Below, in pieces: positions 1 to 64,000 of a stretch of DNA of 64,000 nt. The stretch spans positions 119,301-183,300 of the forward strand of contig WARW01000001.1 of the NCBI GenBank assembly GCA_013387215.1. Reading direction: 5' to 3'. The DNA comes from Patescibacteria group bacterium (lineage in GTDB: Bacteria > Patescibacteriota > Microgenomatia > UBA12405). A program made the translations under genes and the position numbers. Under the pieces are notes generated by a model. It had not been told where the DNA came from, ran no database searches, and saw only the letters and a list, made by a program, of their open reading frames with translations. Numbering within the stretch: the first letter of the stretch is position 1; every line of letters starts with the position of its first letter.

Positions 1-192
1 TTTTTTAATGCTTCGCTGATTACTGGCTCAATATTTTCAGAATGGGCTCTTTTGGCAATGTCTGGCACTACTCCTCCCCATTTTGCGTGTAAATCAGTTT
101 GAGATGAAATCACGTTAGAGAGTACTGAAGTATTGTTCAATACTGCAGCACACGTATCATCACAGCTGGTTTCTATAGCTAGTATTTTCATT
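1..192 (-). CDS. tsaD: tRNA N6-adenosine threonylcarbamoyltransferase TsaD (Kae1/YgjD), N-terminal part; gene continues beyond the window start
   Basis: Reverse translation from ATG at 190-192 gives [20 protein letters not shown]...[24 protein letters not shown], the canonical TsaD N-terminus (GIETSCDdT, GGVvPe.AsR.H). Truncated by the window edge. Confidence 0.7.
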
Positions 193-218
193 TGTTATAC
201 AAAAAACAGTTTTAAATA

Positions 219-932
219 ATGTATTATAAATTCATGGATCTAAATAGTGTCAAACTTAACTCGAAATCTAACACCATATATATTGTTTTGTCTGCCATCT
301 TAGTTATTTTATCAATTGCCGGAATTTTACTCCTTTTTCAAATAATTAAAACAGGAAATCAGAAAACTGCCGACACCATTTCTAATCAGGAAACTCCCAC
401 TCCTACCACTAATCCTATTCCTACTGAAGTCGTTGACATTAAACCGTCCGTTAAACCAACAATTGCTTTGTCACCAAAAGTTACTCAAACTGCATCCAAT
501 TCTGCTTTAAAATCTAATCCAACCTTAAAACCAACAATTGCTCCAAAACCAACCGCCACTTCAAGCGCCAATTTGCAACTTTTCTCAAGTCCTGACGATA
601 AATTCTCTGTTTCTTATAGTTCCTCAAGAAAATTAGTTCAAGACACAGAATCCACTGGAAATCGATATACTTTTTCCTCAGCTAACGGTAATTTTGCCAT
701 TCATGTCGCCACTGATGGTAAATGGGCCTGGACTAACACCTCCCGGGAATTTTCTACTGCCTTCACAGTCGCTGGCTTGCCTACCTTTAGATACGACATT
801 ACCACTCAGACTATTGTTGACTTCCAGTCCAACAATAAAAATTTCACCATTCAATGTATTCACAATGGTAAGAGTGATCTTAAAACCGAATGTGATGCTT
901 TCATAAAAAGCATAAAAGTAGCCGCCAACTAA
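219..932 (+). CDS. hypothetical membrane-anchored protein with Pro/Thr-rich linker
   Basis: N-terminal TM helix (IYIVLSAILVILSIAGILLLF), then a low-complexity PT-rich linker and a C-terminal globular region. No recognisable motif. Confidence 0.4.
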   Translation: MYYKFMDLNSVKLNSKSNTIYIVLSAILVILSIAGILLLFQIIKTGNQKTADTISNQETPTPTTNPIPTEVVDIKPSVKPTIALSPKVTQTASNSALKSNPTLKPTIAPKPTATSSANLQLFSSPDDKFSVSYSSSRKLVQDTESTGNRYTFSSANGNFAIHVATDGKWAWTNTSREFSTAFTVAGLPTFRYDITTQTIVDFQSNNKNFTIQCIHNGKSDLKTECDAFIKSIKVAAN

Positions 933-1990
933 AGTTCGTATTTTATTTCTCTGGTTGTTGGATTTAGGTATTCAAAATTTATGGAAATTACTTTAGCCAC
1001 TTTTTGTAATTCTAAAAAGTTTTCCTTTCCCATATTTTCTGGCCACTCAATGCAGGCAATTGAATTATTGGTAAAAAGTTCAAAAAACTTTATTTCTTGC
1101 AGCTCGAAGTCTGCCGTAATTCGGTATAAATCAAAATGTAAGAATTTTTTATCATCAGTTTGGTATTCATTGTAAATCACAAAAGTAGGGGAGGTGATTT
1201 TCTCTTTAACACCAAGCAAATGTCCTAATCTTCGGCTAAATACAGTTTTACCGCAGCCCAAATCGCCGCTTAACGAAAAGACAATTGGTTTTCCACTATT
1301 TTTTTCAATCGCTTTTTTCAATAAAAATTCCGCTACTTTTTCCGTTTCTTTTTCCGATTTAGACACCAATGTTTGCGAGCTTCCGGTAATCAAATCACCC
1401 CTTCTTAAAATTTTCAATTCCGGTTCAGTAGCGTCAACCACTGTTGATGGTTTATTATTTGGCAGTTTGCCTCCATCAACAATCAAATCAATCATATCTT
1501 TTTTCTTTTTTGACAACGGTCTTAGAAAACTTGCTACCGAATAGTTTGGAGTTCTTCCGGAAAGGTTGGCTGAAGTGGCAGTAACTGGTCTGTTCACTGC
1601 CATAACTAAATCATGAATATATTTATTATCAGGAATTCTAATTCCCAAAGTTCCATTTTCAGCTTCAATACCTTTTGCCACCTGATGTTTTCCTTTGCTG
1701 ACAATAGTAAATGGCCCTGGTAATAAATTTTTATAAATATTTTGAGCCGATTCGCTTAACTCCACATATTTTTCTGCCATTTTCTTATCTGTTACTGCTA
1801 CTGAAATTGCTTTTCCGGTCCATCTGTTTTTAAATCCCAAAAGTTTTTCCACGGCCGACTTGTTAGTTGGATCAACTGCCAAAATATAAACAGTATCAGA
1901 TGGAAAAATCACTAGTCTACCTGCCAAAATTGTCTGGGCGGTTTCCTTAATTACATTTTCATAATTGTCGTTAATATCAACGATTTTCAT
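929..1990 (-). CDS. fused L-threonylcarbamoyladenylate synthase (TsaC/YrdC domain) and TsaE (YjeE P-loop ATPase) for t6A biosynthesis
   Basis: N-terminal half has the YrdC/Sua5 fold signature (IFPSDTVYILAVDP...ISVAV). C-terminal half has the TsaE Walker A SGDLGCGKT followed by SPTFVIYNEY...HFDLYRI. The neighbouring tsaD supports a t6A cluster. Confidence 0.75.
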   Translation of the reverse strand: MKIVDINDNYENVIKETAQTILAGRLVIFPSDTVYILAVDPTNKSAVEKLLGFKNRWTGKAISVAVTDKKMAEKYVELSESAQNIYKNLLPGPFTIVSKGKHQVAKGIEAENGTLGIRIPDNKYIHDLVMAVNRPVTATSANLSGRTPNYSVASFLRPLSKKKKDMIDLIVDGGKLPNNKPSTVVDATEPELKILRRGDLITGSSQTLVSKSEKETEKVAEFLLKKAIEKNSGKPIVFSLSGDLGCGKTVFSRRLGHLLGVKEKITSPTFVIYNEYQTDDKKFLHFDLYRITADFELQEIKFFELFTNNSIACIEWPENMGKENFLELQKVAKVISINFEYLNPTTREIKYEL

Positions 1991-2001
1991 GTCCTATTCT
2001 A

Positions 2002-2634
2002 TCATTTCACACTATCTACCCATTCATTAATTTCCTCATGCCATTTTTTGTATTTATTTTGCATCTCTTTTAAATCCGGGAGTCCAAACTTTTCTTTAAA
2101 GCGTTTAAAAATCACCCCATAATCAGGATTAATATTATTTAATTCTTCCAACGATTCCTCAAAAAGATTAAATCCAGGATGTCCTTTGGAATGAAAATTA
2201 TCAGCATAGGCCACAATTTCTTCCTCTAAACTTATCGGAACATAGTTTCCCTTTGGGAAATCAATTTTTTCTTTTTCAATTTGTTCTTTATTTATTCCCA
2301 CTCCCACATGAGTCAAAGCAAACCTAGCTTTTTTCCGAGAGATTTTTTCTTTTATTAAAATGTCATAACCCATTTTTCCATGACGCACATATTGGCATAT
2401 TTTTTTATAATCATCATCAAAACAATCATAAAATCCAATATCGTGAAGCAAAGCTCCGGCCTCTATTAAATTCTTATCCACTTTAATTCCAAACTCTTTT
2501 TCTAAATTTTCCGCTATTTGCAAAGAAATATTTTTGACAATTAAACTATGGGTCCAAACAATTTGAAGCACTTTATCTTTATATTTTCCGTGAGAATATT
2601 TTTGGTGTAGTTTATAAATATCACTTTGTCTCAT
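2002..2634 (-). CDS. HD-domain phosphohydrolase
   Basis: LLHDIG motif and a downstream D, typical of the HD superfamily; 210 aa. Confidence 0.55.
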   Translation of the reverse strand: MRQSDIYKLHQKYSHGKYKDKVLQIVWTHSLIVKNISLQIAENLEKEFGIKVDKNLIEAGALLHDIGFYDCFDDDYKKICQYVRHGKMGYDILIKEKISRKKARFALTHVGVGINKEQIEKEKIDFPKGNYVPISLEEEIVAYADNFHSKGHPGFNLFEESLEELNNINPDYGVIFKRFKEKFGLPDLKEMQNKYKKWHEEINEWVDSVK

Positions 2635-2692
2635 TCCCTAAATTATATCTTATTGCCTAAAATTTGGTGCATATTCATGCTAAAATATTCCC

Positions 2693-4999
2693 ATGGAAAA
2701 AAGCTATAGTCCATCCTCTGAAGATAAAATATACGAACTTTGGCAAGATTCTGGCGCCTTTACACCAACCGTTCCCGAAGATCCAATAAAAGCTCGAAAA
2801 GAAAAAGAACCATTCACAATTATTTTGCCGCCGCCTAATGCCAACAATCCTTTGCACGCTGGTCACGCCCTTTATACTGTTGAAGATATTATGATTCGTT
2901 TCCATCGCATGTTGGATGGCAAAGATAAAACTCTTTGGCTTCCAGGAACCGATCACGCTGGTATTGAAACCCAGTTTGTCTATGAAAAACATCTCCAAAA
3001 ACAGGGCAAATCTCGATTTGACTATGACCGTGAAACTTTGTTTAAAATGATTTTTGAGTATGTGTCTGAAAATCGCGATGTTGCTAAAAACCAAATGAAA
3101 CGCCTTGGTTTTTCACTCGATTGGAGCCGTGAAAAATTTACTATGGACGAAGACCATATTAAACGTGTTTATGCCGTATTCAAGAAAATGGTTGATGAGG
3201 GACTTGTTTATCGTGATGAAAAAATCGTCAATTATTGTACTTTCTGTGGCACTGCTTTTTCCAACCTTGAAGTTGTCCACAAACCAGTTGCTTCTCATCT
3301 TTGGTATTTTAAATATCCAGTAGTTGGGCAAGAAGGTCGATTTGTTACTGTTGCCACCACCAGACCAGAAACCATGCTTGGTGATACTGCAGTTGCTGTA
3401 AATCCCAAAGATCCTCGTTATTCCGATCTTAAAGATAAAAAATTATTATTGCCATTAGTTAATAAAGAAATCCCTATTATTTTTGAAGATTCAATCGATA
3501 TGGAATTTGGAACTGGCGCTGTTAAAGTCACTCCGTCTCATTCTCCAGAAGATTATGATATGGGCAAGAAATTTAATTTGGAATTTGTCCGCATCATTGA
3601 TTTCGATGGAAAATTCAACAAAAACGTCCCTGAAAAATATCGAGGTTTATATTCAAATCAAGTTAGACAGGCAGTTATCGAAGACTTAACTACTGCTGGT
3701 TTAATGGAAAAAATCGAAGATTATACTCACGAAGTTGGTCACTGCTATCGTTGTGGCCGCCCAATTGAACCGTTAACTGCTCCTCAATGGTATGTCAAAA
3801 TCAAACCATTAGCCGACAAAGCTAAAGCTGCAGTTAGCGCTGATGAAGTCAAAATCTTCCCCAAAAGATTTAAAAAATCTTTCTTAACCTGGATGAAAGA
3901 CATCAAAGATTGGCCTATTTCAAGGCAAATTGTTTGGGGTCATCGCATTCCTGTTTGGTACAACATGGATGAAAATCCAGAAATTACTATTACTCTTATT
4001 ACTCCTCAAGGTGAAACATTATCTGGCACTTGGTCAGAATTAACTTCAAAATATTCTTATGAAGACATCAAAAAAGGTCTTCAAAGTTTAATAGCGCCAG
4101 TTAATGCTAAATTTTATCTTTCTGAAACTGAAGCTGCTAAAAAAAGTGAGTGCGTTCTTCAGGAAACTGATACTTTTGATACTTGGTTTTCCTCAGGTCA
4201 GTGGCCATATTCCACTCTCGGTTGGGAGCCAAACGGCAATCACTCTAAAGACTTTTTGTATTTTTACCCAACTTCAGTTCTAGACACCATGTGGGACATT
4301 CTTTTCTTTTGGGTTGCCCGTATGATCATGATGGGTCTTTATGTTACTGGTGAAGTTCCATTTAAAGTTGCCCACATGCATTCTCGGGTCGTCGATTCCA
4401 AAGGCCAAAAAATGTCTAAATCCAAAGGCAATGTTATCGATCCTGTCGTCACGGCTAATCTTTATGGTTCCGATGCTTTGCGTATGGCTTTGGTTTTCGG
4501 TGTTGCACCAGGCTCGGATATTGCCCTTTCTGATGACAAAATTCGTGCCCAACGCAATTTCGTCAACAAAATTTGGAACGCTTCCCGTTTTGTTCAAATG
4601 CTTATCGATCGTCTCAAAGAAACCAATCCAAATCTAAAAGTTTCTCTCAATATCGATAAAACTAAATTAACTTCCGAAGACAAAGATATTCTTGGTAACT
4701 TGAATAAAATTACCGAATCTACCACTAAAAATTTAAATAAATATCATTTTGGTCAAGCTTCTGAAGATCTTTATCATTTCTTTTGGAATGATTTTTGTGA
4801 TGTCTACATTGAACATGCCAAAAATAGGGGAGAAGATGTTGTTCCGGTTTTATTGACAGTTTTAATTAATAGTTTGAAACTCCTGCACCCATTTATTCCG
4901 TTTGTTACGGAAACAGTTTATCAAGATTTCAAAAACCTATTTGGGTTCAAAGAAGAGCTTCTAATCACCAGTTCCTGGCCAACTGTCAATGAAGTCTAA
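2693..4999 (+). CDS. valS: valyl-tRNA synthetase (short form lacking C-terminal coiled coil)
   Basis: Class I HIGH motif (PPPNANNPLHAGHAL) and KMSKS (GQKMSKSKGNVIDP). Editing-domain and anticodon-binding regions are colinear with ValRS. 768 aa. Confidence 0.9.
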   Translation: MEKSYSPSSEDKIYELWQDSGAFTPTVPEDPIKARKEKEPFTIILPPPNANNPLHAGHALYTVEDIMIRFHRMLDGKDKTLWLPGTDHAGIETQFVYEKHLQKQGKSRFDYDRETLFKMIFEYVSENRDVAKNQMKRLGFSLDWSREKFTMDEDHIKRVYAVFKKMVDEGLVYRDEKIVNYCTFCGTAFSNLEVVHKPVASHLWYFKYPVVGQEGRFVTVATTRPETMLGDTAVAVNPKDPRYSDLKDKKLLLPLVNKEIPIIFEDSIDMEFGTGAVKVTPSHSPEDYDMGKKFNLEFVRIIDFDGKFNKNVPEKYRGLYSNQVRQAVIEDLTTAGLMEKIEDYTHEVGHCYRCGRPIEPLTAPQWYVKIKPLADKAKAAVSADEVKIFPKRFKKSFLTWMKDIKDWPISRQIVWGHRIPVWYNMDENPEITITLITPQGETLSGTWSELTSKYSYEDIKKGLQSLIAPVNAKFYLSETEAAKKSECVLQETDTFDTWFSSGQWPYSTLGWEPNGNHSKDFLYFYPTSVLDTMWDILFFWVARMIMMGLYVTGEVPFKVAHMHSRVVDSKGQKMSKSKGNVIDPVVTANLYGSDALRMALVFGVAPGSDIALSDDKIRAQRNFVNKIWNASRFVQMLIDRLKETNPNLKVSLNIDKTKLTSEDKDILGNLNKITESTTKNLNKYHFGQASEDLYHFFWNDFCDVYIEHAKNRGEDVVPVLLTVLINSLKLLHPFIPFVTETVYQDFKNLFGFKEELLITSSWPTVNEV

Positions 5000-5450
5000 A
5001 CTAATTATTTCCTTAAAAATAATTATTGTTTTATCATTGGTTTTCACTGTCGGCATTAATATTTACCAACTTCTCTTTCATCGGGATCCATTTACTTCTG
5101 TCAAAGCTCAATCATCATACCTAAATTTAGGTGAAAAATATCAAGGCCGTTTAAACTTTTGGTATCTTATGGCTGAAAACGGCGATTGGTCTTCTGCTGC
5201 TAAAATCGAAAACACGCTCGATTCCAACGATATTAACAACTATAAAAGCGCCTATGAGCCTCAAGAACTTCAAAAAAAGTTAACCAATTTAAATGGTAAA
5301 CCCAATAAAACACCTGATGATTGGGTGGAACTAGCCCGCATTCAATCAATGATTGGCAATATCGTTGATGCTAAAAAATCCCTAACCGAAGCTTTCAAGC
5401 TTGATCCGGTTCGTGATGATATTCAAAAGCTTTATTATCAGTTCAATTAA
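4989..5450 (+). CDS. hypothetical membrane-anchored protein
   Basis: N-terminal TM helix, then helical repeats of TPR-like character. Overlaps the valS stop by 11 nt. Confidence 0.35.
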   Translation: MKSKLIISLKIIIVLSLVFTVGINIYQLLFHRDPFTSVKAQSSYLNLGEKYQGRLNFWYLMAENGDWSSAAKIENTLDSNDINNYKSAYEPQELQKKLTNLNGKPNKTPDDWVELARIQSMIGNIVDAKKSLTEAFKLDPVRDDIQKLYYQFN

Positions 5451-5460
5451 TTTGTTCCAC

Positions 5461-5495
5461 AAAAAAACCACGGGTTTTAACCGTGGTTTTTGATT
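5461..5495. terminator. bidirectional rho-independent terminator between convergent genes
   Basis: AAAAACCACGG-GTTTTAA-CCGTGGTTTTT: perfect 9-11 bp stem flanked by A-run and T-run, between the 4989..5450 (+) gene and rplY (-). Confidence 0.6.
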
Positions 5496-5515
5496 TACTT
5501 ATTAAAAAGTAAGAA

Positions 5516-6196
5516 TTATTTTTCTTCTTTTTCTTCTTTCTTTTCAGCTTCAGCTTTAGCTAATTCTTCAGGAGATTTTTGGGCAGTAGCTGGAACTTCA
5601 CCAGGAGCAACTTCAGCAACAACTGGTTCTTCTTCTTCACGAGGTTCTTCAACTTTAACGATCACTTGTTCAGCATCAGTTAAAATTTCCACCTTAGATC
5701 TATCAACATCCAAATCAGCCACAGTCACCATAGAATCGACATTTTCCAAAACGGAGATATCGACAATAATGCTTTCTGGTAAATCAGTTGGCAATGCTTC
5801 AACTTCGACTTCTTCAGTAACTGGAACTAAAATGTTTCCAGCTTTAACAGTTGCAGATTCACCCACAAATTCGATTGGTACGAAAGTAGTGATTTTTTCT
5901 TTTAAGTTAACTTTGTAGCAGTCGATGTGCATCAAATCACCGCTAACTGGGTGGTATTGAGCGTTTCTAAATAAGACTGGTAATTTTTCTTTATCTAAAT
6001 GTAAATCAATTAAGCCTGATTCTCCAACTTCTTCGTAAATCTTTTCTAATTCCACAGTTGGAACTTGAATAGAAATAGGTTCAAAACCTTTTCCGTAGAC
6101 AGTAGCAGGAATTAAACCGCTCTTTCTTAACTGTTTAACTTTTCGGCCTAAAACAGTTCTGTTTTGAGCACTGATTTTATGATTTTCTTTTGTCAT
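5516..6196 (-). CDS. rplY: 50S ribosomal protein L25, general stress protein Ctc form
   Basis: N-terminal L25/Ctc domain (RTVLGRKVKQLRKSGLIPATVYGKG) with an acidic C-terminal tail. A GAAGGGG RBS is upstream. Confidence 0.8.
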   Translation of the reverse strand: MTKENHKISAQNRTVLGRKVKQLRKSGLIPATVYGKGFEPISIQVPTVELEKIYEEVGESGLIDLHLDKEKLPVLFRNAQYHPVSGDLMHIDCYKVNLKEKITTFVPIEFVGESATVKAGNILVPVTEEVEVEALPTDLPESIIVDISVLENVDSMVTVADLDVDRSKVEILTDAEQVIVKVEEPREEEEPVVAEVAPGEVPATAQKSPEELAKAEAEKKEEKEEK

Positions 6197-6327
6197 TTAA
6201 AACTTTTGCTTCAACCCCTTCAGCTTTAGCTTACCTGGTTTCAGCTCTAATAAACTAGAGTGTATTATAGCAGTAAATTTTATTTTTCGGCAATGTTACA
6301 ATTGATGTATCTTTAAAGTAAAAAATT

Positions 6328-7329
6328 ATGACAAATTCTAATAAACCTCGCATTCTCACTGGTGATCGGCCAACTGGTCCGCTTCACCTTGGTCATTACG
6401 TTGGCACTCTTGCCAATCGTGTTAAGTTGCAAAGCAAATACGATTGCTACTTTATCATGGCCGATTTGCATACTTTAACCACCAATTTTTCCAGAGAAAA
6501 AACTTCCACTATTAACGAACGTGTTCGAGGTTTAGTTTTGGATTATCTATCGGTGGGCATTGATCCGGAAAAATGTGTCATCTATCAGCAATCAAAAGTT
6601 CCAGAAGTAACCTATCTTTCCGCCTTATTTTCAAACCTAGTCACTGTGCCTCGGGCTCAAAGAGTTCCCACCCTTAAAGAAGTCATGCACGATTTGAATA
6701 TTGAAAAACCGTCTTTAGGTCTTTTAAATTATCCGGTTTTGCAGGCAGCCGACATCTTAATGGTCAAAGCTAATTTAGTTCCGGTTGGTAAAGATCAAGT
6801 TAGCCATGTTGAAGTTACCCGTGAAATTGCCACTGATTTTAACCGAATTTACGGCGAAGTTTTTCCTATTCCTGAAGCTTTAGTTGGTGATGTTGGTACT
6901 CTTGTTGGCACCGATGGTCAAGCCAAAATGAGCAAATCTATTGGAAATTGTATTTATTTGGGCGACGACGAAGCCACTGTCAATCAAAAAGTCCGTGGCA
7001 TGTATACCGACCCAACTCGTATCAAAGCTACTGATCCAGGCAAAGTTGAAGGTAATCCTGTTTTTATATATCACGATGCTTTCAATCCCAACAAAGCCGA
7101 AGTTGAAGATCTTAAAGCTCGCTACCGCGAAGGTAAAGTGGGGGATGTTGAGGTAAAAACCAAGCTGGCTTTAGCCATAAATCAATTTTTAGAACCAATT
7201 CGTGAAAAACGACGATTTTACGAAACCAAAACTGATTTAATTGAAAATATTATTGAATCTGGTTCCAAAAAAGCTCGTCTCGAAGCTCAAGACACTCTCA
7301 ATCAAGTTCTAAAAGCCATGGGCATCTAA
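6328..7329 (+). CDS. trpS: tryptophanyl-tRNA synthetase
   Basis: HIGH motif ([11 protein letters not shown]) and KMSKS (AKMSKSIGN); 333 aa, typical TrpRS size. Confidence 0.9.
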
Positions 7330-7381
7330 AAAAAATCCCCGGTTTCATCTAGCTTTACGCTAAAATCCACCAGGGATAAGG

Positions 7382-7849
7382 TCAAAGACTACGAAAGAGT
7401 TCAATTTCCGGTGATGGCAGGCGATCAAAACCGGAAGTCCAGACTATGTCATTAATTAATTCCCAAAAACCGGCAACCTCTGTCGCTTGGAGTTGTGCGT
7501 AACGATGATTATTATTCCCATTATTTGCTTGGGTTGAAAAAATTTTCACCCCGTCTGGAAGTCGATTCTCCAAATAATAATTTTCAAAAACTCCTTTTAC
7601 CCACCAGCATCCACTGTCTCTCATGAGTTCATACGTGTCGATTTTTCCGACCGCAAAAATTTCGTCGCCCAGAATCAGCAACGTGAAATTCAGCCTTAAT
7701 CTGGCATCCAAAAGCTCCTTAAGATAACCCATTTTCTTTTGTCTTTTTTGGTACTGCATGTCTGCATAATTCACAAAAAACACCTCTTTCCTTTTAATGT
7801 GCAAGTTAAAACCGCTATTAGTTTTACTTGGTCGTATTCTAGCACACAA
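7382..7849 (-). CDS. hypothetical protein
   Basis: ORF only; no confident motif. The real start may be the internal Met at MQYQKRQKK. Confidence 0.3.
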   Translation of the reverse strand: MCARIRPSKTNSGFNLHIKRKEVFFVNYADMQYQKRQKKMGYLKELLDARLRLNFTLLILGDEIFAVGKIDTYELMRDSGCWWVKGVFENYYLENRLPDGVKIFSTQANNGNNNHRYAQLQATEVAGFWELINDIVWTSGFDRLPSPEIELFRSL

Positions 7850-8110
7850 TTAAAATGGTACTTTTTCCAGGTTAATATAAGTTCCAATTGCATTTCCGGC
7901 CGCGTAAGCAACTAAAATAGGGAAGTTTCCGTGTAAATTATTAGCAATCTCATAAATTATAAAAATTGCGATGAAATTTTCAAAAAATACCAAGAGGGCC
8001 GCTTTTTTGGATTGGCCTTTTGAAATCCAATAAGTTCTTTGTGTTGCCAAAAACATCTCCACGAATCCTACGGCAAAATATCCTAGTGCTTGCAAAATAA
8101 AATGCATCAT
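7850..8110 (-). CDS. small membrane protein
   Basis: Two to three predicted TM helices. AAGGAG RBS 8 nt upstream of the ATG at 8108-8110. The overlapping alternative ORF 7980..8192 was rejected. Confidence 0.4.
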   Translation of the reverse strand: MMHFILQALGYFAVGFVEMFLATQRTYWISKGQSKKAALLVFFENFIAIFIIYEIANNLHGNFPILVAYAAGNAIGTYINLEKVPF

Positions 8111-8289
8111 AACTACTCCTTATGAATTTAAAAAGTCTCTGTATGCCCTGAGGTTCCGACGGAGGCTCAGACAAAGTTTGTTTTTGTTTCATTTTGGAAA
8201 AATTTAACTTATTGGCTACAAATTCTACCTATTGAAGCTAATTTAAACAAGCCAAAATCTCACAAAATTATTTTTTATATAATCAATAT

Positions 8290-8724
8290 ATGGATCATGT
8301 GGCTATTTTAAAATCATCACTCGGTTTTTTGGAAAAAATAAAAAACGGCACTAAAACTATCGAATCGCGTTGGTATTCCAAAAGAATAAGTCCCTGGAAT
8401 CAGATCAAAGCGGGTGAGATTATTTATTTTAAAAACTCTGGTTCCCCAATAACCCTCAAATGCCAGGTTGAAAAAGTCCTTCAATTTTCTGATTTAACTT
8501 CTACGAAAATTGAGGAATTACTCCGTAAATATGGTAAATATATAGGATTTACGCTTCAACAACAGGAATTATTTTACAAAGAGATTTGTCATAAAAATTA
8601 CGCCATCCTCATCTTTTTAAGTCAAGTGCAGTCTTTAAAACCGTTTGATATTGATAAAACCGGCTTTGGCAACATGTCAGCCTGGCTTTCAGTCGCCGAT
8701 ATTAATCTTATTAAAAAACTTTAA
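8290..8724 (+). CDS. ASCH-domain protein
   Basis: Small beta-barrel-type protein with TIESRW...GEIIYFK pattern resembling the ASCH/PUA-like fold. Confidence 0.4.
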   Translation: MDHVAILKSSLGFLEKIKNGTKTIESRWYSKRISPWNQIKAGEIIYFKNSGSPITLKCQVEKVLQFSDLTSTKIEELLRKYGKYIGFTLQQQELFYKEICHKNYAILIFLSQVQSLKPFDIDKTGFGNMSAWLSVADINLIKKL

Positions 8725-9201
8725 TTATTTTGGAAATATTATTCTAAAAAGATCTTTTTCTTTATCAAGACTCCCATATTTATTTGCTTCCAAATCGCCC
8801 TTTTTAAAAAGTAAAATCAAAATCAAAACAACATTTACGAGCACGAAATATTCATTTATAAACTGAAGAAATAAAACTAGAAGTAAAATTCCTGGAGCAT
8901 TAAAATCATGCAGCCTTCTGTATGCTAGAGAAAAAGTCAAAAACAAAACAAAAATACTGATTATTAAAGTTATCGTTGAAGCAGTTTGGTTAATAGTGTC
9001 TATTTGTGAATAAGTAATTTTTAGTTGTTCTTCACTGATTAAATCAGCTCTGGAAACATAAATCCTGTCAGTCAATAATTTTGACACCATTCCTATGGCA
9101 AAAGATATTATCCCCACAAAAACCACTAATGTTAAAACTGAGGAAAAATAGTTAATTCTTTTTATTCTCCCTGTAAAAAATTTCTTCAAAAACCACACCA
9201 T
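8725..9201 (-). CDS. DUF805-family inner membrane protein
   Basis: FTGRIKRINYF motif (the GRI.R..Y hallmark of DUF805) followed by several TM helices. Confidence 0.45.
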   Translation of the reverse strand: MVWFLKKFFTGRIKRINYFSSVLTLVVFVGIISFAIGMVSKLLTDRIYVSRADLISEEQLKITYSQIDTINQTASTITLIISIFVLFLTFSLAYRRLHDFNAPGILLLVLFLQFINEYFVLVNVVLILILLFKKGDLEANKYGSLDKEKDLFRIIFPK

Positions 9202-9257
9202 GATTAACTAATCTTATCAGGAAATTGAAAAACATATCTTTTCACACAAGCGTTTTG

Positions 9258-9324
9258 AGTGGGTATGCATGTCCCTAGATCCCCCTTGAGGGGAGATTCG
9301 AACCATTACCAGGCACTTGATTAG
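9258..9324 (-). other. tRNA 3'-half relic with duplicated tRNA-Ile 3' end
   Basis: Immediately 3' of tRNA-Ile, 14 nt of its 3' end (CATGCATACCCACT) recur after a 53-nt insert. The insert contains a T-loop-like GGTTCGAATC and a CCCCTCAAGGGGG hairpin. Confidence 0.35.
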
Positions 9325-9398
9325 TGGGTATGCATGGATTCGAACCATGGACCCCCGACTTATAAGATCGGTGCTCTAACCAACTGAGCTACATACCC
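9325..9398 (-). tRNA. tRNA-Ile with anticodon UAU (unusual in bacteria)
   Basis: Reverse complement folds as GGGTATG-TA-GCTC-AGTTGGTTA-GAGC-A-CCGAT-CTTATAA-GTCGG-GGGTC-CATGG-TTCGAAT-CCATG-CATACCC-A. Anticodon positions 34-36 read TAT. The 5' half closely resembles tRNA-Ile. No CCA encoded. Confidence 0.65.
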
Positions 9399-9412
9399 AA
9401 AATATAAAAAAG

Positions 9413-9486
9413 TAGCAGGGGCGGGAATCGAACCCGCGACCTTAGCGTTATGAATGCTACGCTCTAACCATCTGAGCTACCCTGCC
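9413..9486 (-). tRNA. tRNA-Met (anticodon CAT), elongator-like; tRNA-Ile2(LAU) not excluded
   Basis: Reverse complement folds as GGCAGGG-TA-GCTC-AGATGGTTA-GAGC-G-TAGCA-TTCATAA-CGCTA-AGGTC-GCGGG-TTCGATT-CCCGC-CCCTGCT-A with anticodon CAT. One A-C mismatch closes the anticodon stem; the first acceptor pair is a G-U wobble. Confidence 0.7.
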
Positions 9487-9666
9487 GTACTCGCTATTAT
9501 ATCAAAATTATTTTAAAGTCTCCCTTGCTTAAGGCAATCAAATTCAAAGGAAATTTTAGTAATAACAGAGTCAGGATACAAAAAAGCCGTCAAATTAATG
9601 ACGACCTCTCTGTTTCAATATTCGTTTGGACAAGTAGTAACATAAACGATAGGTTTATGTTCTTTG

Positions 9667-9736
9667 TTGCGGGGCCAGGAGTTGAACCTGGCCTGTGAGA
9701 TTATGAGCCTCACGTGCAGCCGTACACTACCCCGCA
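9667..9736 (-). tRNA. tRNA-Met (anticodon CAT), initiator-like
   Basis: Reverse complement TGCGGGG-TA-GTGT...TGAGG-CTCATAA-TCTCA-CAGG-CCAGG-TTCAACT-CCTGG-CCCCGCA-A. The CTCATAA anticodon loop and the 3' end GGTTCAA.TCC..CCCCGCAAC closely resemble bacterial tRNA-fMet. Position 1 is U, not C, so the 1-72 pair is not the classical C-A mismatch. Confidence 0.6.
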
Positions 9737-9771
9737 TGTTAAATGGACTTCGGAAGTTTATCACAACTTTT

Positions 9772-10128
9772 TTACTTAGTAAACAAATCAAACCACTGTT
9801 GAAATTTGGGCTTAACCGTCCCGATATTCTTATCTTCAAACAAATTTGTCTTTTTTTCTGGTGTCACTTGTATCCATACATCGTTTTCTGTGCCTAAGGC
9901 AAACTTATCTCTAGCTTGCTCTTCAAGATATGCGCTTGAACTTGCATATTCAATTTGGCTGATTAATTTTCGGTTGCTGATTTTTCGTTCAACTACGTTT
10001 TTTTCTAGCTCTTGAACTTGCGATCTGGCCATAACCAAAGCCGAAAACTGGCGGCTGATATTGATCCCAGCCGAAGCCGATACGATTAATACTACCAAAA
10101 GTAAGGTTATAAACTTGATTTGCTTCAT
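9772..10128 (-). CDS. septum formation initiator (FtsB/DivIC-like) protein
   Basis: 118 aa with an N-terminal TM helix, a coiled coil and a C-terminal motif similar to FtsB (SSAYLEEQARDKFALG). Confidence 0.45.
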   Translation of the reverse strand: MKQIKFITLLLVVLIVSASAGINISRQFSALVMARSQVQELEKNVVERKISNRKLISQIEYASSSAYLEEQARDKFALGTENDVWIQVTPEKKTNLFEDKNIGTVKPKFQQWFDLFTK

Positions 10129-10191
10129 ATAGCTTGTAGTTTATCCCAATTTGTGTTACTATAAGTCATATTTTACATAATTTAACGCCTT

Positions 10192-11061
10192 ATGTCCGAT
10201 TTATCTTTAGATGGAGCCTTAAATCTATTTGTCAACGCCCTTTCCAAGAAGGGTAAATCTACTAATACTATAGTAGCTTACAAAGGCGACATCAATCAAC
10301 TAATTAGCTTCTTAAAAGCGCAATCTAACGTTGCCACTATTGACGTTATCCAAGGTTCAGATATTGATAACTTCAAAAAAGACCTAATTAAAAACAACTA
10401 TACTGCGAAATCAGTTTCTCGAAAATTGAATTCCATCAAAAATTTCTTCTCTTTTCTAAAGACCGAAGGAGTAATTTCTGCCGATCCATCTTCAGAAATT
10501 AAACATCCTCGATACGAAAACGATCTTCCAAAGATTTTAAAACCGATTGAATATCGTTCACTTCGCGATGCCTGCCGAAATGATTCTCGTGCTACTGCTA
10601 TCGTCGAATTGATGCTTCAAGCTGGTTTAAGAATCAAAGAAATTGAAAATCTTAAACTTGATAACGTTAAAGACAATGAAGTTTTCATCGAAAGCTATGA
10701 AAGTCATTCTGATAGAATCGTTCCTTTAAATAATTCTGCTAAAACTGCTTTAAAAAAGTACCTTGATGAAGGCCGTTACAACAGCAAATCTAAAAATGTA
10801 TTTGTCACTAAAACTGGTCGAACTCTTTTAGCTAGAAACATTCGTAGTCTTTTGAACCGTTATTTTGATAAAGCCGATATTAAAGGTGTCAAAGTCAACG
10901 ACTTGCGTAACACTTTTATCGTTTTTCAACTTAAATCCGGTGTTCCAATCGATGTTGTCTCTCAAATCGTTGGTCACAAAAGAATTTCTACTACCGAAAA
11001 GTATTTGGAATTAATTGATTCTAAAGAAGAAGGTAAGGGAATTAAACTTAAAGAACTATAA
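10192..11061 (+). CDS. tyrosine site-specific recombinase, XerC/XerD-like
   Basis: N-terminal SAM-like core-binding domain; the C-terminal catalytic region has conserved R...LR and VGHKRISTTEKY (the H-x-x-R...Y of tyrosine recombinases). 289 aa. Confidence 0.7.
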   Translation: MSDLSLDGALNLFVNALSKKGKSTNTIVAYKGDINQLISFLKAQSNVATIDVIQGSDIDNFKKDLIKNNYTAKSVSRKLNSIKNFFSFLKTEGVISADPSSEIKHPRYENDLPKILKPIEYRSLRDACRNDSRATAIVELMLQAGLRIKEIENLKLDNVKDNEVFIESYESHSDRIVPLNNSAKTALKKYLDEGRYNSKSKNVFVTKTGRTLLARNIRSLLNRYFDKADIKGVKVNDLRNTFIVFQLKSGVPIDVVSQIVGHKRISTTEKYLELIDSKEEGKGIKLKEL

Positions 11062-13389
11062 TCTAGCTCTTCTAGCTATCTCTGCTTCAACGATTGCTCT
11101 TGGTCGGCCATATTTTAAGGCTGACAATTTCTTAATCATCTCAGCCATCTTAGGATTGCCTGGCATTTTCTTTTCTTTGGCGGCCACTTTTAAAGAGAAT
11201 GGAGTTTCCGGAACTCCATTAATCATGGTTTTCATATAAATTTCTCCAGTGCCTAAATTCAAAAGATCATGTTCGCTGAAAGTTGGACTGAATTGTTTTT
11301 GTAAAAAGCCGGCATCGGAAATACCCAATCGGAAACTAGAAATTGTACCCACGTTTCCAAAAACAGCATTTTTAACTTCATCATCCATCTGGGAAATAAA
11401 CTGGTTGGCCACGGTTAAATTCAAATGATATTTTCTGGCTTCCGACAAAATCACTGCAAAATCTTGAGTAGCAAAATTTTGGAATTCGTCCACATATAGG
11501 TAAAAATCTTTTCTCATTGCTTCTGGTACATCTTGTCGGCTCATGGCGGCAATTAATATTTTTGGAATCAAAACTAAGCCCAAGAAAGCCGAATTTTCTT
11601 CTCCAATTGTTCCTTTTGCCAAATTAATTATCAAAATTTTTCCGTCATCCATTGCCTGTCTGAAATTAAAAGATGAGGTAGATTGGCCAATAATATTTCT
11701 CATCATGGTGTTAGTAATGAAACGGCCGAATTTAGACACGATATAATCCAACACTTCTGATTTATGAAAGTCGTTTGTTTGGGCAATTTGATCGGTCCAA
11801 TATCTTTTCACCATTGGATCGTTCAATTTTGGCAATAATTCCTGGACATATGATGGATCAGTTAAACAACGGACAATTTCGATAAATGTGGCTCCTTTTT
11901 CCGTCATTACCGTCAACATGATGTTTCTGATAGCATGTTCAAATCGGGGGCCCACGATTCCAGTTTTGTATGGATCGTATAATTTATACATTAAGTTGAT
12001 AATTGAAGAAGTCACAAAATCTTTTTGATCTTCCCGTTCGCATTCCATCACGTTAAAACCCATTGGTCTTTCCACCATGCTTGGGTCAAAATAAATCACA
12101 TCATCAACTCTTTCTGGAGGGATTCTTTCCAAAATACTTTCAAATGTATCATGTGGATCAATAAAACAAACTCCGTGTCCCGCTTTAATATCCTGAAGTG
12201 CCATATCTGCCAAAAGCCATGATTTACCCACACCTGTTTGCCCCACAATATAAAAGTGTCTTTGTCGATCAACTGGACTCATGCAAAACTTTTTGCTTAC
12301 TCCTCGATATAAATTATCTCCAATATACATACCTTCCTGAGGTGAGTTAATTGGAGCTGGAGCTTTTTTCGATTTTAGCCAATAAATATTTGGTGTTTCA
12401 ATTGATTTATTTGGTAAATGAAAAATCGAAACAATTTCGTCTGAAGATAAAATAGTTTTGTGTTTTTGCCAAAAAATCACTTGATATTTATAGATAAAAT
12501 CATCCATAAACAAATTCTTAAATCGGATCTTTTTACTTGAAAGTTTATTCCATGGAGATTCAAGATGACCAAAAGATGCCTTAATATTGGACAAATTCAT
12601 TTTGGCAATTTCCTGGCTTCCTGCCACCGACACAATTCTAATGGCTGTTTCAAATCCTGGTTTGCCGCATTTAGTTTCGATTGCCTCTAGTTGTCTAGCA
12701 TCAACCTTGTAAGAGGCTTTTTCTGGATTGGATTCTGATTTTTTAGTTGCGCTGATAAAACTTCGTCCCGCCTTAGACCAGGTACCATCAGTCGGGGAAA
12801 TAACAAATTGTATTGCCACTGCCTCATCTTTATTTAATTTTGATAAAGCTGAAGTAATCGAGGCCAGGGGATCAGTTGGAATTTCTTTGTAAGTTTTTAA
12901 AGGATAGTGAGATATTTTTTTTAAGGACAACCAGGCATATTCGACCGAACCGTTTTCGCAAAAAATATTTGGCTCATCAACCACTTGAATGTCTGCTCCG
13001 GCGTACACACTATATATTTGTTTTTCAATTAAATCCTGATAATTAGCCGGAATCGAAACATAAAATCTAATATCCTCATTGGTTCCCACAATTTCCAATG
13101 ATGCAACGGCTTGAGAATGTAAAGTTTGCAAAAATTTAAACTTTGCTGATTTATACATGCTCGATATGGCATTTATTATTTGCTCCATCGCATCAATCTT
13201 AACTTCATTGTCCTGAGGCACGGCAATTAACAGTGTTACTAATTTAAGTGAAGCTTCTTCTCTGTCTCTCCATCTATACCAAAGCAGTAGTGCATATCCA
13301 AGCATGGATAAAAGTATTAAAACCAAAACAATTACTCCTACTAAAAATAGGAGGCTAATTAATTGTCCGGTCAATGAATCTAGAGTCAT
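11056..13389 (-). CDS. VirB4/VirD4 (TraC/TraG)-superfamily P-loop NTPase with N-terminal TM segment; type IV secretion or DNA-transfer ATPase-like
   Basis: Walker A YIVGQTGVGKSWLL, then the CFIDPHD motif (the DPKGE-like motif of T4SS ATPases), Walker B YLYVDEFQNF and a C-terminal SEARKYHLNLTVANQ motif. A hydrophobic N-terminus precedes a long N-terminal domain. Confidence 0.5.
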   Translation of the reverse strand: MTLDSLTGQLISLLFLVGVIVLVLILLSMLGYALLLWYRWRDREEASLKLVTLLIAVPQDNEVKIDAMEQIINAISSMYKSAKFKFLQTLHSQAVASLEIVGTNEDIRFYVSIPANYQDLIEKQIYSVYAGADIQVVDEPNIFCENGSVEYAWLSLKKISHYPLKTYKEIPTDPLASITSALSKLNKDEAVAIQFVISPTDGTWSKAGRSFISATKKSESNPEKASYKVDARQLEAIETKCGKPGFETAIRIVSVAGSQEIAKMNLSNIKASFGHLESPWNKLSSKKIRFKNLFMDDFIYKYQVIFWQKHKTILSSDEIVSIFHLPNKSIETPNIYWLKSKKAPAPINSPQEGMYIGDNLYRGVSKKFCMSPVDRQRHFYIVGQTGVGKSWLLADMALQDIKAGHGVCFIDPHDTFESILERIPPERVDDVIYFDPSMVERPMGFNVMECEREDQKDFVTSSIINLMYKLYDPYKTGIVGPRFEHAIRNIMLTVMTEKGATFIEIVRCLTDPSYVQELLPKLNDPMVKRYWTDQIAQTNDFHKSEVLDYIVSKFGRFITNTMMRNIIGQSTSSFNFRQAMDDGKILIINLAKGTIGEENSAFLGLVLIPKILIAAMSRQDVPEAMRKDFYLYVDEFQNFATQDFAVILSEARKYHLNLTVANQFISQMDDEVKNAVFGNVGTISSFRLGISDAGFLQKQFSPTFSEHDLLNLGTGEIYMKTMINGVPETPFSLKVAAKEKKMPGNPKMAEMIKKLSALKYGRPRAIVEAEIARRARL

Positions 13390-13739
13390 TCTTGATTAAA
13401 TTTTACCTTACCTTTTTTAATTTTTATCACTCTAAACACGAATTCAGATAACCATCTTCCTGCATCAGACACGGTTTTGTTGAACCCATCTGAAAATGTT
13501 CTTTGGCTGATTGGTAAAACGATACTTGGATCAGTTGGTGCACTTGGTTTCAATATTGGCTGCCCACTGGTGTCATCAAAAACAGTTGGTGTTTGAGTTT
13601 GATTAGCCTCAACTTTTTCCATCCATGTTTTTACTTCCCGGGGAATCGTATCTCTGTCAGGTTTAATATCTATTATATCAACTACCTTTTTGGGTTTTTC
13701 TTCAATTGGGTTAAACATTCGTTCTTTATTTTCTGCCAT
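13386..13739 (-). CDS. hypothetical protein, coupled upstream of the T4SS-like ATPase
   Basis: Stop overlaps the ATPase start by 4 nt. Start set at the internal Met (MAENKERMF) to avoid overlap with the divergent gene at 13778. Confidence 0.3.
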   Translation of the reverse strand: MAENKERMFNPIEEKPKKVVDIIDIKPDRDTIPREVKTWMEKVEANQTQTPTVFDDTSGQPILKPSAPTDPSIVLPISQRTFSDGFNKTVSDAGRWLSEFVFRVIKIKKGKVKFNQE

Positions 13740-13777
13740 ACTATAAAAAGTATATGTTAAATTGATACAATCGACCA

Positions 13778-14935
13778 GTGGAACAAAACAACTACAAGCT
13801 ATCATCTATAACCAAAATCGATAAAAGAGCCCGTCTTCTACCTTGGTCTACTACTTTCATGATTTTAATTTTGATTGTAGTCTTTATTTGGTTTTTCCGT
13901 GGTGGCAGTTTTCGTTTTTATACCAGTATGTTTTTTGGCTTTTATGATTTGACCCAAGAAGCCTGGATATCTATCTTATTGGTAGGTCTAGCCCAGACAA
14001 TTATCTTTTTGCCATTTCGTTTTATTGGCGCCATTCTTAATCCTGATTTAAAAGAATTTGAGACTGAACTGGAAAAAACCAAAACCGATAATCAATATCT
14101 TATCTTTCATGAAAAAGTTCGCCAGGGGAATTCCTCTGTAGTTTTTTATATTTTAAATTTTGTTCTACTTGGTTTGGCTTTTTTCTCGGTTGGTCGTGTA
14201 TTTTTACTCGATTTTTACAATGAAAAAATTAATCCTGTTTACCTTTACCACTTTATTCCATACCCTGAATATCCGATTAAGGGCACAGATTTTGAATTCC
14301 CATTTTTCCATATAAATAGCACTTTTGCTCTGAATTGGCACACCATTTTTACTGCTTGGGGTATGGTTTTGGCAGTTATGGTCGCTTTAAGACTGCTTTG
14401 GATTATTCTAAAAAGATTTCTCAGTAAAAACAAATCTCTTCTTAATATCCGCATTAGTTATAATCGGCTGGTTTTAATTGGAAGCGGTTTTGCTGGCACT
14501 TTATTCATAGTATCCACTATATTTTTGCGCCATATTCCAAACTCCATTCAGTTCGTCTTTCTTTCTGCTGATCTCACCAAGCAAAATACAGTTTTCAATA
14601 TTATTACTGCTATTTGTACTTGTTTAGCCACTATCCACTCAGGTTACACTCACAATAAAGAAGCGGTCATTGTTGCCCGAAACAACAAAATCCCCGAAGC
14701 TGTTATCAATAAAGTTTTTAAAAATAATATGTCTGTCAGTTTAAGAAATGGCATATTTTTGGCTCTGCTGACCTATTGGATTACCCACCAAATGCCCAGT
14801 TCTCACGACTTATCAGTTTTATCTTTTGAATTTTTATACTTAATTTCGCCTTTTACTTTTGATATGTTAATTCCCAAAAAGACCAAAAAGATTACACTTC
14901 CCGATTTACCATATAATGTGCCAGTTCAACAATAA
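13778..14935 (+). CDS. polytopic membrane protein
   Basis: At least 8 predicted TM helices; no catalytic motif recognised. Confidence 0.4.
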   Translation: MEQNNYKLSSITKIDKRARLLPWSTTFMILILIVVFIWFFRGGSFRFYTSMFFGFYDLTQEAWISILLVGLAQTIIFLPFRFIGAILNPDLKEFETELEKTKTDNQYLIFHEKVRQGNSSVVFYILNFVLLGLAFFSVGRVFLLDFYNEKINPVYLYHFIPYPEYPIKGTDFEFPFFHINSTFALNWHTIFTAWGMVLAVMVALRLLWIILKRFLSKNKSLLNIRISYNRLVLIGSGFAGTLFIVSTIFLRHIPNSIQFVFLSADLTKQNTVFNIITAICTCLATIHSGYTHNKEAVIVARNNKIPEAVINKVFKNNMSVSLRNGIFLALLTYWITHQMPSSHDLSVLSFEFLYLISPFTFDMLIPKKTKKITLPDLPYNVPVQQ

Positions 14936-15953
14936 ATTCGATTGCTTCCCGATTTAAATCAAAGTTATATAATTTTTTAGCTGTTTCTACCGATTTTAAG
15001 GCATATTCTTTGGCAAGATTTTTTGAATATTCCCAAGAGCCGCTGTCTATAATTGCTTTTTTAGCCAAATCTACAAAAGCTTTATCATCAACTCCTTTAC
15101 CCCAAACATCTTTGATTGCTTTTACTTGTTCTTTTGAACCCATTTCTAAAGCTTTTAAAATCAACAAAGTTCTTTTGCCGTGAATCAAGTCTGAATTATC
15201 TGATTTGCCGGTTTTTTCAGAATCGCCAAAAATTCCTAAAATATCATCCTGAAGCTGAAAAGCCACTCCGCCATCCATTGAATATTTGCTTAAAATTTCT
15301 AAGACTTCTGGTTTTAACTGAGCAATAATTCCGCCGATTAATAGGGGATTTTCATAAGTATAAATAGCAGTTTTGCTTTTGTGTAAAGTCACCACATCCT
15401 CCTCAGACCAATTTTCCATTTTCTCAAGTCCGACATCAAAACTTTGCCCAAAAGTAGTATTAGTAATTCCCCTTATAAACTTTATAGATGCATTTTTTAT
15501 TGCCTCTTGCTCAAAGTTTGCTTTCAAAAGCATCTCAAACCCCAAACAAATCAATCCATCTCCTAAATTGTATGCCATCGATTCCCCGAAATGTTTGTCG
15601 CCTTGGCTAAAATACACATGAGTAGTTTCCTTGCCTCGTCTCAATTCATCTTGATCCATGACATCATCTTGCATTAAAAGACCGGTGTGAGCCAGCTCTA
15701 CTGCCATCATGGCCTTAAAAATTTCTTCGTTAAATTCTTTATTCCCCAGAAGATAGGCGTAATAAACAAATGCGGCTCTGAGTCTTTTGGCGTTTCTCAA
15801 ATTATGATCTTTGGCATGAAGAAGCATTTTTTTGACCAAATCTTTTTGGTTTTGATTAAAACCAAAATTAAGACTTATTTCTTCATCCCAATATTTTTCT
15901 AATTTTTGATCGGTCAAAAGAGCTATTTCTTTTAATTTTTGTTTTACGTCCAT
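14892..15953 (-). CDS. polyprenyl diphosphate synthase (trans-isoprenyl diphosphate synthase family)
   Basis: First DDxxD motif (LMQDDVMDQDELRRGK) and second (FQLQDDILGIFGD...KTGKSDNSDLIHGKRT) diagnostic of FPP/GGPP synthases. Confidence 0.75.
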   Translation of the reverse strand: MDVKQKLKEIALLTDQKLEKYWDEEISLNFGFNQNQKDLVKKMLLHAKDHNLRNAKRLRAAFVYYAYLLGNKEFNEEIFKAMMAVELAHTGLLMQDDVMDQDELRRGKETTHVYFSQGDKHFGESMAYNLGDGLICLGFEMLLKANFEQEAIKNASIKFIRGITNTTFGQSFDVGLEKMENWSEEDVVTLHKSKTAIYTYENPLLIGGIIAQLKPEVLEILSKYSMDGGVAFQLQDDILGIFGDSEKTGKSDNSDLIHGKRTLLILKALEMGSKEQVKAIKDVWGKGVDDKAFVDLAKKAIIDSGSWEYSKNLAKEYALKSVETAKKLYNFDLNREAIEFIVELAHYMVNREV

Positions 15954-16001
15954 TACATATTGTAGTCGTTATATATTTAAGATGCATTCGCCCTCAACTT
16001 T

Positions 16002-17195
16002 TTGTTAATCTTATTTATGACCACAATTAAAAATAGCTTGTTCACAGTTACTTTAGGTGGTTGGTATCAGCGCACGACTTTGCATTTAAGTGAAATTTAC
16101 GATTTATTCGCTCTCTCAAAATCCAAATTAAATCTGTCCTCTCAAAAAATTAACAATTATTATAACGAGCTTAATCTTATTTCAGTCACCCGCGAATCTG
16201 GTTATTTGGAATATATAAAAGCCATAACTACTGATGGCATTGAAATCCGGTATTACGAAGATGGATTATATATTTTAAGTACTAAATCCACTGATATTAA
16301 AAAGTCAGAAACTCAGCTCAAAAATTATTACGAACAATGTCTAAATCCGGCCATTTCCTACATTTTTTCCCTCGGCGCTCCAACTCCCAAAGTTCTTGCT
16401 GATATCAAAACTGAACACCCGATTGTTGTTTCAGCCAATAAAATAACTTTAAAACCAAGTGAAATTATAAAAAAATATGGTGAAATTTATAGCCAAATAG
16501 TTTCCGAAAATATATCCGTTCTCAAAACTCCCGATTATATTTTTATTATCAGTCCCAAAAGTAACAACAATATTAACGAACTCATTGAAATGCAAATATT
16601 TTTCCGGGAATTCAAAGATCAGCTGGAAAAATATTTATCAATTCACAGAACCATTTGGGAAGAAATTTCTAAAATTAAAGAGCAGGGAATCATCAAAGGC
16701 AATGAAGTTGAAAAAGTCCGAAATCAGCTGGATTCTTATCAAAAAACCGTTAATTTGATTTCCAGCCGCATAAATCAAATGGGCGCTTATCTTAACACCC
16801 GCGCCTCCATCACTAAGCGTTTAGAAATTGAGAAGCAGCTTTTGGATATTTTTCAATACAAATTTGAGACGCTTTCAGACACCCATCTCTACATCAAAGA
16901 AATTTGGAAAATGACCAACGATTATCTTTCCACTGCTATTCAGGTTGTGGTTGAAGTCCGTAATATGACCACCAACAACAGCATCCAATCACTGCGAATC
17001 ATTACTACTATTGGTGTTTTATCTGGAATTGTTGGTTATCTTTCTAAAGATCAATTTCCCCGCCTTACTTTAACTGGCATTTGGTACTTTGTCGTTTTAA
17101 TTTTGGCAACTTGGGCTATAAATAAAATTGTCAGTCTGACTTATCAAAACATGAAATATAAACTTAAATTTTCTCAGGATCAAAAAAAGCTATGA
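16002..17195 (+). CDS. hypothetical protein with C-terminal TM hairpin
   Basis: Soluble N-terminal ~330 aa followed by two C-terminal TM helices (CorA-like topology but no GMN motif). Confidence 0.3.
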   Translation: MLILFMTTIKNSLFTVTLGGWYQRTTLHLSEIYDLFALSKSKLNLSSQKINNYYNELNLISVTRESGYLEYIKAITTDGIEIRYYEDGLYILSTKSTDIKKSETQLKNYYEQCLNPAISYIFSLGAPTPKVLADIKTEHPIVVSANKITLKPSEIIKKYGEIYSQIVSENISVLKTPDYIFIISPKSNNNINELIEMQIFFREFKDQLEKYLSIHRTIWEEISKIKEQGIIKGNEVEKVRNQLDSYQKTVNLISSRINQMGAYLNTRASITKRLEIEKQLLDIFQYKFETLSDTHLYIKEIWKMTNDYLSTAIQVVVEVRNMTTNNSIQSLRIITTIGVLSGIVGYLSKDQFPRLTLTGIWYFVVLILATWAINKIVSLTYQNMKYKLKFSQDQKKL

Positions 17196-18283
17196 ATCCG
17201 AAGTTGGTTAAAGCTATTTTCTTGCAATTTTCTGGCATAGTCGGAGCCGGAATCTTCACTTTGCCCTACCTTTTTTATCATTCCAATTTTATCTTTTCCG
17301 TATTTTTGCTATCAACTATTGCCGTTATTACCATCATATTGAACATCTTCTATATTGAAATTATTCTCAAAACTCCCGGCGATCATCAGCTTTCTGGGTA
17401 TGCCGAAATTTACTTAGGTAAATTTTTTAAAGTAGTCAGCTCTCTTAGTATATTTTTAATCGCTTTTGGAGCACTTCTGGTCTATATGAAGTTGGCTTCA
17501 GTTTTTTTGGCCGTTATTTTTCCTTTTTTGTCAGGCATTTTGGGAATTATCTTTTTTCTTTTAATCTTTACTGTCACTAATTTTCTCCATCTAAAACCAT
17601 CAGGTAAATTTTTTGAAGCTCTGCCCTTTCTAATATTTATTTCTATAATTTTAATTTTCTTTTTTTCTTTGAAGTTTCCAAGTTCAACCTTAATCAGCTT
17701 TTCCGCTCCTTCTATTTCATTTTTAGGCATCATCATCTTTACTATCAGTGGTTTTACGATTATTCCCGAGATTGAAGAGCTGCTCAGGTCTACTTATCAC
17801 AAAAAAGAATATTTAATTAAATCTTCTATCATTGGCACTCTCATATCGGTCCTAGTTTATACATTGTTTACTTACTCGATTATAAAAATTAATGGTTCCT
17901 CCGTTAGTCCTGACACTATAAGTGGCCTTGTTGCCTCTCATCCATTGGTTGCCAAATCATTAGCTCTCTTGGGTTTGGTTATAATTTTTAAGGCCGGTCT
18001 TAATATGATTTTAATTATTAAAGAAGTTTTTTACCGCGACTTTTCTATTTCTCAGAAAAAATCATATCTTTTATCGAGCCTAATTCCATTTTCCATTTTT
18101 CTTTTTTTATCCGTTTCGTTTCTTAGTATAATTTCAGTTACCGGTGCAGTTTCTGTGGCATTATCGGCTATAATTATTTGTCTTATGCGTCTAAAAATAA
18201 GCCATTCAATTCTTGTTGATGTCTTCATTTTTTTGATAATTTTTACATTTGTTGTCGGACTATTGTCAATTTTTCCGCTATAA
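17192..18283 (+). CDS. amino acid permease-like polytopic membrane transporter
   Basis: 10-11 TM helices. N-terminal FSGIVGAGIFTLPY resembles the G-x-G-I/L-x-x-LP signature of aromatic amino acid/SLC-type permeases. Start overlaps the preceding gene stop (ATGA). Confidence 0.4.
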   Translation: MNPKLVKAIFLQFSGIVGAGIFTLPYLFYHSNFIFSVFLLSTIAVITIILNIFYIEIILKTPGDHQLSGYAEIYLGKFFKVVSSLSIFLIAFGALLVYMKLASVFLAVIFPFLSGILGIIFFLLIFTVTNFLHLKPSGKFFEALPFLIFISIILIFFFSLKFPSSTLISFSAPSISFLGIIIFTISGFTIIPEIEELLRSTYHKKEYLIKSSIIGTLISVLVYTLFTYSIIKINGSSVSPDTISGLVASHPLVAKSLALLGLVIIFKAGLNMILIIKEVFYRDFSISQKKSYLLSSLIPFSIFLFLSVSFLSIISVTGAVSVALSAIIICLMRLKISHSILVDVFIFLIIFTFVVGLLSIFPL

Positions 18284-18329
18284 AATTAATATTTTTCAAG
18301 ATCATACCGAAAAATGTTAAAATTGGGTT

Positions 18330-20120
18330 GTGGAGAACCAGGTAGACGAAATCAAGCAAAAAATAAATATTGTCGATATCATCAATCGCTACGTCCCTTT
18401 AAAAAAACGTGGCCGGCATCATATTGCCTGCTGTCCTTTTCACGGCGAAAAAACCCCATCTTTTACTGTTTCTGAAGAACTTCAAATTTATAAATGTTTT
18501 GGCTGCGGCAAAGCCGGCGATGTTTTTAATTTTTTAGAAGAATATGAAAGAATTGATTTCCGTGAAGCTTTGGAAGAACTTGCCAAAATTGCTGGAGTCG
18601 TCTTGGTCAGGAGCGACAACTATAGCCAGGAAGAAAAAAATAAAAAGCTTTTGATTGAAATCAACAATGAAGTTGCCAAATTCTACAACTATATTCTTTT
18701 GTCCCATCCCTTGGGTGAAAAAGCTCTTGAATATGTTCTAAATCGGGGTATAACCAAAGAAACTCTGAAAAAATTTAAAGCTGGCTATTCTCCTGCCAAC
18801 ACTCAATTAATTACCAACTATTTACTTAAAAAAGGTTTCAAAATCCCAGAACTTATTGCCACCGGTACTTTTGGCCAAAGCAATTATGGCGGCAACAAAC
18901 TATACGATCGTTTTCAAGACCGGCTTACTTTTCCATTAACCAACTATCGCGATCAAATTCTTGGTTTTTCTGGCCGAATTTTGCCCACCAGTGCCAATCC
19001 AAATCTTGCTAAATATATTAATTCACCAGAAACGGAAATTTATCACAAAAGCCAAATGCTTTTTGGCCTAAATCTAGCCAAGGAAGCCATCAGACTGGAA
19101 AATTCCGTCATTATTGTCGAAGGTGAGTTTGATATGATTTCTCCCTACCAAGCTGGTTTTCAAAACATTGTGGCTCTAAAGGGGACTGCTTTTACTCAAG
19201 AACAGCTTCAGCTTTTAAGACGCTATACTGACACTCTAATTTTAGGTCTCGATTCTGATTTTGCCGGCAACAATGCCGCCCGAAAAAGCATTGAACTTGC
19301 CGATTCTCTTGAATTTGATATTCGTGTTTTAACTTTGGGAGATTACAAAGATCCCGATGAAGCCATAAAAGGTGATTTGGAATTTTTCAAAAAACAGCTC
19401 AAAAATACTGTTCCAGTCTGGGATTTTATCATTGAATCTGTGGCCAAAGCTAATGATTCTTCCACAATTAAGGGTAAAAAAGAGATTTTGGCTCAAGTGT
19501 TGCCGTTTTTGGTAAAAATCAACAATTCCGTTATCCGCGCCGATTATTTCAAAAAACTTTCCAACGAGCTTGGTTCCGACGAAGAATCAATTTATCAGGA
19601 AGCCCAAAGATATCAGCTCAGCACCAGTCCATCCAACAATTATTCTTATGCTCCAAAAGAAAATATTGCCGATTCATCGCCTAAAACAGAGAGGTATGAG
19701 GAACTGCTTTTAATGCTGGTTTTTAGCGCCCACAAACCTGTTGCCCTCGCCAAAAAGATCGAAAAATATTTAAACCTTTTCAACACTCCTAAATTCAAAA
19801 CTTTATCATCTGCGCTTTTAAGCCAAATTGAATTTGAGCCTCGGGTTTATCAAGACAGTATCCCAGCCGAACTCCGGCCGATTTTTCAAAATTTATACTT
19901 AAACGGCACTGCTTTGCAGCTTGATTCTCAAAACCGGCTTAAAGAAATCAAAAAAGTCGCTACTCAGCTAAATGTTTTAGTTCTTAAAGACCAAATTCAG
20001 GAATTAACCAAAAAAATCGCCAAACTCGAGCTTAATGAAGAGGAAGAAGAGCTTAAACAAGCCGAATTGGACTACAATTTACTCCTAGCAAAATTGTCGA
20101 AATTACAGTTGAAAAAATAA
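18330..20120 (+). CDS. dnaG: DNA primase
   Basis: CHC2 zinc finger (CPFHGEKTPSFTV...YKCFGCGKAGD) and TOPRIM motif (VIIVEGEFDMIS...LGLDSD). Confidence 0.85.
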   Translation: MENQVDEIKQKINIVDIINRYVPLKKRGRHHIACCPFHGEKTPSFTVSEELQIYKCFGCGKAGDVFNFLEEYERIDFREALEELAKIAGVVLVRSDNYSQEEKNKKLLIEINNEVAKFYNYILLSHPLGEKALEYVLNRGITKETLKKFKAGYSPANTQLITNYLLKKGFKIPELIATGTFGQSNYGGNKLYDRFQDRLTFPLTNYRDQILGFSGRILPTSANPNLAKYINSPETEIYHKSQMLFGLNLAKEAIRLENSVIIVEGEFDMISPYQAGFQNIVALKGTAFTQEQLQLLRRYTDTLILGLDSDFAGNNAARKSIELADSLEFDIRVLTLGDYKDPDEAIKGDLEFFKKQLKNTVPVWDFIIESVAKANDSSTIKGKKEILAQVLPFLVKINNSVIRADYFKKLSNELGSDEESIYQEAQRYQLSTSPSNNYSYAPKENIADSSPKTERYEELLLMLVFSAHKPVALAKKIEKYLNLFNTPKFKTLSSALLSQIEFEPRVYQDSIPAELRPIFQNLYLNGTALQLDSQNRLKEIKKVATQLNVLVLKDQIQELTKKIAKLELNEEEEELKQAELDYNLLLAKLSKLQLKK

Positions 20121-20169
20121 ATATTTCAAAATATAGATTTATTCCCGTAATTCATATACAATATACGAC

Positions 20170-21255
20170 ATGGCAGCCACGTTAAACATATCCAAAGTCA
20201 AGCAAAACTTACTTAATCAGGCGAAGAAGCTTCATTATCTTACCAATGATGAAATTCTAAGTCAAATCCCTGAACCAGAAAAACACATTGAAGAGGTAGA
20301 TGAAGTTTTTGACTATCTTTTCGAAAGAGGGATTGATGTATTCGATAAAGTTGAATCCAAAGAAATAATTGATATTGAAAAAGATAAGATAAGTTCTTCC
20401 GATCTTTTGAGTCTTTTAGTTCAAAAGGGAAATGTTGACTCAGTCAGAATGTACTTAAAAGAAATCGGTAAAATCGATCTTTTAAGTTTCGATGAAGAAG
20501 TTTCTCTCGCAAAAGATATTGAAAAAGGTTCTAAAGCTGCTCGTGAGGCCTTAATTAACGCCAATTTGAGACTTGTTGTTTCCATTGCTAAAAAATATAT
20601 CGGCCGTGGTTTAACTTTCCTCGATCTTGTTCAGGAAGGAAATCAAGGTTTAATGCGCGCTGTTGAAAAATTCGATTGGACCAGAGGTTTCAAATTCTCA
20701 ACTTATGCTACTTGGTGGATCAGACAAGCAATCACTCGTGCTATTGCAGATCAGGCTAAAACCATCCGTATTCCGGTTCACATGGTTGAAACCATCAACA
20801 AAGTCTATAAAGCCACTCGTGCATTAACTCAAAGATTAGGTCACGAACCAACTATTGAACAAATTGCTGATGAAGTCGGTATTTCTATCGATAAGGTTGA
20901 AGAAATCTACAGAATTTCCCAAGATACCACTTCACTTTCCACCCCAGTCGGTGATGATGAAGATTCATTTTTGGGAGATTTTATTGAAGATACCACTCAA
21001 TTATCTCCATACGAAGAAACTTCCAAAGATCTTTTGCGTGAATCCATTGAAGAAGTTTTAAACACTCTTGATGAAAGAGAAACTAAAGTTTTATCTCTTC
21101 GTTTTGGTTTAATGGGTGAAACTCCAAAAACTCTTGAAGAAGTCGGTAAAATTTTCAACGTTACTCGTGAACGTATCAGACAAATCGAAGCCAAAGCTCT
21201 AAGAAAACTTCGCCATCCATCTAGAAGAAAGAAACTTCAAGATTATCTTGAATAA
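20170..21255 (+). CDS. rpoD: RNA polymerase primary sigma factor (sigma-70 family)
   Basis: Region 2 ([39 protein letters not shown]), region 3 and region 4 helix-turn-helix ([30 protein letters not shown]). Sits in the conserved dnaG-rpoD arrangement. Confidence 0.9.
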
Positions 21256-21523
21256 TTAAAAACTTTTTCTTTATAATTAAATTTGCCCTTCGTTTGTTTT
21301 CTCATCTTTTCGAAGATGCCATTTAATTATTTAGATGGTTAAAGACAAATTAAGGGCATTTTTGATTCAGGAAACTAAATAGGCGAAAAATGATATTTCT
21401 TGTAGCCATTTAAGAAGAAATATCATATTACATGATAAAATAGCATTTACCTTAACGTAAAAAAATACGATGGACTTTAGGCCAGAAGTATTTTATAATC
21501 AAAAACAGTCTACAGATAAACAT

Positions 21524-21599
21524 TCCCCTGTAGCTCAGTCGGTAGAGCGTCCGCCTGTTAAGCGGCAGGTCCTTGGTTCGAGTCCAAGCGGGGGAGCCA
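21524..21599 (+). tRNA. tRNA-Asn (anticodon GTT), CCA encoded
   Basis: TCCCCTG-TA-GCTC-AGTCGGTA-GAGC-G-TCCGC-CTGTTAA-GCGGC-AGGTC-CTTGG-TTCGAGT-CCAAG-CGGGGGA-G-CCA. Closely resembles canonical bacterial tRNA-Asn. Confidence 0.85.
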
Positions 21600-23177
21600 T
21601 ACTGGATTTGCAGGTCGCAAATCATCATTTTTCTCCATAATATCCGTATACTTTTGAGGTTCTAGCCAACCTTTATATTTTTCACTCCAATTTTGTTTAT
21701 CAGCCAATATTCCATATTCAGGTTTTAGCTTAACATCCACTAATTTATCAGTATTGAAGATGAGGTTCGCGCCAATAGTCATAAGAATCATTTGTTTATC
21801 AGCTCTAGAACCACTATTAAATTTGTATTGGCAAACTCTGGCAAATTCAATAGTATTTTCAACCTTGGTTCTCCAATCATCTAAGTCGTCAGTTGTACTA
21901 TCTAATTTGACCTTAATTTCATTTTTTTTAGCTTCAAGAATTTGTTTTTTCTCTTTGTAAGTTAGGTCATCAATAGTTTCATCCAGTTTCATGTCTAAAA
22001 GCTTATTCAATCGTCTTTCTATATTAGATAATTCTGTTTGTTGAGATTTAAGTTTTTCTTCTTTAAAACCAGATTCATCTTTATGAATGACAGAAAGCCA
22101 TTTGTTTGACCAATTAATGAAATCTTGGTCAGGAGTAAGTTTTATTAACAATGTGTCTAACTGTTTTAAAACATCTGCTTCGGTCAATGGTTTTGAATCA
22201 CACTTAATCTTTTTATTTTTCTTAGTGCAGTGGTAATAAGTGTAAGTAACAATTCGCCCAGTTCCTAAATAATGTTTAGTTTTTTGAGAAGCTGTTATTG
22301 CAGAACCGCATTTTTGACAACGAAATAACCCTGTTAAGTCAAAAGTATGGGTATGAGCAACTGGTTTACCAAATTTACCCAAAGCTTTCTGAACAATATC
22401 AAACTGTTCTCTGGTAATCATTGGTTCATGATGCCCATTAAACCAATTACCTGAACCTTGTGGATACTCAAATTCACCATAATAAAAAGGTTTATTAAGA
22501 ATATTGTAAAAAGTTGACCTTGAAAAAATTTGACCATGTTGGTTAGTTAATTTCCAAATCTCCGAAGCTTCTTTATAAACTTCAATTGCTTGTTTTCCTT
22601 TAATAACTTCCAAAAATAGTCTTTTAACCAAATCAAACCTTTCTTCGTCCTTAACAATTACTTTAAATCCTTTCTTTCTGTCTGGAGTATTCTTGTAACC
22701 CAACGGGGAAGATGATGGCATCCAGCCCATACCAGCTTTTGTACCCATTCCTCTTTTTGCATTTATTCCACGATTATCATTTTCTAATTTTGCCTGTCCA
22801 CATAAAATATTAAATAAAAATTTATCATTTGGATTGTTTCTAAAAACTTGGGTAGGAGTAATTATTTCGTCTAAAACATTTCTATCCATCATATAAATTA
22901 TTTGACCAGAATCTACTGAATTTCTGGATAGTCTGTCTGGATTCCATACAAGTATTTTTTTAACTTGTTGAGATTCCATATCTTTTAGTAATTGATTAAA
23001 AATTGGTCTTCCTGGCTTTTTGGCAGATTGTGATTCTTCATAATATGGAGTAACTAATTCAAGACCATCTCTTTTAGCTAATTTTTCTAAAGCTTCAATT
23101 TGAGAAGGGATAGAAAGAGCTTGTCTTTCTTCATCTTCTTGTGATTTTCTACAGTAAACAAAAACTTGGTTTTTCAT
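21558..23177 (-). CDS. large serine recombinase (resolvase/invertase N-terminal domain, recombinase and zinc-ribbon domains)
   Basis: N-terminus MKNQVFVYCRKSQEDEERQ...LSIPSQ (catalytic Ser region YxRxS), a long recombinase domain and a Cys-rich zinc ribbon (CQKCGS...YYHC). The last 14 codons (WLPRLDSNQGPAA) are encoded antisense to the tRNA-Asn 3' half; the stop codon lies in the anticodon loop. Start placed at the second Met. Confidence 0.8.
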   Translation of the reverse strand: MKNQVFVYCRKSQEDEERQALSIPSQIEALEKLAKRDGLELVTPYYEESQSAKKPGRPIFNQLLKDMESQQVKKILVWNPDRLSRNSVDSGQIIYMMDRNVLDEIITPTQVFRNNPNDKFLFNILCGQAKLENDNRGINAKRGMGTKAGMGWMPSSSPLGYKNTPDRKKGFKVIVKDEERFDLVKRLFLEVIKGKQAIEVYKEASEIWKLTNQHGQIFSRSTFYNILNKPFYYGEFEYPQGSGNWFNGHHEPMITREQFDIVQKALGKFGKPVAHTHTFDLTGLFRCQKCGSAITASQKTKHYLGTGRIVTYTYYHCTKKNKKIKCDSKPLTEADVLKQLDTLLIKLTPDQDFINWSNKWLSVIHKDESGFKEEKLKSQQTELSNIERRLNKLLDMKLDETIDDLTYKEKKQILEAKKNEIKVKLDSTTDDLDDWRTKVENTIEFARVCQYKFNSGSRADKQMILMTIGANLIFNTDKLVDVKLKPEYGILADKQNWSEKYKGWLEPQKYTDIMEKNDDLRPANPVWLPRLDSNQGPAA

Positions 23178-23459
23178 AAAATAAATTAAAAAATAAAAAT
23201 ACCCTCGCTGGTGCAACCAGAACTTATACAGCTCTGTCCAACGAGGGTATTTCTAAGTTGTATAAATTGTTCTGGTTGCATAATAATTATACTATTTTTG
23301 AATCATAAATTCACTATTTTTCTCCTAATAAACCAATAATATTAAATAGTTATTAAAGTAATAGTTACATTAATAAAATTAACCTTATAAGTAATAAATT
23401 ATTATTAATTTATTAAAGTAAAAGTTACTCTATAGTTAGAGTTACTATATACATAGTTA

Positions 23460-23798
23460 CTAGAAGGGTATTTCCTCTGGAATAATAATGTCTTCTATTG
23501 GTTCTTCGTTTAATTGCTTATTTTTGTAAGCTTCGTATATTTCTTTTTCCATTTTTCCCCAAGATGTTTCGTCTTCAACATAAACAATAGTTGGATATTT
23601 TCCATAAGCATTTCTTTGACTTGTTGGCTTAATGTTTATTTTTTCGTTTAATCTGCTATTCAAAATATCACTTTCCCAAATTTGAAAACCTTTTATTGTT
23701 ATCCATCCAAAACCTTCAGTTAGAAGGGTAATGTTGGCATTTGCTAATAATTTCCCCCTGTTTTGTATTTTTATATTTATTTTTATATTTTTGTCCAT
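23460..23798 (-). CDS. SpoVG-like protein (putative)
   Basis: INIKIQNRGKLLANANITLLTEGFGWITIKGFQIW follows the SpoVG pattern of an alternating beta-strand core with a conserved G-K-L-x-A; weak. Confidence 0.35.
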   Translation of the reverse strand: MDKNIKINIKIQNRGKLLANANITLLTEGFGWITIKGFQIWESDILNSRLNEKINIKPTSQRNAYGKYPTIVYVEDETSWGKMEKEIYEAYKNKQLNEEPIEDIIIPEEIPF

Positions 23799-23818
23799 AA
23801 ATCATTAAATAATTAACC

Positions 23819-24043
23819 TCAAATATCAAGAAAAATTTTCAATGCATAAATCAATTCAGGTTTTGTTTTATACTCTCCGCAATTGACCAACCCTTTTTCG
23901 TAAGTAACACGAACTTTATAAAGGCAATTTTGAAAATTATTAGCTTCAATGAATTTATTAATTCTTCTTATTTTTCTACTGGCAATACTTTTCACCACTT
24001 TTGAATTAGAAATTATTTTTATAGAAATATTAGGCTTGTTCAT
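23819..24043 (-). CDS. hypothetical protein
   Basis: ORF only. Confidence 0.25.
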   Translation of the reverse strand: MNKPNISIKIISNSKVVKSIASRKIRRINKFIEANNFQNCLYKVRVTYEKGLVNCGEYKTKPELIYALKIFLDI

Positions 24044-24473
24044 TTTTAGATGGGGTTTTACTAGTAATTAAGTACCTTAAATTTAAGAATGCTTCGGCTT
24101 TTATTTTTGCTTCGTTAAATTCCAACAGCACACCACACTTGTCTTTATAGATTTTTTGAAATTCAATTACTGCTTCTTCTGGCAAGTTCATAACATTTCA
24201 TGAATCCTTGCTTTTAGAGTTTTTGTTTGTGCAAAAAACTCAGAAGCATCAACTTGTAAATTTTTGTTCCAAAAGTTTGAAATCAATTCTCGTAGTTGGG
24301 GAGTATCATCAAAGCAAAATAAGCAGTTATTGTTAGTAGGGTCTTTTTCTATAGAAGTTATTGGTAGAAAAAGGGAGAGAGCTGATGCTAGAGATAATGA
24401 ATTTGTCTTGTATTTTTTCATTTAATGTAGAGTGTTTTAATTTCTCTACACTAATTCTCCCAAAGGGTACGGG

Positions 24474-25328
24474 TTATTTGGTTACAATTTTTCGGGTGGA
24501 TTTTTGTCGCTTTTTGCAAAATAAAACATTTATATCCCTGTCGTAGCTTTGTTTTAGTGTTGAACCTGGAGGAACATATCTAAATTTTCCACTAATTGTC
24601 ATTTTCGCTTCCATTGTGTCAAAAGTTATTTTATCTTTACTATCCTTCATTTTATGTATTTCCAATTCTTCTTCTGTTAAGGGTTTTTTGATGTGTTTGG
24701 GTAAGTTTTTCAATAGTCTGTTTAGTCTATTGCGTTTTTTCTTAATAAATTCAATTATTGCTTCAGGACTAACTTTTGAAGTTATCTTAATAAATACTGC
24801 TTTTTCATCGTTTTGATTTTCATCTCTATCTTTGTCACTTTCGTTGAATATTGTTTGGATTGAAATTCCGCCAAAATCACTATTATCTGATGACGATGGT
24901 ATTACAACATTTGCCAATAAAATTGATTTTATTTGTTTCTCTACAAAATGGTCACAATTGTATTTTTCTAGTATTTTATTAATTTCATTATCAACTTTTT
25001 TATTAAAATCTTTATTTATTTGTGCCAAATCAGGATTATCAAATGTATTGGTATTAAATGGGTAATAATATGATTTGAAATCATCATAATCTAAACCATC
25101 AATAGGTATTCCGATATTTTCTCTAGCTTTTAGTATTTCTTTTTTAAATACTGGATTAATCTCTAGTCTTTTTACCTTTTCACAATCTTCAGCCGAAAAA
25201 TTAGCTAAACCAGGATATTCATTCCTAATTTTTTCTAAATCGTTTAAGTTTTGTGTTGGATTAAAAAGCAATCCTCCTACAGCAAACCATATTTTCATCT
25301 GTATTTTATATTTATCTAGATAACACAC
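24474..25328 (-). CDS. hypothetical protein
   Basis: 284-aa ORF with no recognisable motif; lysine-rich C-terminus. Confidence 0.3.
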   Translation of the reverse strand: MCYLDKYKIQMKIWFAVGGLLFNPTQNLNDLEKIRNEYPGLANFSAEDCEKVKRLEINPVFKKEILKARENIGIPIDGLDYDDFKSYYYPFNTNTFDNPDLAQINKDFNKKVDNEINKILEKYNCDHFVEKQIKSILLANVVIPSSSDNSDFGGISIQTIFNESDKDRDENQNDEKAVFIKITSKVSPEAIIEFIKKKRNRLNRLLKNLPKHIKKPLTEEELEIHKMKDSKDKITFDTMEAKMTISGKFRYVPPGSTLKQSYDRDINVLFCKKRQKSTRKIVTK

Positions 25329-25360
25329 TTATTATCTCTTATTTAAGCCAAAATATACAC

Positions 25361-25552
25361 TCACAGCTTATTATGTCTAGCCTTATACTGTCTTAATCTT
25401 CTGAATATAAAATATGAAGCAATCAAAAACACTGGATACGCAAACAAATCAAAAGCCATTAATTTTTCAAAAACAACCATTATCATTAATCCGACAAAAG
25501 CCAATAATAAAGAAAATACAATATCTTTAATCAGATTAAAAACTTTTTTCAT
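25361..25552 (-). CDS. small membrane protein
   Basis: 63 aa with two TM helices. Confidence 0.3.
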   Translation of the reverse strand: MKKVFNLIKDIVFSLLLAFVGLMIMVVFEKLMAFDLFAYPVFLIASYFIFRRLRQYKARHNKL

Positions 25553-25582
25553 AATATTTTTTGATTTATTTATAAAGTTCGT

Positions 25583-26044
25583 CTATTTATTTAGGAAAAT
25601 TAAAATAGCCGAGATTATTAAAACTAATATACAAATGGCTACAACATTCTTTTGCGCGGTTGACCATGAATTAATTTCAGCAGATTCTTTCGGATACAGA
25701 CTTGCCAAAACTTCAGGATGTTTGAAAAATAATGGAATTATTCCAATTAGAAAATATAGTGAATAATTAAAAATAGGCAATGAATCAGAAATGTACTTTA
25801 GTATCTGTAAAGCCGACCCAACTAAAAAAATACCAACCGACATAAATCCTGATAAATATGCTAGTTTTTTACTCCAGTCACCTGATTTAAATTTTTCATC
25901 TTTAAGTATGGAGTAAAAAGTAAAAGGAAATAATATAGCAAGCACTACAATAACTATTGGAGCGATAGTGTTCAATAGTTTGCACATTGATAAATCTGGA
26001 TTTGAATTACAAGCCTGATTAATTTGACGGCTTAATATGCTCAT
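25583..26044 (-). CDS. membrane protein
   Basis: Four predicted TM helices. Confidence 0.35.
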   Translation of the reverse strand: MSILSRQINQACNSNPDLSMCKLLNTIAPIVIVVLAILFPFTFYSILKDEKFKSGDWSKKLAYLSGFMSVGIFLVGSALQILKYISDSLPIFNYSLYFLIGIIPLFFKHPEVLASLYPKESAEINSWSTAQKNVVAICILVLIISAILIFLNK

Positions 26045-26163
26045 ATTTATGTTTATGTAACCATTTTTACTATTAACTGGTGGTTAATGAAATATACCAT
26101 TATTCTGGTTCAAATCATAACCAGTGGTTAATAAACTTATATTGGATAGATTGGTAACTTTGT

Positions 26164-26385
26164 TTGATGGAAGACAGAAAAATTACCAAGAAAGATTTAC
26201 TTTTCGGAAAGAGGCTTCAGCGAGCAAGGAAAAGCGCTGGGTTTACACAGGAGAAATTGGCTGACAAAATTAGAATGAGCACTACATTTATTGGCTTAGT
26301 TGAGACGGGAAAAAGAAGACCAAGTATGAAGACATTACAAAAAATTGCTTCTGCTTTGAATGTAAACATTAGAGAACTGTTTTGA
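26164..26385 (+). CDS. XRE-family HTH transcriptional regulator
   Basis: Classic HTH_3: LRKSAGFTQEKLADKIRMSTTFIGLVETGKRRPSMKTLQKIASALNV. Confidence 0.7.
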   Translation: MMEDRKITKKDLLFGKRLQRARKSAGFTQEKLADKIRMSTTFIGLVETGKRRPSMKTLQKIASALNVNIRELF

Positions 26386-26406
26386 GTAAATAGTAGACAA
26401 GTTTGA

Positions 26407-26766
26407 TTGGTATTCATATTAACAATTTATTATCCACAGGTTTATAATGTGGTAAGGATAAATACAAATATGAAGTACATTTGCGTTATTTCTGCTTTAT
26501 TACTTCTAATAGCTATTCCAAATTGGCTACCATATGATTTTTATGTTCTGTTAAGGTGGATTATTTTTATCTCTTCAATTTACACTTCATACTTTTTTTA
26601 TAAGTCAAAGCAAAAAGGTTGGATTTTCGTTTTTATTGCCATAGCATTTTTATTCAACCCCATAATTCCTGTTTATCTAAATAAGTCCGACTGGATTCCA
26701 ATTGACCTAATTAGTCTAGTTTTATTCTCAATCGCAGCATTTTCAAATAAAAATGAAATTAAATAA
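26407..26766 (+). CDS. small polytopic membrane protein (first gene of the zinc-ribbon membrane operon)
   Basis: Three to four TM helices; overlaps the next gene by 14 nt. Confidence 0.4.
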   Translation: MVFILTIYYPQVYNVVRINTNMKYICVISALLLLIAIPNWLPYDFYVLLRWIIFISSIYTSYFFYKSKQKGWIFVFIAIAFLFNPIIPVYLNKSDWIPIDLISLVLFSIAAFSNKNEIK

Positions 26767-27472
26767 ATTTTATCCAACAGTAATTAATTTCGGCGCAAAT
26801 ACAATTTATATTTTTTCATTCTTAATTCTTATACTTAATTTTTTTTCAGGAATTGTAGGAGGATTATGGTTGTTATTTTCTGGCGGTTGGGGATTAATTG
26901 TATCTGGCATTGTAATGTCAATTTTTATGCCATATGGATGGTCTATTGCATTTTTACTTCAATTAATACTTGCTCCATTTTTAACAAAAGCAGCTGAAAA
27001 GGGCAGTAAATTTTGGGTGGCGATATTAGGTTTTATAGCTAATTTTTATGGTAATTTTTTAATTATTTTATGGACATATTTTGCGTTTAATTTTTTTATG
27101 GATTACCGAACAGAATATGCTCTTCTCCCATTGCTCTTGCTGGGTTATTCGGTCGCATTAGGTCCTCTTCAGTACATGGCAAAGAAAGAAGGTCCTGATA
27201 GTAGTGGTTCATTTTTAGGTGTTTTTCTTGCCCAACTGGGGTACATAGTTTTATCAATAGTCACATTAGCTGGTGGTGTTCCTAATTTTACTATACTTGT
27301 TTTAATTGCCCTTAGTTTTTCATTAATAATTGCAATAATAACTGCGACATCAATAAAACCATCTGTTTCAATGGTGGTAGAGGAGTCGTATTTAGTTGAT
27401 AATTGCCCTAATTGTGGCTTTAGTAAAAATGAGGGAGATTCTTTTTGTACTAATTGTGGTTATAAATTATAA
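26753..27472 (+). CDS. polytopic membrane protein with C-terminal zinc ribbon
   Basis: Six TM helices, then C-terminal CPNCGFSKNEGDSFCTNCGYKL (C-x2-C...C-x2-C). Confidence 0.45.
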   Translation: MKLNKFYPTVINFGANTIYIFSFLILILNFFSGIVGGLWLLFSGGWGLIVSGIVMSIFMPYGWSIAFLLQLILAPFLTKAAEKGSKFWVAILGFIANFYGNFLIILWTYFAFNFFMDYRTEYALLPLLLLGYSVALGPLQYMAKKEGPDSSGSFLGVFLAQLGYIVLSIVTLAGGVPNFTILVLIALSFSLIIAIITATSIKPSVSMVVEESYLVDNCPNCGFSKNEGDSFCTNCGYKL

Positions 27473-27478
27473 AAAAAT

Positions 27479-27985
27479 ATGAAATGCAATAAATGTAAAA
27501 AAAATAATCCAGAGGGTAGTAAATTCTGCTCATCCTGTGGTGCAAATTTGTCCGAAAAAACATCATTTGAACATCAAGAATTGATGGATAAAATTATAGA
27601 CCATCTGGAATTTATTGGATATGAAATTGATAAACCTATTGAATTAGAAGACGGAAAACATATGCAGGTTATTGCTATCAATAAAAACAGGTCAAACCTA
27701 ATAATCACCTTTAATGCCAGTGGTTTGGTTACATTTGTGTCTAATTATTCTATCAACCAGGATAAAGTAACCAAAAAGTGGCTAGATGCGTTAGAGTGTG
27801 TAAATAAGATGAACCTCGTCGCTTCAGTGTGTACTTATTGTTTTAATGAAAGTAAAGATGCGCTAGTCTGTTGTTCCTGGTATCCAAGTGAATATTCCAA
27901 GAAGACATTTTCTTTCTTTTTAGACATCTATGAGGCAGATATTAAAGCTAGATTTAATTCTAGTGGAATTATGGATTTTGCTTAA
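27479..27985 (+). CDS. zinc-ribbon protein with YbjN-like (putative sensory transduction regulator) domain
   Basis: N-terminal CNKCKKNNPEGSKFCSSCG zinc ribbon, then a ~130-aa alpha/beta domain whose pattern resembles YbjN/T3SS-chaperone-like folds; weak. Confidence 0.35.
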   Translation: MKCNKCKKNNPEGSKFCSSCGANLSEKTSFEHQELMDKIIDHLEFIGYEIDKPIELEDGKHMQVIAINKNRSNLIITFNASGLVTFVSNYSINQDKVTKKWLDALECVNKMNLVASVCTYCFNESKDALVCCSWYPSEYSKKTFSFFLDIYEADIKARFNSSGIMDFA

Positions 27986-27988
27986 AAT

Positions 27989-28750
27989 ATGTCTGAAAAT
28001 AAAGTTGAAACATGGATGTTTAAGGAAAAGGGAGAAGACTTAAATTTATTTTTTTCTATAGTTTTAACTATTATTTTGGGTATATTTTTTGCAAATGTAA
28101 ATTTCTGGCTTACGATTGGTCTTGCATTTATCGGAATTATTTATATAAAACTTCAACAAGCTCAATTAATTGGTAGTGCGTTAGAAATTTCAGAAAACCA
28201 GTTTTCAGAAATTTACCAAATTTTCAGTGAGTATAAAAATAGACTTGGTATCAAACACGCTAGATTATTTATTGTTCAAGACCCGAATCCAAATGGTTTT
28301 ACTATTGGCTTTCCTAAGGCATCAATTGTTTTGACATCATCGCTGGTTGAAGGTTTGAATTTAGATGAATTAAGTTTTGTGATTGGTCATGAGCTAGGAC
28401 ATATTAAAGCCAGGCACAATTTTATACTTACATTCATCAGCCCTTTTGGCTCAAATATTCCCGCTGCAACATACTTATTTTCTTTTTGGCAGAGAAAAGC
28501 AGAATACACTTGTGACAAATGCAGCTTAATACTGAATAAAAAAATTGAACCAGCCATTGATACATTAATGAAAATCAGTATTGGAATGAAATTAATAAAA
28601 AAAGTGAATCTTGATGCATACAAAGAGCAGTTGGTTGGTTCAGAGAGTGGTATAACCAAAACGAGTGAATTGTTGTTTGACCATCCATTAACAACAAACA
28701 GAATTAAAAAAATGGTGGCATTTTGGAGAAATAATTTTATAATTAAATAA
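27989..28750 (+). CDS. membrane-embedded zinc metallopeptidase (M48/M56-like, HExxH)
   Basis: Two N-terminal TM helices followed by VIGHELGHIKARHN (HExxH) with a downstream Glu-containing helix. Confidence 0.5.
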   Translation: MSENKVETWMFKEKGEDLNLFFSIVLTIILGIFFANVNFWLTIGLAFIGIIYIKLQQAQLIGSALEISENQFSEIYQIFSEYKNRLGIKHARLFIVQDPNPNGFTIGFPKASIVLTSSLVEGLNLDELSFVIGHELGHIKARHNFILTFISPFGSNIPAATYLFSFWQRKAEYTCDKCSLILNKKIEPAIDTLMKISIGMKLIKKVNLDAYKEQLVGSESGITKTSELLFDHPLTTNRIKKMVAFWRNNFIIK

Positions 28751-28752
28751 AT

Positions 28753-29484
28753 ATGTTGTGCAAAAAATGTGGACAAAACAACGAAAATGATGGTAAGTTT
28801 TGTATTAAGTGTGGATTTGTATTAAAACCGAGTGGAAAAAAGAGAGTTGAAGATGTTCTCTTCATTCCACAAAAAGAATCTAAAAAACATAAAACGAATT
28901 GGTTTCTGATTATTTTTTCAGTCTTTGTCATAGGAATAGTTTTTATTGCCTTAGTTGCTGCAAGTGGAAACAATTCAACAACTAACAGTAATTCATCAAT
29001 TAATTCAGAAACAAAAAATGGTGAATGGCAACCATTTTCTTCTGCTGAACATGGATTTAGTATTGATTTTCCAGGGTATCCATCAACCGAAAGGGAGCCA
29101 AAGACTACATTGGAGAATGGTTATAGTTATTCTTCCACACAGTATTCATCTCAAGACAAAGATGGAGTTGATTATCTGGCATTAAGTGGAGATTATGATA
29201 TACCTCCAGAAGATTACGATAATATTACTGGACTAGAAGGAATGATTAATTATATGAATAAGCCAGGAGAGATAATAATAAGTGATACAAAACTGACAAC
29301 AATTAAGGGTTACGATGCGATTACTTTTTCCTTTAATAGTATTAAAGAAAAATACATCGGTAAAGGTATAGGGATAATTCGTGACGATTTACAATACATA
29401 AAATCATTTATTTTTATGGTTGGGTCACCAACGGGTAATATTCCAAATTACCAAAAGTTTATTAATTCATTGGAGTTTAAATAA
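28753..29484 (+). CDS. zinc-ribbon, single TM helix, extracytoplasmic domain protein
   Basis: CKKCGQNNENDGKFCIKCG zinc ribbon, one TM helix, then a Ser/Asn-rich linker and a ~170-aa outside domain. Confidence 0.45.
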   Translation: MLCKKCGQNNENDGKFCIKCGFVLKPSGKKRVEDVLFIPQKESKKHKTNWFLIIFSVFVIGIVFIALVAASGNNSTTNSNSSINSETKNGEWQPFSSAEHGFSIDFPGYPSTEREPKTTLENGYSYSSTQYSSQDKDGVDYLALSGDYDIPPEDYDNITGLEGMINYMNKPGEIIISDTKLTTIKGYDAITFSFNSIKEKYIGKGIGIIRDDLQYIKSFIFMVGSPTGNIPNYQKFINSLEFK

Positions 29485-30302
29485 TGTTTTGCAATAAATG
29501 TGGTAAAGAAATTAATCAAAATAGTAAATTTTGTAATTATTGTGGAAATAAAATTATTTTAAAAAAAGCTAATCAAAAATCTGAGATTGCGGAACAGACT
29601 CATGTTGAATCTGCTGAAGACTATATTTGGACTTGCGATTATTGTGGTAAGGAATTTGATTCTAAATCTGAATCGGATAGGCATGAAGAAACTTGTGAAA
29701 AAAATCCTAAAAATATTAAAGACGAATCAAAAAATATTTGTTCTAAGTGTGGAAGTGATAATAAAATTGAAGCAAAATTCTGCAAAAAATGTGGGAATGA
29801 AATGTTGGTAGAACAATATAATTATGCTGGTTTTTGGGTTAGATTAGGGGCATGGTTAATTGATTACGCTGGTGTTTTATTTTTTTCAGTAATTATTTAC
29901 ATTGTATTAGCGGTATTTGGATTTGAGTTAGGGGATATTGAGACTGGAGTAGACTATCTTCTTACATATGTTTATATGGTCTTATATTTCACATTTTTTA
30001 TCGCAACATGGTCAACTACTCCTGGTAAAAGAATTTATGGACTGAAAGTTGTTAATGAAGATGGAGGTAAAGTCAGTTGGTCAATGTCTTTTAAAAGAGC
30101 TTTATTGCAACCCCTTTCAACTTTTCTTTTTGGTGTTGGATATGCAGATATGAACAAAAACGGAAAAGAACAAGCTTGGCATGGTAGAAAAAGTCACACA
30201 ATTCTTACACAACAAGAAGGAGCTATTTATTTCTTTCCAATTGTATTATCAATACTAGGTTTTGTAATTTATGCTTGGGTGAGAAGTCTGTCATCAACAT
30301 AA
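29484..30302 (+). CDS. triple zinc-ribbon RDD-family membrane protein
   Basis: Three C-x2-C...C-x2-C ribbons (CNKCGK..CNYCG; CDYCGK..H..C; CSKCGS..CKKCG). An RDD-family TM domain follows (RLGAWLIDYAGVLFF...TPGKRIYGLKVV). Confidence 0.5.
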   Translation: MFCNKCGKEINQNSKFCNYCGNKIILKKANQKSEIAEQTHVESAEDYIWTCDYCGKEFDSKSESDRHEETCEKNPKNIKDESKNICSKCGSDNKIEAKFCKKCGNEMLVEQYNYAGFWVRLGAWLIDYAGVLFFSVIIYIVLAVFGFELGDIETGVDYLLTYVYMVLYFTFFIATWSTTPGKRIYGLKVVNEDGGKVSWSMSFKRALLQPLSTFLFGVGYADMNKNGKEQAWHGRKSHTILTQQEGAIYFFPIVLSILGFVIYAWVRSLSST

Positions 30303-30643
30303 TTCACAAGTTTTCTGGTTAGCCAAGAAAAAGTCTTATTTTATAATTTTTAATAACAGTGTAAATTGATTAAATATTATCGTGGAGATAGGGGGTAATT
30401 TGTTTTAGTAGTTATTAAATTACTTTACATAAAAATACTCATAAATATACACCAAAAAAGACATAATTGAGTACAAAACTAATTCAATAGTATTCTTTAT
30501 TTCAAAATTCTAAAAAGATTTTATGTAGATAATTTAGATTATTCACATGGTCGTTAACTCGTCATAAAAAGGCAGTTAGTAAGAGGTAATTTTCGTAAAA
30601 CAGTGGTAAATTATGATACATCTAAAAATAGATAAAAATACAA

Positions 30644-31216
30644 ATGACAGTAGAAGAAATTGAAGAAATACTTGAAGCTGGAAAAGAGACCCAAAAGGTT
30701 GATTATAAAGAGTCGTGTCCTTGGGATGAATTTACATTTATTAAAGACTTTCTTGCGATGGCAAATAATCAAGATGGTGGAATGATTGTAATCGGAATGA
30801 AAGAAGATGGTCAAACATTTACGAGACAAGGAATAATACCAGAACACAAAACTACTTATAAGATTGATGTTATGAAAGATAAAGTTGGCAAGTACGCCGA
30901 CCCTTATGTTTTTTTTGATGTTGACTTTCCAAAAGACAAAAACGGTCTTGAATATGTCGTAATAACTATATCCCCATTTGATAAAGTACCAGTCATTTGT
31001 AAAAAAGATGGTAAAGAAAATTTTGTAACAATCGGAAGTATTTACCATCGCGGATTTAATAGGCGAGCTGAGAGTACAAGAGTTTCAAGTTATTTTGATA
31101 TGAGAGAAATTATTGAAAGAGCAACAGTTAAGATGATGCAACACTTTGAAAAATTAGATTTAAAACCATCAAAAACAATAGAGGATAAATTTAAATCAGA
31201 AAGAGGTGACCTATGA
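30644..31216 (+). CDS. AlbA_2 (Schlafen-like) domain protein
   Basis: ETQKVDYKESCPWDEFTFIKDFLAMANNQDGGMIVIGMKEDGQ matches the AlbA_2/Schlafen core (E..d.K.....i.AfaN..GG.i.iGv.d.g). Confidence 0.5.
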   Translation: MTVEEIEEILEAGKETQKVDYKESCPWDEFTFIKDFLAMANNQDGGMIVIGMKEDGQTFTRQGIIPEHKTTYKIDVMKDKVGKYADPYVFFDVDFPKDKNGLEYVVITISPFDKVPVICKKDGKENFVTIGSIYHRGFNRRAESTRVSSYFDMREIIERATVKMMQHFEKLDLKPSKTIEDKFKSERGDL

Positions 31217-31938
31217 CAAGTAATGAAATAATTGCCAAGATTAAAACTAGAGGATATTGGAGAATTGTTTTTGAACCATTAGAGTTTATACCTGATAAGT
31301 ATCCTATTTCAGACTGCAAGGAACTAGTCAATAAAAACAAAGTTAGTATGAGAGGTTGGGACTACCCTCATTATCCTGTTAGACAAGATGATGATTCAAA
31401 ACTTGAACCTGGGAATAACTATTGGCAAGGATGGATTGATTGGGAAAGATATAAAGAATTCTGGAGGTTTTATCAGAGCGGACAATTTGTTCACTATCTT
31501 GGTGTTCGTGAGGACTGGTCGGAAGACATCATTTTCAAAAATATGTGGGAGCAAGGCGATAGAACAATAAAACCAGGAGAGGCGCTCGGGGTAGTAAGTA
31601 CAACCTTTTTAATGACAGAAATTTTTCATTTTTTATCACGACTTATGATTGATGGGGTTTATCAAACAGGTGTAAAAGTCAAAATTTCGCTGATAAATAC
31701 AAGCAATAGACAACTTTTTATTGAGTCTTTTGATAGGGTGCCATTTACTTCACCAAGAACTACTGCAGGTTCAGAATTAAATTACGAAATCACCTTGTCA
31801 AAAGGTGATTTACTGACCGATATAAATAAAGCTGCCGAACAAGTAATTGTATTTTTCTATAAAAGATTTGGTTGGGACCCACCTAATATAGAAGTAATCA
31901 AATCAGACCAAGAAAAACTTGTAAGTGGAAGATTGTAA
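31213..31938 (+). CDS. hypothetical protein, translationally coupled to the AlbA_2 gene
   Basis: ATGA start/stop overlap with the upstream gene; no recognisable motif. Confidence 0.35.
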   Translation: MTSNEIIAKIKTRGYWRIVFEPLEFIPDKYPISDCKELVNKNKVSMRGWDYPHYPVRQDDDSKLEPGNNYWQGWIDWERYKEFWRFYQSGQFVHYLGVREDWSEDIIFKNMWEQGDRTIKPGEALGVVSTTFLMTEIFHFLSRLMIDGVYQTGVKVKISLINTSNRQLFIESFDRVPFTSPRTTAGSELNYEITLSKGDLLTDINKAAEQVIVFFYKRFGWDPPNIEVIKSDQEKLVSGRL

Positions 31939-32132
31939 ATAGTATATCAAAATGTATCAGTAGTATATTTGAAAATATTATAAAAATATAAGTAAGAAAT
32001 GTTTTTATCAGTCAAAGTTCTTTTTATCCTTATTTTTCTATTCACAAACCGCTTTACTGGGCTTACATTCAAAAGTGATGGGTGGGGTATATCTTAATCA
32101 AAATGTACAAGAGATATTGATACAATTCCAAT

Positions 32133-32981
32133 ATGACTACAAATTGGGTAAAAGCTTACAATGCTGGTTACGATTCAGCAAGTCAAACATTCAGAACCCA
32201 TCTAAACTATGTTAAATGCATGGACAGGCTTACTCTTGGTTTGAGTATTACAGTAAACAATTCTGCAAGTCAAACATTATCAAAACAAAAAATAGCAAAG
32301 TTTGAAACTTTGGCTCATATTACTGAAATTAGTATTGGCGGAGAAAAGACTGCATGCGACAATCAAAAGGAATATGCACAGGTGGCATCACCTTGGATAC
32401 CTGTTAAGTGTTACTACTACCTATATTATCTTGAATCTGTATTCCTTTATTTACTAAACAGTTCTGAAGCTGGATTTAACCATAATGGTCACTCAACTGT
32501 GAAAAGCATGTTGTTATCAATGATAAAAAATAATGAGATTACTTTAGTTGGTTCTGGGTCGTCAAGTTTGTCAACCATCACTACATGGCTCCAAGCTGAT
32601 AATTTTAAAACACCAGGTTCAACACTTAGCCCAAGCTATCATTCATCTACAGACTGTGAGAACTCATTGAGAGGAAAAATTGCTGAATACATTGAGGTTG
32701 ATTGGAAACAGAGTTTAAAAATAAAAGACTATAAAAAAAATACAGCTAAAAATCTGAAGGTAACTCTTCTCCAACCAAAAGAATTCTGTTTATTGGACTA
32801 TTTTTACTGGATGAGAATCAAATCAAATTATCGCGATATTGATTTTCTTGATTTTGATAATAATGTAAATGAAAGTGATGCCTATGAGTATTTAACATAT
32901 TATATTAAAACAACTTTTCAGTATGCCAATGCACTAAAATCTTCTATTCAAGCTTTAAAACAAAATAGGGGAATGGTGTAA
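32133..32981 (+). CDS. hypothetical protein
   Basis: 282-aa ORF; no motif. Confidence 0.3.
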   Translation: MTTNWVKAYNAGYDSASQTFRTHLNYVKCMDRLTLGLSITVNNSASQTLSKQKIAKFETLAHITEISIGGEKTACDNQKEYAQVASPWIPVKCYYYLYYLESVFLYLLNSSEAGFNHNGHSTVKSMLLSMIKNNEITLVGSGSSSLSTITTWLQADNFKTPGSTLSPSYHSSTDCENSLRGKIAEYIEVDWKQSLKIKDYKKNTAKNLKVTLLQPKEFCLLDYFYWMRIKSNYRDIDFLDFDNNVNESDAYEYLTYYIKTTFQYANALKSSIQALKQNRGMV

Positions 32982-33020
32982 AAGTCTTAATTTGTTAGTC
33001 AAAATGATATCATTTGTCTA

Positions 33021-33479
33021 ATGATTGAAGAAAAATTAAATTCAGTATTAACGGGGGTATCTGGGGAATATTTTGTAGCTGCAGAATTGTCTAAAAGAGG
33101 ATTTTTAGCTTCAATTACTTTAAGAAACACCAAGGGTGTTGATATTCTTTGTTCAAACTCAGATGCATCCAAAACAGTCGGAATACAAGTTAAATCAAAC
33201 AAGGGTTCAAATAGAAGTTGGATATTAAATCAAAAAGCTGAAGATTATTTTGCTGATAGTCTGTTTTATGTTTTTGTTTGTCTGAATGATAATCAAAAAC
33301 ATCCTGATTATTTTATTGTTCCAAGTAAGGTTGTTGCCAATTACTGCAAGAGCGGTCATTCAAATTGGCTAAAAACACCAAGCAAGAAAGGACAACAACA
33401 CAAAGATACTCCAATGAGAAAATTTGACGACCCAAAAGAAAATTATTTAGACAAATGGAATTTATTACTAGGGGAATAG
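33021..33479 (+). CDS. PD-(D/E)xK-type nuclease-like protein (DUF4365-like)
   Basis: GEYFVAAELSKRGF...GVDILC...VGIQVKSN fits the D...(E/Q)xK restriction-endonuclease-like core. Confidence 0.4.
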   Translation: MIEEKLNSVLTGVSGEYFVAAELSKRGFLASITLRNTKGVDILCSNSDASKTVGIQVKSNKGSNRSWILNQKAEDYFADSLFYVFVCLNDNQKHPDYFIVPSKVVANYCKSGHSNWLKTPSKKGQQHKDTPMRKFDDPKENYLDKWNLLLGE

Positions 33480-33506
33480 TCAGTTGTTTAATTGTTTATT
33501 TTTAGA

Positions 33507-35063
33507 TTAAAACCCACAAACAGCAGTCCTGATTGAATCTAGGACGGGGAGCAAGTTGCTTGTTAATATAAGTGATTTTTGTTTGATCAGCTCAGCCACT
33601 AAAGGAGAATATTCCACACTTACAATGTTTTTATTATCCACATTAATTCTATTGAAGAAAAAATTTAAATATCTTCTTTTAAGAAAAACGGGGGAGTTAG
33701 AATAAGTTTTTGGGATATTTCTTGTAATGGAGAGCACTTCTGAAAGCAAATCAAAATCAAATTCTCTATTCGTATCCAATTTAGCCAATTCAGTATTTAC
33801 ACAATAAATATCATTCTGAATAATCGGATTTTGTGCTTTATAGTCTTCAGGTTCAATAGTTTCATCAAGTAAACGTGCCAATAAAATCTCAGCCTTTTTA
33901 GTTAACTCATTCTTCCTTCTCATAAGTCTATTTCTTTCCTTATCCTCTTCCTTTTTTCGCTCTTTTAGATATCTCTTTATTTTTACGACTAAAGCATTTG
34001 TAAACGCTTTTGAAAATTTAATATTTTGGAAATAGTTTTCAACCTTTCCTTCTAATTCATTTACTTCAACGCTTGGAGCATCACACGGAAACCTTTTGGC
34101 GCAATGATATATGCCATATTTTCCATCCCATTTTGCAAACTTAACATTATCATAATGATATTCTGCGGTATATCTCTGACCGCAACGATCACAAAAAATA
34201 ACGCCTCTTAAAAGGAAATCGTATTTTCTTTCCCTTATAATAAAATTTCTATGTTTAGCAGCTACCTGTTGGCACAAATCGAATGTCCGTTTAGAAATCA
34301 AAGGAATATGTTTACCAAGTTTTTGCTGCCCTTTCCATTGCATTAGACCATAATAAAAAGGATTGGTTAGAATTTTATTCATTGTGGAATGTGCTAATGG
34401 TTTTCCAGTTCTTGTTCTTAACCCCTTTTTTGATAAAAAGCTAATAAGACGAAACAAACTATAATTACCAGTCGAATATTTTTTAAAAGCAAGTGTAATA
34501 AAAGGACTAATTTTCTTATCGATTACAACTATTCCTTTATTATTCTTCCTTTGATTTTTGTAACCTAAAGGTGCCCATCCAGGCCACCAACCTTCTTCCC
34601 ATTTTCGGTCTAACCCTCTTTTAGTTTTTCTACTCAGGTCTTCTGAATAAAATTGATTTATACCTGCCATAAATGTATCCAACATCTTTCCTTCTGGAGA
34701 TTCGTCAAGCATAGGCTGTACAACCGAGATTAGTCTTGTGCCCACCGCTTTTATTCTTTCTTTAATTAAAAAATGGTCTGTTGCATTACGAGCGAATCTA
34801 TCGGTGTTATATACAATTATTGCTGCAGGTTTTATTGTATCCACCTGCTCTAACATTTTTAGAAATTCAGGTCTGTTTGAAACCGTAGCACTTTGACCTT
34901 CATCAACAAACGTATTTAAAACATTGTAATGTTGCCTTTTAGCCTCTTTTAGACAAATATCTTTTTGAGCATCAATAGAGTACCCTTCTTTTGCTTGTTC
35001 TTCAGTAGAAACTCTACAATAAATAAAACAATTTAATTTATTATTATCGTTTTCCATATCCAT
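33507..35063 (-). CDS. large serine recombinase 2
   Basis: N-terminus FIYCRVSTEEQAKEGYSIDAQ (catalytic Ser), recombinase domain and zinc ribbon (CDRCGQ...YHC). C-terminal tail PVLDSIRTAVCGF is encoded antisense to the relic tRNA 3' half, parallel to recombinase 1. Confidence 0.8.
   Translation of the reverse strand: MDMENDNNKLNCFIYCRVSTEEQAKEGYSIDAQKDICLKEAKRQHYNVLNTFVDEGQSATVSNRPEFLKMLEQVDTIKPAAIIVYNTDRFARNATDHFLIKERIKAVGTRLISVVQPMLDESPEGKMLDTFMAGINQFYSEDLSRKTKRGLDRKWEEGWWPGWAPLGYKNQRKNNKGIVVIDKKISPFITLAFKKYSTGNYSLFRLISFLSKKGLRTRTGKPLAHSTMNKILTNPFYYGLMQWKGQQKLGKHIPLISKRTFDLCQQVAAKHRNFIIRERKYDFLLRGVIFCDRCGQRYTAEYHYDNVKFAKWDGKYGIYHCAKRFPCDAPSVEVNELEGKVENYFQNIKFSKAFTNALVVKIKRYLKERKKEEDKERNRLMRRKNELTKKAEILLARLLDETIEPEDYKAQNPIIQNDIYCVNTELAKLDTNREFDFDLLSEVLSITRNIPKTYSNSPVFLKRRYLNFFFNRINVDNKNIVSVEYSPLVAELIKQKSLILTSNLLPVLDSIRTAVCGF
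33513..33550 (+). other. degenerate copy of the tRNA-Asn 3' half (attR-like relic)
   Basis: CAGCAG-TCCTGATTGAATCTAGGACGGGGAGC aligns with tRNA-Asn positions ~39-73 (CGGCAGGTCCTTGGTTCGAGTCCAAGCGGGGGAGC). It has the same orientation as the tRNA and is overlapped antisense by the C-terminus of the second serine recombinase. Confidence 0.45.
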
Positions 35064-35391
35064 TTAACTAAATAATTAATAATATAATCTAACGGTTATT
35101 TAGGACAACTTTTATCATTATTAATATTATTTTCTAATCCATTCTTGCTAAGACATTCTTTCGATTTATCTACATTCAATACTTGTATTTTCTTCTGGCT
35201 TTGCTGATATTCAATAGTAGCCATTGCTATTTCAAACCACTGGTTTACAGCTGTATCTAAGCTGCTTTCCGTTAAAGCAGGTAATTTTTTACCTATATCC
35301 ATAAAGACTCCTTACTCACATCCATAAGTGCGGATACTTATCAGGAGCCTGTGGATAGGCTTTGAACGAGAATTAATTAATAATTAATAAC

Positions 35392-35706
35392 TTACATAGT
35401 TATATTTTTTGCCTTATATAACTCATTTTTAAATCTATCAACGCTTTCTAATAGGTCGATAGGGTGAATCATTGGCGCTGTCCGGTTATAAAAGGCGTTA
35501 ATAGCCTTGATGACTATTGCTTCAGGTGAAAATTTAAAATAAATTATTCCGGCAATTTCTTCAGTTCCAAGATAATTCAATTCAGGTAATAAAAAAAGGA
35601 AAGGTATAAGGCGTTTGTCTTTTTCGAAATGTATTTTATAGTTTTGCTTATCCATAATAAATCCATAAATTAGGTGAATGGTAAATAATAAAAAAAACCG
35701 CGGCAT
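35392..35706 (-). CDS. hypothetical protein
   Basis: 104-aa ORF flanked by a 12-bp direct repeat CCTGTGGATAGG (35348-35359 and 35739-35750). Confidence 0.3.
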   Translation of the reverse strand: MPRFFLLFTIHLIYGFIMDKQNYKIHFEKDKRLIPFLFLLPELNYLGTEEIAGIIYFKFSPEAIVIKAINAFYNRTAPMIHPIDLLESVDRFKNELYKAKNITM

Positions 35707-35879
35707 TCACCTCGGTTTCACTTTCGAATAAGCTCTTCCCTGTGGATAGGGATTAAACCTATATAAACGATATCAAATGATATCTTTACTGTCAAACATT
35801 AGGAAAAGACACTTAATCACCCCTCTTTTACCCCCTTTATAGCACCTATAAAACACCTAAGTCTTACACGAATCAGAAA

Positions 35880-36212
35880 TTAGTTGTTATATTTCAAGTT
35901 AAAAGCATCATCCGACATGGACAAGTATATAATCCCTTCAATAAAGCTAACTAACCAAAGAATTACCAGTCCTATTCCAAATGTGAGTAAGCTAATTACT
36001 AAATAAATTATTCCGACTTTGCTTTTTCCTAAATAAAATTTGTGGATTCCTAAACCCCCTAAGAAAAAGGCAAATAAGGCAGCTCCTACTTTAGATCTAT
36101 TTTCTTTCTTTAAAGAAGGTTGTCTAACTCCACACTTAGGGCACACCTCTGCTTCTTCAAATAACTCATTTCCACACTTATAACAGAACTTTTTACTGTT
36201 ATTATCCACCAT
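35880..36212 (-). CDS. zinc-ribbon plus TM2-domain membrane protein
   Basis: CYKCGNELFEEAEVCPKCG zinc ribbon followed by the TM2 domain (GGLGIHKFYLGKSKVGIIYLV...). Confidence 0.5.
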   Translation of the reverse strand: MVDNNSKKFCYKCGNELFEEAEVCPKCGVRQPSLKKENRSKVGAALFAFFLGGLGIHKFYLGKSKVGIIYLVISLLTFGIGLVILWLVSFIEGIIYLSMSDDAFNLKYNN

Positions 36213-36375
36213 AACTGTATTATATATGATTTGTAATATTTCTCAACTTTAGTCTAAAAAGTAAGACTAATATTTATAAATAATTTGAACAGTAATTTCT
36301 GTAATTTTTAACCAAAAAGAACAAATCTCTTGTTTAAATTTTTGTAATAGTGAGTACAATATCAGTAAATCGTAT

Positions 36376-37818
36376 ATGGATCTAAGATTTTCAAAATATT
36401 TTAAATTAGAAAAAAAACAGCATGAGCTTGATTTTGTTGATGTACCTTTAAATACTGATATTCGACTATTTATTGACCCTTACACGCTCTCTATAAGAAG
36501 CGACGAATTTTCAATGCAATGTAGCAATATAGTTATAAATTTTTTTCAAAGAATAATTGATGATATTAAAGACGGTCGATTTGAAAGTGCAAAATATAAC
36601 TTGAATAGACTTAGAGAACCTAATGAAACACACCTTGGTTTATCAAATGAAAATCCAATAGGTAAAGGAGTAAGTGGTAAACAGTCAATCGATATTTTTG
36701 AAAAATTAAAAAATAGTAGAGCTACAAAAACTGGTTTTTTAAAAGATTTATCTGATTGTGAATTGGTAATACCAGGGATTAGTAGGGATAAAATTTCCGA
36801 CATAGTTACTAATATTATTAAGATAAAATTATTAGAATATACACAGGCACAGTGTAATACATATAATATTCCCACCATTCCCGTTTCTTCAGGAAAATAT
36901 TGGAATCCCCAAAAAGGTATATGGGAAGAAGAATATTTTAATTTGCCTGTATATAAAAATAAAAAAATTATTTTAGTTCCTAAAGCAATTGTTCGTTATA
37001 CCTTAGAATACAATCAAAAAAAATATTACAATGGTTTCGTTTTAGAGTTTCTGCAGGAAGAACATCTCAATGCCAATACAGCCTTAGTACAATTGTTAAA
37101 AAATGGTACAAGAAGGGTAACTAAAAAGGATTTAAAAAAAGATCCTCGTTATAAACCAACAAAACAATTTTTATATGAATTTTCTAACGAGCATCCAGAA
37201 GTATTCGAGAAATACACTGACTCTCTACCTGAAAATGTTCCTTCATTATCAAATGAACAAATAGAGGCTAAACAACAAATTAGTGAAGATTTCGATTATG
37301 ATGCTTTAATCGAAAATCTTAAAAAGATTCCTACTGGTAAAGAAACTGAAGACGATTACCACAACTTGATAATAGGTATCTTAGAAGTAATTTTTTATCC
37401 AAATTTATTTAGCCCAGAAAAGGAAGTTCGAATTCATAATGGTAGGAAAAGAATAGATATTACTTATCAAAATGCAGCTAAGGATGGATTTTTTGAATAC
37501 ATAATTAACCACGTACCTTGTCCCTTTATTATCGCTGAATGTAAAAACTATAGTGAAGATCCTCAAAACCCAGAACTCGATCAATTAAGCGGTAGGTTTT
37601 CACCAAGAAGAGGTAGATTCGGCTTTTTAGTTTGTAGAAAAGTTGAAAATAAGGATTTGATGGATCAAAGATGTAAAGATACCGCGTGTGATGATAGAGG
37701 TTACATAATGGTGTTAGATGATAATGACTTGATAACTCTTATTAATTTTAGAAAAAGAAATGATCAACAATCGATTGAAGATTTTTTAACTAAAAAATAT
37801 AAAAACTTAGTAATGTAA
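36376..37818 (+). CDS. protein with C-terminal PD-(D/E)xK nuclease domain (first gene of a three-gene operon)
   Basis: C-terminal RIDITYQN...PFIIAECKNY...GFLVCRK matches the D...ExK restriction-endonuclease-like core; N-terminal ~330 aa of unknown function. Confidence 0.4.
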   Translation: MDLRFSKYFKLEKKQHELDFVDVPLNTDIRLFIDPYTLSIRSDEFSMQCSNIVINFFQRIIDDIKDGRFESAKYNLNRLREPNETHLGLSNENPIGKGVSGKQSIDIFEKLKNSRATKTGFLKDLSDCELVIPGISRDKISDIVTNIIKIKLLEYTQAQCNTYNIPTIPVSSGKYWNPQKGIWEEEYFNLPVYKNKKIILVPKAIVRYTLEYNQKKYYNGFVLEFLQEEHLNANTALVQLLKNGTRRVTKKDLKKDPRYKPTKQFLYEFSNEHPEVFEKYTDSLPENVPSLSNEQIEAKQQISEDFDYDALIENLKKIPTGKETEDDYHNLIIGILEVIFYPNLFSPEKEVRIHNGRKRIDITYQNAAKDGFFEYIINHVPCPFIIAECKNYSEDPQNPELDQLSGRFSPRRGRFGFLVCRKVENKDLMDQRCKDTACDDRGYIMVLDDNDLITLINFRKRNDQQSIEDFLTKKYKNLVM

Positions 37819-37820
37819 AA

Positions 37821-38558
37821 ATGAAGAAGATACGAAGAAGTAGCTTAAGAAGCCATAAGATAAAAAACAAAGAATTGGAATCTATATTTTCAGGATTAAA
37901 AATGAGCCAAGTTTACTGGCATAAAGATTTGCTTCCAGAATTTTTCTGGATAGAAGCACTTGTTAATTATTATGGAGAAGAGAGAGCAAATCATTATTAC
38001 AACGAATTTTTAGATTCTATTGAAAAGATATTTATTAATAATTCAAATATATATATTGGTATAGTAAGTGATTTTGGAGATATACCAGAAAAATATAGAA
38101 ATAAAATTGTAGAAAATAATAAATTATTAATTGAAGATGTAATTTACAAACCATTTGCGAATATTATAAAAATTTATCCAAATATTCCAATGAAATGGTT
38201 ATTGCAAGGTTTTGACTTATCAAAGATCGATGAACAAGATGGAATAAAACAAGTTGTTGAAGCTATTAAAAGACTGTATCCTGCAAAGGATAATCATTGT
38301 GGTTTTTGTAGGGCAATTCCACTTAATAGATATTTTAAACATAAAAAAATATTTCTAACGTCAAATTTAGCAGAAACAATAAAAGCAGTTGAACAATATC
38401 CATTGGGAGATAGATACAGGGTTGAAACTTTAGCAAGAAATATAATTAACCACGATATCTTAAATAAAATTAACTCTTGTATGATCTCTGATAAGTTACT
38501 TTGGTCAAAAGATTTTTGGTGTACTAATTATAAATTGACAAAATGTGATGAACAATGA
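37821..38558 (+). CDS. hypothetical protein (operon gene 2)
   Basis: Starts 3 nt after the upstream stop; no recognisable motif. Confidence 0.35.
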   Translation: MKKIRRSSLRSHKIKNKELESIFSGLKMSQVYWHKDLLPEFFWIEALVNYYGEERANHYYNEFLDSIEKIFINNSNIYIGIVSDFGDIPEKYRNKIVENNKLLIEDVIYKPFANIIKIYPNIPMKWLLQGFDLSKIDEQDGIKQVVEAIKRLYPAKDNHCGFCRAIPLNRYFKHKKIFLTSNLAETIKAVEQYPLGDRYRVETLARNIINHDILNKINSCMISDKLLWSKDFWCTNYKLTKCDEQ

Positions 38559-39355
38559 TTTCAAAAAAACAAAGAAGCTCTATAAATAAACTCAGACAAG
38601 CAACTAATCGCGGAAGAATAATGATTGATGATGTATTAGAGATCATCAGGAACCAAGTAGACAATCAACAAGTAAACATATATGAACCAGAAGAAAACGA
38701 AGTGATAAATGGATTATTTTTTAGAGTTCTACGTTTTTATCACTCTTATGTAATAAGTTTTCACTTTTGGGCAGAAGATATGCATAGAATAATTACAAGA
38801 ACCATTATTGAATCATTTATTTATCTTTCATATTTAATAAATACCAATAAAAAAGAAATCTACCTGGAATTTATTAAATATGGTATTGGTCAAGAAAAGT
38901 TATATAAACTCCAATTAGCAAAATTAATTGAAGAGAAAAAAATACAACCGTCAAGTGAAATAATAGATTATATAAATTCTGATAGTGATGAGGAAATTTG
39001 GGATGAATTAATATCAATAAAATTAAAAAATTTTGAGGACTTGAGAAAACTGTCAAATAAAATAAACGAAAGCGAACTTTACAGTATTAAATATCAACCC
39101 TATTCTGATGTCATACACGGACATTGGATGGCTTTAAAAAAATATTATCTAAAGAAATGTTCTAACCCAATGCATAGATTTCATTACATACCAAACTTTA
39201 TATTGCCAAACATTAATCCAATAGGTTTAGTTGAAATTACTAATCTCTTTTATCAATGCTATTTATTATGGATTAAGAAAAATAATTTTGAAAATAAAAT
39301 TGAGAAAGTAATTGATTCTTATCTAAATGATTTAAATCAAATATTCTCAATATAA
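38555..39355 (+). CDS. hypothetical protein (operon gene 3)
   Basis: ATGA overlap with the gene 2 stop; no recognisable motif. Confidence 0.35.
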   Translation: MISKKQRSSINKLRQATNRGRIMIDDVLEIIRNQVDNQQVNIYEPEENEVINGLFFRVLRFYHSYVISFHFWAEDMHRIITRTIIESFIYLSYLINTNKKEIYLEFIKYGIGQEKLYKLQLAKLIEEKKIQPSSEIIDYINSDSDEEIWDELISIKLKNFEDLRKLSNKINESELYSIKYQPYSDVIHGHWMALKKYYLKKCSNPMHRFHYIPNFILPNINPIGLVEITNLFYQCYLLWIKKNNFENKIEKVIDSYLNDLNQIFSI

Positions 39356-39461
39356 AATTAAATATCTACACTGAGTGTAAGACCAGTCGAACCAAAATTA
39401 TTTATAACATCAATTATTTTTTTAATCGATTCATTTATATTAAGACTTGGACTGGGGAGCA

Positions 39462-39650
39462 TTAGTTTAATAATGAGTCAAAATCATTTCTTTTAGTCTT
39501 ATAATTACTTTCATCAAAACTAAATTCTTTTAATATTTCACAGCCTTTGGTTTGGTAATATTTCTTTAGTCTCTCAACCTCAGCTGGGAATGATATTCCA
39601 GCCTCTTTTTGTTCGTCTGTACCAACCCGCGCAATTATTATTGATTTCAT
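39462..39650 (-). pseudogene. serine recombinase/resolvase N-terminal fragment with catalytic Ser replaced by Gly
   Basis: MKSIIIARVGTDEQ...LKKYYQTKGCEILKEFSFDESNYKTKRNDFDSLL aligns to the resolvase N-terminus (ARVSTdeQ ... G.sG....R.gl..LL) but stops after 62 aa; S to G at the catalytic position. Confidence 0.55.
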
Positions 39651-40865
39651 TTATTTCCCGGATTTAATGCGGTTGTCATCTTTACAAAGCATTTGACAGT
39701 TGGCATAATCTGTTTTACCGCCTAATCTCCAAGGTTTTATATGATCAGCTTCCATTTCACCATATTCAAAATGTGCATTACCACAAACAGCATTTTTAGC
39801 GACACAAATACCTTTTTGTTCATTGTATTTTTTAATCTTAGTTTTCTCGTCAAATGTACGTAAACTCAAAGTTCGTTCATCACCCGTTAAGACATACTCA
39901 TAGATGCCTCTTTTATTCTCTACTTCATCATCGTCAATCAATTCTATAATCCTCTTTTCCAAAGTTTCAGAATTTAAACTCTCATCTTTATGTTGGTTAT
40001 AAAACCTTCCCCATTCCAAACCTTTCATTAACTGTACGCGAACACTCGTTTGGTTAGGGAAAACTTTATTCGCCCAATCAACTACATTGCGATAGTAACC
40101 ACGAATCTCGTCAGCGTTCTCGGTGTTCTGGTGATCAGCCATATACTCCTCAATACCCTTATGACTATTGTCGTAATCATGACTAATCCAACGTAAGGCC
40201 GTTTCTAAAATTTTTTGCCTGTTTGCTTCGCCAGTAACAAGATTTTTACCAAGTTCAATTGCTGGCCCGCCGGTTTTACTAAAAAATCTTTTTGCATCCA
40301 TTAGCCATTTACCGGTATAGTTTGCATTGCGAATTTCTTGGGGTGTTTGTTCCAGACCAGCAATATTTATAACATTAAACCATGTTATTTTTTCATTTGG
40401 TGTGCCTTCACAAATATAAATTGACAATTCATAGTCTAAAAACTCATTTTGCTGATCGCGAGTTAAATTGCTAAACTTTTTAGGAGCACCTTCCCAGTTA
40501 ATTGAAAACTCACCGCTTAAATACTGACCTTGCTCACCAATTTCTGCCTTGGTAATATCGCCCACATACTGACAGATACTTATAGTGCGTTGTTGACCAT
40601 CTATTACTTCGTATTGATCATTGCCGATTTTTGCCCAGTACATCACATTGAGGGGAAAGCCATGTCGGACAGTTTCTATTACCAAATTTCGTTGTTTCTC
40701 ACCGTATACAAAGTTGCGCTGAAAAGCCGGACGAATGTTTAACTTACCACCGTAACCAACAACTGGTCCTTCTTGCTCACTTTCGTCGCAGTAACCTGCA
40801 ACTAAATCACGAACAGTTATTTTTGGTGCTCCATCCTCACGACCGGAGAGTTTAATTTGCATCAT
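39651..40865 (-). CDS. DUF262 (ParB-like) plus DUF1524 (His-Me finger/HNH) nuclease, GmrSD-like
   Basis: N-terminal VIDGQQRTISI (DGQQR motif of DUF262/GmrS). C-terminal ADHIKPWRLGGKTDYANCQMLCKDDNRIK (HNH-like DUF1524). Confidence 0.65.
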   Translation of the reverse strand: MMQIKLSGREDGAPKITVRDLVAGYCDESEQEGPVVGYGGKLNIRPAFQRNFVYGEKQRNLVIETVRHGFPLNVMYWAKIGNDQYEVIDGQQRTISICQYVGDITKAEIGEQGQYLSGEFSINWEGAPKKFSNLTRDQQNEFLDYELSIYICEGTPNEKITWFNVINIAGLEQTPQEIRNANYTGKWLMDAKRFFSKTGGPAIELGKNLVTGEANRQKILETALRWISHDYDNSHKGIEEYMADHQNTENADEIRGYYRNVVDWANKVFPNQTSVRVQLMKGLEWGRFYNQHKDESLNSETLEKRIIELIDDDEVENKRGIYEYVLTGDERTLSLRTFDEKTKIKKYNEQKGICVAKNAVCGNAHFEYGEMEADHIKPWRLGGKTDYANCQMLCKDDNRIKSGK

Positions 40866-41923
40866 TATGTTATCTCCTTTCTTTTAATAAAAATACGTGC
40901 ATAAATAAGTTTATATTCATCGCCAACTTTTATAGAGCCGCGCCTGTTTAAGTCGCCATATTTAGGGCTATCGGCAGATGTGTAAACTCTTGTTTTCAAA
41001 CCTGAGTTATTATCTCTATCAGTTATCCCTAAAATCTCAAATTGATCAGGGTTGTACTTATCCAGAAAAGTTATTGGCACACCCATTGGCTCAAAATAAT
41101 CTTCGGGAATATCTTTAACCTTGTCAATTTCTATTGCGTCGTAGTTATCATATTTTGGATATTGTTCTGGTAAATAGCGTCTATATAAATCTAATGGTTC
41201 GTGGCGTTTACTGACATCTAAATTTGTATACCAACCTTTATTTCCAAATTTTTTCAGTGTTCCGTTTGGTTGCATAAACTCTTTTACTCTTTTATAACCG
41301 CGCCAAATTTTATTATTTTTGATCAACGGAAAAACTTCTTTTAAAGTAATCCAGTTATCATCCCCAATTATTAAAAATTCTTTTTTGTATTCAAATAATT
41401 GCGCAATGTATTCACGCGCCAAACTAAAAGGAGGATTAGTACACACAATGTCTGCTTCTTTTAATAATTCAACACACTCGGCGCTTCTAAAATCGCCATT
41501 ACCTTTGAGGGGTGTCGCAACATTTTTATTATTTTGCAACAGCCACTGTACATCGGAAATATCCACTGCACCATCATTATTGCTGTCGGGCACCTGATTT
41601 ATTTCTATTTTGAGTGGTGTTTTATTTTTTCTCGATGATACTATCTCACGCGCACCAGCAATGTCACCGATTGATAATTGCGTGAAAGCTATAGGTGATG
41701 GAATGTAACTCGTGGCAATCAGTTTCCTAAGTCCTAATGCATTAAAACTGCTAGCAAAATATTTAAAGAAATTGCTCTCAAACGGATCATCGCAATTCAG
41801 AAGAACTATTTTATTTCTAAACTGCATTGTATAGTATCTTAGCTCGTTTTCTATATCGGCAAGTTGAGTGTAGAACTCATCGTTTCTTACCTCTCTGGCC
41901 TTAATTAGATTTGTGTTAGTCAT
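40865..41923 (-). CDS. DNA methyltransferase (amino-methyltransferase, NPPF motif IV)
   Basis: Motif IV DIVCTNPPFSL and N-terminal SAM-binding-like region (LLNCDDPFESNFF). Stop overlaps the start of the DUF262 gene (ATGA). Confidence 0.6.
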   Translation of the reverse strand: MTNTNLIKAREVRNDEFYTQLADIENELRYYTMQFRNKIVLLNCDDPFESNFFKYFASSFNALGLRKLIATSYIPSPIAFTQLSIGDIAGAREIVSSRKNKTPLKIEINQVPDSNNDGAVDISDVQWLLQNNKNVATPLKGNGDFRSAECVELLKEADIVCTNPPFSLAREYIAQLFEYKKEFLIIGDDNWITLKEVFPLIKNNKIWRGYKRVKEFMQPNGTLKKFGNKGWYTNLDVSKRHEPLDLYRRYLPEQYPKYDNYDAIEIDKVKDIPEDYFEPMGVPITFLDKYNPDQFEILGITDRDNNSGLKTRVYTSADSPKYGDLNRRGSIKVGDEYKLIYARIFIKRKEIT

Positions 41924-42235
41924 AAATATTTCAATTCATTAATATTTTGATCAAGGTCTTCATTTTTAACCCAACACTCTTGTAAATATAAAAATTTATC
42001 TTCTTATAAATGTAATATATATCACAATAAATAACATATCAACAACCAATACTTCTCGTCATAACTATTAATTTGTGATTTACCAGCCAAACAATTTTCT
42101 CTAGGCGATTAAGTTACAAAAAAAGATTTTAAAGGGGACATCGTTAATTAAACGATAAAGTACTAGATCGAAATTACTCCGCTAAGATAGCTAGTAAAAA
42201 TTAATCAAAATATTAAAAATGTTACACTTAAATCA

Positions 42236-42823
42236 ATGAACCAAGTAGCAAATGAAATCGCATTAGGAATTTTAAAAGCTATTCCTTGGTGGCTTTGGGT
42301 TATTATCATAATTTTTGCCATTCTTGGACCAGAAGAGAATATCCGTCGCCGTCGTCATTCATATAAAACAAAAGGTATTTTAGAAATCTTTGTTGATTGG
42401 ATTTGGTATCAATTAGCTGAAAAGAAAAAAATTGAGAAATCAGGTATTAATAATATTGACCGTATGAGCGGTTATCAATTTGAAAAATATTTAATCAATC
42501 TTTTTATTCGTCTTGGCTACAAAGTTCGTCATGTTGGAAGTAATTACTATCAGCATCATGGTGATTTTGGGGCCGACTTAATTGTTGAAAAAGATGGTGT
42601 TAAAACCGCCGTTCGAGCCAAAAACTATAATAATCTAGTGGGTATTGAAGCTGTTCGTCGAGTTCTTGGTGCTATTAACTATTATCAATGCCAAAGGGGA
42701 ATTGTTGTTACTAATAATTTCTTTTCTTTCGACGCTAGAACTCAAGCTAGTGTGAGTAATGTTGAATTGTGGGATCGAAATAATCTTATTGATGTTATTT
42801 CTAAATTAAACACCAATAAATAA
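42236..42823 (+). CDS. membrane-anchored Mrr-cat (restriction endonuclease-like) domain protein
   Basis: N-terminal TM helix plus RRRRH; Mrr_cat-like core (QFEKYLINLFIRLGYKVRHVG...GDFGADLIVEKDGVKTAVRAKNY). Paralog of 45063..45740. Confidence 0.55.
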   Translation: MNQVANEIALGILKAIPWWLWVIIIIFAILGPEENIRRRRHSYKTKGILEIFVDWIWYQLAEKKKIEKSGINNIDRMSGYQFEKYLINLFIRLGYKVRHVGSNYYQHHGDFGADLIVEKDGVKTAVRAKNYNNLVGIEAVRRVLGAINYYQCQRGIVVTNNFFSFDARTQASVSNVELWDRNNLIDVISKLNTNK

Positions 42824-42852
42824 GTGGGGATATTTATTCTATCGAGTAGAAA

Positions 42853-44496
42853 TCAATAACTACTTTTTATATAGTAGTAACCAATCAATCCTATGATAAT
42901 TATCCAAAACAAATAAATACTTATAGCTCCCGCAATAATTAAAACAATACCAATCAAAACTATATTCCAATATTTTTTTTGATTTGTTTCATATTTTTGC
43001 CTTGTTTCTCCAAAATAATCCAAAATATATTGCCACCTATCCGTTGCTTTTATATATCCAAGCATCTTTTGTAACTCTGACTCTTCAATCTGTTTGATTT
43101 GTATTTTTTCTTCGTTGGTTAGTTTCTTCTTACTGCTTTGTAAAGATTTTTCATTAATATACCTCACTAAACCAGCATCACCTTCTCCAAAAAATAAGAC
43201 TGCTTTTGATTTTTTACCGTCTCTTCCAATTCTTCCCATTTGCTGGTAATAATCTTCAATGTTTTGAGGAATACACCAATGTATAGCAATTCTAATATCA
43301 GGAATATTTACACCCATTCCAAAAGCCGAGGTACAAATTAATACTTTCCATTTTGATGGAACAGTTCCTTTGTATTCATCTTGAATTCTTATTTTGTCTT
43401 CTCTGTTTTGTTTGCCATAAAAGAATTCGCAGTTAACATCTTTTCTTACGAGTTCCCTCCAAACCAAACTTCCTATTTTGATTGTTGGCACAAATATAAT
43501 GATTCTTTCATCGTTGTATTCACTAATTATATTAATAATTAAATTTATTTTTTCTTCATCAACTTGTTCCTTTTGACCGTCAAATATTTTTACATATAAA
43601 TCAATTTCTGGTCTGTAAAATCCGGTCACAAAAACAGCAGGATGAACCAGTCCTAATGAAGTAATAATATTTTGTTGTACACGTTTTGAAGCTGAAGCAG
43701 TTAAAGCTATGGTTTTGGGATACCCCAACACCTTTCTTAACTCTTTAAGTTGTGCATAAGAAGGTCTAAAACTTCGGCCCCATTTATCAATACAATGTGC
43801 TTCATCAATAGCTAATAAATCAAATTCATTTTGTAGAAGGGGATGATTAAGTTTAATTTTATTGTCCTGGTATTTATCAAAAAATTGTTCTGGTGCCACA
43901 TAAATAAAACGAAACAATTTTTGAGCAAACATACTTAATCTATTTTCTTTTTCTTCTTGTTCCAAGTCACTATTAATAAATGTTGCAGGAATTCTTTTTT
44001 CCCATAAATTTTCCACCTGATCTTTCATTAATGCTTTCAGCGGTGTAATTACCATTGTTTGATTTTCCAAAGCGATGCCTGGTAATTGAAAGCAAACTGA
44101 TTTTCCTGAACCTGTTGGCATAACAACTAAAACATCTCTACCATTAAGCACAGCTTTAATAATTTCTTGTTGATGTAATCTAAATGTTGTTTTGTGGGTA
44201 AGAAGATAAAGTAATTTTTTTAAATCTTTCTGTTCGGGAAGTTGTAATACATTTCTAAAAAGATTGTTTAATCTAAAAACGATATCTGAAAAATATTTTG
44301 TTTGATATTCGATGTGTTTGCTTGAGTGGCATGTTCGACACAATGTTACAAGATTTGACGGATTATTTTCACCACCCCATTTTTCTGGGATTACATGATG
44401 AATATTTAAATTCTCTTTACTGCCACATTCGATGCACTGATGATGGTCTCTATTTAAAACTAAATTTCTTATTTCGTCCGATAAATATATTTTCAT
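42853..44496 (-). CDS. HNH endonuclease fused to RecQ-family DEAH helicase, with C-terminal TM helix
   Basis: N-terminal HNH (HHQCIECGS...NIHHVIP...NLVTLCRTCH). Helicase motifs I VVMPTGSGKS, II DEAH, V TSAFGMGVNIPDIR, VI QQMGRIGRDG. Hydrophobic C-terminal 35 aa. Confidence 0.7.
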   Translation of the reverse strand: MKIYLSDEIRNLVLNRDHHQCIECGSKENLNIHHVIPEKWGGENNPSNLVTLCRTCHSSKHIEYQTKYFSDIVFRLNNLFRNVLQLPEQKDLKKLLYLLTHKTTFRLHQQEIIKAVLNGRDVLVVMPTGSGKSVCFQLPGIALENQTMVITPLKALMKDQVENLWEKRIPATFINSDLEQEEKENRLSMFAQKLFRFIYVAPEQFFDKYQDNKIKLNHPLLQNEFDLLAIDEAHCIDKWGRSFRPSYAQLKELRKVLGYPKTIALTASASKRVQQNIITSLGLVHPAVFVTGFYRPEIDLYVKIFDGQKEQVDEEKINLIINIISEYNDERIIIFVPTIKIGSLVWRELVRKDVNCEFFYGKQNREDKIRIQDEYKGTVPSKWKVLICTSAFGMGVNIPDIRIAIHWCIPQNIEDYYQQMGRIGRDGKKSKAVLFFGEGDAGLVRYINEKSLQSSKKKLTNEEKIQIKQIEESELQKMLGYIKATDRWQYILDYFGETRQKYETNQKKYWNIVLIGIVLIIAGAISIYLFWIIIIGLIGYYYIKSSY

Positions 44497-44628
44497 CTAT
44501 AGATTATTTTTACACTTGTTTATAAAAGTAATAAAGTAAACAATCGTAAATGAAAAACAAAACCACTTTGACAATTGATTAAACTTTGTGTTCATTTTTC
44601 ATTCATTTTCTCATTATATAATTTCGTC

Positions 44629-45042
44629 ATGAAAAACATTGTAAAAATCGGCTACATTTTATTTTTGTTTTTAGTTCTGCCAATTTTATTTATAAAACCT
44701 ATACAAGCTAAAAGTGGATGTTGCTCACATCACGGAGGAGTTTGTGGTTGCGACACAAATATTGGTAGCCAGGTTTGTTGCGATGGCTCTTATAGTCCAA
44801 CTTGTGGCTGTACAATCGTTAAAAAACCAACACCTACACCTATTAAAGTTGTTAAAACCAATCCTCTTGTTCAAAACAAAACAATTAAAACTATGAAAAT
44901 TACCATACCTCAAGTAAAGAAAAGCGGTACAGGTATTTGTCATCAAAAAGGAAGTACTTATTATAACCAAACTCTTAAATTCACTTCTTATAATTCTCTT
45001 CAAGAATGTTTAAAATCTGGTGGGAGATTACCAAAAAGATAA
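44629..45042 (+). CDS. secreted cysteine-rich small protein
   Basis: Signal peptide/TM, then SGCCSHHGGVCGCDTNIGSQVCCDGSYSPTCGC (10 Cys in 35 aa). Start set at the second Met (MKNIVKIGY). Confidence 0.35.
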   Translation: MKNIVKIGYILFLFLVLPILFIKPIQAKSGCCSHHGGVCGCDTNIGSQVCCDGSYSPTCGCTIVKKPTPTPIKVVKTNPLVQNKTIKTMKITIPQVKKSGTGICHQKGSTYYNQTLKFTSYNSLQECLKSGGRLPKR

Positions 45043-45062
45043 TTTGTAATATACTTAATTAA

Positions 45063-45740
45063 ATGACACAAACAGTTGGTATGGGTGACATAATTTGGCA
45101 AATAGTTAAAGGAATTCCTTGGTGGTGTTGGATAATTATACTAATAAGTGCTGTTGCAAGCCCGACTACTAGAAGAAGATATAAAAGACGTAGGTATTAT
45201 AGTAATTACAATAAATCTCTATTCGATGAAATAACTGATTCTATGGTTAATTTTATATTGAACTGTTTCAAAAGAAATTTTTCAGTAAAAAGACAAACTT
45301 TTTCGCAAACATACGCAACTAATTCCACTCAACAATCTACTATGAACCAAGAATCAAGTATCTGGGAAATTGATCAAATGACTGGTAGAGAATTTGAAAA
45401 ATATTTAGAAAAATTATTTATTAAACTAGGTTACAAAGTAAATAGGGTTGGAACGTGTTGGTATGACCATAGAGGGGATTTTGGTGCCGATTTGATTGTT
45501 GAAAAAGATGAAATTAAAACTGCAATTCAGGCTAAAAATTATAAAAATAATAATTTAGTAGGAATTAATTCTGTAAGAGAAGTTATCGGTGGTCTTAGTC
45601 ATTATAATTGTCAAAAAGCTGCTGTTATAACAAACAGTTATTTTACTAATGATGCTAAAGTTCAAGCAGGGGACAGTAATGTGAAATTACTTAATAGAGA
45701 TGATTTAATTAAACTCATTTCACGAACTGAAATAAAATAA
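45063..45740 (+). CDS. membrane-anchored Mrr-cat domain protein (paralog)
   Basis: Same architecture as 42236..42823 (TM, RRRYKRRR, Mrr_cat core REFEKYLEKLFIKLGYKVNRVG...GDFGADLIVEKDEIKTAIQAKNY); ~60% identical over the C-terminal domain. Confidence 0.55.
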   Translation: MTQTVGMGDIIWQIVKGIPWWCWIIILISAVASPTTRRRYKRRRYYSNYNKSLFDEITDSMVNFILNCFKRNFSVKRQTFSQTYATNSTQQSTMNQESSIWEIDQMTGREFEKYLEKLFIKLGYKVNRVGTCWYDHRGDFGADLIVEKDEIKTAIQAKNYKNNNLVGINSVREVIGGLSHYNCQKAAVITNSYFTNDAKVQAGDSNVKLLNRDDLIKLISRTEIK

Positions 45741-45741
45741 A

Positions 45742-46173
45742 TTGAGCTTAGACAATATGTCCCGCATTTACTCAAACAACGATCCAATTGAAATTCCTTT
45801 TCCTACCGATAAATTCCAAAAATATTTATCTCTTCTTAAAATAAACGAAAAAGATTTAAATTTAATTAATATTGAATTAATTTTTGCCTTAAGTTTCCTT
45901 GATTTTAAAACTGGTAAAAATTCTTTAGATGAATTTTCCGAAATTTCTAATCATCTTTTAAGCCTCTTAGATATCGTAACCAAAACAACTAATGATTTTG
46001 GAAAGGCTCTTGAATCAGCTGCAGAACTAAATTTTTATATCCGCAATATTGAAGATTCTAATGATAATTCAGTTGCAAATTTTATGACCACAATTGAAAA
46101 TTATTTTCAAAAACTTAGACCCGGATTATTAGACCAAGCCAAAAAAAATAAAGTTCTAAAACAGTCCACTTAG
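45742..46173 (+). CDS. hypothetical protein
   Basis: 143-aa ORF immediately after the Mrr-cat paralog. Confidence 0.3.
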   Translation: MSLDNMSRIYSNNDPIEIPFPTDKFQKYLSLLKINEKDLNLINIELIFALSFLDFKTGKNSLDEFSEISNHLLSLLDIVTKTTNDFGKALESAAELNFYIRNIEDSNDNSVANFMTTIENYFQKLRPGLLDQAKKNKVLKQST

Positions 46174-46186
46174 CCAGCACTCTCAT

Positions 46187-46795
46187 TTATCTCTCTTCTG
46201 AATCCACCACCTCTCCTGTTTTCACTTCTCCCTCCCTTCTATACGTTGCAAATATCACCCCGCTAGGTGTTGTTTTAGATTCAACAAGTCTAAATGCAGC
46301 CGGTTTTGTTCCTTTGTCAAACAACCGTTTTCCCGTACCCAATATAATTGGAAATATTTTTAGCCAAAATTCATCCACCAAATCATTTTCCATTAATGTC
46401 TGAACAAGATTGCCGCTTCCGTATACTTGCAAATCTGGACCGTTTGAATTCCTTATTTTTTTCAATTCATCAATATCTTTGACTACTACTGTATTTTCCC
46501 ATGATGGTTCTGTTAAAGTTTTCGAGACAACATATTTTGTTATTTTATTTACCTGTGGCCACGTTTCTGAGTGTTGAGGCCAATATCCCGCAAAAATGTC
46601 ATATGTTTTACGTCCTAGCAAGAGATCATATTCTCCTTTTATCTGTTTATCCATTTCTTTTCCCGACAATTCATCAAAGTAGGGACTTGTCCATCCCCCG
46701 TACTCAAAACCCTCGGCAGTATCTTCTTTGGATCCGCCCGGTGCCTGCATAACGCCATCAAGAGTCATAAATTCCAGAACTATTATCTTTCTCAT
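46187..46795 (-). CDS. dihydrofolate reductase-family protein (RibD C-terminal domain / YyaP-like)
   Basis: MRKIIVLEFMTLDGVMQAPGG...YGSGNLVQTL matches the RibD_C/DHFR-like family. Confidence 0.6.
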   Translation of the reverse strand: MRKIIVLEFMTLDGVMQAPGGSKEDTAEGFEYGGWTSPYFDELSGKEMDKQIKGEYDLLLGRKTYDIFAGYWPQHSETWPQVNKITKYVVSKTLTEPSWENTVVVKDIDELKKIRNSNGPDLQVYGSGNLVQTLMENDLVDEFWLKIFPIILGTGKRLFDKGTKPAAFRLVESKTTPSGVIFATYRREGEVKTGEVVDSEER

Positions 46796-47009
46796 ATTGC
46801 AGTTAAAGCTCGATAATTATTAATACTGTATTATTAATGCAGATAAAAAGAAGCAGGTTAATGAAACAATAGAAACAGGTAAGTATCACGAAAATCCAGA
46901 ATCTTTACAAAAAGCCGCGGCTCTTCTTGGATTGATTTAAGTCTGATCCAAAATCTTTTCCTTCTCGAAATCAAGCTAGGTTTGAATTATACTCTTCAAT
47001 TATTAGGGT

Positions 47010-48410
47010 ATGAATACCGGTAAAATAAATCCCAAATTATTGATATTTCTGATAGCTATTTTTATCATCGGATTTTTGTTGAGATTAAATCAATCTTTAA
47101 ATTTCCACGTTGCCTTTGCGGGGGACGCTTGCCGTGATTTTTATATGGCCAAAGAAATTGCCATTAAAGGTACTAAAAATATTCCCATTCCTGAGTGTGG
47201 CGGATGTTATTTTGCTGCAGGTAATTTACTGAAAAACTCAAATTTTTATTTTTATTTTTTATCCGTTCCATATTTTTTATTTAAATCACCAATAGGAATT
47301 CCCATTTTTAATTTAATAAATGGCTTAGTCTTTTGCTTTTTTTCGTTTCTGGTTATCCGCAAAGTTTCTAATGAAAGAATCGCCTGTTTTTCCTTAATAA
47401 TTGCTATTTTTAGTAAGTTTTTTATTGTTTATAACACCGTAACTTTTCAGTCTTATTACATTGCCACATTCGCTGCCATCATTATTTGGCTTTCATTAAA
47501 AAATAAATTTTGGAGTTATGTTTTAGCCTTAATTTTGGGTTTTATTTCTACTGAAATACATCTGGCCACACTTCCGCTTTTATTTTTTATATTTTATAGA
47601 ATAATTAGAAATTTCCCGAAATATAAAATAATTCAAAAATTATTTTTTCTATTATTAAGCATTTCATTTTTATCAATTTTCCTAAAAATTAATGTTGACT
47701 TTAGTCGTTTTGGATATATTTACAACTCTTCCATAAAACATTTTTCTTTATTAAATATTTACAATAATATTTCCAATATTTTCACCCGGGCTCTATATTT
47801 TAGAGGTACGTTTTTAATAGTTTTAATTACTGTAATTTTAAATATAAAGAAATTTAAAGTATTTTATCCGCTAATCTTCACACTTTTGTTTACTGGATTC
47901 ATGGACACTGTTGAATATAGTGGCTACTATTCGGTTTATTATTTATTATTCTTATTTACGATCGGATTTTGCATCGACTACATTTATTTAAATAATAAAT
48001 ACATTGTCATTGGAATATTTGCTGTTTTTTTATTAAAAAGCAATCCTTGTACCTTTTTTGACCAAATTAATTTCTATACTCTTAAAAACTATAAAAATGA
48101 TTGGTATCAACAATCAGTTATCTATGAAATAAACAAAATCAATCCTCTCCATCTTCCAATATCTGCTGGTTATCATGATAATCTAGAGCCTATTTACAAC
48201 TATTACTATTATGCCAACGACTACGATTTGGAAAGTTTTTTAAAAATTAAAAACGATCTTTCTCAACAAAAGTACAAAGAGGGAATTTTAATGTGTTACG
48301 ACGCTAAAGATGGTTTATGTCCCTTTGTTGAAAATAATAAAAACGAAAAAGACTTTACTTTAATCCGCACTATTGAAGGCTATCCCTTCTATTATTGGCA
48401 AAGAAAATAA
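47010..48410 (+). CDS. polytopic membrane protein, GT-C-type glycosyltransferase-like
   Basis: ~12 TM helices with a first extracytoplasmic loop carrying an acidic motif (AGDACRDFYMAKE), as in PMT/ArnT-like GT-C enzymes; weak. Confidence 0.35.
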   Translation: MNTGKINPKLLIFLIAIFIIGFLLRLNQSLNFHVAFAGDACRDFYMAKEIAIKGTKNIPIPECGGCYFAAGNLLKNSNFYFYFLSVPYFLFKSPIGIPIFNLINGLVFCFFSFLVIRKVSNERIACFSLIIAIFSKFFIVYNTVTFQSYYIATFAAIIIWLSLKNKFWSYVLALILGFISTEIHLATLPLLFFIFYRIIRNFPKYKIIQKLFFLLLSISFLSIFLKINVDFSRFGYIYNSSIKHFSLLNIYNNISNIFTRALYFRGTFLIVLITVILNIKKFKVFYPLIFTLLFTGFMDTVEYSGYYSVYYLLFLFTIGFCIDYIYLNNKYIVIGIFAVFLLKSNPCTFFDQINFYTLKNYKNDWYQQSVIYEINKINPLHLPISAGYHDNLEPIYNYYYYANDYDLESFLKIKNDLSQQKYKEGILMCYDAKDGLCPFVENNKNEKDFTLIRTIEGYPFYYWQRK

Positions 48411-48473
48411 ACTTACTCAAAAAATAGTTTCCTCCACATTTGACAAATTCCACAATTTTGGGATGATTTATTT

Positions 48474-49103
48474 ATGAAGAAACAAAAAAAGTCATCAAAA
48501 AGAATACTGTTTGCTTGCGGAATTTTTGCCTCACTTGTTTATATTTTAATTGATATTTTTGCTGCTTTTCAAACCCCTGGCTATAACTATATCAATCAAA
48601 CAATCAGTGAATTGTCTGCTGTTGGAGCACCCGCCAGACCTATTTGGATTGCGATGAGTTTTATTTTTAATCCGCTTTTGATTGCTTTTGGCATCGGGAT
48701 TCTTCTGTCAGTCCGGAAAAAATCTCTTTTTACTACCGGTGTTCTTTTGGTTTTGTGGGGATTGCTTGGTTTTGTTTGGTTATTTTTTCCGATGCATCAA
48801 AGAGGTTCTATTGGTTCCACTACCGACACCATGCATCTAGTAATGGCAGCAATCACTGTGCCACTTATGATGCTATTTATTGGTTTTGGGTCAGTTTCTT
48901 TGGGAAAAAAATTCCGTCTTTATTCAATTTTAACGATTATTTTAATGTTAATTTTTGGCGCATTAACTGGTCAACAAGCTCCAAAAGTGGCTGCTCAACT
49001 GCCAACTCCGGGTTTAGGAATAATGGAAAGAATAAGTGTTTACTCTCCCATGATTTGGGTAATGGTGTTATCCGTAATACTTTTAAAAACCAAAAAAGAT
49101 TAG
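48474..49103 (+). CDS. DUF998-family membrane protein
   Basis: Six TM helices and a TISELSAVGAP motif reminiscent of DUF998. Confidence 0.4.
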   Translation: MKKQKKSSKRILFACGIFASLVYILIDIFAAFQTPGYNYINQTISELSAVGAPARPIWIAMSFIFNPLLIAFGIGILLSVRKKSLFTTGVLLVLWGLLGFVWLFFPMHQRGSIGSTTDTMHLVMAAITVPLMMLFIGFGSVSLGKKFRLYSILTIILMLIFGALTGQQAPKVAAQLPTPGLGIMERISVYSPMIWVMVLSVILLKTKKD

Positions 49104-49657
49104 AAACTGGTGCGGTAAAGTTTTTGAGTTTCTTGCCAGCGGTTTTGATCTAAAGATTCGTCTCTATTTAAAACTTCTTGTGTCACAAAATCATAAGAAA
49201 ACCAAATTCTTTTACCATCGCCATTTTTAGCGTCACGAATGCAAGTTAAACGAAGCATAGCCATTTCAGTTCTAGAAATCGGCTCACTTTCCGGTTCTAT
49301 GGTTAAATGCAAAATTTTTTCCTCATTCAATTTAGTGTCAAAGACGACCATTCCCTCTAAAAGTTTTTCTAAATCAGTGTCAAAATTTTGCAACTCATTG
49401 CTTTCTACTGGTATATAAGAAATATTTTCATCAAATTTTTTCTTTCCTTTCAAGACAAATGGTATAGGTTTTTTATCTTTACAATATTCGATTATTTTTT
49501 TCTTAACCTCTTCTGCATTATCCTTAATGCTAAATGGTCTAACAAAAGTCACATGTAAGTGTTTTTCGTTTTGTGGATTGTCAGAAATTGTTGTTCTTAA
49601 ACCAGGTAATTCGTTTCCATGAATATGTGTTTCCAAAAAATACCTTTCTTTCGACAT
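49100..49657 (-). CDS. 2H phosphoesterase superfamily protein (LigT-like)
   Basis: Two H-x-T/S-x motifs (HVTFV and HLTIE) spaced ~80 aa apart. Confidence 0.45.
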   Translation of the reverse strand: MSKERYFLETHIHGNELPGLRTTISDNPQNEKHLHVTFVRPFSIKDNAEEVKKKIIEYCKDKKPIPFVLKGKKKFDENISYIPVESNELQNFDTDLEKLLEGMVVFDTKLNEEKILHLTIEPESEPISRTEMAMLRLTCIRDAKNGDGKRIWFSYDFVTQEVLNRDESLDQNRWQETQKLYRTSF

Positions 49658-49700
49658 TTAGATGCATTTTAACATAGATAATCATAATTGATGATTAAAT

Positions 49701-49865
49701 TTGCATATTTATCACTTTAGGTGTAAGATTCTGGCAAAAATATAATTAACTCAGTTTCGCACTGAACATTAATTATCTTTGTTCTTTAACAACTAGATCT
49801 TTTGAAAATAAGAGGTTAACCCCTCATTATATAAATAATCATATAAAAATAAAGGGAAAAGAAGG
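49701..49865 (+). promoter_or_regulatory. sigma-70-type promoter (TTGCAT-17-TAAGAT) plus ~130-nt conserved structured leader; paralogous copy at 56655..56826
   Basis: -35 TTGCAT 49701-06 and -10 TAAGAT 49724-29. The leader contains hairpins TCAGT-TTCGC-ACTGA and GAGG-TTAACC-CCTC that are conserved, with loop changes, in the second copy. Confidence 0.45.
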
Positions 49866-51998
49866 GTGATTTTTGTGAAGAGAATTATAATTTATCTTAC
49901 TATTGTGTGTCTCTTGATACTTTCAATGGCTAACACTTGCTATGGCATTGTCCTTAAGAAACCGGTTCCAGCTCCCATTTATAAGATTTACGGTTTAGAT
50001 TATTCCCCTTATATTGGAGCTAATCAAAGTCCAGGAAACAGTATTAGTGAAGACCAGATCAGAAAAACTCTGATGCAGATCAAGCCATATACGACTTGGA
50101 TTCGAACTTATGGCTGCACAGATAGTTTAGCCAATGTTGGTAAAATAGCCCATAGTTATGGACTAAAAACTGCTATTGGCGCTTGGTTGAGTAAGGATTT
50201 GGTTGCAAATGACAAAGAAATTGCCAATTTGATTAAAATTGCCAAAGCAGGACAAGCCGATCTTTTGATTGTTGGTAGCGAAACTTTGTATCGTCATGAC
50301 CTGACTGAAACTCAATTGGTTCAGTACATTAATAAGGTCAAAAACGAAGTACCAAAGATTCAAGTTGCTACGTCTGATACGGCTAATATGTTTATTCTGT
50401 ATCCATCAATCATAAATTCTATCGACAGTGTTCTTGCTAATATTTATCCTTATTGGGATGGTCAGGACATAAATAATGCTATGACTTCTCTAAACTCCCA
50501 ATATGTGCAGCTAAAAAAAATTGCTAAAGACAAAAAGGTTATTATTTCAGAAACAGGCTGGCCAAGTTCAGGTAACACTATTAACAAAGCTGTTCCTTCC
50601 GTGGAAAACGCAGCATTTTATTTCAAGAATTTCATTTCTTGGGCTAAAGCTACCAAAACCCAATATTTTTATTTTGAAGCCTTTGATGAACCCTGGAAGG
50701 GAACACCTCAGGCTCCTCAAGAAGCTCATTGGGGTATTTGGGATAACAACCTAAAGATGAAGTCCAAAATGATTGATGTTTTTCAAGGAAAAACCATCAA
50801 AAATAATTGGACTACTCCTAATCAAAAGTCGGTTTCCTTACCTGATCTAACCTTAGACAGTATTGCTTCCAATAGATATCTTGGCTCTTATGGAGATGCA
50901 AGCATATCAAGCAAGACAACCAGCAATTTTACCCTTACTTTAGGTAAAGATGTTAATACATGGGGTTCAGTTGCGGTTGATGTTGGTACTTGGGTAGGTG
51001 AGAAAGCTCTAGATTTATCTGGTTATAAGTATGCCATTATTCGTGCCAAAGGTGCCAAAGGTGGCGAGAAGTTTAGATTTGGTCTAGGTGTTGGTCCGAC
51101 AGATTATTTGTACGATAAAGGTTTAACTACTAATTGGCAAAACATAGTTATTGATCTTTCAGTTAGTATAAGAAACCTTAAGGATGTCAAACAGATTGGA
51201 TTTGAAATTGGTAGTCAATGGACAGGTAATAAAGTAGGGACAAAAATTTATATCGACGGTATAACGTTTAGTACTTCTAAAACACTAAAACCTGTACCTA
51301 CACCAACCCCGAAACCGACAATGACACCCAGTCCGACTCCGAGGCCTACGGCTACACCAAGCCCAACACCAAGTCCGACTCCTGTTCCAACCCCCAGTCC
51401 TACGCCCGTTACTACACCTAGCCCTACACCAACCCCGAAACCGACAATGACACCCAGTCCGACTCCGAGGCCTACGGCTACACCAAGCCCAACACCAAGT
51501 CCGACTCCGAGGCCTACGGCTACACCAAGCCCAACACCAAGTCCGACTCCTGTTCCGCTTCCAGATCTTCCAATATCAAGCATCACAGGCAACAGTTTTT
51601 GTTCCTATGGTGACGCTGGTTTATCCGATTATGCTAGTAATAGCTCTTTCGCAATAAACTTGCTCAGAAACACTGATACTTGGGGTTCGGTTGCAGTCAA
51701 TGTTGGTACTGGTGCTAATGTAACTGCTTTAGACCTATCTGGCTACAAGTATGCGATTATTCGTGTCAAAGGTGCTGTCGGAGGCGAAAAATTCAGATTT
51801 GGTCTGGGTTATGGTCCTACTGACTTTTATTACAATCAAGGTTTAACAACAGATTGGCAGGATATCAAAATTGATATAAGCAATTTTTCAAGAAACTTGA
51901 AAGATGTTAAGCAGATCGGTTTTGAAATAGGCAGTCAGTGGACTGGTAATGCTGTTGGGACCAAAATATATATTGGTGGAATAAAATTCACCGATTAA
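49866..51998 (+). CDS. secreted glycoside hydrolase family 17-like (beta-1,3-glucanase-like) enzyme with PT-rich linkers and two copies of a ~130-aa C-terminal domain
   Basis: Signal peptide. The catalytic domain ends in the [11 protein letters not shown] signature (the ETGWPS motif of GH17). Then a tandem PT-rich linker and two ~130-aa domains (SYGDA...TWGS...[29 protein letters not shown]...GLTT.WQ.I.ID...[25 protein letters not shown]). Confidence 0.55.
51296..51560. repeat. 126-bp tandem repeat (2.3 copies) encoding a Pro/Thr/Ser-rich linker
   Basis: Unit ACACCAACCCCGAAACCGACAATGACACCCAGTCCGACTCC... at 51300-51383 repeated identically at 51426-51509, plus a partial third copy; lies in-frame inside the GH17 gene. 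Confidence 0.65.
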
Positions 51999-52020
51999 TT
52001 TTCAAAAGATCTCAGGTTGA

Positions 52021-52070
52021 TACCGCTGGTTTACACAGTAATGTGTACATAAATCCAGCGGTATTTTTTT
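52021..52070 (+). terminator. rho-independent terminator (paralogous to the one at 58907..58946)
   Basis: TACCGCTGG...inner hairpin TACACAgtaaTGTGTA...CCAGCGGTA followed by TTTTTTT. Confidence 0.55.
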
Positions 52071-52131
52071 AAAATCTTTTCTTACATTTTTCTTTAAACA
52101 ATCTCATAATTAGAAGTTATCTTAAAAAGAT

Positions 52132-52467
52132 ATGGCCCAAGAAATTAAATTAATTGTTTATCCCGTTAAAGACATAGAAACTGCCAAGAAATTTTATTCA
52201 AAATTCTTAGGAGTTGATCCTTATGTTGACGGTCTTTATTATGTCGGATTCAGAATAGGTGATCAGGAAATAGGTTTGGATCCAAACTCCATATCTCCCA
52301 CACCTATTGGGTACATAAACGTTGAAAATATAAGCACTTATTTGCAAGACATGGTGGATGCTGGAGCCCAAATTGTGGAAGACATAAAAGACGTTGGACA
52401 AGGATTACAGGTTGCTCAAATAAAAGATGCCGATGGCAACATTTTAGGTCTCAGGCAATTTCCTTAA
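52132..52467 (+). CDS. glyoxalase/bleomycin-resistance (VOC) family protein
   Basis: 111-aa single VOC module pattern (KDIETAKKFYSKFLG ... DADGNILGL). Confidence 0.55.
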   Translation: MAQEIKLIVYPVKDIETAKKFYSKFLGVDPYVDGLYYVGFRIGDQEIGLDPNSISPTPIGYINVENISTYLQDMVDAGAQIVEDIKDVGQGLQVAQIKDADGNILGLRQFP

Positions 52468-52547
52468 TCATTTAACTTTTTAATAGCCCCAAGGTGTTTT
52501 TTTCTTATTTCCATTGATCCCTTTGCCATAATTAGTTATCATAAATT

Positions 52548-53003
52548 ATGAACTTGAAAGTGCTTGTGGGCAGCGGAGAAAAAATCGGACGGCTTGTTTT
52601 GCCGTTTTTAATAATTGGTTTGGTTTTGAATATTCTAGATCCTTCTTTGTTCAGCGTTGGTGGTCCCTCAATGGTTTTAAAAACAGTTTCAATTATTGTT
52701 TTGATTCCGGGAATAATAAATTGGGCTTGGTCAGTAATTTTAATCTTAACCAAAATACCTCAAAAAAAACTCATCACCACTGGTCCTTATTCCTTAGCTA
52801 AACATCCTTTATACACTGGTGTCGCCTTGCTAGTCCTGCCTTGGGTGGGATTTCTTCTTAACACCTGCTTGGGTGTCTTAATTGGCATCATTGTTTATAT
52901 TGGTTCAAGAATATATTCGCCTGAAGAAGAAAAAATATTGTCAAAAACTTTTAGCAATTCCTGGAATCAATATTGTAAAAAAGTGAAAATACCGTGGCTG
53001 TAA
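52548..53003 (+). CDS. isoprenylcysteine carboxyl methyltransferase / PEMT-like membrane methyltransferase
   Basis: Four TM helices and LITTGPYSLAKHPLYTGVALLVL (the HP.Y.G motif of the ICMT/PEMT/NnrU family), plus a C-terminal EEE motif. Confidence 0.5.
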   Translation: MNLKVLVGSGEKIGRLVLPFLIIGLVLNILDPSLFSVGGPSMVLKTVSIIVLIPGIINWAWSVILILTKIPQKKLITTGPYSLAKHPLYTGVALLVLPWVGFLLNTCLGVLIGIIVYIGSRIYSPEEEKILSKTFSNSWNQYCKKVKIPWL

Positions 53004-53139
53004 ATAAACATCTAATAATATAAAAAGACACCTTAGGATTTGGTACTTTGTTTGCGTTTCCTCTTCTCGTTGCTTGGCAAATAAATAAAATAAACACGTA
53101 TCTTGTTGATAAATAATCAATAAAAATATATCATTAAGT

Positions 53140-53370
53140 ATGACTAAAGAACAAAATACTTCAGAATGCTGCGGTGGAAATAAAAAACATACTTATCATC
53201 ATTATAATCATGGCAGTTCAGACGCCATTTATGGGCTGGGTATCATTGGCTCTTTATTTTATTTTTTGCAGGGCGCCACTACTTTTACAGCGGTAATCAT
53301 TGGTATTGGAAAAGCAATTTTTTGGCCAGCTTTCTTAATATTCAGAGTACTCACAATTCTGCATCTCTAA
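53140..53370 (+). CDS. small membrane protein with Cys/His-rich N-terminus
   Basis: SECCGGNKKHTYHHYNHGSS followed by two TM helices; possible metal-binding tail. Confidence 0.3.
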   Translation: MTKEQNTSECCGGNKKHTYHHYNHGSSDAIYGLGIIGSLFYFLQGATTFTAVIIGIGKAIFWPAFLIFRVLTILHL

Positions 53371-53413
53371 ATTTATCTTAAGATTTTTTCCAAATACGCC
53401 TTACAATTAAAAA

Positions 53414-53986
53414 ATGTGCGACCAATACGCTTTCCATCCAAGCCCAGATTTTTATTCCCGATTTTCTTTAAATAATAAACTGCCGGCTCTTTTAAGTGTT
53501 AACAAAGCCGCTCCAGACAGTTTTATGCCAATTATTTTTTGGGAAAATGGCTCAAAAATAGATATTATGAGGTGGGGATTTGTACCTCAATGGGCAAAAA
53601 ATCTGGATTTTGGCACCAGATTGTTTAATGCCAAAGCTGAAACTGTTTTGGAAAACAAAGCCTATTGTGGTTCATTCAATTCTTGCCGTTGCCTTATTCC
53701 GGTAAATAACTTTTCTTTTTCTAAAAGCAATCGGTCTTTTAAGCTCAAATACGAATCTATGTTTTGTCTGGCTGGTCTTTATTCGCTTTGGGAATCGCCC
53801 GATGGCAGCTTTTTGCCCACCTTCACGATTTTGACCACTCATTCTAATTATTTGATTCGGCCTTTTTCCGACCGTATGCCAATTGTTATTTCTAAAAAAG
53901 ATGAAAGGCTTTGGCTCAACCCCATAGCACCGTCTGGAAAGTTATTTCCCTTAATGCGGCCTTATTCTTTGGAACTAATGATCTAA
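53414..53986 (+). CDS. SOS-response-associated peptidase (SRAP/YedK/DUF159)-like abasic-site processing protein
   Basis: Begins MC (catalytic Cys2 after Met removal) and contains IMRWGFVPQWAK (the mRWGl.P.W motif of SRAP). Confidence 0.55.
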   Translation: MCDQYAFHPSPDFYSRFSLNNKLPALLSVNKAAPDSFMPIIFWENGSKIDIMRWGFVPQWAKNLDFGTRLFNAKAETVLENKAYCGSFNSCRCLIPVNNFSFSKSNRSFKLKYESMFCLAGLYSLWESPDGSFLPTFTILTTHSNYLIRPFSDRMPIVISKKDERLWLNPIAPSGKLFPLMRPYSLELMI

Positions 53987-54050
53987 AATTCATTTTATAA
54001 ATTATTTATCAACCAATTGAATTTTGCCCTTAATTAAGTAAAATTTATAC

Positions 54051-54740
54051 ATGGAATATATAAATAATATAATCAGCGATAATGTCACTGATGAACCTAC
54101 TATTCCTCAACCAGTTCAGCCAATAATTACTCCGCCAAATAACCCGCAGCCAATTTTGGAACAACCACCGATCATCCCTCAGAATAACAAAAATAAAAAC
54201 ACAAAATTTTATATTATTTCCGGTGTTTTGGTTTTATTTTTATTAACGCTTTGCTATCTATTAGCTTTTCAATCTAAAAGAATCACCAGCCTGCTTCCCC
54301 AAAAGAAAACAACTCCTGTTCCAATTCCGACTGTTACTGTTGTCAAAACTACTCCTACTGCTAGTTCTAAAGATGCTTATTTAAAAATGAAAGCAGAAGA
54401 AGACCATCTTAATACTTTTGATGAATATTTAGTTTTTTTGAATAAATACGGCACCAAAGAAAAAAATGAAGAAGTAAATAAAGGTTTGGGTCAAATAAAT
54501 TTACTGCCTACTGGTTTTAAAGAGCAATTGATGAGTATGGTTAAATCAGGATCGCCTTTACTGAAAGACATCACTAATGTGGATGAAAAAGTTGAAGATA
54601 ATGTTTCCCTCTTAAAAATTACCAGCAATAACCCGCAACTTCAAGGAACCGTCAAACTTATTCTTGAAAACGGAATCTGGAAACTTGATAGTGAGGTTTG
54701 GGATCAATCACTAAAACCAAGTCCAAGTGTCACACCATAA
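54051..54740 (+). CDS. membrane-anchored protein with Pro-rich N-terminal region
   Basis: Proline-rich cytoplasmic N-terminus, single TM helix and an extracytoplasmic domain. Confidence 0.35.
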   Translation: MEYINNIISDNVTDEPTIPQPVQPIITPPNNPQPILEQPPIIPQNNKNKNTKFYIISGVLVLFLLTLCYLLAFQSKRITSLLPQKKTTPVPIPTVTVVKTTPTASSKDAYLKMKAEEDHLNTFDEYLVFLNKYGTKEKNEEVNKGLGQINLLPTGFKEQLMSMVKSGSPLLKDITNVDEKVEDNVSLLKITSNNPQLQGTVKLILENGIWKLDSEVWDQSLKPSPSVTP

Positions 54741-54763
54741 TCCAAGTCAGCTACAATATTGAA

Positions 54764-55072
54764 ATGATAAATTCTTGTAAAGCCTGTGGAAAATGCTGCA
54801 AATTATTTTTAATAAATCTCTCTCAAAAAGAATATCGATCAAAAGAATATCAAACCATGTTCCAAGAATACGGTTTTATTGATGATTTCTCTAAAGCCAG
54901 AAAATGCGGAGCTAATTTTTTAGCCAAAAATATCGATGAAAGTTGTATTTATTTAAAAGATAATAAATGTAGTATTCATCAATCTCGTCCTCAAGTTTGC
55001 CGTCATTTCTTTTGCACTTCAAAATCTAAAAAATTTGCCGGTATGATCCAAATCATTAAATCTAGTCTTTAA
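54764..55072 (+). CDS. YkgJ-family putative Fe-S/zinc cluster protein (CxxCGxCC)
   Basis: MINSCKACGKCCKLF...C...CRHFFC pattern typical of UPF0153/YkgJ. Start set at the internal Met just downstream of the preceding gene stop. Confidence 0.45.
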   Translation: MINSCKACGKCCKLFLINLSQKEYRSKEYQTMFQEYGFIDDFSKARKCGANFLAKNIDESCIYLKDNKCSIHQSRPQVCRHFFCTSKSKKFAGMIQIIKSSL

Positions 55073-55085
55073 ATATTTTTAAGCA

Positions 55086-55116
55086 CCAAAAATCCCCTCA
55101 AAAGAGGGGATTAATT
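55086..55116 (-). terminator. rho-independent terminator of the RRM gene
   Basis: In minus orientation AATCCCCTC-TTTTGA-GAGGGGATT followed by TTTTT. Confidence 0.55.
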
Positions 55117-55133
55117 GAAGTTTTAAAAACAAA

Positions 55134-55457
55134 TTAGAATCTGTTTCCGCCGCCGAAACCACCGCGGTTGCCGCCATTAGAGTAATTATCTCTTCGTGGA
55201 GGTCTTTCTTCCATTGGTCTGGCTTCATTAACCTTGACGGTACGACCCTCAAGTTCTTTTTCGTTCCACATCTCAATTCCAGCATTTGCTTCTTCGTCAG
55301 TTGACATTTCTACAAATCCGAAACCTTTTGATCGACCGGAAAATTTATCTTTAATAACTATTGCTGATACAACTGTACCAACTTGAGCGAACGCTGCTCT
55401 TAAACCTTCATCAGTGGTTTGAAAAGACAAGCCGCCGACATACAACTTTTTTGCCAT
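55134..55457 (-). CDS. RRM-type RNA-binding protein with glycine-rich tail
   Basis: RNP2 LYVGGL and RNP1 KGFGFVEM motifs; C-terminal RGG/GGF tail. Confidence 0.7.
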   Translation of the reverse strand: MAKKLYVGGLSFQTTDEGLRAAFAQVGTVVSAIVIKDKFSGRSKGFGFVEMSTDEEANAGIEMWNEKELEGRTVKVNEARPMEERPPRRDNYSNGGNRGGFGGGNRF

Positions 55458-55827
55458 TATTTTGCAAACTTATAAATGTAGCGACCTCTCTTTACATCAA
55501 AAATCTCTACATCGCTATTATACAGCACATATTAATTTATAGTTAATGATTCGTTTTGCCGACACTAATAAAGTCAAAAGCCGATTCATTCATTAAATCG
55601 TTGCTTATCTAAATTTATTTAAGCTCAATTTATACCTAAGTTTGACATTAATTTTATCGTTTAGTAAAATCACACACTTTTAAAATAAACTAAAGCGTTT
55701 ATTTAAAAAGAATTTGTACCTTAAAAAAGAAAGAGAGCTGCCAAAATAGGTATTATCCTTTGTGTATTTCATACACCTTGGTATTGCCTATTTTGGTGAT
55801 AAAAATAAATTGATTGGAGGATTTTTT

Positions 55828-56280
55828 ATGAGTAACTTGTTAAAAGTAGCTATTGGTATTGTGGCAACTGTGCTTCTTGGTTTCTTCTTTTTTTGGTTAT
55901 TGTGTTTGAATCATGTCAGCGTCAATCACATTGGTATTGCCTATGACTCTGGAAATGGCACTATAACTATACAAAAGAAACCTGGTTGGTATTTAACCTC
56001 GCCGATGGTAAGAACAACTTGTTTAAGCACTGTCCCAATGAAAGTCACCATTCCCTCAGAAGCCCAAGTAATCATTTCTAAAGTTGTTCGGTTTAAACCA
56101 GAAGGTGTCGATGAATATATTCGGCTTCAAGGTTTTTATTACAACATGGATTCAAGCCTAAATAGCGTATTACTTGGCTATGCTTTTTCCGGAAAAGACT
56201 ATCCTTTCCTAGAAATAATGCAGGAAGCTGCTCCTGAAAATATTAATGTGGACCCGCTTTATAAGGTAAAAGGTAACTGA
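55828..56280 (+). CDS. membrane-anchored protein with SPFH/band-7-like N-terminal segment (short)
   Basis: GGAGG RBS 8 nt upstream of the ATG at 55828. TM helix, then HIGIAYDSGNGTI...KPGWYLTSPMV resembling the start of SPFH domains; too short for a full SPFH. Confidence 0.35.
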   Translation: MSNLLKVAIGIVATVLLGFFFFWLLCLNHVSVNHIGIAYDSGNGTITIQKKPGWYLTSPMVRTTCLSTVPMKVTIPSEAQVIISKVVRFKPEGVDEYIRLQGFYYNMDSSLNSVLLGYAFSGKDYPFLEIMQEAAPENINVDPLYKVKGN

Positions 56281-56282
56281 TT

Positions 56283-56546
56283 ATGAAAAAGTATTTGATT
56301 TTAAATCGATGGAAACTATCGGTTGTTACAATTTGCACTTTAATAATTATTGTAATTTTATTTAATAAGGCTTGGATTGTGAATCTTGTTTGGATGAATG
56401 CTGCCGCAATTGGCCATACTTTTCACCAACAAGGTCCTCACACTTCAATTGCTATTTTGATAGTAGCTTTTTACATTTTCATTATTTGGAACCTGTTCTG
56501 GAAAATTTATTCTCTTATCGCCCGGATTAAACCATTTATTAGCTGA
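56283..56546 (+). CDS. small membrane protein
   Basis: 87 aa, three TM helices; starts 3 nt after the upstream stop. Confidence 0.3.
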   Translation: MKKYLILNRWKLSVVTICTLIIIVILFNKAWIVNLVWMNAAAIGHTFHQQGPHTSIAILIVAFYIFIIWNLFWKIYSLIARIKPFIS

Positions 56547-56654
56547 CTCTCTTTTTTTTATTATTGACCTATCAAAGCTTGGTTTTTAGCCAATCCATTT
56601 GATGGGTCTTTTTTTTTATATAAAAATAAAAAAACTTCACAAACTTCCAAAAAT

Positions 56655-56826
56655 TTGCATATTTACGACTTCGGGTGTAATATCCTGGCAAAACAATAAT
56701 TAGTTCAGTTTTTGCACTGAAATTTAACTATTGGTACTTTAACAACTAAAGATCTTTTGAACTCAAAAATATGAGGTTTAGCCTCTTTATATATAGCTCC
56801 AAATAAAAATAATATAAAAGGGATAG
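56655..56826 (+). promoter_or_regulatory. paralogous promoter (TTGCAT-17-TAATAT) and conserved leader upstream of the LRR surface-protein gene
   Basis: -35 TTGCAT 56655-60 and -10 TAATAT 56678-83. The leader aligns with 49701..49865, including hairpins TCAGT-TTTTGC-ACTGA and GAGG-TTTAG-CCTC. Confidence 0.45.
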
Positions 56827-58875
56827 GTGATTTGTATGAAAAAGCTAAGTTTTATCTTAGTTGTTTTCCTTATTCTGTCATTTTTGGCCCCGTCCAGTTT
56901 TGCTGCCACCAAAACTACTGATTCAACAGTAATTAAGTTCGCCAGCAAAGTCTTGGAAAAAGCAGTCAGAGAAGAAATCAAAAAACCAACAGGAAATATC
57001 TTTAAAAAAGATGTTTTATCTATTAAAAGTTTAGAAATAAACTTTACTCCAATTGGAAAAATAGATGGCATCGAAAATCTCCAAAATTTAGTTTATCTTC
57101 ATCTTGAAAATGGTGAAATAAGAGACATTAGTCCGCTTAAATCATTAAAAAAACTTGAAGATCTTGACTTGTGGGATAACTATATTACCGATCTTACCCC
57201 ATTATTAGGATTAACTAAATTAACAAGCTTGGAACTTAACGATAATTATTTTTGCGACCTTACTCCGCTTAAAGGCTTGATAAATCTTACTCATCTTTAC
57301 TTGGTAAACAGTAGATCTGGTAATAAAATCTCAGATATTACTCCACTTTCCAACCTGAAGAATATAATTTCAATTGCCTTGGCTTGTAATAATGTAAGTA
57401 ACGTTGAGCCCTTAAGTAAGCTTCCCAAGATTCAAGAATTGTATCTACATCACAATCAAATCCAAAATGTAGCACCGCTTGGTAAAATAAAAACCTTGCA
57501 GATATTATATTTGGAAGATAACCCGATCACAGACTATAAACCATTAAAAGCTATTTACAGTAAGCTCTACAAAAAAGATTTTACTTTAAACAGTCCGGTT
57601 GCAACTCCAAAACCAAGTTCCACTCCAGACTCTACTCCAACGCCAGAAATTACTCCGACTCCTGGACCTTCATTAATTCCAACTCGGATTTTGGATCCAA
57701 CCAAAGTAATCACATTTCCCGACAAAAATTTTGAGCAAACCATCAGAAAAGCGATCAACAAACCTACAGGAGATATCCTTAAAAAGGATATTTTTTCCAT
57801 CACTCAGCTTTATGGATGGAGTGGAATAAAAAGTATTGAAGGGATTCAAAATCTCGAGAATTTGACTACTATTGAAATTCTTGACGGTCAAATTTCCGAC
57901 TTAACTCCTTTAAAATCGCTCAAACATTTAACCCGTCTCAATCTTTGGAACCAGCGTATTACAGACATTAGTCCACTAGCCAGTATACCCACTCTTGAAG
58001 AGCTTATTCTTAGTGATAACTACTTTTTTGACCTTAGTCCCTTAAAAGGCTTGGTTAATTTAAAAAAACTTTCTATTTTTTACAGCCGGATTGGCGCTGG
58101 ATTGTCAGATATTTCTCCAATATCATCTTTGACAAATCTTGAAACCTTGTCCTTAGCTGATAATGTCATCACCGATTTAAGCCCTTTAAGTAAATTGCCC
58201 AAAATACGGGAACTATATTTAATGAATAATAAAATCAGCAATGTTGAGCCATTGAGTAATCTCAAAACTTTAAAAGTTTTATATCTTAAAGATAATCCGG
58301 TTGTTAGCTTTGCACCTCTAAAAAATATGTTTAGTCAATTAATCGATAAAGATTTTACTCTATCAAGTCCAACGTTTTCGCCTCCAGTTGCTATTAACTA
58401 TTCCAGCACTGATCTGCTTATGGCTGATATCTCCAAATATGGCTTTTGTCATTATGGCGATGCTGTCATAGCAGATGAGAAAAGTAACAGCCAGTTTACT
58501 ATGATTTTAAAGAAGAATGATGATACCTGGGGTTCGATTGCTAGGGATATTGGTGAAGGTCCGGGTGGAAAAAATATGGATTTATCCATGTATAAATATG
58601 TAATTCTTCACATGAAAGGCCTAAAAGGTGGCGAAGAGTTCATGTTTGGTTTTGGCTATGGGCCGACAGATTATTATTATAGTCAGGGTTTAACTACTGA
58701 TTGGCAGGACATTGTTATAGACATTTCTAATAACAAAAGTCTTAAAAGTGCTTATCAATTTGGGTTTGAAATTGGAACTCAATGGACAAATAATGAAGTC
58801 GGTGCGACTATTTTTATTGACGGCATCAAATTTTCCAATCAGTTGCCAACTGGACCCTACACCACCCCTAAATAG
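56827..58875 (+). CDS. secreted leucine-rich-repeat (internalin-like) protein with internally duplicated LRR module and the shared ~130-aa C-terminal domain
   Basis: Signal peptide, then two ~230-aa blocks of 22-residue LRRs (LxxLxxLxLxxNxIxDIxPL) each preceded by a KPTGdI.KKD cap and separated by a PT-rich linker. The C-terminal domain is homologous to the two in the GH17 protein. Confidence 0.6.
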   Translation: MICMKKLSFILVVFLILSFLAPSSFAATKTTDSTVIKFASKVLEKAVREEIKKPTGNIFKKDVLSIKSLEINFTPIGKIDGIENLQNLVYLHLENGEIRDISPLKSLKKLEDLDLWDNYITDLTPLLGLTKLTSLELNDNYFCDLTPLKGLINLTHLYLVNSRSGNKISDITPLSNLKNIISIALACNNVSNVEPLSKLPKIQELYLHHNQIQNVAPLGKIKTLQILYLEDNPITDYKPLKAIYSKLYKKDFTLNSPVATPKPSSTPDSTPTPEITPTPGPSLIPTRILDPTKVITFPDKNFEQTIRKAINKPTGDILKKDIFSITQLYGWSGIKSIEGIQNLENLTTIEILDGQISDLTPLKSLKHLTRLNLWNQRITDISPLASIPTLEELILSDNYFFDLSPLKGLVNLKKLSIFYSRIGAGLSDISPISSLTNLETLSLADNVITDLSPLSKLPKIRELYLMNNKISNVEPLSNLKTLKVLYLKDNPVVSFAPLKNMFSQLIDKDFTLSSPTFSPPVAINYSSTDLLMADISKYGFCHYGDAVIADEKSNSQFTMILKKNDDTWGSIARDIGEGPGGKNMDLSMYKYVILHMKGLKGGEEFMFGFGYGPTDYYYSQGLTTDWQDIVIDISNNKSLKSAYQFGFEIGTQWTNNEVGATIFIDGIKFSNQLPTGPYTTPK

Positions 58876-58906
58876 TTTTCAAAAGATCTTTGGTTTATAC
58901 CGTGGG

Positions 58907-58946
58907 TTGACACTTTTGTGTTAATAAATCCCACGGTATTTTTTTA
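58907..58946 (+). terminator. rho-independent terminator (paralog of 52021..52070)
   Basis: TACCGTGGG...TTGACACttttGTGTTAA...CCCACGGTA followed by TTTTTTT. Confidence 0.55.
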
Positions 58947-59010
58947 TCTCTCCCGCAATTAATTGATTGCATTTACAATCTTTTAATTTTTGGGAGAGAT
59001 AACCTTTTAG

Positions 59011-59802
59011 CTAACGTCTTTCCGTTAATAAATCGCTGTGATTAGTTTTTGGATGTGTTGGTAATGGCGGTTCTGGTTGTTCAAAGGTAATCCATGTACC
59101 ATCAATTAGCCATGTTCTCGGTGCCTTGTAATATGGAGTATAGAGATCTTTTTTTGTTCCCGGACTGGCTTGATTTAGCCACCAATCAGGATAATTTACT
59201 GGTTCTCCTTCCAAACCGGATGGATCAATTTTTGATACTTCTACATTTTCCAGTCGCCAATTTAAAATCTTATCATCATCAGATACCATGCCCCATCGCT
59301 TTGCCGTAATCCAACTGACTTCCACAATTTCTTTACGATATTTAATTATCGGCATAATATCTCCATGCGACGCGCAATCTACTACCAAAAATGGTCCCTC
59401 CCATATTCCATCGGGCTTTTTTAGCCATACTTTTAATCCAATGTCTGCAGGTGACATTAATGCCACCCCGTCTATATATCCGTCTAGAGACAAGCCTCGA
59501 ATTTTTGCATTAGCCGACATTGCCCCTGGTCCATAAAATACTGCATTTCCATATGCCCAAATGGGAGCTGGAGCAAACCATGAATTTACTGACGGATAAA
59601 ACGGTATCCATACTAATTTTCTCCACCAATATCCATTAGTAACATCTCCGTCTTTACACTTTGGATCAAATTGTTCAACGCATCCTCCACCCGTATTTAA
59701 GGTTGCTGAGCTTGGAACAAAAAGTGTTACAGCCAAAATCAAACCTGCCGTTTTTCTAAACATTCTACCCTCCATTCTGTAAAGGTTCTTAGTCGGCAAC
59801 AA
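59011..59802 (-). CDS. secreted hypothetical protein
   Basis: Probable start at MFRKTAGLILAVTLFVPSSA (signal peptide); Trp/Pro-rich mature protein; no confident domain. Confidence 0.35.
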   Translation of the reverse strand: MLPTKNLYRMEGRMFRKTAGLILAVTLFVPSSATLNTGGGCVEQFDPKCKDGDVTNGYWWRKLVWIPFYPSVNSWFAPAPIWAYGNAVFYGPGAMSANAKIRGLSLDGYIDGVALMSPADIGLKVWLKKPDGIWEGPFLVVDCASHGDIMPIIKYRKEIVEVSWITAKRWGMVSDDDKILNWRLENVEVSKIDPSGLEGEPVNYPDWWLNQASPGTKKDLYTPYYKAPRTWLIDGTWITFEQPEPPLPTHPKTNHSDLLTERR

Positions 59803-60088
59803 TTTGCAGACTAACCGAGCATAAAAAATGTTTATTAAAAATCAATAAGTTCTTCTTAATAAATGTGTATATGAATAAAACGGTATTTTTTTTGTAAAAA
59901 TTATTATCTTGCAAAGATAGGGCATAATTAGTAAACTTGGGCGTGATTAATAATACAGATGCCGGTCCTAGCTCAAGTATTCTGTTTTATCTTTCGCAGG
60001 CTCATTAAAATTGCGGAAAAGGTATCTAAATTAAAAGGGGGTCAATACACCAGGTCAATTTAAAACACTAAAGAAAGGTGTGTTGACG

Positions 60089-60697
60089 ATGAAAAAAATC
60101 TTAATAATTGCTTTGATTGTTGCAGTTCTCTTGTTGTTTTTATCTTTCAAATTGAATAATGTTGTGGCTCCGATTGCTGACATGACAAAACAACTTAAAC
60201 CAGGACCAATGGTTATTATTCCTGACCCGCTTGTAATTGCCAAAGAAATCCAGCATCTAGCCAAACTTGAAACTGCTTCCCTTTATCTCACCAGAACTCT
60301 TCGTGTCGAAAAAGACAATAACCGTTTATGGGGAATTTTTGGAGAAAGATTAATCTTTGTGGCTAATGGGGAAGTAACGGCTGGAGTTGATTTGAGTCAA
60401 CTTCAAGAAAACCAAATACAAGTTATTGATCAAACTACTATTTATATTCAATTGCCCGAAGCTGAAATTTTCACTGTTTCGCTTGATAATAACAATTCTT
60501 ATATTGCCAGCCGGGAAAAAGGAATATTAGCCGTCTCTGATTCTCAATTGGAAACAAGAACTCGAAGAAGAGCTCAACAAGAAATCGAAAAAGCAGCACT
60601 TGAATCAAATCTTTTGGACACTGCCAATCAAAGTGCCCAGGATGACATCAGGAGTCTTTTAAAAAAACTTGGTTTTGTAAATATTAAATTCATCTAA
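60089..60697 (+). CDS. DUF4230-family membrane-anchored protein
   Basis: N-terminal TM helix. Pattern IFVANGEVTAGVDLSQL...IYIQLP is typical of DUF4230. Confidence 0.4.
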   Translation: MKKILIIALIVAVLLLFLSFKLNNVVAPIADMTKQLKPGPMVIIPDPLVIAKEIQHLAKLETASLYLTRTLRVEKDNNRLWGIFGERLIFVANGEVTAGVDLSQLQENQIQVIDQTTIYIQLPEAEIFTVSLDNNNSYIASREKGILAVSDSQLETRTRRRAQQEIEKAALESNLLDTANQSAQDDIRSLLKKLGFVNIKFI

Positions 60698-60769
60698 AAA
60701 AAACAACCTTTCCGCAATTACTAAACCGCCTGGAATTAGTAGAAATTTTCTACAACTATTCCAGGCTTT

Positions 60770-61285
60770 TTAATTTCTTTTATCTAAAATTTTCTTTACA
60801 TCTTCTCTGACCACAGCATAATCTTTTTTGGTAACCAAAGAAATTTCTTGGCATAAGTGTTCCAAAATTTGTTCCACCAAATTTGCATCATTTTTATTCA
60901 ATGTCAGAATATTTTTCCAATAAAAGATTAAAACCGACACCATTCTTTGAGGATTATTGGAGTAAAATTCCTCTTTTGCTCGAATAATATCGTATTCATC
61001 TTCACTGGTTTTGCTTTTTAAATCTTTTAAAATCTGGGCGATTTCTCCAGTCGTAAGCACTTTTCTGATACCAGACAGCTTAAAATTTTTTAAAGGTATT
61101 GACGCTGTAAACACCTTATCTGTTCCACTGGTAGGTTCATAGTAAACATACATTGCGCCATTATCTTCATCTTCTTTTACAGCTGTTACCTTGTAAATAT
61201 AAGAGGAATCAATAATATAGTCTCCCGCTGCTAACTCAAAGTTCATAATTTTCCTTGGTAAATTCTTAACGATAGCTAAAGCCAC
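60770..61285 (-). CDS. CarD/CdnL-family transcription factor
   Basis: N-terminal RNAP-interacting Tudor-like segment (FELAAGDYIIDSSYIYKVTAV) followed by a CarD C-terminal helical domain (LSGIRKVLTTGEIAQILKDL). Confidence 0.5.
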   Translation of the reverse strand: MALAIVKNLPRKIMNFELAAGDYIIDSSYIYKVTAVKEDEDNGAMYVYYEPTSGTDKVFTASIPLKNFKLSGIRKVLTTGEIAQILKDLKSKTSEDEYDIIRAKEEFYSNNPQRMVSVLIFYWKNILTLNKNDANLVEQILEHLCQEISLVTKKDYAVVREDVKKILDKRN

Positions 61286-61373
61286 TAAATCTATCTTTAT
61301 TAATAAAATTATACCAAAATTCGAAGTTTCTAACCAGCTGCAGCTTAACGTTTTATAATTATATTAAAATTTA

Positions 61374-62168
61374 TTATCTATTTTTCAGCTTTAATTCTCT
61401 CAAATGCCAAACAGCCATTCCCAAAAATGCCAGCGATAAAATTAATGCTGGCAGCCATCCGCCAGTCTCTGGATTTGTACCAAAATACGGTTTAATTATA
61501 TCTGCCAATGCTAGAGAAAAAATTTCAATAAATCCTAAAATAAAAATAATTGGAGCCAGTACAATTCCAATTCCCTTGTTTTTAATCATCTTAAAAGAAA
61601 TTATTAAAAATGCCGGCATAATAAAACAAAGATCAAGAATATATATTGAATACAGAAATTCAATTTTTATACCCTGCGTAACCAATGGAATTAATTGGCT
61701 TATCCACAGGGGAATAAAAACTAACGGCTGAAGTATAGCCAAAACTACTGAAAAATTGCGGGTGATTTTTGGTATCTCAATATTATCAATTTGATCTTTA
61801 TCAATATTTTGAACTGCCGAAAAGATAGACCAAAATGACAAAGAAAAAATAGCCATATAGATAAAATATAAAGGATTGTAGACCCGTTCTATTACATAAA
61901 TTCCATATCCATAAAAAAAGTATCCCAAAATTCCCAAAATAATAATCTGTTTTTTAAAATCATTATTTTTCAGTCTATAAATCAAAACCAATGCTGTTAC
62001 AGAGGCAATAATGGTTAACAAATCAGGTGTAAACACAGCTGGCATTAAATTAGGGCTGACAACTTTTTGATATATATTCATATCAAAAACTCCGATTATT
62101 CCAGCAATCAAAGCCAAAATAGAACAGGTAACCCATAAGGTTTTATTAAATTTCAACTGATTAATCAT
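61374..62168 (-). CDS. polytopic membrane protein
   Basis: Eight TM helices; no motif. Confidence 0.35.
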   Translation of the reverse strand: MINQLKFNKTLWVTCSILALIAGIIGVFDMNIYQKVVSPNLMPAVFTPDLLTIIASVTALVLIYRLKNNDFKKQIIILGILGYFFYGYGIYVIERVYNPLYFIYMAIFSLSFWSIFSAVQNIDKDQIDNIEIPKITRNFSVVLAILQPLVFIPLWISQLIPLVTQGIKIEFLYSIYILDLCFIMPAFLIISFKMIKNKGIGIVLAPIIFILGFIEIFSLALADIIKPYFGTNPETGGWLPALILSLAFLGMAVWHLRELKLKNR

Positions 62169-62308
62169 TTGACTAAATTATAATTCACTTTGTTTTAAAA
62201 CAATAATCTATTTTATTTGACTATGCCTTACTTTAGGCTTATAATTTACTATTATCTATTCTTAACCTCTCCCTTTAGAAGTGTTTAGATATTTTCTGGT
62301 CAAAATTT

Positions 62309-63580
62309 ATGAACATCAAAAATATTCTTCTTTTTATTCCTCGAAAAATTCGTCAATTTATAAATTGGTATCTTCACACTAATTGGGTTAAGCGAATTGC
62401 TGTTTCCCTAGCTGTCATTTTTGCCATTATTATTCTGAAAAATATTTTCTTTTCCAATAAAAAAGCCAAATATACTTTTGATACTGTCCAAAAAGGCGAT
62501 ATTACCCAACTTGTCACTGAAAATGGCAATGTTCTTTCTGGAAATCAGACCGACATTTATTCCCCATCGACTGGTGTTTTAGACACTCTTTATGTCAAGA
62601 ATGGTGACACAGTTAAAAAAGGCGATAAATTATTTACTGTTCGTTCTACTGCTACTGTCCAAGAGCAGACTGCTTCTTTAGCTAGTTTTCAACAAGCTTC
62701 TTCAAATTTCGATAGCGCTAACAATAATTTACGCGCTGCTCAAGCTAGCCTTGAACATACTTTAGATGATATTCATCTTTTTCAATATGGCAACGGTGGC
62801 TTTTCTAATGTTGGTTCTGCTAATGAAACTGAAGCCCAAAAAGATGCCCGCACTCGTGCTCAAACAGCTGTCGACACTGCTCAAAGTGCTGTTACTGCTG
62901 CTTCTGCTTCAAGAACTTCCGCTTTATTAGCCTATCAAGCCACTCAAAATGCGGTTGTTACTGCTCCAACAAATGGTACTATTCAAAATATTATTGGTCT
63001 TCCTGGTTCTAAAATAATTGCTCAGCTCAACAGCACCACTGCTGCTCAATCAACTCAAACTGGTGCTGCTACTCCAGTTTTGATTATTGGAGACAATAAA
63101 AATCAGGCCATAAAAACTGCCGTTTCTGAAGTTGATATCAATAAAATTGCTCTAAATCAAAAAGTCGATATTGTTTTTAGTGCTATCCCTAATAAAACCT
63201 ATACTGGCCACGTCATTCAAACCGATTTTTCTGGCACCGATACTCAAGGAGTTATTACTTATAACGTCTTTATTGCTATCGATAATCCAGACGAAAACAT
63301 AAAACAAAACATGAGCACTAGTTTAACTATTAATACTGCCGCTCGTCAAAATGTGGAAACTGTCGCCAATGCTGCCATTGTTCCATACCAAAGTGGCAAA
63401 GCTGTTCAAATTCTTGATACTAAAGGAAAATTAACTTTTGTGCCAGTTGTTATTGGTCTTAGAGGTTTCACTCGTTCTGAAATAATCAGTGGTGTTTCTG
63501 AAGGCACCAAAGTAGTTCTTGGTAACACTCAATTAACCAATAATCAAAGCGGTGGTCCAGGAGGTGGCCCGCTTGATTAA
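62309..63580 (+). CDS. efflux periplasmic adaptor (HlyD/MacA membrane fusion protein family)
   Basis: N-terminal TM helix, biotin-lipoyl-like hairpin (YSPSTGVLDTLYVKNGDTVKKGDKLFTV), a long coiled-coil (Ala/Gln-rich) region and a C-terminal beta-barrel. Confidence 0.65.
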   Translation: MNIKNILLFIPRKIRQFINWYLHTNWVKRIAVSLAVIFAIIILKNIFFSNKKAKYTFDTVQKGDITQLVTENGNVLSGNQTDIYSPSTGVLDTLYVKNGDTVKKGDKLFTVRSTATVQEQTASLASFQQASSNFDSANNNLRAAQASLEHTLDDIHLFQYGNGGFSNVGSANETEAQKDARTRAQTAVDTAQSAVTAASASRTSALLAYQATQNAVVTAPTNGTIQNIIGLPGSKIIAQLNSTTAAQSTQTGAATPVLIIGDNKNQAIKTAVSEVDINKIALNQKVDIVFSAIPNKTYTGHVIQTDFSGTDTQGVITYNVFIAIDNPDENIKQNMSTSLTINTAARQNVETVANAAIVPYQSGKAVQILDTKGKLTFVPVVIGLRGFTRSEIISGVSEGTKVVLGNTQLTNNQSGGPGGGPLD

Positions 63581-63595
63581 TTACCATGAAAAATA

Positions 63596-64000
63596 AAACT
63601 GCACCCTTAATTAGTCTCCAAAATATTGTCAAAGAATATCAGACTGGTGATACTGTTTTTCAAGCTTTAAAAGGCATTAATCTTGATATTTATCAAGGCG
63701 AATTTGTGGCCATTATGGGTCCTTCAGGCAGCGGCAAATCGACTACTATGCATATTATTGGAGCCTTAGATGTTCCCACAAGCGGCACTTATCTTCTCAA
63801 TAATACCAATGTTACTCGTTATACTGAAGATCAGTTGGCCGAGATTCGTAACAAAGAAATAGGTTTCGTTTTTCAATCTTTCAATTTATTGCCTCGCACT
63901 ACTGTTCTCAAAAATGTCGAACGTCCCATGATGTATGGCAATGTTCCAGTTGAAGATCGTGAACCCAGAGCCATGGAAATGTTGAAATTAGTTAATTTGG
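63596..64000 (+). CDS. ABC transporter ATP-binding protein (MacB/LolD-type), N-terminal part; continues past the window end
   Basis: Walker A GPSGSGKST and Q-loop region (IGFVFQSFNLLP); immediately downstream of the adaptor gene. Confidence 0.75.

What the first reader, a model, noticed from the sequence alone, without database searches (positions are those of the whole stretch)
39440..41923. Methyltransferase paired with a DUF262-DUF1524 (GmrSD-like) nuclease, next to a dead resolvase fragment and a scrambled att-like sequence
GmrSD-type enzymes are normally modification-dependent (type IV) and stand alone. Here the DGQQR plus HNH-like nuclease gene is translationally coupled (ATGA) downstream of an NPPF amino-methyltransferase, which suggests either a non-canonical R-M pairing or methylation that protects self from the nuclease. 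Immediately downstream is a 62-aa resolvase N-terminus with catalytic Ser replaced by Gly (ARVGTDEQ). Next to it, the sequence GCTCCCC-AGTCCAAG resembles a rearranged tRNA-Asn 3' end, as expected at an old recombination junction.
Basis: partly seen in the sequence, partly recalled or inferred. Interest (0 to 1): 0.5.

Follow-up and report, generated by a model that had tools for sequence, protein, structure and literature searches.

The report
Mobile methylase–nuclease restriction cassette, BanLI type
This is an intact copy of a very widespread but barely studied two-gene restriction-modification cassette (an EcoRI-family adenine methylase plus a DUF262-HNH nuclease), left behind in a stack of integrated mobile elements at a tRNA-Asn gene; it is ordinary as a member, but the family itself looks mechanistically unusual.

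Summary
The three ORFs exist as described, with corrections. The methyltransferase (40865..41923, -) is a full-length EcoRI-family N6-adenine enzyme with NPPF. The nuclease (39651..40865, -) is DUF262 with an invariant DGQQR, plus a classical zinc-bound HNH (PF01844), not DUF1524. The genes overlap as TAATG, not ATGA.

The pair is not a stray GmrSD. Both proteins match PADLOC's Type II models end to end. In 75 of 77 genomes from many phyla the same methylase sits directly upstream of the nuclease. The only studied relative I found is BanLI of Bifidobacterium animalis (RTC-m6A-GG, one strand, weak restriction); I could not align its sequence.

The 62-aa ORF is the N-terminus of a large serine recombinase with its catalytic Ser changed to Gly. 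The att-like sequence is real. GGGGAGC occurs only three times in the window, each at the 3' end of a recombinase gene or fragment, the first being the tRNA-Asn end. This marks a tandem array of integrated elements.

The unexpected result concerns the family. Nearly identical nucleases (97%) pair with methylases whose C-terminal segment is unrelated. This suggests the nuclease takes its target from the methylase. Verdict: a new member of a known kind, of moderate interest.

The parts
40865..41923 (-). EcoRI-family N6-adenine DNA methyltransferase gene (352 aa); NPPF at 41426..41437
40904..41023 (-). Hypervariable, cassette-like C-terminal segment of the methylase (residues ~301-340), the presumed target-recognition element
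   Evidence: Mean pairwise identity here is 0.11, against 0.59 for the methylase core. Length varies from 18 to 99 aa. The boundaries are sharp: it starts after GVPITFLDKYNPDQFEILGI and ends before Y.RI.IK.K. The window shares its type with L091 and resembles L012, but not its closest relatives L006/L010.
39651..40865 (-). DUF262 (ParB/Srx-like, DGQQR at 40587..40601) plus classical HNH (39672..39806) nuclease gene, 404 aa
39462..39650 (-). Remnant (62 codons) of a large serine recombinase gene; catalytic Ser replaced by Gly (codon at 39621..39623)
   Evidence: The fragment aligns with the N-termini of the L006 recombinase (39% identity) and of the two intact window recombinases. The closest relative has a 507-aa Resolvase+Recombinase+Zn_ribbon gene at exactly this position. 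The Pfam Resolvase match scores 21.7 bits, below the 23.3 cut-off.
39446..39461 (+). att-like, tRNA-3'-end-like repeat CTTGGACTGGGGAGCA at the junction between element 2 and the cassette remnant
   Evidence: It holds one of only three GGGGAGC copies in the window, and all three lie at recombinase 3' ends. It matches 33540..33555 at 15 of 16 positions with one indel.
42014..42042 (-). Promoter-like site (TTGATA-17-TATATT) about 90 nt upstream of the methylase start
   Evidence: This is a consensus scan only. The number of such sites in the region is not above the shuffled expectation.
33507..35063 (-). Intact large serine recombinase 2 (518 aa) of the neighbouring element; its 3' end carries the partner att-like repeat at 33540..33555
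   Evidence: Pfam finds Resolvase, Recombinase and Zn_ribbon_recom. PHROG integrase matches at E 8e-89. The repeat is shown.
21524..21599 (+). tRNA-Asn (GTT), the integration site of the tandem array; its 3' end overlaps the 3' end of recombinase 1 (21558..23216, -)
   Evidence: ARAGORN calls the tRNA. Pfam annotates recombinase 1. The recombinase C-terminus WLPRLDSNQGPAA is encoded antisense to the tRNA.

Best explanation
The locus is an intact two-gene restriction-modification cassette of the BanLI type.

Shown: the first gene encodes an EcoRI-family, gamma-type N6-adenine methyltransferase. The second, translationally coupled gene encodes a nuclease with a ParB/Srx-like DUF262 domain (DGQQR, a nucleotide-binding motif in relatives) and a zinc-bound HNH active site. 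The 2.28-kb cassette moves as a unit between unrelated contexts. Here it is what remains of a small integrative element whose large serine recombinase has been deleted down to 62 codons and has lost its catalytic serine. It sits third in a tandem array of recombinase-borne elements at tRNA-Asn, inside a low-GC defence island.

Inferred: the methylase marks adenines in a short, probably asymmetric site on host DNA, and the nuclease attacks DNA that lacks the mark. Near-identical nucleases are found with methylases that carry unrelated C-terminal (target-recognition-like) segments, and the nuclease has no variable region of its own. I therefore think the nuclease does not read the sequence itself. 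It would be directed or licensed by the methylase, which is Type III-like logic, with the DUF262 domain acting as an NTP-dependent switch in place of a helicase motor.
For: Family identity:
- Both proteins have full-length Pfam and PADLOC Type II matches.
- The same two models hit members from Bifidobacteriaceae, Enterococcus, Macrococcoides and an archaeon.

Conserved operon:
- The methylase lies directly upstream on the same strand in 75 of 77 species-representative loci with room, and in 5 of 5 plasmids examined.
- The spacing is mostly -4 to +5 nt.

Intactness:
- The window carries the consensus at 62/63 and 94/96 near-invariant residues.
- dN/dS is 0.07-0.08 for the nuclease and 0.20-0.27 for the methylase.

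Cassette mobility:
- L091 shares 83% DNA identity over exactly window 41931..39651 and nothing outside it.
- L006 and L010 have different flanks.

Element history:
- In L006 the cassette is followed by a 507-aa serine recombinase that reads into tRNA-Pro.
- The L006 element is flanked by 16-nt direct repeats.
- The window has three recombinase 3' ends, each with GGGGAGC.

R-M behaviour of a relative:
- BanLI has a methylase that its authors aligned with M.EcoRI and a 43.5-kDa R protein later said to be annotated as a DUF262 protein.
- It methylates RTCAGG on one strand and gives 10-fold restriction of P1vir (PMC3990576; PMC13091528).

Methylase-directed targeting:
- L041/L052 nucleases are 97% identical, while the methylase C-terminal segments are 15% identical.
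- L011/L012 give 85% against 17%; window/L006 give 86% against 19%.
- Methylase length is 316-428 aa, against 358-375 aa for nearly all nucleases.
- Two intact nucleases lack the methylase nearby.
- One 688-aa methylase-nuclease fusion exists.
Against: - No experiment on this protein or a close relative exists.
- The sequence link to R.BanLI is indirect, because I could not obtain its sequence.
- BanLI restriction was weak, and its authors suspected a defective system.
- That the hypervariable methylase segment sets specificity is an analogy with other gamma-type methylases, not a test.
- If that segment does not set specificity, all members could share one site and the nuclease could read it itself.
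- The methylase-nuclease fusion is a single cluster and could be a frameshift artefact.
- The two orphan nucleases might have a methylase elsewhere in the genome.
- Expression in this host is unknown; the promoter match is not above chance.
Confidence: 0.6

Rival explanations
1. This is a classical Type II (or IIS) system. The nuclease recognises the same DNA sequence as the methylase on its own, and the two proteins act independently.
For: - REBASE-derived PADLOC models file the pair as Type II REase and MTase.
- The BanLI authors treated it as Type IIS.
- HNH enzymes include many sequence-specific Type II REases (general knowledge).
- The central helical region of the nuclease (residues ~190-340) could bind DNA.
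Against: - Nucleases 97% identical, with 10 scattered differences, accompany methylases with unrelated C-terminal segments. That would be lethal if those segments set specificity and the nuclease had a fixed site.
- The nuclease has no hypervariable region across phyla.
- Intact nucleases exist without the methylase nearby.
Confidence: 0.25
2. This is a Type IV, modification-dependent GmrSD-like nuclease. It stands next to a methylase that has another role, such as protection from other enzymes or from the nuclease's own off-target action.
For: - The locus lies among Type IV-like Mrr genes.
Against: - There is no DUF1524.
- The methylase partner is present in 97% of loci and is translationally coupled, which is unlike stand-alone Type IV genes.
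- A nuclease that depended on the mark made by its own operon partner would be suicidal.
- The BanLI clone restricted unmodified phage and was tolerated in E. coli.
Confidence: 0.05
3. In this genome the cassette is a silent leftover. It is carried along with the dead recombinase and no longer expressed or active.
For: - The adjacent recombinase is reduced to 62 codons, with Ser changed to Gly.
- The upstream genes of the L006-type element (HTH_17 and others) are missing.
- One near-invariant methylase residue differs (A169 for F), although L006 and L010 share it.
- The promoter match is not above chance.
Against: - Both ORFs are full length with all catalytic residues.
- dN/dS is 0.07-0.27 against relatives.
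- R-M pairs resist loss because losing the methylase first is harmful (general knowledge).
Confidence: 0.1

Closest known systems
BanLI restriction-modification system of Bifidobacterium animalis subsp. lactis (REBASE; PMC3990576)
   Same: - The methylase is EcoRI-like and lies upstream of an R gene of about 43 kDa that is annotated as a DUF262 protein.
- An integrase gene is adjacent.
- GC content is atypical for the host.
- Protein sizes fit the family medians (42.5 and 41.3 kDa).
- Both are filed as Type II.
   Different: - I made no direct sequence comparison.
- BanLI's site (RTCAGG, one strand) cannot be transferred, because the window methylase has its own type of variable segment.
- The window nuclease clade carries a 15-aa insertion after DGQQR.
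- The neighbouring integrase here was a serine recombinase.
GmrSD / BrxU / SspE family (DUF262 + DUF1524)
   Same: - The N-terminal ParB/Srx-like DUF262 domain has an invariant DGQQR.
- A helical middle region is followed by a C-terminal His-Me finger nuclease.
- The proteins occur in defence islands.
   Different: - The nuclease domain is the classical zinc-bound HNH (PF01844), not DUF1524.
- The protein is about 200 aa shorter.
- It is almost always paired with a methylase.
- It is expected to attack unmodified rather than modified DNA.
Type III restriction-modification (for example EcoP15I)
   Same: This is a proposed working analogy only. The methylase carries a variable recognition element and the nuclease subunit is constant. 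The studied relative methylates one strand of an asymmetric site. The M-then-R operon is tightly coupled.
   Different: - The nuclease has no SF2 helicase/ATPase.
- The methylase is of the EcoRI (gamma) type, not the beta type.
- No M-R complex has been demonstrated.
M.EcoRI methyltransferase (Pfam PF13651)
   Same: The match to the family model is full length, with NPPF and a gamma-type order: SAM-binding loop, then NPPF, then a C-terminal variable domain.
   Different: The partner nuclease is unrelated to R.EcoRI. The specificity is unknown and probably not GAATTC.
Integrative elements with large serine recombinases that insert into tRNA genes
   Same: - The recombinase gene lies at the element end and is convergent with the tRNA.
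- Direct repeats of the tRNA 3' end flank the element (L006).
- The elements accumulate in tandem at one tRNA.
   Different: Here the third recombinase is a 62-codon remnant, and the repeats are short and degenerate.

Membership tests
BanLI-type Type II R-M (PADLOC REase_II PDLC03418 + MTase_II PDLC03297) | Nuclease matches the family model over its whole length | tested here: met
   The match covers residues 15-404 against model positions 7-372 of 372, E 1.2e-111.
BanLI-type Type II R-M (PADLOC REase_II PDLC03418 + MTase_II PDLC03297) | EcoRI-family N6-adenine methylase with NPPF | tested here: met
   PF13651 matches 1-345/345, E 5.5e-122, and PDLC03297 at E 1.2e-99. NPPF is at residues 163-166.
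BanLI-type Type II R-M (PADLOC REase_II PDLC03418 + MTase_II PDLC03297) | Methylase directly upstream of the nuclease on the same strand, tightly spaced | tested here: met
   The window has a 1-base overlap. The family shows this arrangement in 75 of 77 loci, with -4 the commonest spacing.
BanLI-type Type II R-M (PADLOC REase_II PDLC03418 + MTase_II PDLC03297) | Sequence homology to R.BanLI and M.BanLI themselves | not tested
   The sequences were not obtainable. The link rests on descriptions in the papers.
BanLI-type Type II R-M (PADLOC REase_II PDLC03418 + MTase_II PDLC03297) | m6A methylation of a defined motif, and restriction of DNA that lacks it | not testable with these tools
   This needs a methylome and plaque or transformation assays.
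GmrSD family Type IV enzymes | N-terminal DUF262 with DGQQR | tested here: met
   PF03235 matches at E 1.2e-18. DGQQR is invariant.
GmrSD family Type IV enzymes | C-terminal DUF1524 nuclease domain | tested here: not met
   There is no PF07510 match at E <= 0.01. PF01844 HNH with four zinc cysteines is present instead.
GmrSD family Type IV enzymes | Stands alone, without a cognate methylase | tested here: not met
   The methylase partner is present in 75 of 77 loci.
GmrSD family Type IV enzymes | Cleavage depends on modified bases | not testable with these tools
   This needs biochemistry.
Type III R-M | Res subunit with SF2 helicase motifs | tested here: not met
   No helicase domain appears in Pfam or NCBIfam scans of the nuclease.
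Type III R-M | Nuclease depends on the methylase for site recognition | tested here: inconclusive
   A constant nuclease pairs with methylases whose variable segments have been swapped. This fits the feature but is indirect.
Large serine recombinase (the 62-aa ORF) | Catalytic serine in the N-terminal resolvase domain | tested here: not met
   Gly stands at the aligned position: ARVGT against ARVST.
Large serine recombinase (the 62-aa ORF) | Complete resolvase domain plus Recombinase and zinc-ribbon domains | tested here: not met
   Only 62 residues remain. The Pfam score is below the cut-off. Intact relatives are 507-552 aa.

The most novel reading that the evidence does not exclude
The DUF262-HNH / EcoRI-family methylase pairs, filed in databases as ordinary Type II systems, may be a distinct mechanistic class of restriction-modification. 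In this reading a constant nuclease has no sequence specificity of its own. It is aimed or licensed by a methylase with an exchangeable recognition cassette, and it uses a ParB/Srx-type nucleotide switch where Type I and Type III enzymes use a helicase motor. The window copy would be a representative of this class. The family occurs in at least 589 species-representative genomes, and two protein searches were each capped at 8000 hits.
Probability: 0.4. Interest if true: 0.7.

Novelty: new member of a known kind. Interest (0 to 1): 0.35.

Why it matters
For this genome, the result explains a 2.5-kb stretch as a working-looking defence cassette. It also dates the cassette within a stack of three integrated elements at tRNA-Asn.

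More broadly, the family is very widespread. It was found in at least 589 species representatives, including an archaeon, and forms 322 clusters at 50% identity with E <= 1e-30. Only one member has been touched experimentally.

If the nuclease really borrows its specificity from a methylase with a swappable segment, these would be compact two-gene systems of about 750 aa whose specificity can be changed by exchanging roughly 40 residues. That would interest people working on R-M evolution, those reading methylomes, and those looking for programmable nucleases.

Tried and rejected
- Sequence searches of both proteins against the PDB found nothing.
- The exact window nuclease is not in the assembly index.
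- Literature searches on DUF262 with EcoRI, HNH, REBASE or methylome terms, and on PF13651, produced only the BanLI link.
- I tried to reach R.BanLI by searching from a Bifidobacteriaceae family member. The search returned only unnamed metagenomic proteins.
- I aligned the att-like piece to tRNA-Asn and scanned the whole window with it. The similarity is no better than several unrelated hits. The case for the piece therefore rests on the placement of GGGGAGC.
- I looked for a conserved third gene between methylase and nuclease in loci with a gap. The inserts are unrelated to each other.
- I considered a link between the nuclease's clade-specific 15-aa insertion and the methylase segment type. 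There is none: window/L091 and L006/L010 share the insertion but differ in segment type.
- I considered a phage origin. There are only 6 weak or partial phage records and no PHROG function.
Full report
**What is there.** The minus strand carries three consecutive ORFs: 40865..41923 (352 aa), 39651..40865 (404 aa) and 39462..39650 (62 aa).

The first ORF is a full-length EcoRI-family adenine methyltransferase.
- Pfam PF13651 matches 1-345 of 345 positions, E 5.5e-122.
- NPPF lies at residues 163-166.

The second ORF is a nuclease with two domains.
- An N-terminal DUF262/GmrSD_N domain covers residues 44-183 and holds the DGQQR motif.
- A C-terminal classical HNH domain (PF01844) covers residues 361-402.
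- No DUF1524 is detected.

The methylase stop codon and the nuclease start codon share one base (TAATG).

The third ORF matches the resolvase N-terminal domain just under Pfam's cut-off, at 21.7 against 23.3 bits.

**It is a known kind of pair.**
- PADLOC's REBASE-derived models match both proteins end to end: REase_II PDLC03418 at E 1.2e-111 and MTase_II PDLC03297 at E 1.2e-99.
- The same two models hit members from a Bifidobacteriaceae genome, Enterococcus and Macrococcoides plasmids, and a Nitrosopumilus genome.
- The nuclease has thousands of close homologues, 57-60% identical across candidate phyla radiation bacteria, Proteobacteria and others.
- At 50% clustering there are 322 clusters with E <= 1e-30.
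- A scan of one genome per species found at least 589 species with a relative.
- Among the 80 loci kept, 77 had room upstream, and 75 of those carry the EcoRI-family methylase directly upstream on the same strand.
- All five plasmids examined show the same arrangement.
- The commonest spacing is a 4-base overlap.

The methylase partner is therefore the rule for this nuclease family, not an oddity.

**The only studied relative I could find.** BanLI of Bifidobacterium animalis subsp. lactis is an integrase-M-R cluster. Its authors aligned the methylase with M.EcoRI, and the R protein is 43.5 kDa.
- Genomic DNA carries m6A in RTCAGG on one strand only.
- The cloned pair reduced P1vir plating ten-fold in E. 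coli (PMC3990576).
- A 2026 paper states that the REBASE R gene for RTCAGG is annotated as a 'DUF262 domain-containing protein' (PMC13091528).
- The reported sizes fit the family medians.

I could not obtain the BanLI sequences, so this link is indirect.

**Intactness.**
- The window nuclease carries the consensus residue at 94 of 96 near-invariant columns. These include DGQQR, the four zinc cysteines, and D374-H375, N389 and N398.
- The methylase carries the consensus at 62 of 63 such columns.
- Against the closest relatives, dN/dS is 0.07-0.08 for the nuclease and 0.20-0.27 for the methylase.

The methylase model has pLDDT 82 and a complete Rossmann fold. It is closest to the gamma-type adenine methylases MmeI and M.TaqI among solved DNA methylases.

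**The cassette is mobile, and its surroundings explain the other two observations.**

DNA similarity to relatives covers only the two genes.
- L091 matches window 41931..39651 at 83% identity and nothing beyond.
- L006 and L010 match the same stretch with different flanks.

In L006 (nuclease 86% identical) the cassette is followed at once by a 507-aa large serine recombinase.
- The recombinase's 3' end runs into a tRNA-Pro gene on the other strand.
- The ~7.3-kb element is bounded by direct repeats TCGGGGAGAGAGGACT.

The window's 62-aa ORF sits at exactly that position and aligns with the recombinase N-termini. It has Gly in place of the catalytic Ser. It is thus the stump of such a recombinase.

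The window also holds two intact large serine recombinases on the same strand.
- One is at 21558..23216, overlapping the 3' end of tRNA-Asn.
- The other is at 33507..35063.

The heptamer GGGGAGC, which is part of the tRNA-Asn 3' end, occurs only three times in the 64 kb. The three positions are 33 and 39 nt inside the 3' ends of the two intact recombinase ORFs and 8 nt beyond the stump. By my simple calculation the chance of that placement is about 4e-7.

The stump's copy matches the copy at recombinase 2 at 15 of 16 positions. As a bare sequence match this is no better than chance hits elsewhere, so the argument rests on position.

The picture is a tandem array at tRNA-Asn, downstream of dnaG-rpoD:
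- element 1, about 21.6-33.5 kb;
- element 2, about 33.5-39.45 kb;
- the cassette remnant.

The cassette has 36% GC, against 29-31% for the rest of the island.

**The unexpected part concerns the family.**

The nuclease is uniformly conserved, at 358-375 aa in nearly all members, with no hypervariable stretch. The methylase varies from 316 to 428 aa and has two variable regions.

The C-terminal variable region corresponds to window residues ~301-340. It begins sharply after GVPITFLDKYNPDQFEILGI and ends before a conserved Y.RI.IK.K. It is replaced by unrelated sequence between close relatives, while the nuclease hardly changes:

| Pair | Nuclease identity | Methylase C-terminal segment identity |
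|---|---|---|
| L041 / L052 | 97% (10 scattered differences) | 15% |
| L011 / L012 | 85% | 17% |
| window / L006 | 86% | 19% |

The same segment types recur in distant lineages.

In gamma-type methylases the recognition domain lies C-terminal to the catalytic core (established knowledge). If this segment sets specificity, a nuclease with its own fixed site could not survive such swaps. I therefore infer that the nuclease is aimed or licensed by the methylase, as in Type III systems, with the DUF262 domain as a nucleotide-dependent switch.

Weaker observations point the same way:
- the one-strand, asymmetric methylation of BanLI;
- two intact nucleases with no cognate methylase within 4-6 kb;
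- a locus with M, a truncated R, a second M and an R;
- a single 688-aa methylase-nuclease fusion, which may be an artefact.

None of this is a test. The classical Type II reading remains possible.

**Verdict.**
It is an R-M pairing, but not an unusual one for this nuclease family, and the enzyme is not a GmrSD.
- The locus is a new member of a known, database-listed kind.
- The interest lies in the family's likely non-classical mechanism, which the comparative data here make directly testable.

Noticed in passing
window 21524..39461: A tandem array of integrative elements sits at tRNA-Asn. Each large serine recombinase ORF runs antisense through a tRNA-3'-end-like sequence. The C-terminus of recombinase 1 (WLPRLDSNQGPAA) is encoded by the antisense of the tRNA itself, and recombinase 2 keeps a similar LPVLDS peptide.
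   Followed up: partly
window 9324..9398: ARAGORN calls a tRNA-Ile with anticodon TAT, next to two tRNA-Met(CAT) genes. I recall this anticodon being uncommon in bacteria; I did not check.
   Followed up: no
window 36376..39355: The cargo of element 2 looks like defence genes. One is a PDC-M36A candidate (PADLOC E 2e-49; PHROG 27295 E 3e-118). The other is a DitA-like protein split into two overlapping ORFs (37821..38558 and 38555..39355, the latter DUF5677).
   Followed up: no
window 42236..45740: Two paralogous Mrr_cat nucleases have N-terminal hydrophobic stretches that look like membrane segments (42236..42823 and 45063..45740). They flank an HNH-RecQ-like helicase (42853..44496) that matches DpdF and PsyrT models and ends in a hydrophobic tail.
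   Followed up: no
window 26753..31216: Element 1 carries a run of small zinc-ribbon proteins, an M48 peptidase and an RDD-family protein. A Schlafen/AlbA_2 domain protein follows at 30644..31216.
   Followed up: no
L066 3536..7068: This locus holds a methylase, a 123-aa truncated nuclease, a second methylase and a full nuclease in a row. It looks like a half-finished cassette exchange.
   Followed up: partly
P0376 (688 aa, from the representative library): A single protein joins an EcoRI_methylase part to DUF262 and HNH. It is either a natural methylase-nuclease fusion or a frameshift in a gene pair that normally overlaps by four bases.
   Followed up: partly
L044 3561..5616 and L074 3400..7065: These loci hold intact family nucleases without the EcoRI-family methylase. 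One is preceded at 1-nt spacing by a RhuM-family gene. The other follows an m5C methylase, an NgoFVII-type restriction gene and a small ORF (5454..5846) with a weak ORF6N match.
   Followed up: partly
L006 3344..3535: A 96-bp tandem duplication at the far end of the tRNA-Pro element contains the att direct repeat twice.
   Followed up: no
window 40520..40564 (nuclease residues 101-115): The window, L006, L010 and L091 nucleases share a 15-aa insertion (DITKAEIGEQGQYLS) right after the DGQQR helix. It is absent from the rest of the family and is modelled with low confidence (pLDDT < 50).
   Followed up: partly

Follow-up and report, generated by a model that had tools for sequence, protein, structure and literature searches.

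[quoted passage not shown] Stabiliser hairpins that act alone at the 5' end are found in the ompA, aprE and S-layer slpA mRNAs, and in rRNA operon precursors, which give stable RNAs, the flanks pair into RNase III processing stalks with much longer stems than those described here. In the hbs mRNA of Bacillus subtilis, a 14-nt sequence located just past the 5' hairpin pairs with a sequence just before the terminator, with an energy of -19 kcal/mol (Braun, Durand and Condon 2017, PMC5737220). This pairing was verified by compensatory mutations and limits cleavage by RNase Y (PMC5737220). 5'/3'-UTR pairing was also described for the icaR mRNA of Staphylococcus aureus (Ruiz de los Mozos et al. 2013, PMC3868564), in which a UCCCC anti-Shine-Dalgarno motif in the ~390-nt 3'UTR blocks the ribosome binding site and makes an RNase III site (PMC7821165). 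According to a review, functional 3'UTRs, including that of hbs, are generally unconserved even between close relatives (PMC7821165). In this study, we followed up a leader that is repeated in front of two genes in a 64-kb stretch of DNA, the whole of which is referred to as the window. By analogy, we consider it reasonably probable that the repeated leader belongs, as the 5' half, to a conserved transcript-end module, which is composed of a 5' hairpin, a long-range 5'/3' helix and a terminator and would work like the hbs mRNA.

Two genes with a common promoter, leader and 3'UTR

The first-pass annotation had reported a block of ~170 bp in two copies, and both are present (49697-49865 and 56651-56826, ~82% identical). 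A MAFFT alignment of the copies gave a mean column identity of 82% over ~250 columns, the repeat finder paired 49697-49757 with 56651-56711 at 84% identity (family D8), and the 20-mer GGTGTAAKATYCTGGCAAAA, with up to three mismatches allowed, occurs exactly twice in the window (0.02 expected). The copies are alike from the -35 region onward and show no likeness upstream of it. The TTGCAT-17-TAAGAT/TAATAT promoters were read in both copies exactly as claimed, and from the sequence we infer that transcription starts at ~49736 for gene A and at ~56690 for gene B. Since the two promoters match the sigma-70 consensus at only 7 of 12 positions, they are absent from the list of the consensus scan. 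In all six upstream regions of the comparative set presented below, a putative sigma-70-type promoter could be aligned as TTG(C/A)NN-17-TAA(G/T)AT.

The downstream genes were correctly proposed to encode a GH17 protein (gene A) and an LRR protein (gene B), as upheld by Pfam. The C-terminal domain of the gene A product is a CBM30/CBM11-like beta-sandwich. According to its translation and the N-termini of homologues, gene A starts with GTG at 49875. The public annotation begins at an internal Met, so that the signal peptide is lost; the conservation of leader and Shine-Dalgarno sequence (SD), the GGTG of which is invariant in 6/6 leaders, fixes the true start. A profile search of representative proteins returned P0123 (679 aa, CBM-like domain at 525-679), which matches the gene B product by length and domain position alone. 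Adjoining ORFs encode a 2'-5' RNA ligase-like protein, a glyoxalase and unknowns, with no recombinase or transposase among them.

Beyond the leader, genes A and B also share the 3'UTR over its whole length, and their products have in common the signal peptide and a domain of ~130 aa at the C-terminus (repeat families D3, D6 and D15), all of which had been overlooked in the first-pass annotation. Gene B arose by duplication of the GH17 cassette; promoter, leader, signal peptide, CBM-like C-terminus and 3'UTR were retained, and the middle was swapped for LRRs. In the common 3' flank, a box follows directly after the stop codon and is itself followed by a two-tier intrinsic terminator, the outer stem of which carries compensatory changes between gene A and gene B (CTGG/CCAG to TGGG/CCCA). 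A third terminator-like match of family D6 (59857-59893) is without a stem and was put down to chance or to a remnant. The leader contains a box, AGATCTTTTGAAAA, that is the reverse complement of the 3' box, TTTTCAAAAGATCT. All features of both genes are listed in Table 1.

Table 1. Features of the two window copies, with the sequence or prediction on which each is based.
Feature	Coordinates	Strand	Description
Promoter, gene A	49701..49729	+	TTGCAT (49701-49706), 17-nt spacer, TAAGAT (49724-49729); read directly
HP1, leader A	49743..49775	+	A/U-rich lower stem; upper stem TCAGT/ACTGA (49751-49765); RNAfold
Invariant single-stranded motif, leader A	49781..49792	+	GTTCTTTAACAA
5' box, gene A	49790..49809	+	CAACTAGATCTTTTGAAAAT; RNAduplex with 3' box 19 bp, -20.0 kcal/mol
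HP2, leader A	49812..49825	+	GAGG-TTAACC-CCTC; SD-like sequence paired to CCUC
Shine-Dalgarno, gene A	49864..49870	+	GGGTGAT
Gene A	49875..51998	+	Signal peptide, GH17, CBM-like domain, Pro/Thr linker, second CBM-like domain; translation, Pfam GH17
3' box, gene A	51998..52019	+	ATTTTCAAAAGATCTCAGGTTG; first base is last base of stop codon
Two-tier intrinsic terminator, gene A	52020..52070	+	ATACCGCTGG..TACACA-GTAA-TGTGTA..CCAGCGGTAT, then T7 (52064-52070); RNAfold -22.7 kcal/mol
Promoter, gene B	56655..56683	+	TTGCAT (56655-56660), 17 nt, TAATAT (56678-56683)
HP1, leader B	56697..56730	+	Upper stem TTCAGT/ACTGAA (56704-56721); RNAfold
Invariant single-stranded motif, leader B	56734..56745	+	GTACTTTAACAA
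5' box, gene B	56744..56761	+	AACTAAAGATCTTTTGAA; RNAduplex 18 contiguous bp including one U-G, -22.4 kcal/mol
HP2, leader B	56773..56785	+	GAGG-TTTAG-CCTC; listed as terminator-like in scan
Shine-Dalgarno, gene B	56825..56831	+	AGGTGAT
Gene B	56836..58875	+	Signal peptide, two LRR blocks with Pro/Thr linker between, CBM-like C-terminal domain as in gene A
3' box, gene B	58878..58895	+	TTCAAAAGATCTTTGGTT; begins 2 nt past stop codon
Two-tier intrinsic terminator, gene B	58897..58945	+	ATACCGTGGG..ACAC-TTTT-GTGT..CCCACGGTAT, then T-run (58939-58945)

The predicted 5'/3' helix and the leader in six units

Four further units carrying the module were found in other metagenomes: L033, L034, L046 (= L047) and L037 (= L038). 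They comprise three GH17 genes and one two-gene operon that ends in GH17 (L037). These relatives came from a query with the full GH17 protein; word-indexed searches with the C-terminal domain gave almost none. The comparative set thus consists of six units from five lineages and a single gene lineage, and all statistics given here are small-sample statistics. Across the units the UTRs are 66-88% identical, compared with 36-64% for the proteins. Retention of the element in four other metagenomic lineages with such diverged proteins agrees with the earlier view that promoter and transcribed leader are under selection and represent more than a recent duplication.

The units are ordered as promoter, HP1 a few nt past the putative start, the motif GTTCTTTRAYAA, 5' box, an optional HP2, A-rich spacer, GGTGAT SD, ORF(s), 3' box and terminator. 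The SD lies ~15-55 nt downstream of the 5' box and outside the helix. In 5/6 units the 3' box is located 0-3 nt past the stop codon; the terminator abuts it, and together they take up the whole 3'UTR of 70-88 nt. Rho-independent termination is predicted for all six units (hairpins of -14 to -22 kcal/mol followed by T7-T9), and the stems covary, with 95% paired and four compensatory pairs in the outer stem and 89% and three pairs in the inner stem. In L037, a further gene of 187 aa comes first in the operon; the 5' box precedes it, and the 3' box follows the GH17 gene. Therefore, the boxes track the transcript ends and not the ORF.

A 5'UTR/3'UTR helix of 18-23 bp is possible in 6/6 units, with energies of -15.8 to -22.4 kcal/mol for box-restricted duplexes. 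Duplex folding of whole leaders with whole 3'UTRs, or of ORF flanks, gave inflated energies, and box-restricted duplexes and contiguous-helix counts were used instead. Cognate boxes reached a mean duplex energy of -19.2 kcal/mol versus -13.0 kcal/mol for non-cognate ones. The true assignment of 5' to 3' boxes was the best of 720 permutations, and the box flanks co-vary gene by gene; when the shared core was removed, only 2 of the 720 did as well, the true assignment among them. Inside the core helix, L037 shows a compensatory exchange of C-G for A-U (column pair 23/60). Moreover, the helices contain five wobble pairs, each of them G-U when read on the sense strand, and the sense duplex was more stable than the antisense duplex in every one of the six units. 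For core helix and terminator together, 90% of cells are paired and 11 pairs show compensatory changes; none of 500 shuffles (which leave phylogenetic relatedness in) came as high, and slid controls gave 35-51%. The same helix and terminator were independently predicted by RNAalifold, with 13/35 pairs covarying. Among 74 window ORFs, gene B has the longest contiguous 5'/3' complementarity (18 bp) and gene A the second longest (15 bp), whereas the remaining ones do not exceed 13 bp and have a median of 9. In co-folds, the long-range helix forms in addition to HP1, HP2 and the terminator, all of which are kept, and the energy changes by -10.7 to -20.2 kcal/mol. There is hardly any variation in the 14-nt core, and it may be a recognition site at the level of DNA or for a protein.

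Of the two stem-loops that had been claimed, the first is as stated (TCAGT-TTCGC-ACTGA at 49751-49765, TCAGT-TTTTGC-ACTGA at 56705-56720) and is a genuine conserved hairpin, with 13 pairs, 89% of cells paired and 3 compensatory, whereas slid controls did not exceed 47.5% (alignment A4). The second was only partly sustained: it is present in both window copies with differing loops, and it has homologues in window copy B, L046 and L037, but none in L033 and L034. HP1 in turn is deleted in L033. Thus, neither hairpin is the indispensable core, and since each is dispensable in some lineages, their contribution is uncertain. The most conserved parts of the leader, neither of which had been noticed at first, are the invariant single-stranded motif and the box that pairs with the 3'UTR. 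The motif GTTCTTTRAYAA is conserved in 6/6 leaders and unpaired in the six co-folds of leader and 3'UTR; in folds of the leader alone it is sometimes paired to a purine-rich sequence close to the start codon. Small upstream ORFs beginning with ATGAGG, seen by eye in the aligned leaders (11, 16 and 10 codons in window copy B, L046 and L037, respectively), were dismissed because they are absent in window copy A and their frame is not conserved.

Control of a whole family of secreted proteins, as had been suggested, did not find support: covariance models of the leader and of the 3'UTR detected no further copies in the 64-kb window and 83 kb of related contigs (147 kb in total). The element is confined to one GH17+CBM gene lineage and one paralogue with LRRs in the middle. 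Matches of the models on the opposite strand (R1, 51998-52079 minus; R2, 49736-49808 minus) reflect only the complementarity of the boxes and the common layout of a hairpin next to a box. In the GC-rich homologues L035, L036 and L045 the CBM-like domain is present and the UTR module untraceable. A scan of a genome collection with GGTGTAANATNCTGGCAAAA gave 32 matches in unrelated taxa, none with the rest of the element, and a scan of a metagenome collection with the 3'UTR pattern (box, ATAC, GTATTTTTT) gave six, none with a hairpin or an ORF end; both sets were regarded as chance.

Possible function of the module

In the proposed transcript-end module, the two boxes would pair in the mRNA, and the resulting helix of 18-23 bp would loop out the whole coding region. 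By analogy to hbs, helix, HP1 and terminator might then govern whether ribonucleases can reach the two ends of the mRNA and a single-stranded leader site that is prone to cleavage, and control of this access would set the lifetime or the processing of the mRNA. We think that the module probably determines how long the message survives. As the 3' box touches the stop codon, each terminating ribosome must melt the helix, which could couple this control to translation. The helix, for which we infer pairing in vivo, would be reopened repeatedly by ribosomes terminating at the neighbouring stop codon. One might go further and imagine a 'closed-loop' mRNA device, in which melting of the helix couples termination either to re-initiation, by a hand-over of ribosomes from stop codon to SD, or to a ribonuclease gate at GTTCTTTRAYAA. 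This extension is speculative and in our opinion improbable; if true, uncultivated bacteria, probably of the Patescibacteria type, would have a conserved counterpart, in function, to the circularisation of mRNA in eukaryotes. A switch in which the 5' box masks the SD as long as the 3' box has not been transcribed was also considered; it was predicted for L033 and L034 only and was not adopted.

Other explanations account for part of these observations. The leader was initially thought to be a self-contained structured cis-regulatory element (a riboswitch, an attenuator or a protein-binding leader), the two stem-loops of which control a family of secreted proteins. HP1 indeed covaries, HP2 resembles a small hairpin with a U-rich tract, and the invariant single-stranded motif could bind a protein. 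However, L033 without HP1, and L033 and L034 without HP2, have kept promoter, boxes and terminator, the element is on no other gene in 147 kb, and the co-varying 3' partner is left out of account. With regard to a riboswitch-like leader in particular, there is no sign of ligand sensing or attenuation, no Rfam family, no conserved multi-helix junction and no conserved pocket. Rfam 15 at gathering thresholds returned only four tRNAs in the window, and a relaxed search (E up to 5) of 49600-59000 gave three sub-threshold chance matches, none of them on the sense strand of the element. We therefore regard a self-contained leader as unlikely. About equally doubtful is pairing in trans, for which the 3' box and terminator would have to be released as a ~70-nt 3'UTR-derived sRNA, with UUUUCAAAAGAUC as seed and its own and paralogous leaders as targets. 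Such sRNAs usually consist of a seed with a Rho-independent terminator behind it, and the window paralogues cross-pair nearly as well (-20.1/-17.5 kcal/mol) as the cognate partners (-22.4/-20.0 kcal/mol), but the box extensions co-vary in a gene-specific way, which favours pairing in cis between cognate partners, neither a processing site nor an internal promoter is evident, and in the sampled contigs of other lineages there is one copy only and thus no other target.

The boxes could also be a feature of the DNA, either as homology arms or inverted repeats of a mobile cassette, or because the palindromic core TTCAAAAGATCTTTTGAA, split between the ends, is a protein-binding half-site. Gene neighbours differ among the window, L033/L034, L037 and L046, the middle of the cassette is exchangeable, as seen from gene B, and the core includes the palindrome AGATCT. 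On the other hand, L033 and L034 are syntenic (RuvC, PBP, GH17), which argues for vertical descent, neither gene is adjoined by a recombinase or transposase, and there is a single half-site per end. As for a mobile cassette, MITE or IS, the inverted repeats are off the outer boundaries and recombinases are lacking among the neighbours; the repeats lie internal to the conserved block, with promoter and HP1 outside the 5' repeat and the terminator outside the 3' repeat. Furthermore, all five mismatched positions read G-U on the sense strand and would read A-C on the opposite one, and the sense duplex is favoured in 6/6 units. A role at the level of DNA is thus very unlikely. A similarly low probability is given to the helix being a processing stalk, that is, a substrate of RNase III, the cleavage of which removes HP1 and the terminator and thereby matures or destroys the mRNA. 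This is a sub-variant of the transcript-end module and does not contradict it. The length of the helix is near the size accepted by RNase III, the 5'/3' duplex of icaR is cut by this enzyme (PMC7821165), and HP2 could become a new 5' stabiliser; against this, the helices are bulged and mostly A-U, and the SD is outside the helix, unlike in icaR.

Comparison with described mRNAs

A search of the literature for Patescibacteria, riboswitches and noncoding RNA yielded no work on regulation at the RNA level in these uncultivated organisms. In the units described here, 5'/3' pairing has been retained, with compensatory changes, across lineages with protein identities of only ~36-64% and across an operon insertion. 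The support that this gives for end-to-end pairing as a trait under selection in bacterial mRNA is comparative and does not come from a single species, and two covariance models are now at hand for the detection of further examples.

With the ompA, aprE and slpA mRNAs, the module has in common a long leader, a stem-loop near the 5' end and a downstream gene for an exported protein. However, one orthologue does without the hairpin, and the partner with the highest conservation is located in the 3'UTR. As in rRNA stalks, flanking sequences pair and a long RNA is enclosed in the loop, but here this RNA is a protein-coding message. The icaR mRNA differs in that its SD is blocked by the 3'UTR, whereas the SD of the present units lies outside the helix; a mimic of the helix altered the predicted SD accessibility in L033 and L034 only, which does not fit an anti-SD mechanism of the icaR type.

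The greatest likeness is to hbs, with 5' hairpin(s), a box of ~14 nt downstream of them, a complementary box upstream of a Rho-independent terminator, an SD outside the helix and a duplex of -19 kcal/mol, compared with -16 to -22 kcal/mol in the present units. Complementarity of at least ~14 nt between the 5'UTR past the hairpin and the 3'UTR before the terminator was found in 6/6 units, and compensatory changes as in hbs are seen here by natural covariation only. Membership of the hbs class depends on mechanism, so that homology to the UTRs of hbs is not expected at the level of sequence. There are also differences: hbs encodes the HU protein, whereas the present units encode secreted GH17 or LRR proteins; the present helix is longer (18-23 bp); and the present 3' box comes right up against the stop codon, with a 3'UTR length of 70-88 nt (~80 nt in hbs). 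Finally, the hbs 3'UTR is reported to be unconserved among close relatives (PMC7821165), whereas the module described here is conserved and co-varies across lineages.

Complementary flanks of genes A and B

The first-pass annotation had described the same region ahead of the GH17 protein gene (gene A) and the LRR protein gene (gene B), and reading both copies bears out this sequence description. Each carries the reported promoter (TTGCAT, a 17-nt spacer, TAAGAT or TAATAT), a TCAGT-loop-ACTGA stem-loop (HP1) about 15 nt past the inferred transcription start and, 3' of it, a GAGG-loop-CCTC stem-loop (HP2). An A-rich stretch, a GGTGAT-type Shine-Dalgarno sequence (SD) and the start codon follow. 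The leader copies are 82% identical (MAFFT), and the likeness sets in abruptly at the -35 region; a repeat finder gave 84% for the first 61 nt. A degenerate 20-mer from the leader block has two matches in the window, where 0.02 would be expected. The leader repeat is genuine and not a chance match.

The 3' ends of the two genes are also paired in the repeat table: family D3 is their common C-terminal domain, and families D15 and D6 cover the 75 nt following the stop codons. In both 3' flanks a box directly past the stop codon (TTTTCAAAAGATCTCAGGTTG in gene A, TTTTCAAAAGATCTTTGGTT in gene B) is followed by a long hairpin (ATACCGCTGG...CCAGCGGTAT and ATACCGTGGG...CCCACGGTAT, respectively) and a T-run. 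Judged by its sequence, the hairpin is a predicted intrinsic terminator, whose stems differ between A and B by compensatory changes. The reverse complement of this 3' box is a conserved stretch of the leader, the 5' box (gene A, AGATCTTTTGAAAAT; gene B, AACTAAAGATCTTTTGAA). Six copies of the 10-mer ATCTTTTGAA were counted in the window (1.1 expected), and four of them are the leader and 3'UTR sites of genes A and B, oppositely oriented. A third, 73% match to the distal terminator half (AAACGGTATTTTTTTT) has no complementary stem and was rejected as chance or a decayed remnant.

Coordinates of the features (window positions unless a locus is named)
Feature	Position	Strand	Observation
Leader repeat, gene A / gene B	49697-49757 / 56651-56711		compared by repeat finder
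Start codons	GTG 49875; ATG 56836	+	GH17 protein; LRR protein
Public protein for gene A (P0001, 690 aa)	49866-49928		begins at internal Met (MANTCYG...); signal peptide cut off
Common domain (protein level)	50840-51280; 51565-51995; 58445-58872		
Gene A linker	51290-51562		Pro/Thr-rich, between two CBM-like domains; imperfect tandem array, 12/30/126-nt periodicity
Gene B linker	57596-57664		shorter, same type, between LRR blocks
ICMT/PEMT-like methyltransferase gene	52548-53003		
Third terminator-half match	59857-59893		rejected
Low-GC stretch	21524-40000		GC 27-32%, about 35% elsewhere; starts beside tRNA gene 21524-21596
Large serine recombinases	21558-23216; 33507-35063	-	within low-GC stretch
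777-aa protein	11056-13389	-	weak match to TraD-type conjugative coupling protein; near three-tRNA cluster 9325-9736
RecQ-family helicase	42853-44496	-	first ~70 residues match HNH-containing part of IscB model (NF040563, E 1e-15)
Small paralogous genes	42236-42823; 45063-45740		one each side of RecQ-like gene; 70-76% DNA identity over ~200-nt and 45-nt segments (D5, D14)
Valine-tRNA ligase	2693-4999		768 aa only; matches model positions 1-716 of 863
L037, tRNA-like sequence	9030-9105		read by eye; leader begins ~110 nt downstream
L037, array	1-5604		six small T4SS-pilin-like genes, upstream on same contig

Related units and the 5'/3' helix

Pattern scans of genome and metagenome collections gave chance matches only. 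A search with the GH17 protein returned homologues with the same C-terminal domain; the nearest named one, from a Candidatus Shapirobacteria MAG, is 49% identical over two thirds of the query, which makes a Patescibacteria/CPR bacterium the probable source. With genes A and B, four metagenomic loci make up a small covariation sample of six units from five lineages and a single gene family. The module (promoter, leader, 5' box, ORF or ORFs, 3' box, two-tier intrinsic terminator) was not found at the GC-rich homologues L035, L036 and L045. At L046 the promoter is the consensus TTGACA-17-TAATAT, HP1 shows further changes and HP2 is AGAGGC/GCCUCU. At L037 no leader stands immediately before the GH17 gene; 40 nt upstream is a gene of 187 aa, preceded by the complete leader with promoter, HP1 (TTCAAC/GTTGAA), invariant motif, 5' box and HP2. 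The predicted transcript is a two-gene one bracketed by the 5' and 3' boxes.

Related GH17 units and gene-specific extensions of the helix
Unit	Protein identity to gene A	Elements	Lacking	5' extension	3' extension
Gene A				CAAC	GTTG
Gene B				AACTAAA	TTTGGTT
L034	60%	promoter, HP1, invariant motif, 5' box, 3' box, terminator	HP2	TCTGTT	AACAGA
L033	64%	promoter, motif, 5' box, 3' box, terminator	HP1, HP2	AATCTGTAA	TTGCAGATT
L046 (= L047)	52%	promoter, HP1, motif, 5' box, HP2, 3' box, terminator		AATTTGA	TTAAATT
L037 (= L038, Shapirobacteria)	53%	3' box and terminator after GH17		AATCTAA	TTAGATT

In the six units, cognate boxes pair over 18-23 bp at -15.8 to -22.4 kcal/mol (box-restricted RNAduplex). 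They share a core of about 12-14 nt, in which L037 shows a compensatory C-G to A-U change, and are extended differently gene by gene. The mean duplex energy is -19.2 kcal/mol for cognate versus -13.0 kcal/mol for non-cognate boxes, and the true 3'-to-5' assignment is the single best among 720 permutations; with the core cut away, two of the 720 reach its level, the true one included. When 5' box, linker and 3'UTR were aligned, 90% of cells were paired and 11 pairs had changed on both sides, while none of 500 shuffles scored as high and slid controls gave 35-51%. From the same alignment RNAalifold returned, unprompted, the helix with 18 pairs as well as the two-tier terminator; 13 of 35 pairs covary. 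Co-folds of leader and 3'UTR gained the helix and retained HP1, HP2 and the terminator, which abuts the helix. When the upstream and downstream flanks of the 74 window ORFs of 100 aa or more were compared, contiguous complementarity was longest for genes B and A (18 and 15 bp; median 9 and maximum 13 bp for the others). What is shown in silico is a conserved, co-varying 5'UTR/3'UTR helix with a 5' hairpin on one side and a terminator on the other. The next-longest flank complementarity (13 nt, AAGGTGTTTTTTT / AAAAAGACACCTT) belongs to the methyltransferase gene.

Structural selection had been proposed for both leader stem-loops. HP1 has a stem of 13 bp, A/U-rich in its lower part, and begins about 6-8 nt from the inferred transcription start. 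In the six-sequence alignment 89% of its cells are paired (slid controls at most 47.5%), three of six upper-stem pairs show compensatory double changes (L034 has CCAGT/ACTGG) and five lower-stem pairs vary by G-U. These pair counts and compensatory changes support a genuine conserved RNA hairpin, but HP1 is cleanly deleted in L033. HP2, an SD-like GAGG paired with CCUC, occurs with some variation in four units and is absent from the L033/L034 clade. Since each is missing in at least one unit, both are accessories; every unit retains the promoter, the invariant motif GTTCTTTRAYAA, the 5' box, the 3' box, the SD and the terminator.

Two covariance models, R1 for the leader (-10 hexamer through HP1 to 5' box) and R2 for the 3' box plus terminator, were run against the window and every related contig (about 147 kb in total). 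High scores came from training instances only (81-97 bits for R1, 73-92 bits for R2). The L033 leader, which lacks HP1, reached 23.5 bits, and everything else stayed at or below 35 bits, the best being opposite-strand echoes of the same elements. These searches therefore gave no support to the idea of a leader controlling a family of secreted proteins, and Rfam gave no family match: in the sequence available, the element is not a general leader of secreted-protein genes.

Probable origin of gene B, its protein and the neighbourhood

Pairwise, promoter plus leader and 3'UTR are 66-88% identical and the encoded proteins 36-64%. Neutral non-coding DNA would no longer align at such protein divergence. 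This agrees with the earlier suggestion of selection rather than mere duplication. The conserved stretch ends at the -35 region and at the T-run, boundaries that trace out a transcription unit. In its signal peptide and C-terminal domain, the gene B product is similar to the L034 protein. The best explanation for gene B, at the sequence level, is therefore a duplicated GH17 cassette with its catalytic middle replaced by LRR blocks, which would account for the same UTRs on two different proteins.

For gene A, leader and SD conservation and homologue N-termini (MKRISVV.., MKKLSLV..) put the true start at the GTG, giving 707 aa. The C-terminal domain common to both proteins is a predicted beta-sandwich (AlphaFold2, pLDDT 88), most like carbohydrate-binding modules CBM30 and CBM11 (Foldseek E about 1e-6, TM 0.67). 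It is a rare domain without a Pfam match; at E<1e-3, a set of 1.84 billion yields 125 representatives. It could represent a CBM family not yet described, joined to GH17 as well as to other domains.

Elsewhere in the window, the low-GC stretch has the appearance of a prophage or mobile element, one or two of them, that has integrated, and the RecQ-family protein is a predicted HNH-RecQ fusion. The valine-tRNA ligase match stops short of the model's end, so the usual C-terminal extension is missing.

Proposed role and known systems

The layout of the module is that of hbs mRNA in B. subtilis, the most similar of the systems studied so far. Therefore, we prefer the reading that the module, by tying both message ends together, would set stability or processing. 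An endonuclease could plausibly enter at the U/A-rich, single-stranded invariant motif immediately 5' of the 5' box. Peculiar to this module is that in five of six units the 3' box starts 0-3 nt past the stop codon (17 nt in L046); a terminating ribosome would have to unwind the helix, and control could thereby be linked to translation. A switch model, with the SD masked by the 5' box as long as the 3' box has not been made, was predicted only for L033 and L034 and was not adopted.

The main variants or rivals are that RNase III cleaves the helix, that the 3' box and terminator act in trans as a 3'UTR-derived sRNA, or that the repeats have a DNA-level role. On the last, all five non-Watson-Crick pairs within the helices are G-U on the sense strand, and in all six units the antisense duplex is the less stable of the two; a constraint on the RNA predicts this pattern, a palindrome in the DNA does not.

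In hbs, a 14-nt sequence just 3' of a 5' hairpin pairs with its complement just upstream of the terminator (-19 kcal/mol), and the helix lies over an RNase Y cleavage site, which it restricts; primary transcripts decay faster with either side mutated, and the compensatory double mutant shows the wild-type pattern (PMC5737220). Grouped by layout and not by sequence comparison, the module is like hbs and unlike icaR in that the SD lies outside the helix; a sequence relationship to either would not be expected. A review of bacterial 3'UTRs names three 5'/3' interactions only, RNAIII/hld, icaR and hbs, and reports a lack of conservation among close relatives for functional 3'UTRs, that of hbs among them (PMC7821165). 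For this reason, a 5'/3' interaction conserved and covarying across lineages is unusual.

Follow-up and report, generated by a model that had tools for sequence, protein, structure and literature searches.

Two genes in the 64-kb window (the whole stretch of DNA analysed) are, as judged from their sequences, paralogous and complete transcription units that share their 5′ and 3′ ends and differ in the middle. Within each unit the 5′ UTR and the bases just past the stop codon are mutually complementary, and are predicted to form a helix of 18–20 bp beside the terminator. We found this helix in six transcription units from five genomes, namely genes A and B of the window and the related units L016, L017, L018 and L025. 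By analogy with the hbs mRNA of Bacillus subtilis, the complementarity most likely reflects pairing between the two ends of one mRNA. Taking the evidence as a whole, we favour the proposal that genes A and B are paralogous units for secreted, glycan-tethered proteins whose messages carry a conserved end-pairing helix of the hbs kind. An earlier note on this DNA described the shared domain and ends of the two genes, and missed the complementarity of the ends and its covariation.

Genes A and B have common ends and different middles

Gene A (49875..51998; both genes and their parts listed below are on the + strand) encodes a signal peptide, a GH17 glycosidase and two copies of a C-terminal domain joined by a Pro/Thr linker. 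Its probable start is the GTG at 49875, placed by leader alignment in a reading frame that is open from 49866, and its product is 100% identical to the NCBI protein P0152. The GH17 region (about 49980–50790; Pfam E 1.4e-15) is followed by the CBM30-like domain copy A-d1 (50838..51275), which is 68% identical to the domain of the orthologue P0153, and then by 282 nt of Pro/Thr-rich linker (51276..51557) and copy A-d2 (51558..51995). The linker includes a 126-nt tandem duplication (51290–51382 versus 51416–51508, 97% identical), and GC reaches 0.40 locally at this linker.

Gene B (56836..58875) encodes a signal peptide, two internalin-like LRR modules (about 56947–57561 and 57688–58341; Pfam LRR_4 E 8e-49), a single CBM30-like domain copy (58411..58836) and the short tail NQLPTGPYTTPK. 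The ATG at 56836 is the probable start of a reading frame open from 56827, and the product is identical to P0002. With class 1 internalins gene B has only the type of LRR in common, as its best NCBIfam model, internalin_A, reaches 219.6 bits where the cut-off is 1600. We rejected the LPxGPY of the tail as a sortase signal, since NQLPTGPYTTPK-stop has neither an LPXTG register nor a hydrophobic segment.

Upstream of each gene lies a 32-nt promoter-like block, at 49700..49731 for gene A (TTGCAT, 17 nt, TAAGAT) and at 56654..56685 for gene B (TTGCAT, 17 nt, TAATAT). Within the window this pattern occurs solely at these two genes, where it presumably acts as a promoter; the transcript ends used here are likewise predicted ones. 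The leader of gene A (49732..49874) consists of the hairpin CAGUUUCGCACUG, the 5′ arm of the helix, the hairpin GAGGUUAACCCCUC and a Shine-Dalgarno-like GGGTGA. The leaders of genes A and B, which were also placed in a four-gene alignment, match at 83% of positions over about 190 nt, and a search of Rfam with the leader returned no family, only microRNA noise.

The 3′ ends (51996–52071 in gene A, 58873–58946 in gene B) are also 83% identical. In both, the predicted fold places an inner hairpin and a conserved AUAAA bulge within a long outer stem followed by seven U residues, and compensatory changes are seen in 8 of 20 terminator pairs across five sequences. A stable stem with a U tract directly downstream of the gene is the mark of an intrinsic (Rho-independent) terminator, and we accordingly class both as predicted compound terminators of this type, at 52020..52071 for gene A (−22.7 kcal/mol, z = −4.5) and at 58897..58946 for gene B (−23.2 kcal/mol, z = −4.75, or −4.8 when rounded). 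R1, a covariance model of the 3′ element, scores them at 93.8 and 85.3 bits, matches no other site in the window and, across 138 kb of window and related loci, matches only the ends of genes A and B and of the orthologues described below. A simple promoter and terminator scanner flagged neither the sites of gene A nor those of gene B. A third terminator-like match at 59857–59893 (73% identity) was rejected, as it has no stem and no arm and is not matched by R1, and a metagenome scan for the pattern of 3′ arm plus terminator gave three chance matches (in an RNase Y-like gene, pyrH and a kynureninase-like gene).

Homology between genes A and B thus spans from the promoter-like block to the U tract, which indicates that a whole transcription unit was duplicated. 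The shared leader and the homologous compound terminators reported in the earlier note are therefore borne out. Its picture of cassettes holds to the extent that the two genes share promoter-like block, leader, domain and terminator, and does not extend to a demonstrated wider family.

The same ends flank GH17 orthologues in related genomes

The source is a low-GC uncultured bacterium, and its nearest relatives are genomes of the candidate phyla radiation (CPR), of Shapirobacteria type. Four related genomes have a GH17 orthologue flanked by the same ends: L016 (64% protein identity), L017 (60%), L018 (49%) and L025. The L018 element is identical to those of L019 and of L001, the latter labelled a Candidatus Shapirobacteria MAG. 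The promoter-like block, the leader core and the terminator are present in all four, whereas one or both of the leader hairpins are missing in L016 and L017. In other lineages (L023, L024, L026, L028 and L029), the elements were absent from GH17 genes whether or not these encode the domain. A weak, unrelated duplex at L029 was reached by 7 of 300 shuffles and was treated as chance.

These relatives bear on the possibility that the shared ends are functionless leftovers of a recent duplication, or the terminal repeats of a mobile cassette. Such a history fits the presence in one genome of two paralogous units with similar flanks. However, the flanks, at 83% identity, are more conserved between genes A and B than the DNA that encodes the domain (71–72%), and the ends persist in four other genomes whose orthologous proteins are only 49–64% identical, which together indicate that the flanks are old and constrained. 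The complementarity of the ends is moreover preserved by compensatory changes (see below), and homology between genes A and B extends beyond both arms and reaches the promoter and the U tract, and the arms therefore do not mark the termini of an element. We disfavour this explanation and consider it very unlikely.

The two ends of each unit are complementary

In gene A, the 5′ arm (49790..49809; CAACTAGATCTTTTGAAAAT) is predicted to pair with the 3′ arm at 51998..52019 (ATTTTCAAAAGATCTCAGGTTG), whose first base is also the last of the stop codon. In gene B, the 5′ arm (56744..56761; AACTAAAGATCTTTTGAA) is predicted to pair with a 3′ arm at 58878..58895 (TTCAAAAGATCTTTGGTT) that lies 2 nt past the stop codon. 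The window has four exact copies of the 12-mer AGATCTTTTGAA, one on the + strand of each leader and one on the − strand immediately past each of the two stop codons. Duplex energies computed with RNAduplex were −22.1 kcal/mol for gene A, −22.8 for gene B, −19.9 for L016, −19.0 for L017, −17.4 for L018 and −20.5 for L025. In a shuffle test that covered the units other than L018, the observed energy was reached by 2 of 500 shuffles for L025 and by none of 500 for A, B, L016 and L017. Cognate arms pair at a mean of −20.2 kcal/mol, compared with −14.1 for non-cognate arms; between genes A and B, two closely similar units, cross-pairing is nearly as stable as cognate pairing. Pairing between 5′ and 3′ flanks is not widespread in the window. 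Among its 65 genes, gene B ranks first and gene A third, and only these two and possibly a DUF4230 gene stand out. Complementarity above chance between leader and 3′ UTR is what an interaction of the hbs type calls for, and the sequences of these units have it.

We found that the pairing varies between genomes in a manner that suggests it is held by compensatory change. The distal half of the helix differs among the genomes and yet remains complementary, and in L018 a C:G pair of the core is replaced by A:U. Because the arms have differing bulges, MAFFT could not register them, and the six sequences were aligned by hand to fit the structure, with bulged bases removed. In this alignment 97% of cells pair and 9 of 17 pairs change on both sides; none of 500 shuffles match this result, and controls in which the alignment was slid gave 30–53% pairing. 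As the alignment is fitted to the structure and holds six sequences, we regard the covariation as good, not final, evidence.

Matched arms would likewise result from a DNA inverted repeat that recombination keeps matched, which raises the possibility that the arms are substrates of a site-specific recombinase that inverts the coding segment as an ON/OFF phase switch. The arms do flank each gene as matched inverted repeats and lie within the limits set by the predicted promoter and the terminator, surface proteins are typically subject to phase variation, and there are two serine recombinase genes inside the window. Both recombinases, however, are of the large serine integrase type and are located at 21.5 and 33.5 kb, 15–28 kb away; given this distance, and the position of one of them beside a tRNA-Asn gene, they are more likely parts of an integrated element. 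No recombinase was found among the Pfam-scanned flanking ORFs of 49100–63580, a scan that left out the ORFs at 46187–49103, 54698–55457 and 61374–62168. All six units in the five genomes have the ON orientation, as read from assemblies and not from reads. The arms tolerate bulges and have no dyad symmetry beyond an AGATCT hexamer. Mismatches within the helix comprise five G.U cells and no A.C cells, that is, all are G.U on the sense strand, which fits pairing in the sense RNA and not a repeat maintained in DNA. Inversion is therefore a weaker rival to pairing of mRNA ends, and we hold it to be improbable.

In predicted minimum-energy folds of mini-transcripts, the helix coexists with the leader hairpins and the terminator and abuts the terminator stem. 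Arm pairing with a helix in this position would fold the transcript as a panhandle that holds both ends side by side. In L018 a gene for a 187-aa protein follows the 5′ arm and the 3′ arm comes after the GH17 gene, so that here the helix brackets a two-gene operon.

Such a helix could also serve as a processing stalk for RNase III. Processing stalks are known from rRNA precursors and from the early mRNAs of phage T7, and here cleavage of the helix stacked on the terminator would remove leader and terminator and set the lifetime of the mature message. The helix, at 18–20 bp, is close to a minimal RNase III substrate and brackets the entire coding region as rRNA processing stalks do, and the literature discusses RNase III acting on paired bacterial UTRs. 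Against this, its bulges and internal loops vary among the genomes, and nothing in our data tells processing apart from simple protection. We consider a processing stalk unlikely, somewhat less so than inversion, and retain protection of the mRNA as the preferred reading.

The C-terminal domain is a divergent relative of CBM30 and CBM11

The C-terminal domain is about 140 aa long and occurs in three copies in the two proteins, with 67% protein identity between A-d1 and A-d2 and 53–57% between the copies of A and that of B. Searches with tblastn recovered the copies at E 1e-57 to 1e-45 and found no fourth copy in the 64-kb window. None of the window copies matched a Pfam or NCBIfam model, with whole proteins searched at E ≤ 1 and an isolated copy at E ≤ 0.01 (Pfam). 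A word-indexed search with the three-copy alignment returned one protein, whereas HMMER, run exhaustively against 1.84 billion cluster representatives, returned 720 relatives, 149 of them at E ≤ 1e-10, many of which have two to seven copies of the domain.

The relatives link the domain to known modules. Among 31 aligned family members, Pfam assigned CBM30 to 23, CBM_11 to 11 and CIA30 to 5. Close relatives match CBM30 near threshold, whereas distant ones have strong matches to CBM30, CBM_11 and CIA30; P0004, P0007 and P0012 match Pfam CBM30 (PF21582) at E 7e-11 to 7e-5. A profile of the 31 members matched solved structures of CBM30 (1wmx, 2c24) at E 1.6e-13, of CBM11 at about 1e-5 and of CBM4-2 at about 3e-4, and the KGxxGGExF and TTxWQ motifs of the family align with those of the solved CBM30 modules. 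Copy A-d2, which we used for structure modelling, is predicted to form a beta-jelly-roll sandwich that superposes on solved CBM30 and CBM11 modules. Together, the Pfam matches of the relatives and the profile matches to solved CBMs indicate that the domain is a divergent subfamily of the CBM30/CBM11/CIA30 beta-sandwich group, a known carbohydrate-binding fold group, and not a new kind. As the window copies have no direct Pfam match, their membership of CBM30 is transitive.

The window copies differ from CBM30 as typified by the CelJ/Cel9D-Cel44A module of C. thermocellum (PF21582; 1WMX, 2C24) in falling below the Pfam model, in having GLG-x-GPTDYYY in place of the loop after the GGE strand, and in their setting, since the partner is a GH17 enzyme (beta-1,3-glucan) or an LRR protein instead of a cellulase and the host is a CPR-type bacterium. 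Similarity to CBM11 (PF03425; C. thermocellum Lic26A-Cel5E; 1V0A) is lower than to CBM30, and here too there is no direct model match. In the close subfamily, recognised by the loop motif GLGxGPTD, the partner is nearly always GH17 (P0003, P0005, P0153, P0154, P0155 and P0031), the exceptions being gene B with its LRRs and the linker-only lipoprotein P0024.

From this ancestry the domain is very probably a glycan-binding module. We also considered that it might instead be a protein-interaction or assembly module, like CIA30, or a spacer that displays the N-terminal part of the protein. The presence of CIA30/NDUFAF1 among the top structural matches would agree with this, as would the five of 31 relatives that touch the CIA30 model and the failure of the window copies to match a Pfam CBM directly. 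By sequence, however, the domain is nearest to CBM30, with CBM11 next, members of the close subfamily are usually joined to a glycoside hydrolase, and tandem multiplication of copies is typical of CBMs; we find it improbable that the domain does not bind a glycan.

Much of what the earlier note said of this domain stands. The three copies it described, of about 130 aa, are those found here (53–67% identity), its coordinates for them (50868–51995 and 58444–58852) were right to within a few codons, its guess at a carbohydrate- or cell-surface-binding anchor fits the homology to CBM30 and CBM11, and the HMM and structure comparison it suggested yields a model with a CBM-like beta-sandwich. The novelty it attached to the domain falls away, since membership of the CBM30/CBM11/CIA30 group is the outcome that the note itself called ordinary. 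Nor did we find the broad modular surface-protein family it envisaged, as partners in the close subfamily are nearly all GH17, with one LRR protein and P0024.

Gene B appears to stand alone in its combination of parts, and no orthologue with LRRs plus the domain was found among 5.8 billion proteins. Its signal peptide, its domain (62% identical to that of the GH17 protein P0003) and its 12-aa C-terminal tail are closer to P0003 than to gene A. This suggests, on small differences (62% versus 53–57% for the domain), that gene B derives from a GH17-plus-domain gene in which the catalytic middle was swapped for LRRs.

A model for end pairing and glycan tethering

In the model that we propose, the two domain copies of gene A would hold a beta-1,3-glucan-active GH17 enzyme on the glucan, while the domain of gene B would attach an internalin-like LRR surface to that glycan, either on the bacterium's own envelope or on a partner cell. 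In the message of each gene, about 20 nt of the 5′ UTR would pair with about 20 nt directly past the stop codon. The most likely effect would be control of mRNA decay, with the leader shielded from 5′-end-dependent or endonucleolytic attack. A ribosome that terminates at the stop codon, where the 3′ arm begins, would sit over that arm, and in this way the helix could also make decay or re-initiation dependent on translation. More tentatively, and with rather less confidence than we place in the model itself, we suggest that in this CPR lineage a few secreted glycan-binding proteins are expressed from messages with a conserved panhandle, so that survival of the mRNA or re-initiation would be coupled to translation termination, and that the frame would be a reusable cassette for GH17 or LRR middles.

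The domain result is mostly one of annotation, in that a C-terminal module of CPR GH17 enzymes, previously unannotated, is assigned to the CBM30/CBM11 group. It also suggests that tiny, probably host-attached bacteria may use one kind of glycan anchor to display both an LRR adhesin and a GH17 enzyme. The RNA result outweighs it, as it offers a compact, testable model in which pairing of mRNA ends would control expression, and an initial view of post-transcriptional control in a phylum for which experimental genetics hardly exists.

Comparison with known systems

At the protein level, the closest parallel is InlB of Listeria, an internalin that is anchored non-covalently via GW modules. As in InlB, gene B combines an N-terminal LRR region of internalin type with a C-terminal module by which the protein would be fixed to a surface polymer. 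The putative anchor of gene B is a CBM30-like beta-sandwich, in contrast to GW, WxL or LPXTG anchoring.

At the RNA level, pairing between the ends of bacterial mRNAs is rare, and the bacterial 5′/3′ UTR cases considered here, hbs and icaR, are each confined to one genus. In icaR of S. aureus, the 3′ UTR reportedly pairs with the Shine-Dalgarno region and represses translation. The units described here resemble icaR in that the two UTRs of one bacterial mRNA would pair, and differ in that the 5′ arm lies 17–70 nt upstream of the Shine-Dalgarno sequence, leaving the latter free. UTR pairing in icaR is treated in PMC7049690 and PMC7821165.

The nearer precedent is the B. subtilis hbs mRNA, in which a 14-bp interaction between 5′ and 3′ UTR modulates cleavage by RNase Y (Braun, Durand and Condon 2017, PMC5737220). 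As in hbs, a helix between leader and 3′ UTR of a single mRNA is predicted here close to the terminator, where there is room to modulate ribonuclease access. The helix is longer than that of hbs (18–20 bp versus 14 bp) and differs from it in sequence, genes and phylum; its 3′ arm sets in at the stop codon, and an operon of two genes can lie between its arms. Further, the helix described here is known from sequence and is common to two unrelated coding regions and to orthologues in five genomes. What these units add to hbs and icaR is thus a 5′/3′ helix with covariation across several uncultured genomes, found at two genes with unrelated middles.

Complementary untranslated regions and leader structure

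Outside the two carbohydrate-binding-domain genes, the gene for a DUF4230 protein (60080-60697, plus strand) also has a 5' UTR complementary to its 3' UTR, the arms lying at 60007-60023 and 60706-60719 (AAAATTGCGGAAAAGGT versus ACCTTTCCGCAATT). These arms are unrelated in sequence to those of gene A, which encodes the GH17 glycosidase, and gene B, which encodes the LRR protein; as in those genes, the 3' arm comes after the stop codon and ahead of the terminator that belongs to the gene. At -28.3 kcal/mol, the DUF4230 duplex ranked second among the 65 genes of the window for pairing between 5' and 3' flanks. Because the exact core of the match is only 11 nt, this complementarity may be due to chance.

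In leaders of the gene A and B type, the 5' arm leads directly into a short GC hairpin and then a run rich in U/A (GAGGUU..CCUC, UUUAUAUA), found at 49813-49826 in gene A, at 56773-56785 in gene B, and at approximately 9335-9350 and 485-500 in L018 and L025, two contigs with GH17 orthologues. The hairpin is missing from two further such contigs, L016 and L017. A simple scanner called the gene B copy terminator-like, and the hairpin could be an attenuator, or merely a structural spacer. In L018, from a Shapirobacteria MAG, the operon bracketed by the predicted helix also includes a gene for a 187-aa protein (9397-9960), which separates the shared leader from the GH17 gene; this protein matched no Pfam family.

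Gene A annotation and neighboring genes

When the leaders are aligned, the probable start of gene A falls at GTG 49875 and that of gene B at ATG 56836. In its public record (P0152, 690 aa), gene A is annotated as beginning at Met-21, counting from GTG 49866 (region 49866-49935), and thus lacks the signal peptide. Within the Pro/Thr linker of this gene, a 126-nt unit is duplicated in tandem (51290-51508) with copies 97% identical, which looks like a recent expansion of the linker; an antisense ORF with GLGV repeats (51248-51592) is a by-product of this duplication.

Adjoining gene A in divergent orientation is a 2H/LigT-like phosphoesterase gene (49100-49657, minus strand; Pfam 2_5_RNA_ligase2, E 1e-6). 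Between genes A and B, a 107-aa ORF (55134-55457, minus strand) resembles, on visual inspection, an RRM-type RNA-binding protein rich in glycine. That either is tied to the RNA elements of genes A and B is pure speculation.

Mobile DNA and tRNA genes

Two large serine recombinase genes (21524-23216 and 33507-35063; Resolvase, Recombinase and Zn_ribbon_recom domains) are located within or next to a stretch of low GC (0.27-0.32, ~22-40 kb) in which GmrSD/HNH-type genes also occur, and a tRNA-Asn gene (21524-21599) abuts one of them. This stretch probably represents one or two integrated mobile elements. Elsewhere, a tRNA-Ile gene with a UAU anticodon (9324-9398) adjoins two tRNA-Met(CAU) genes; among bacteria, such a tRNA-Ile is an unusual means of reading AUA.
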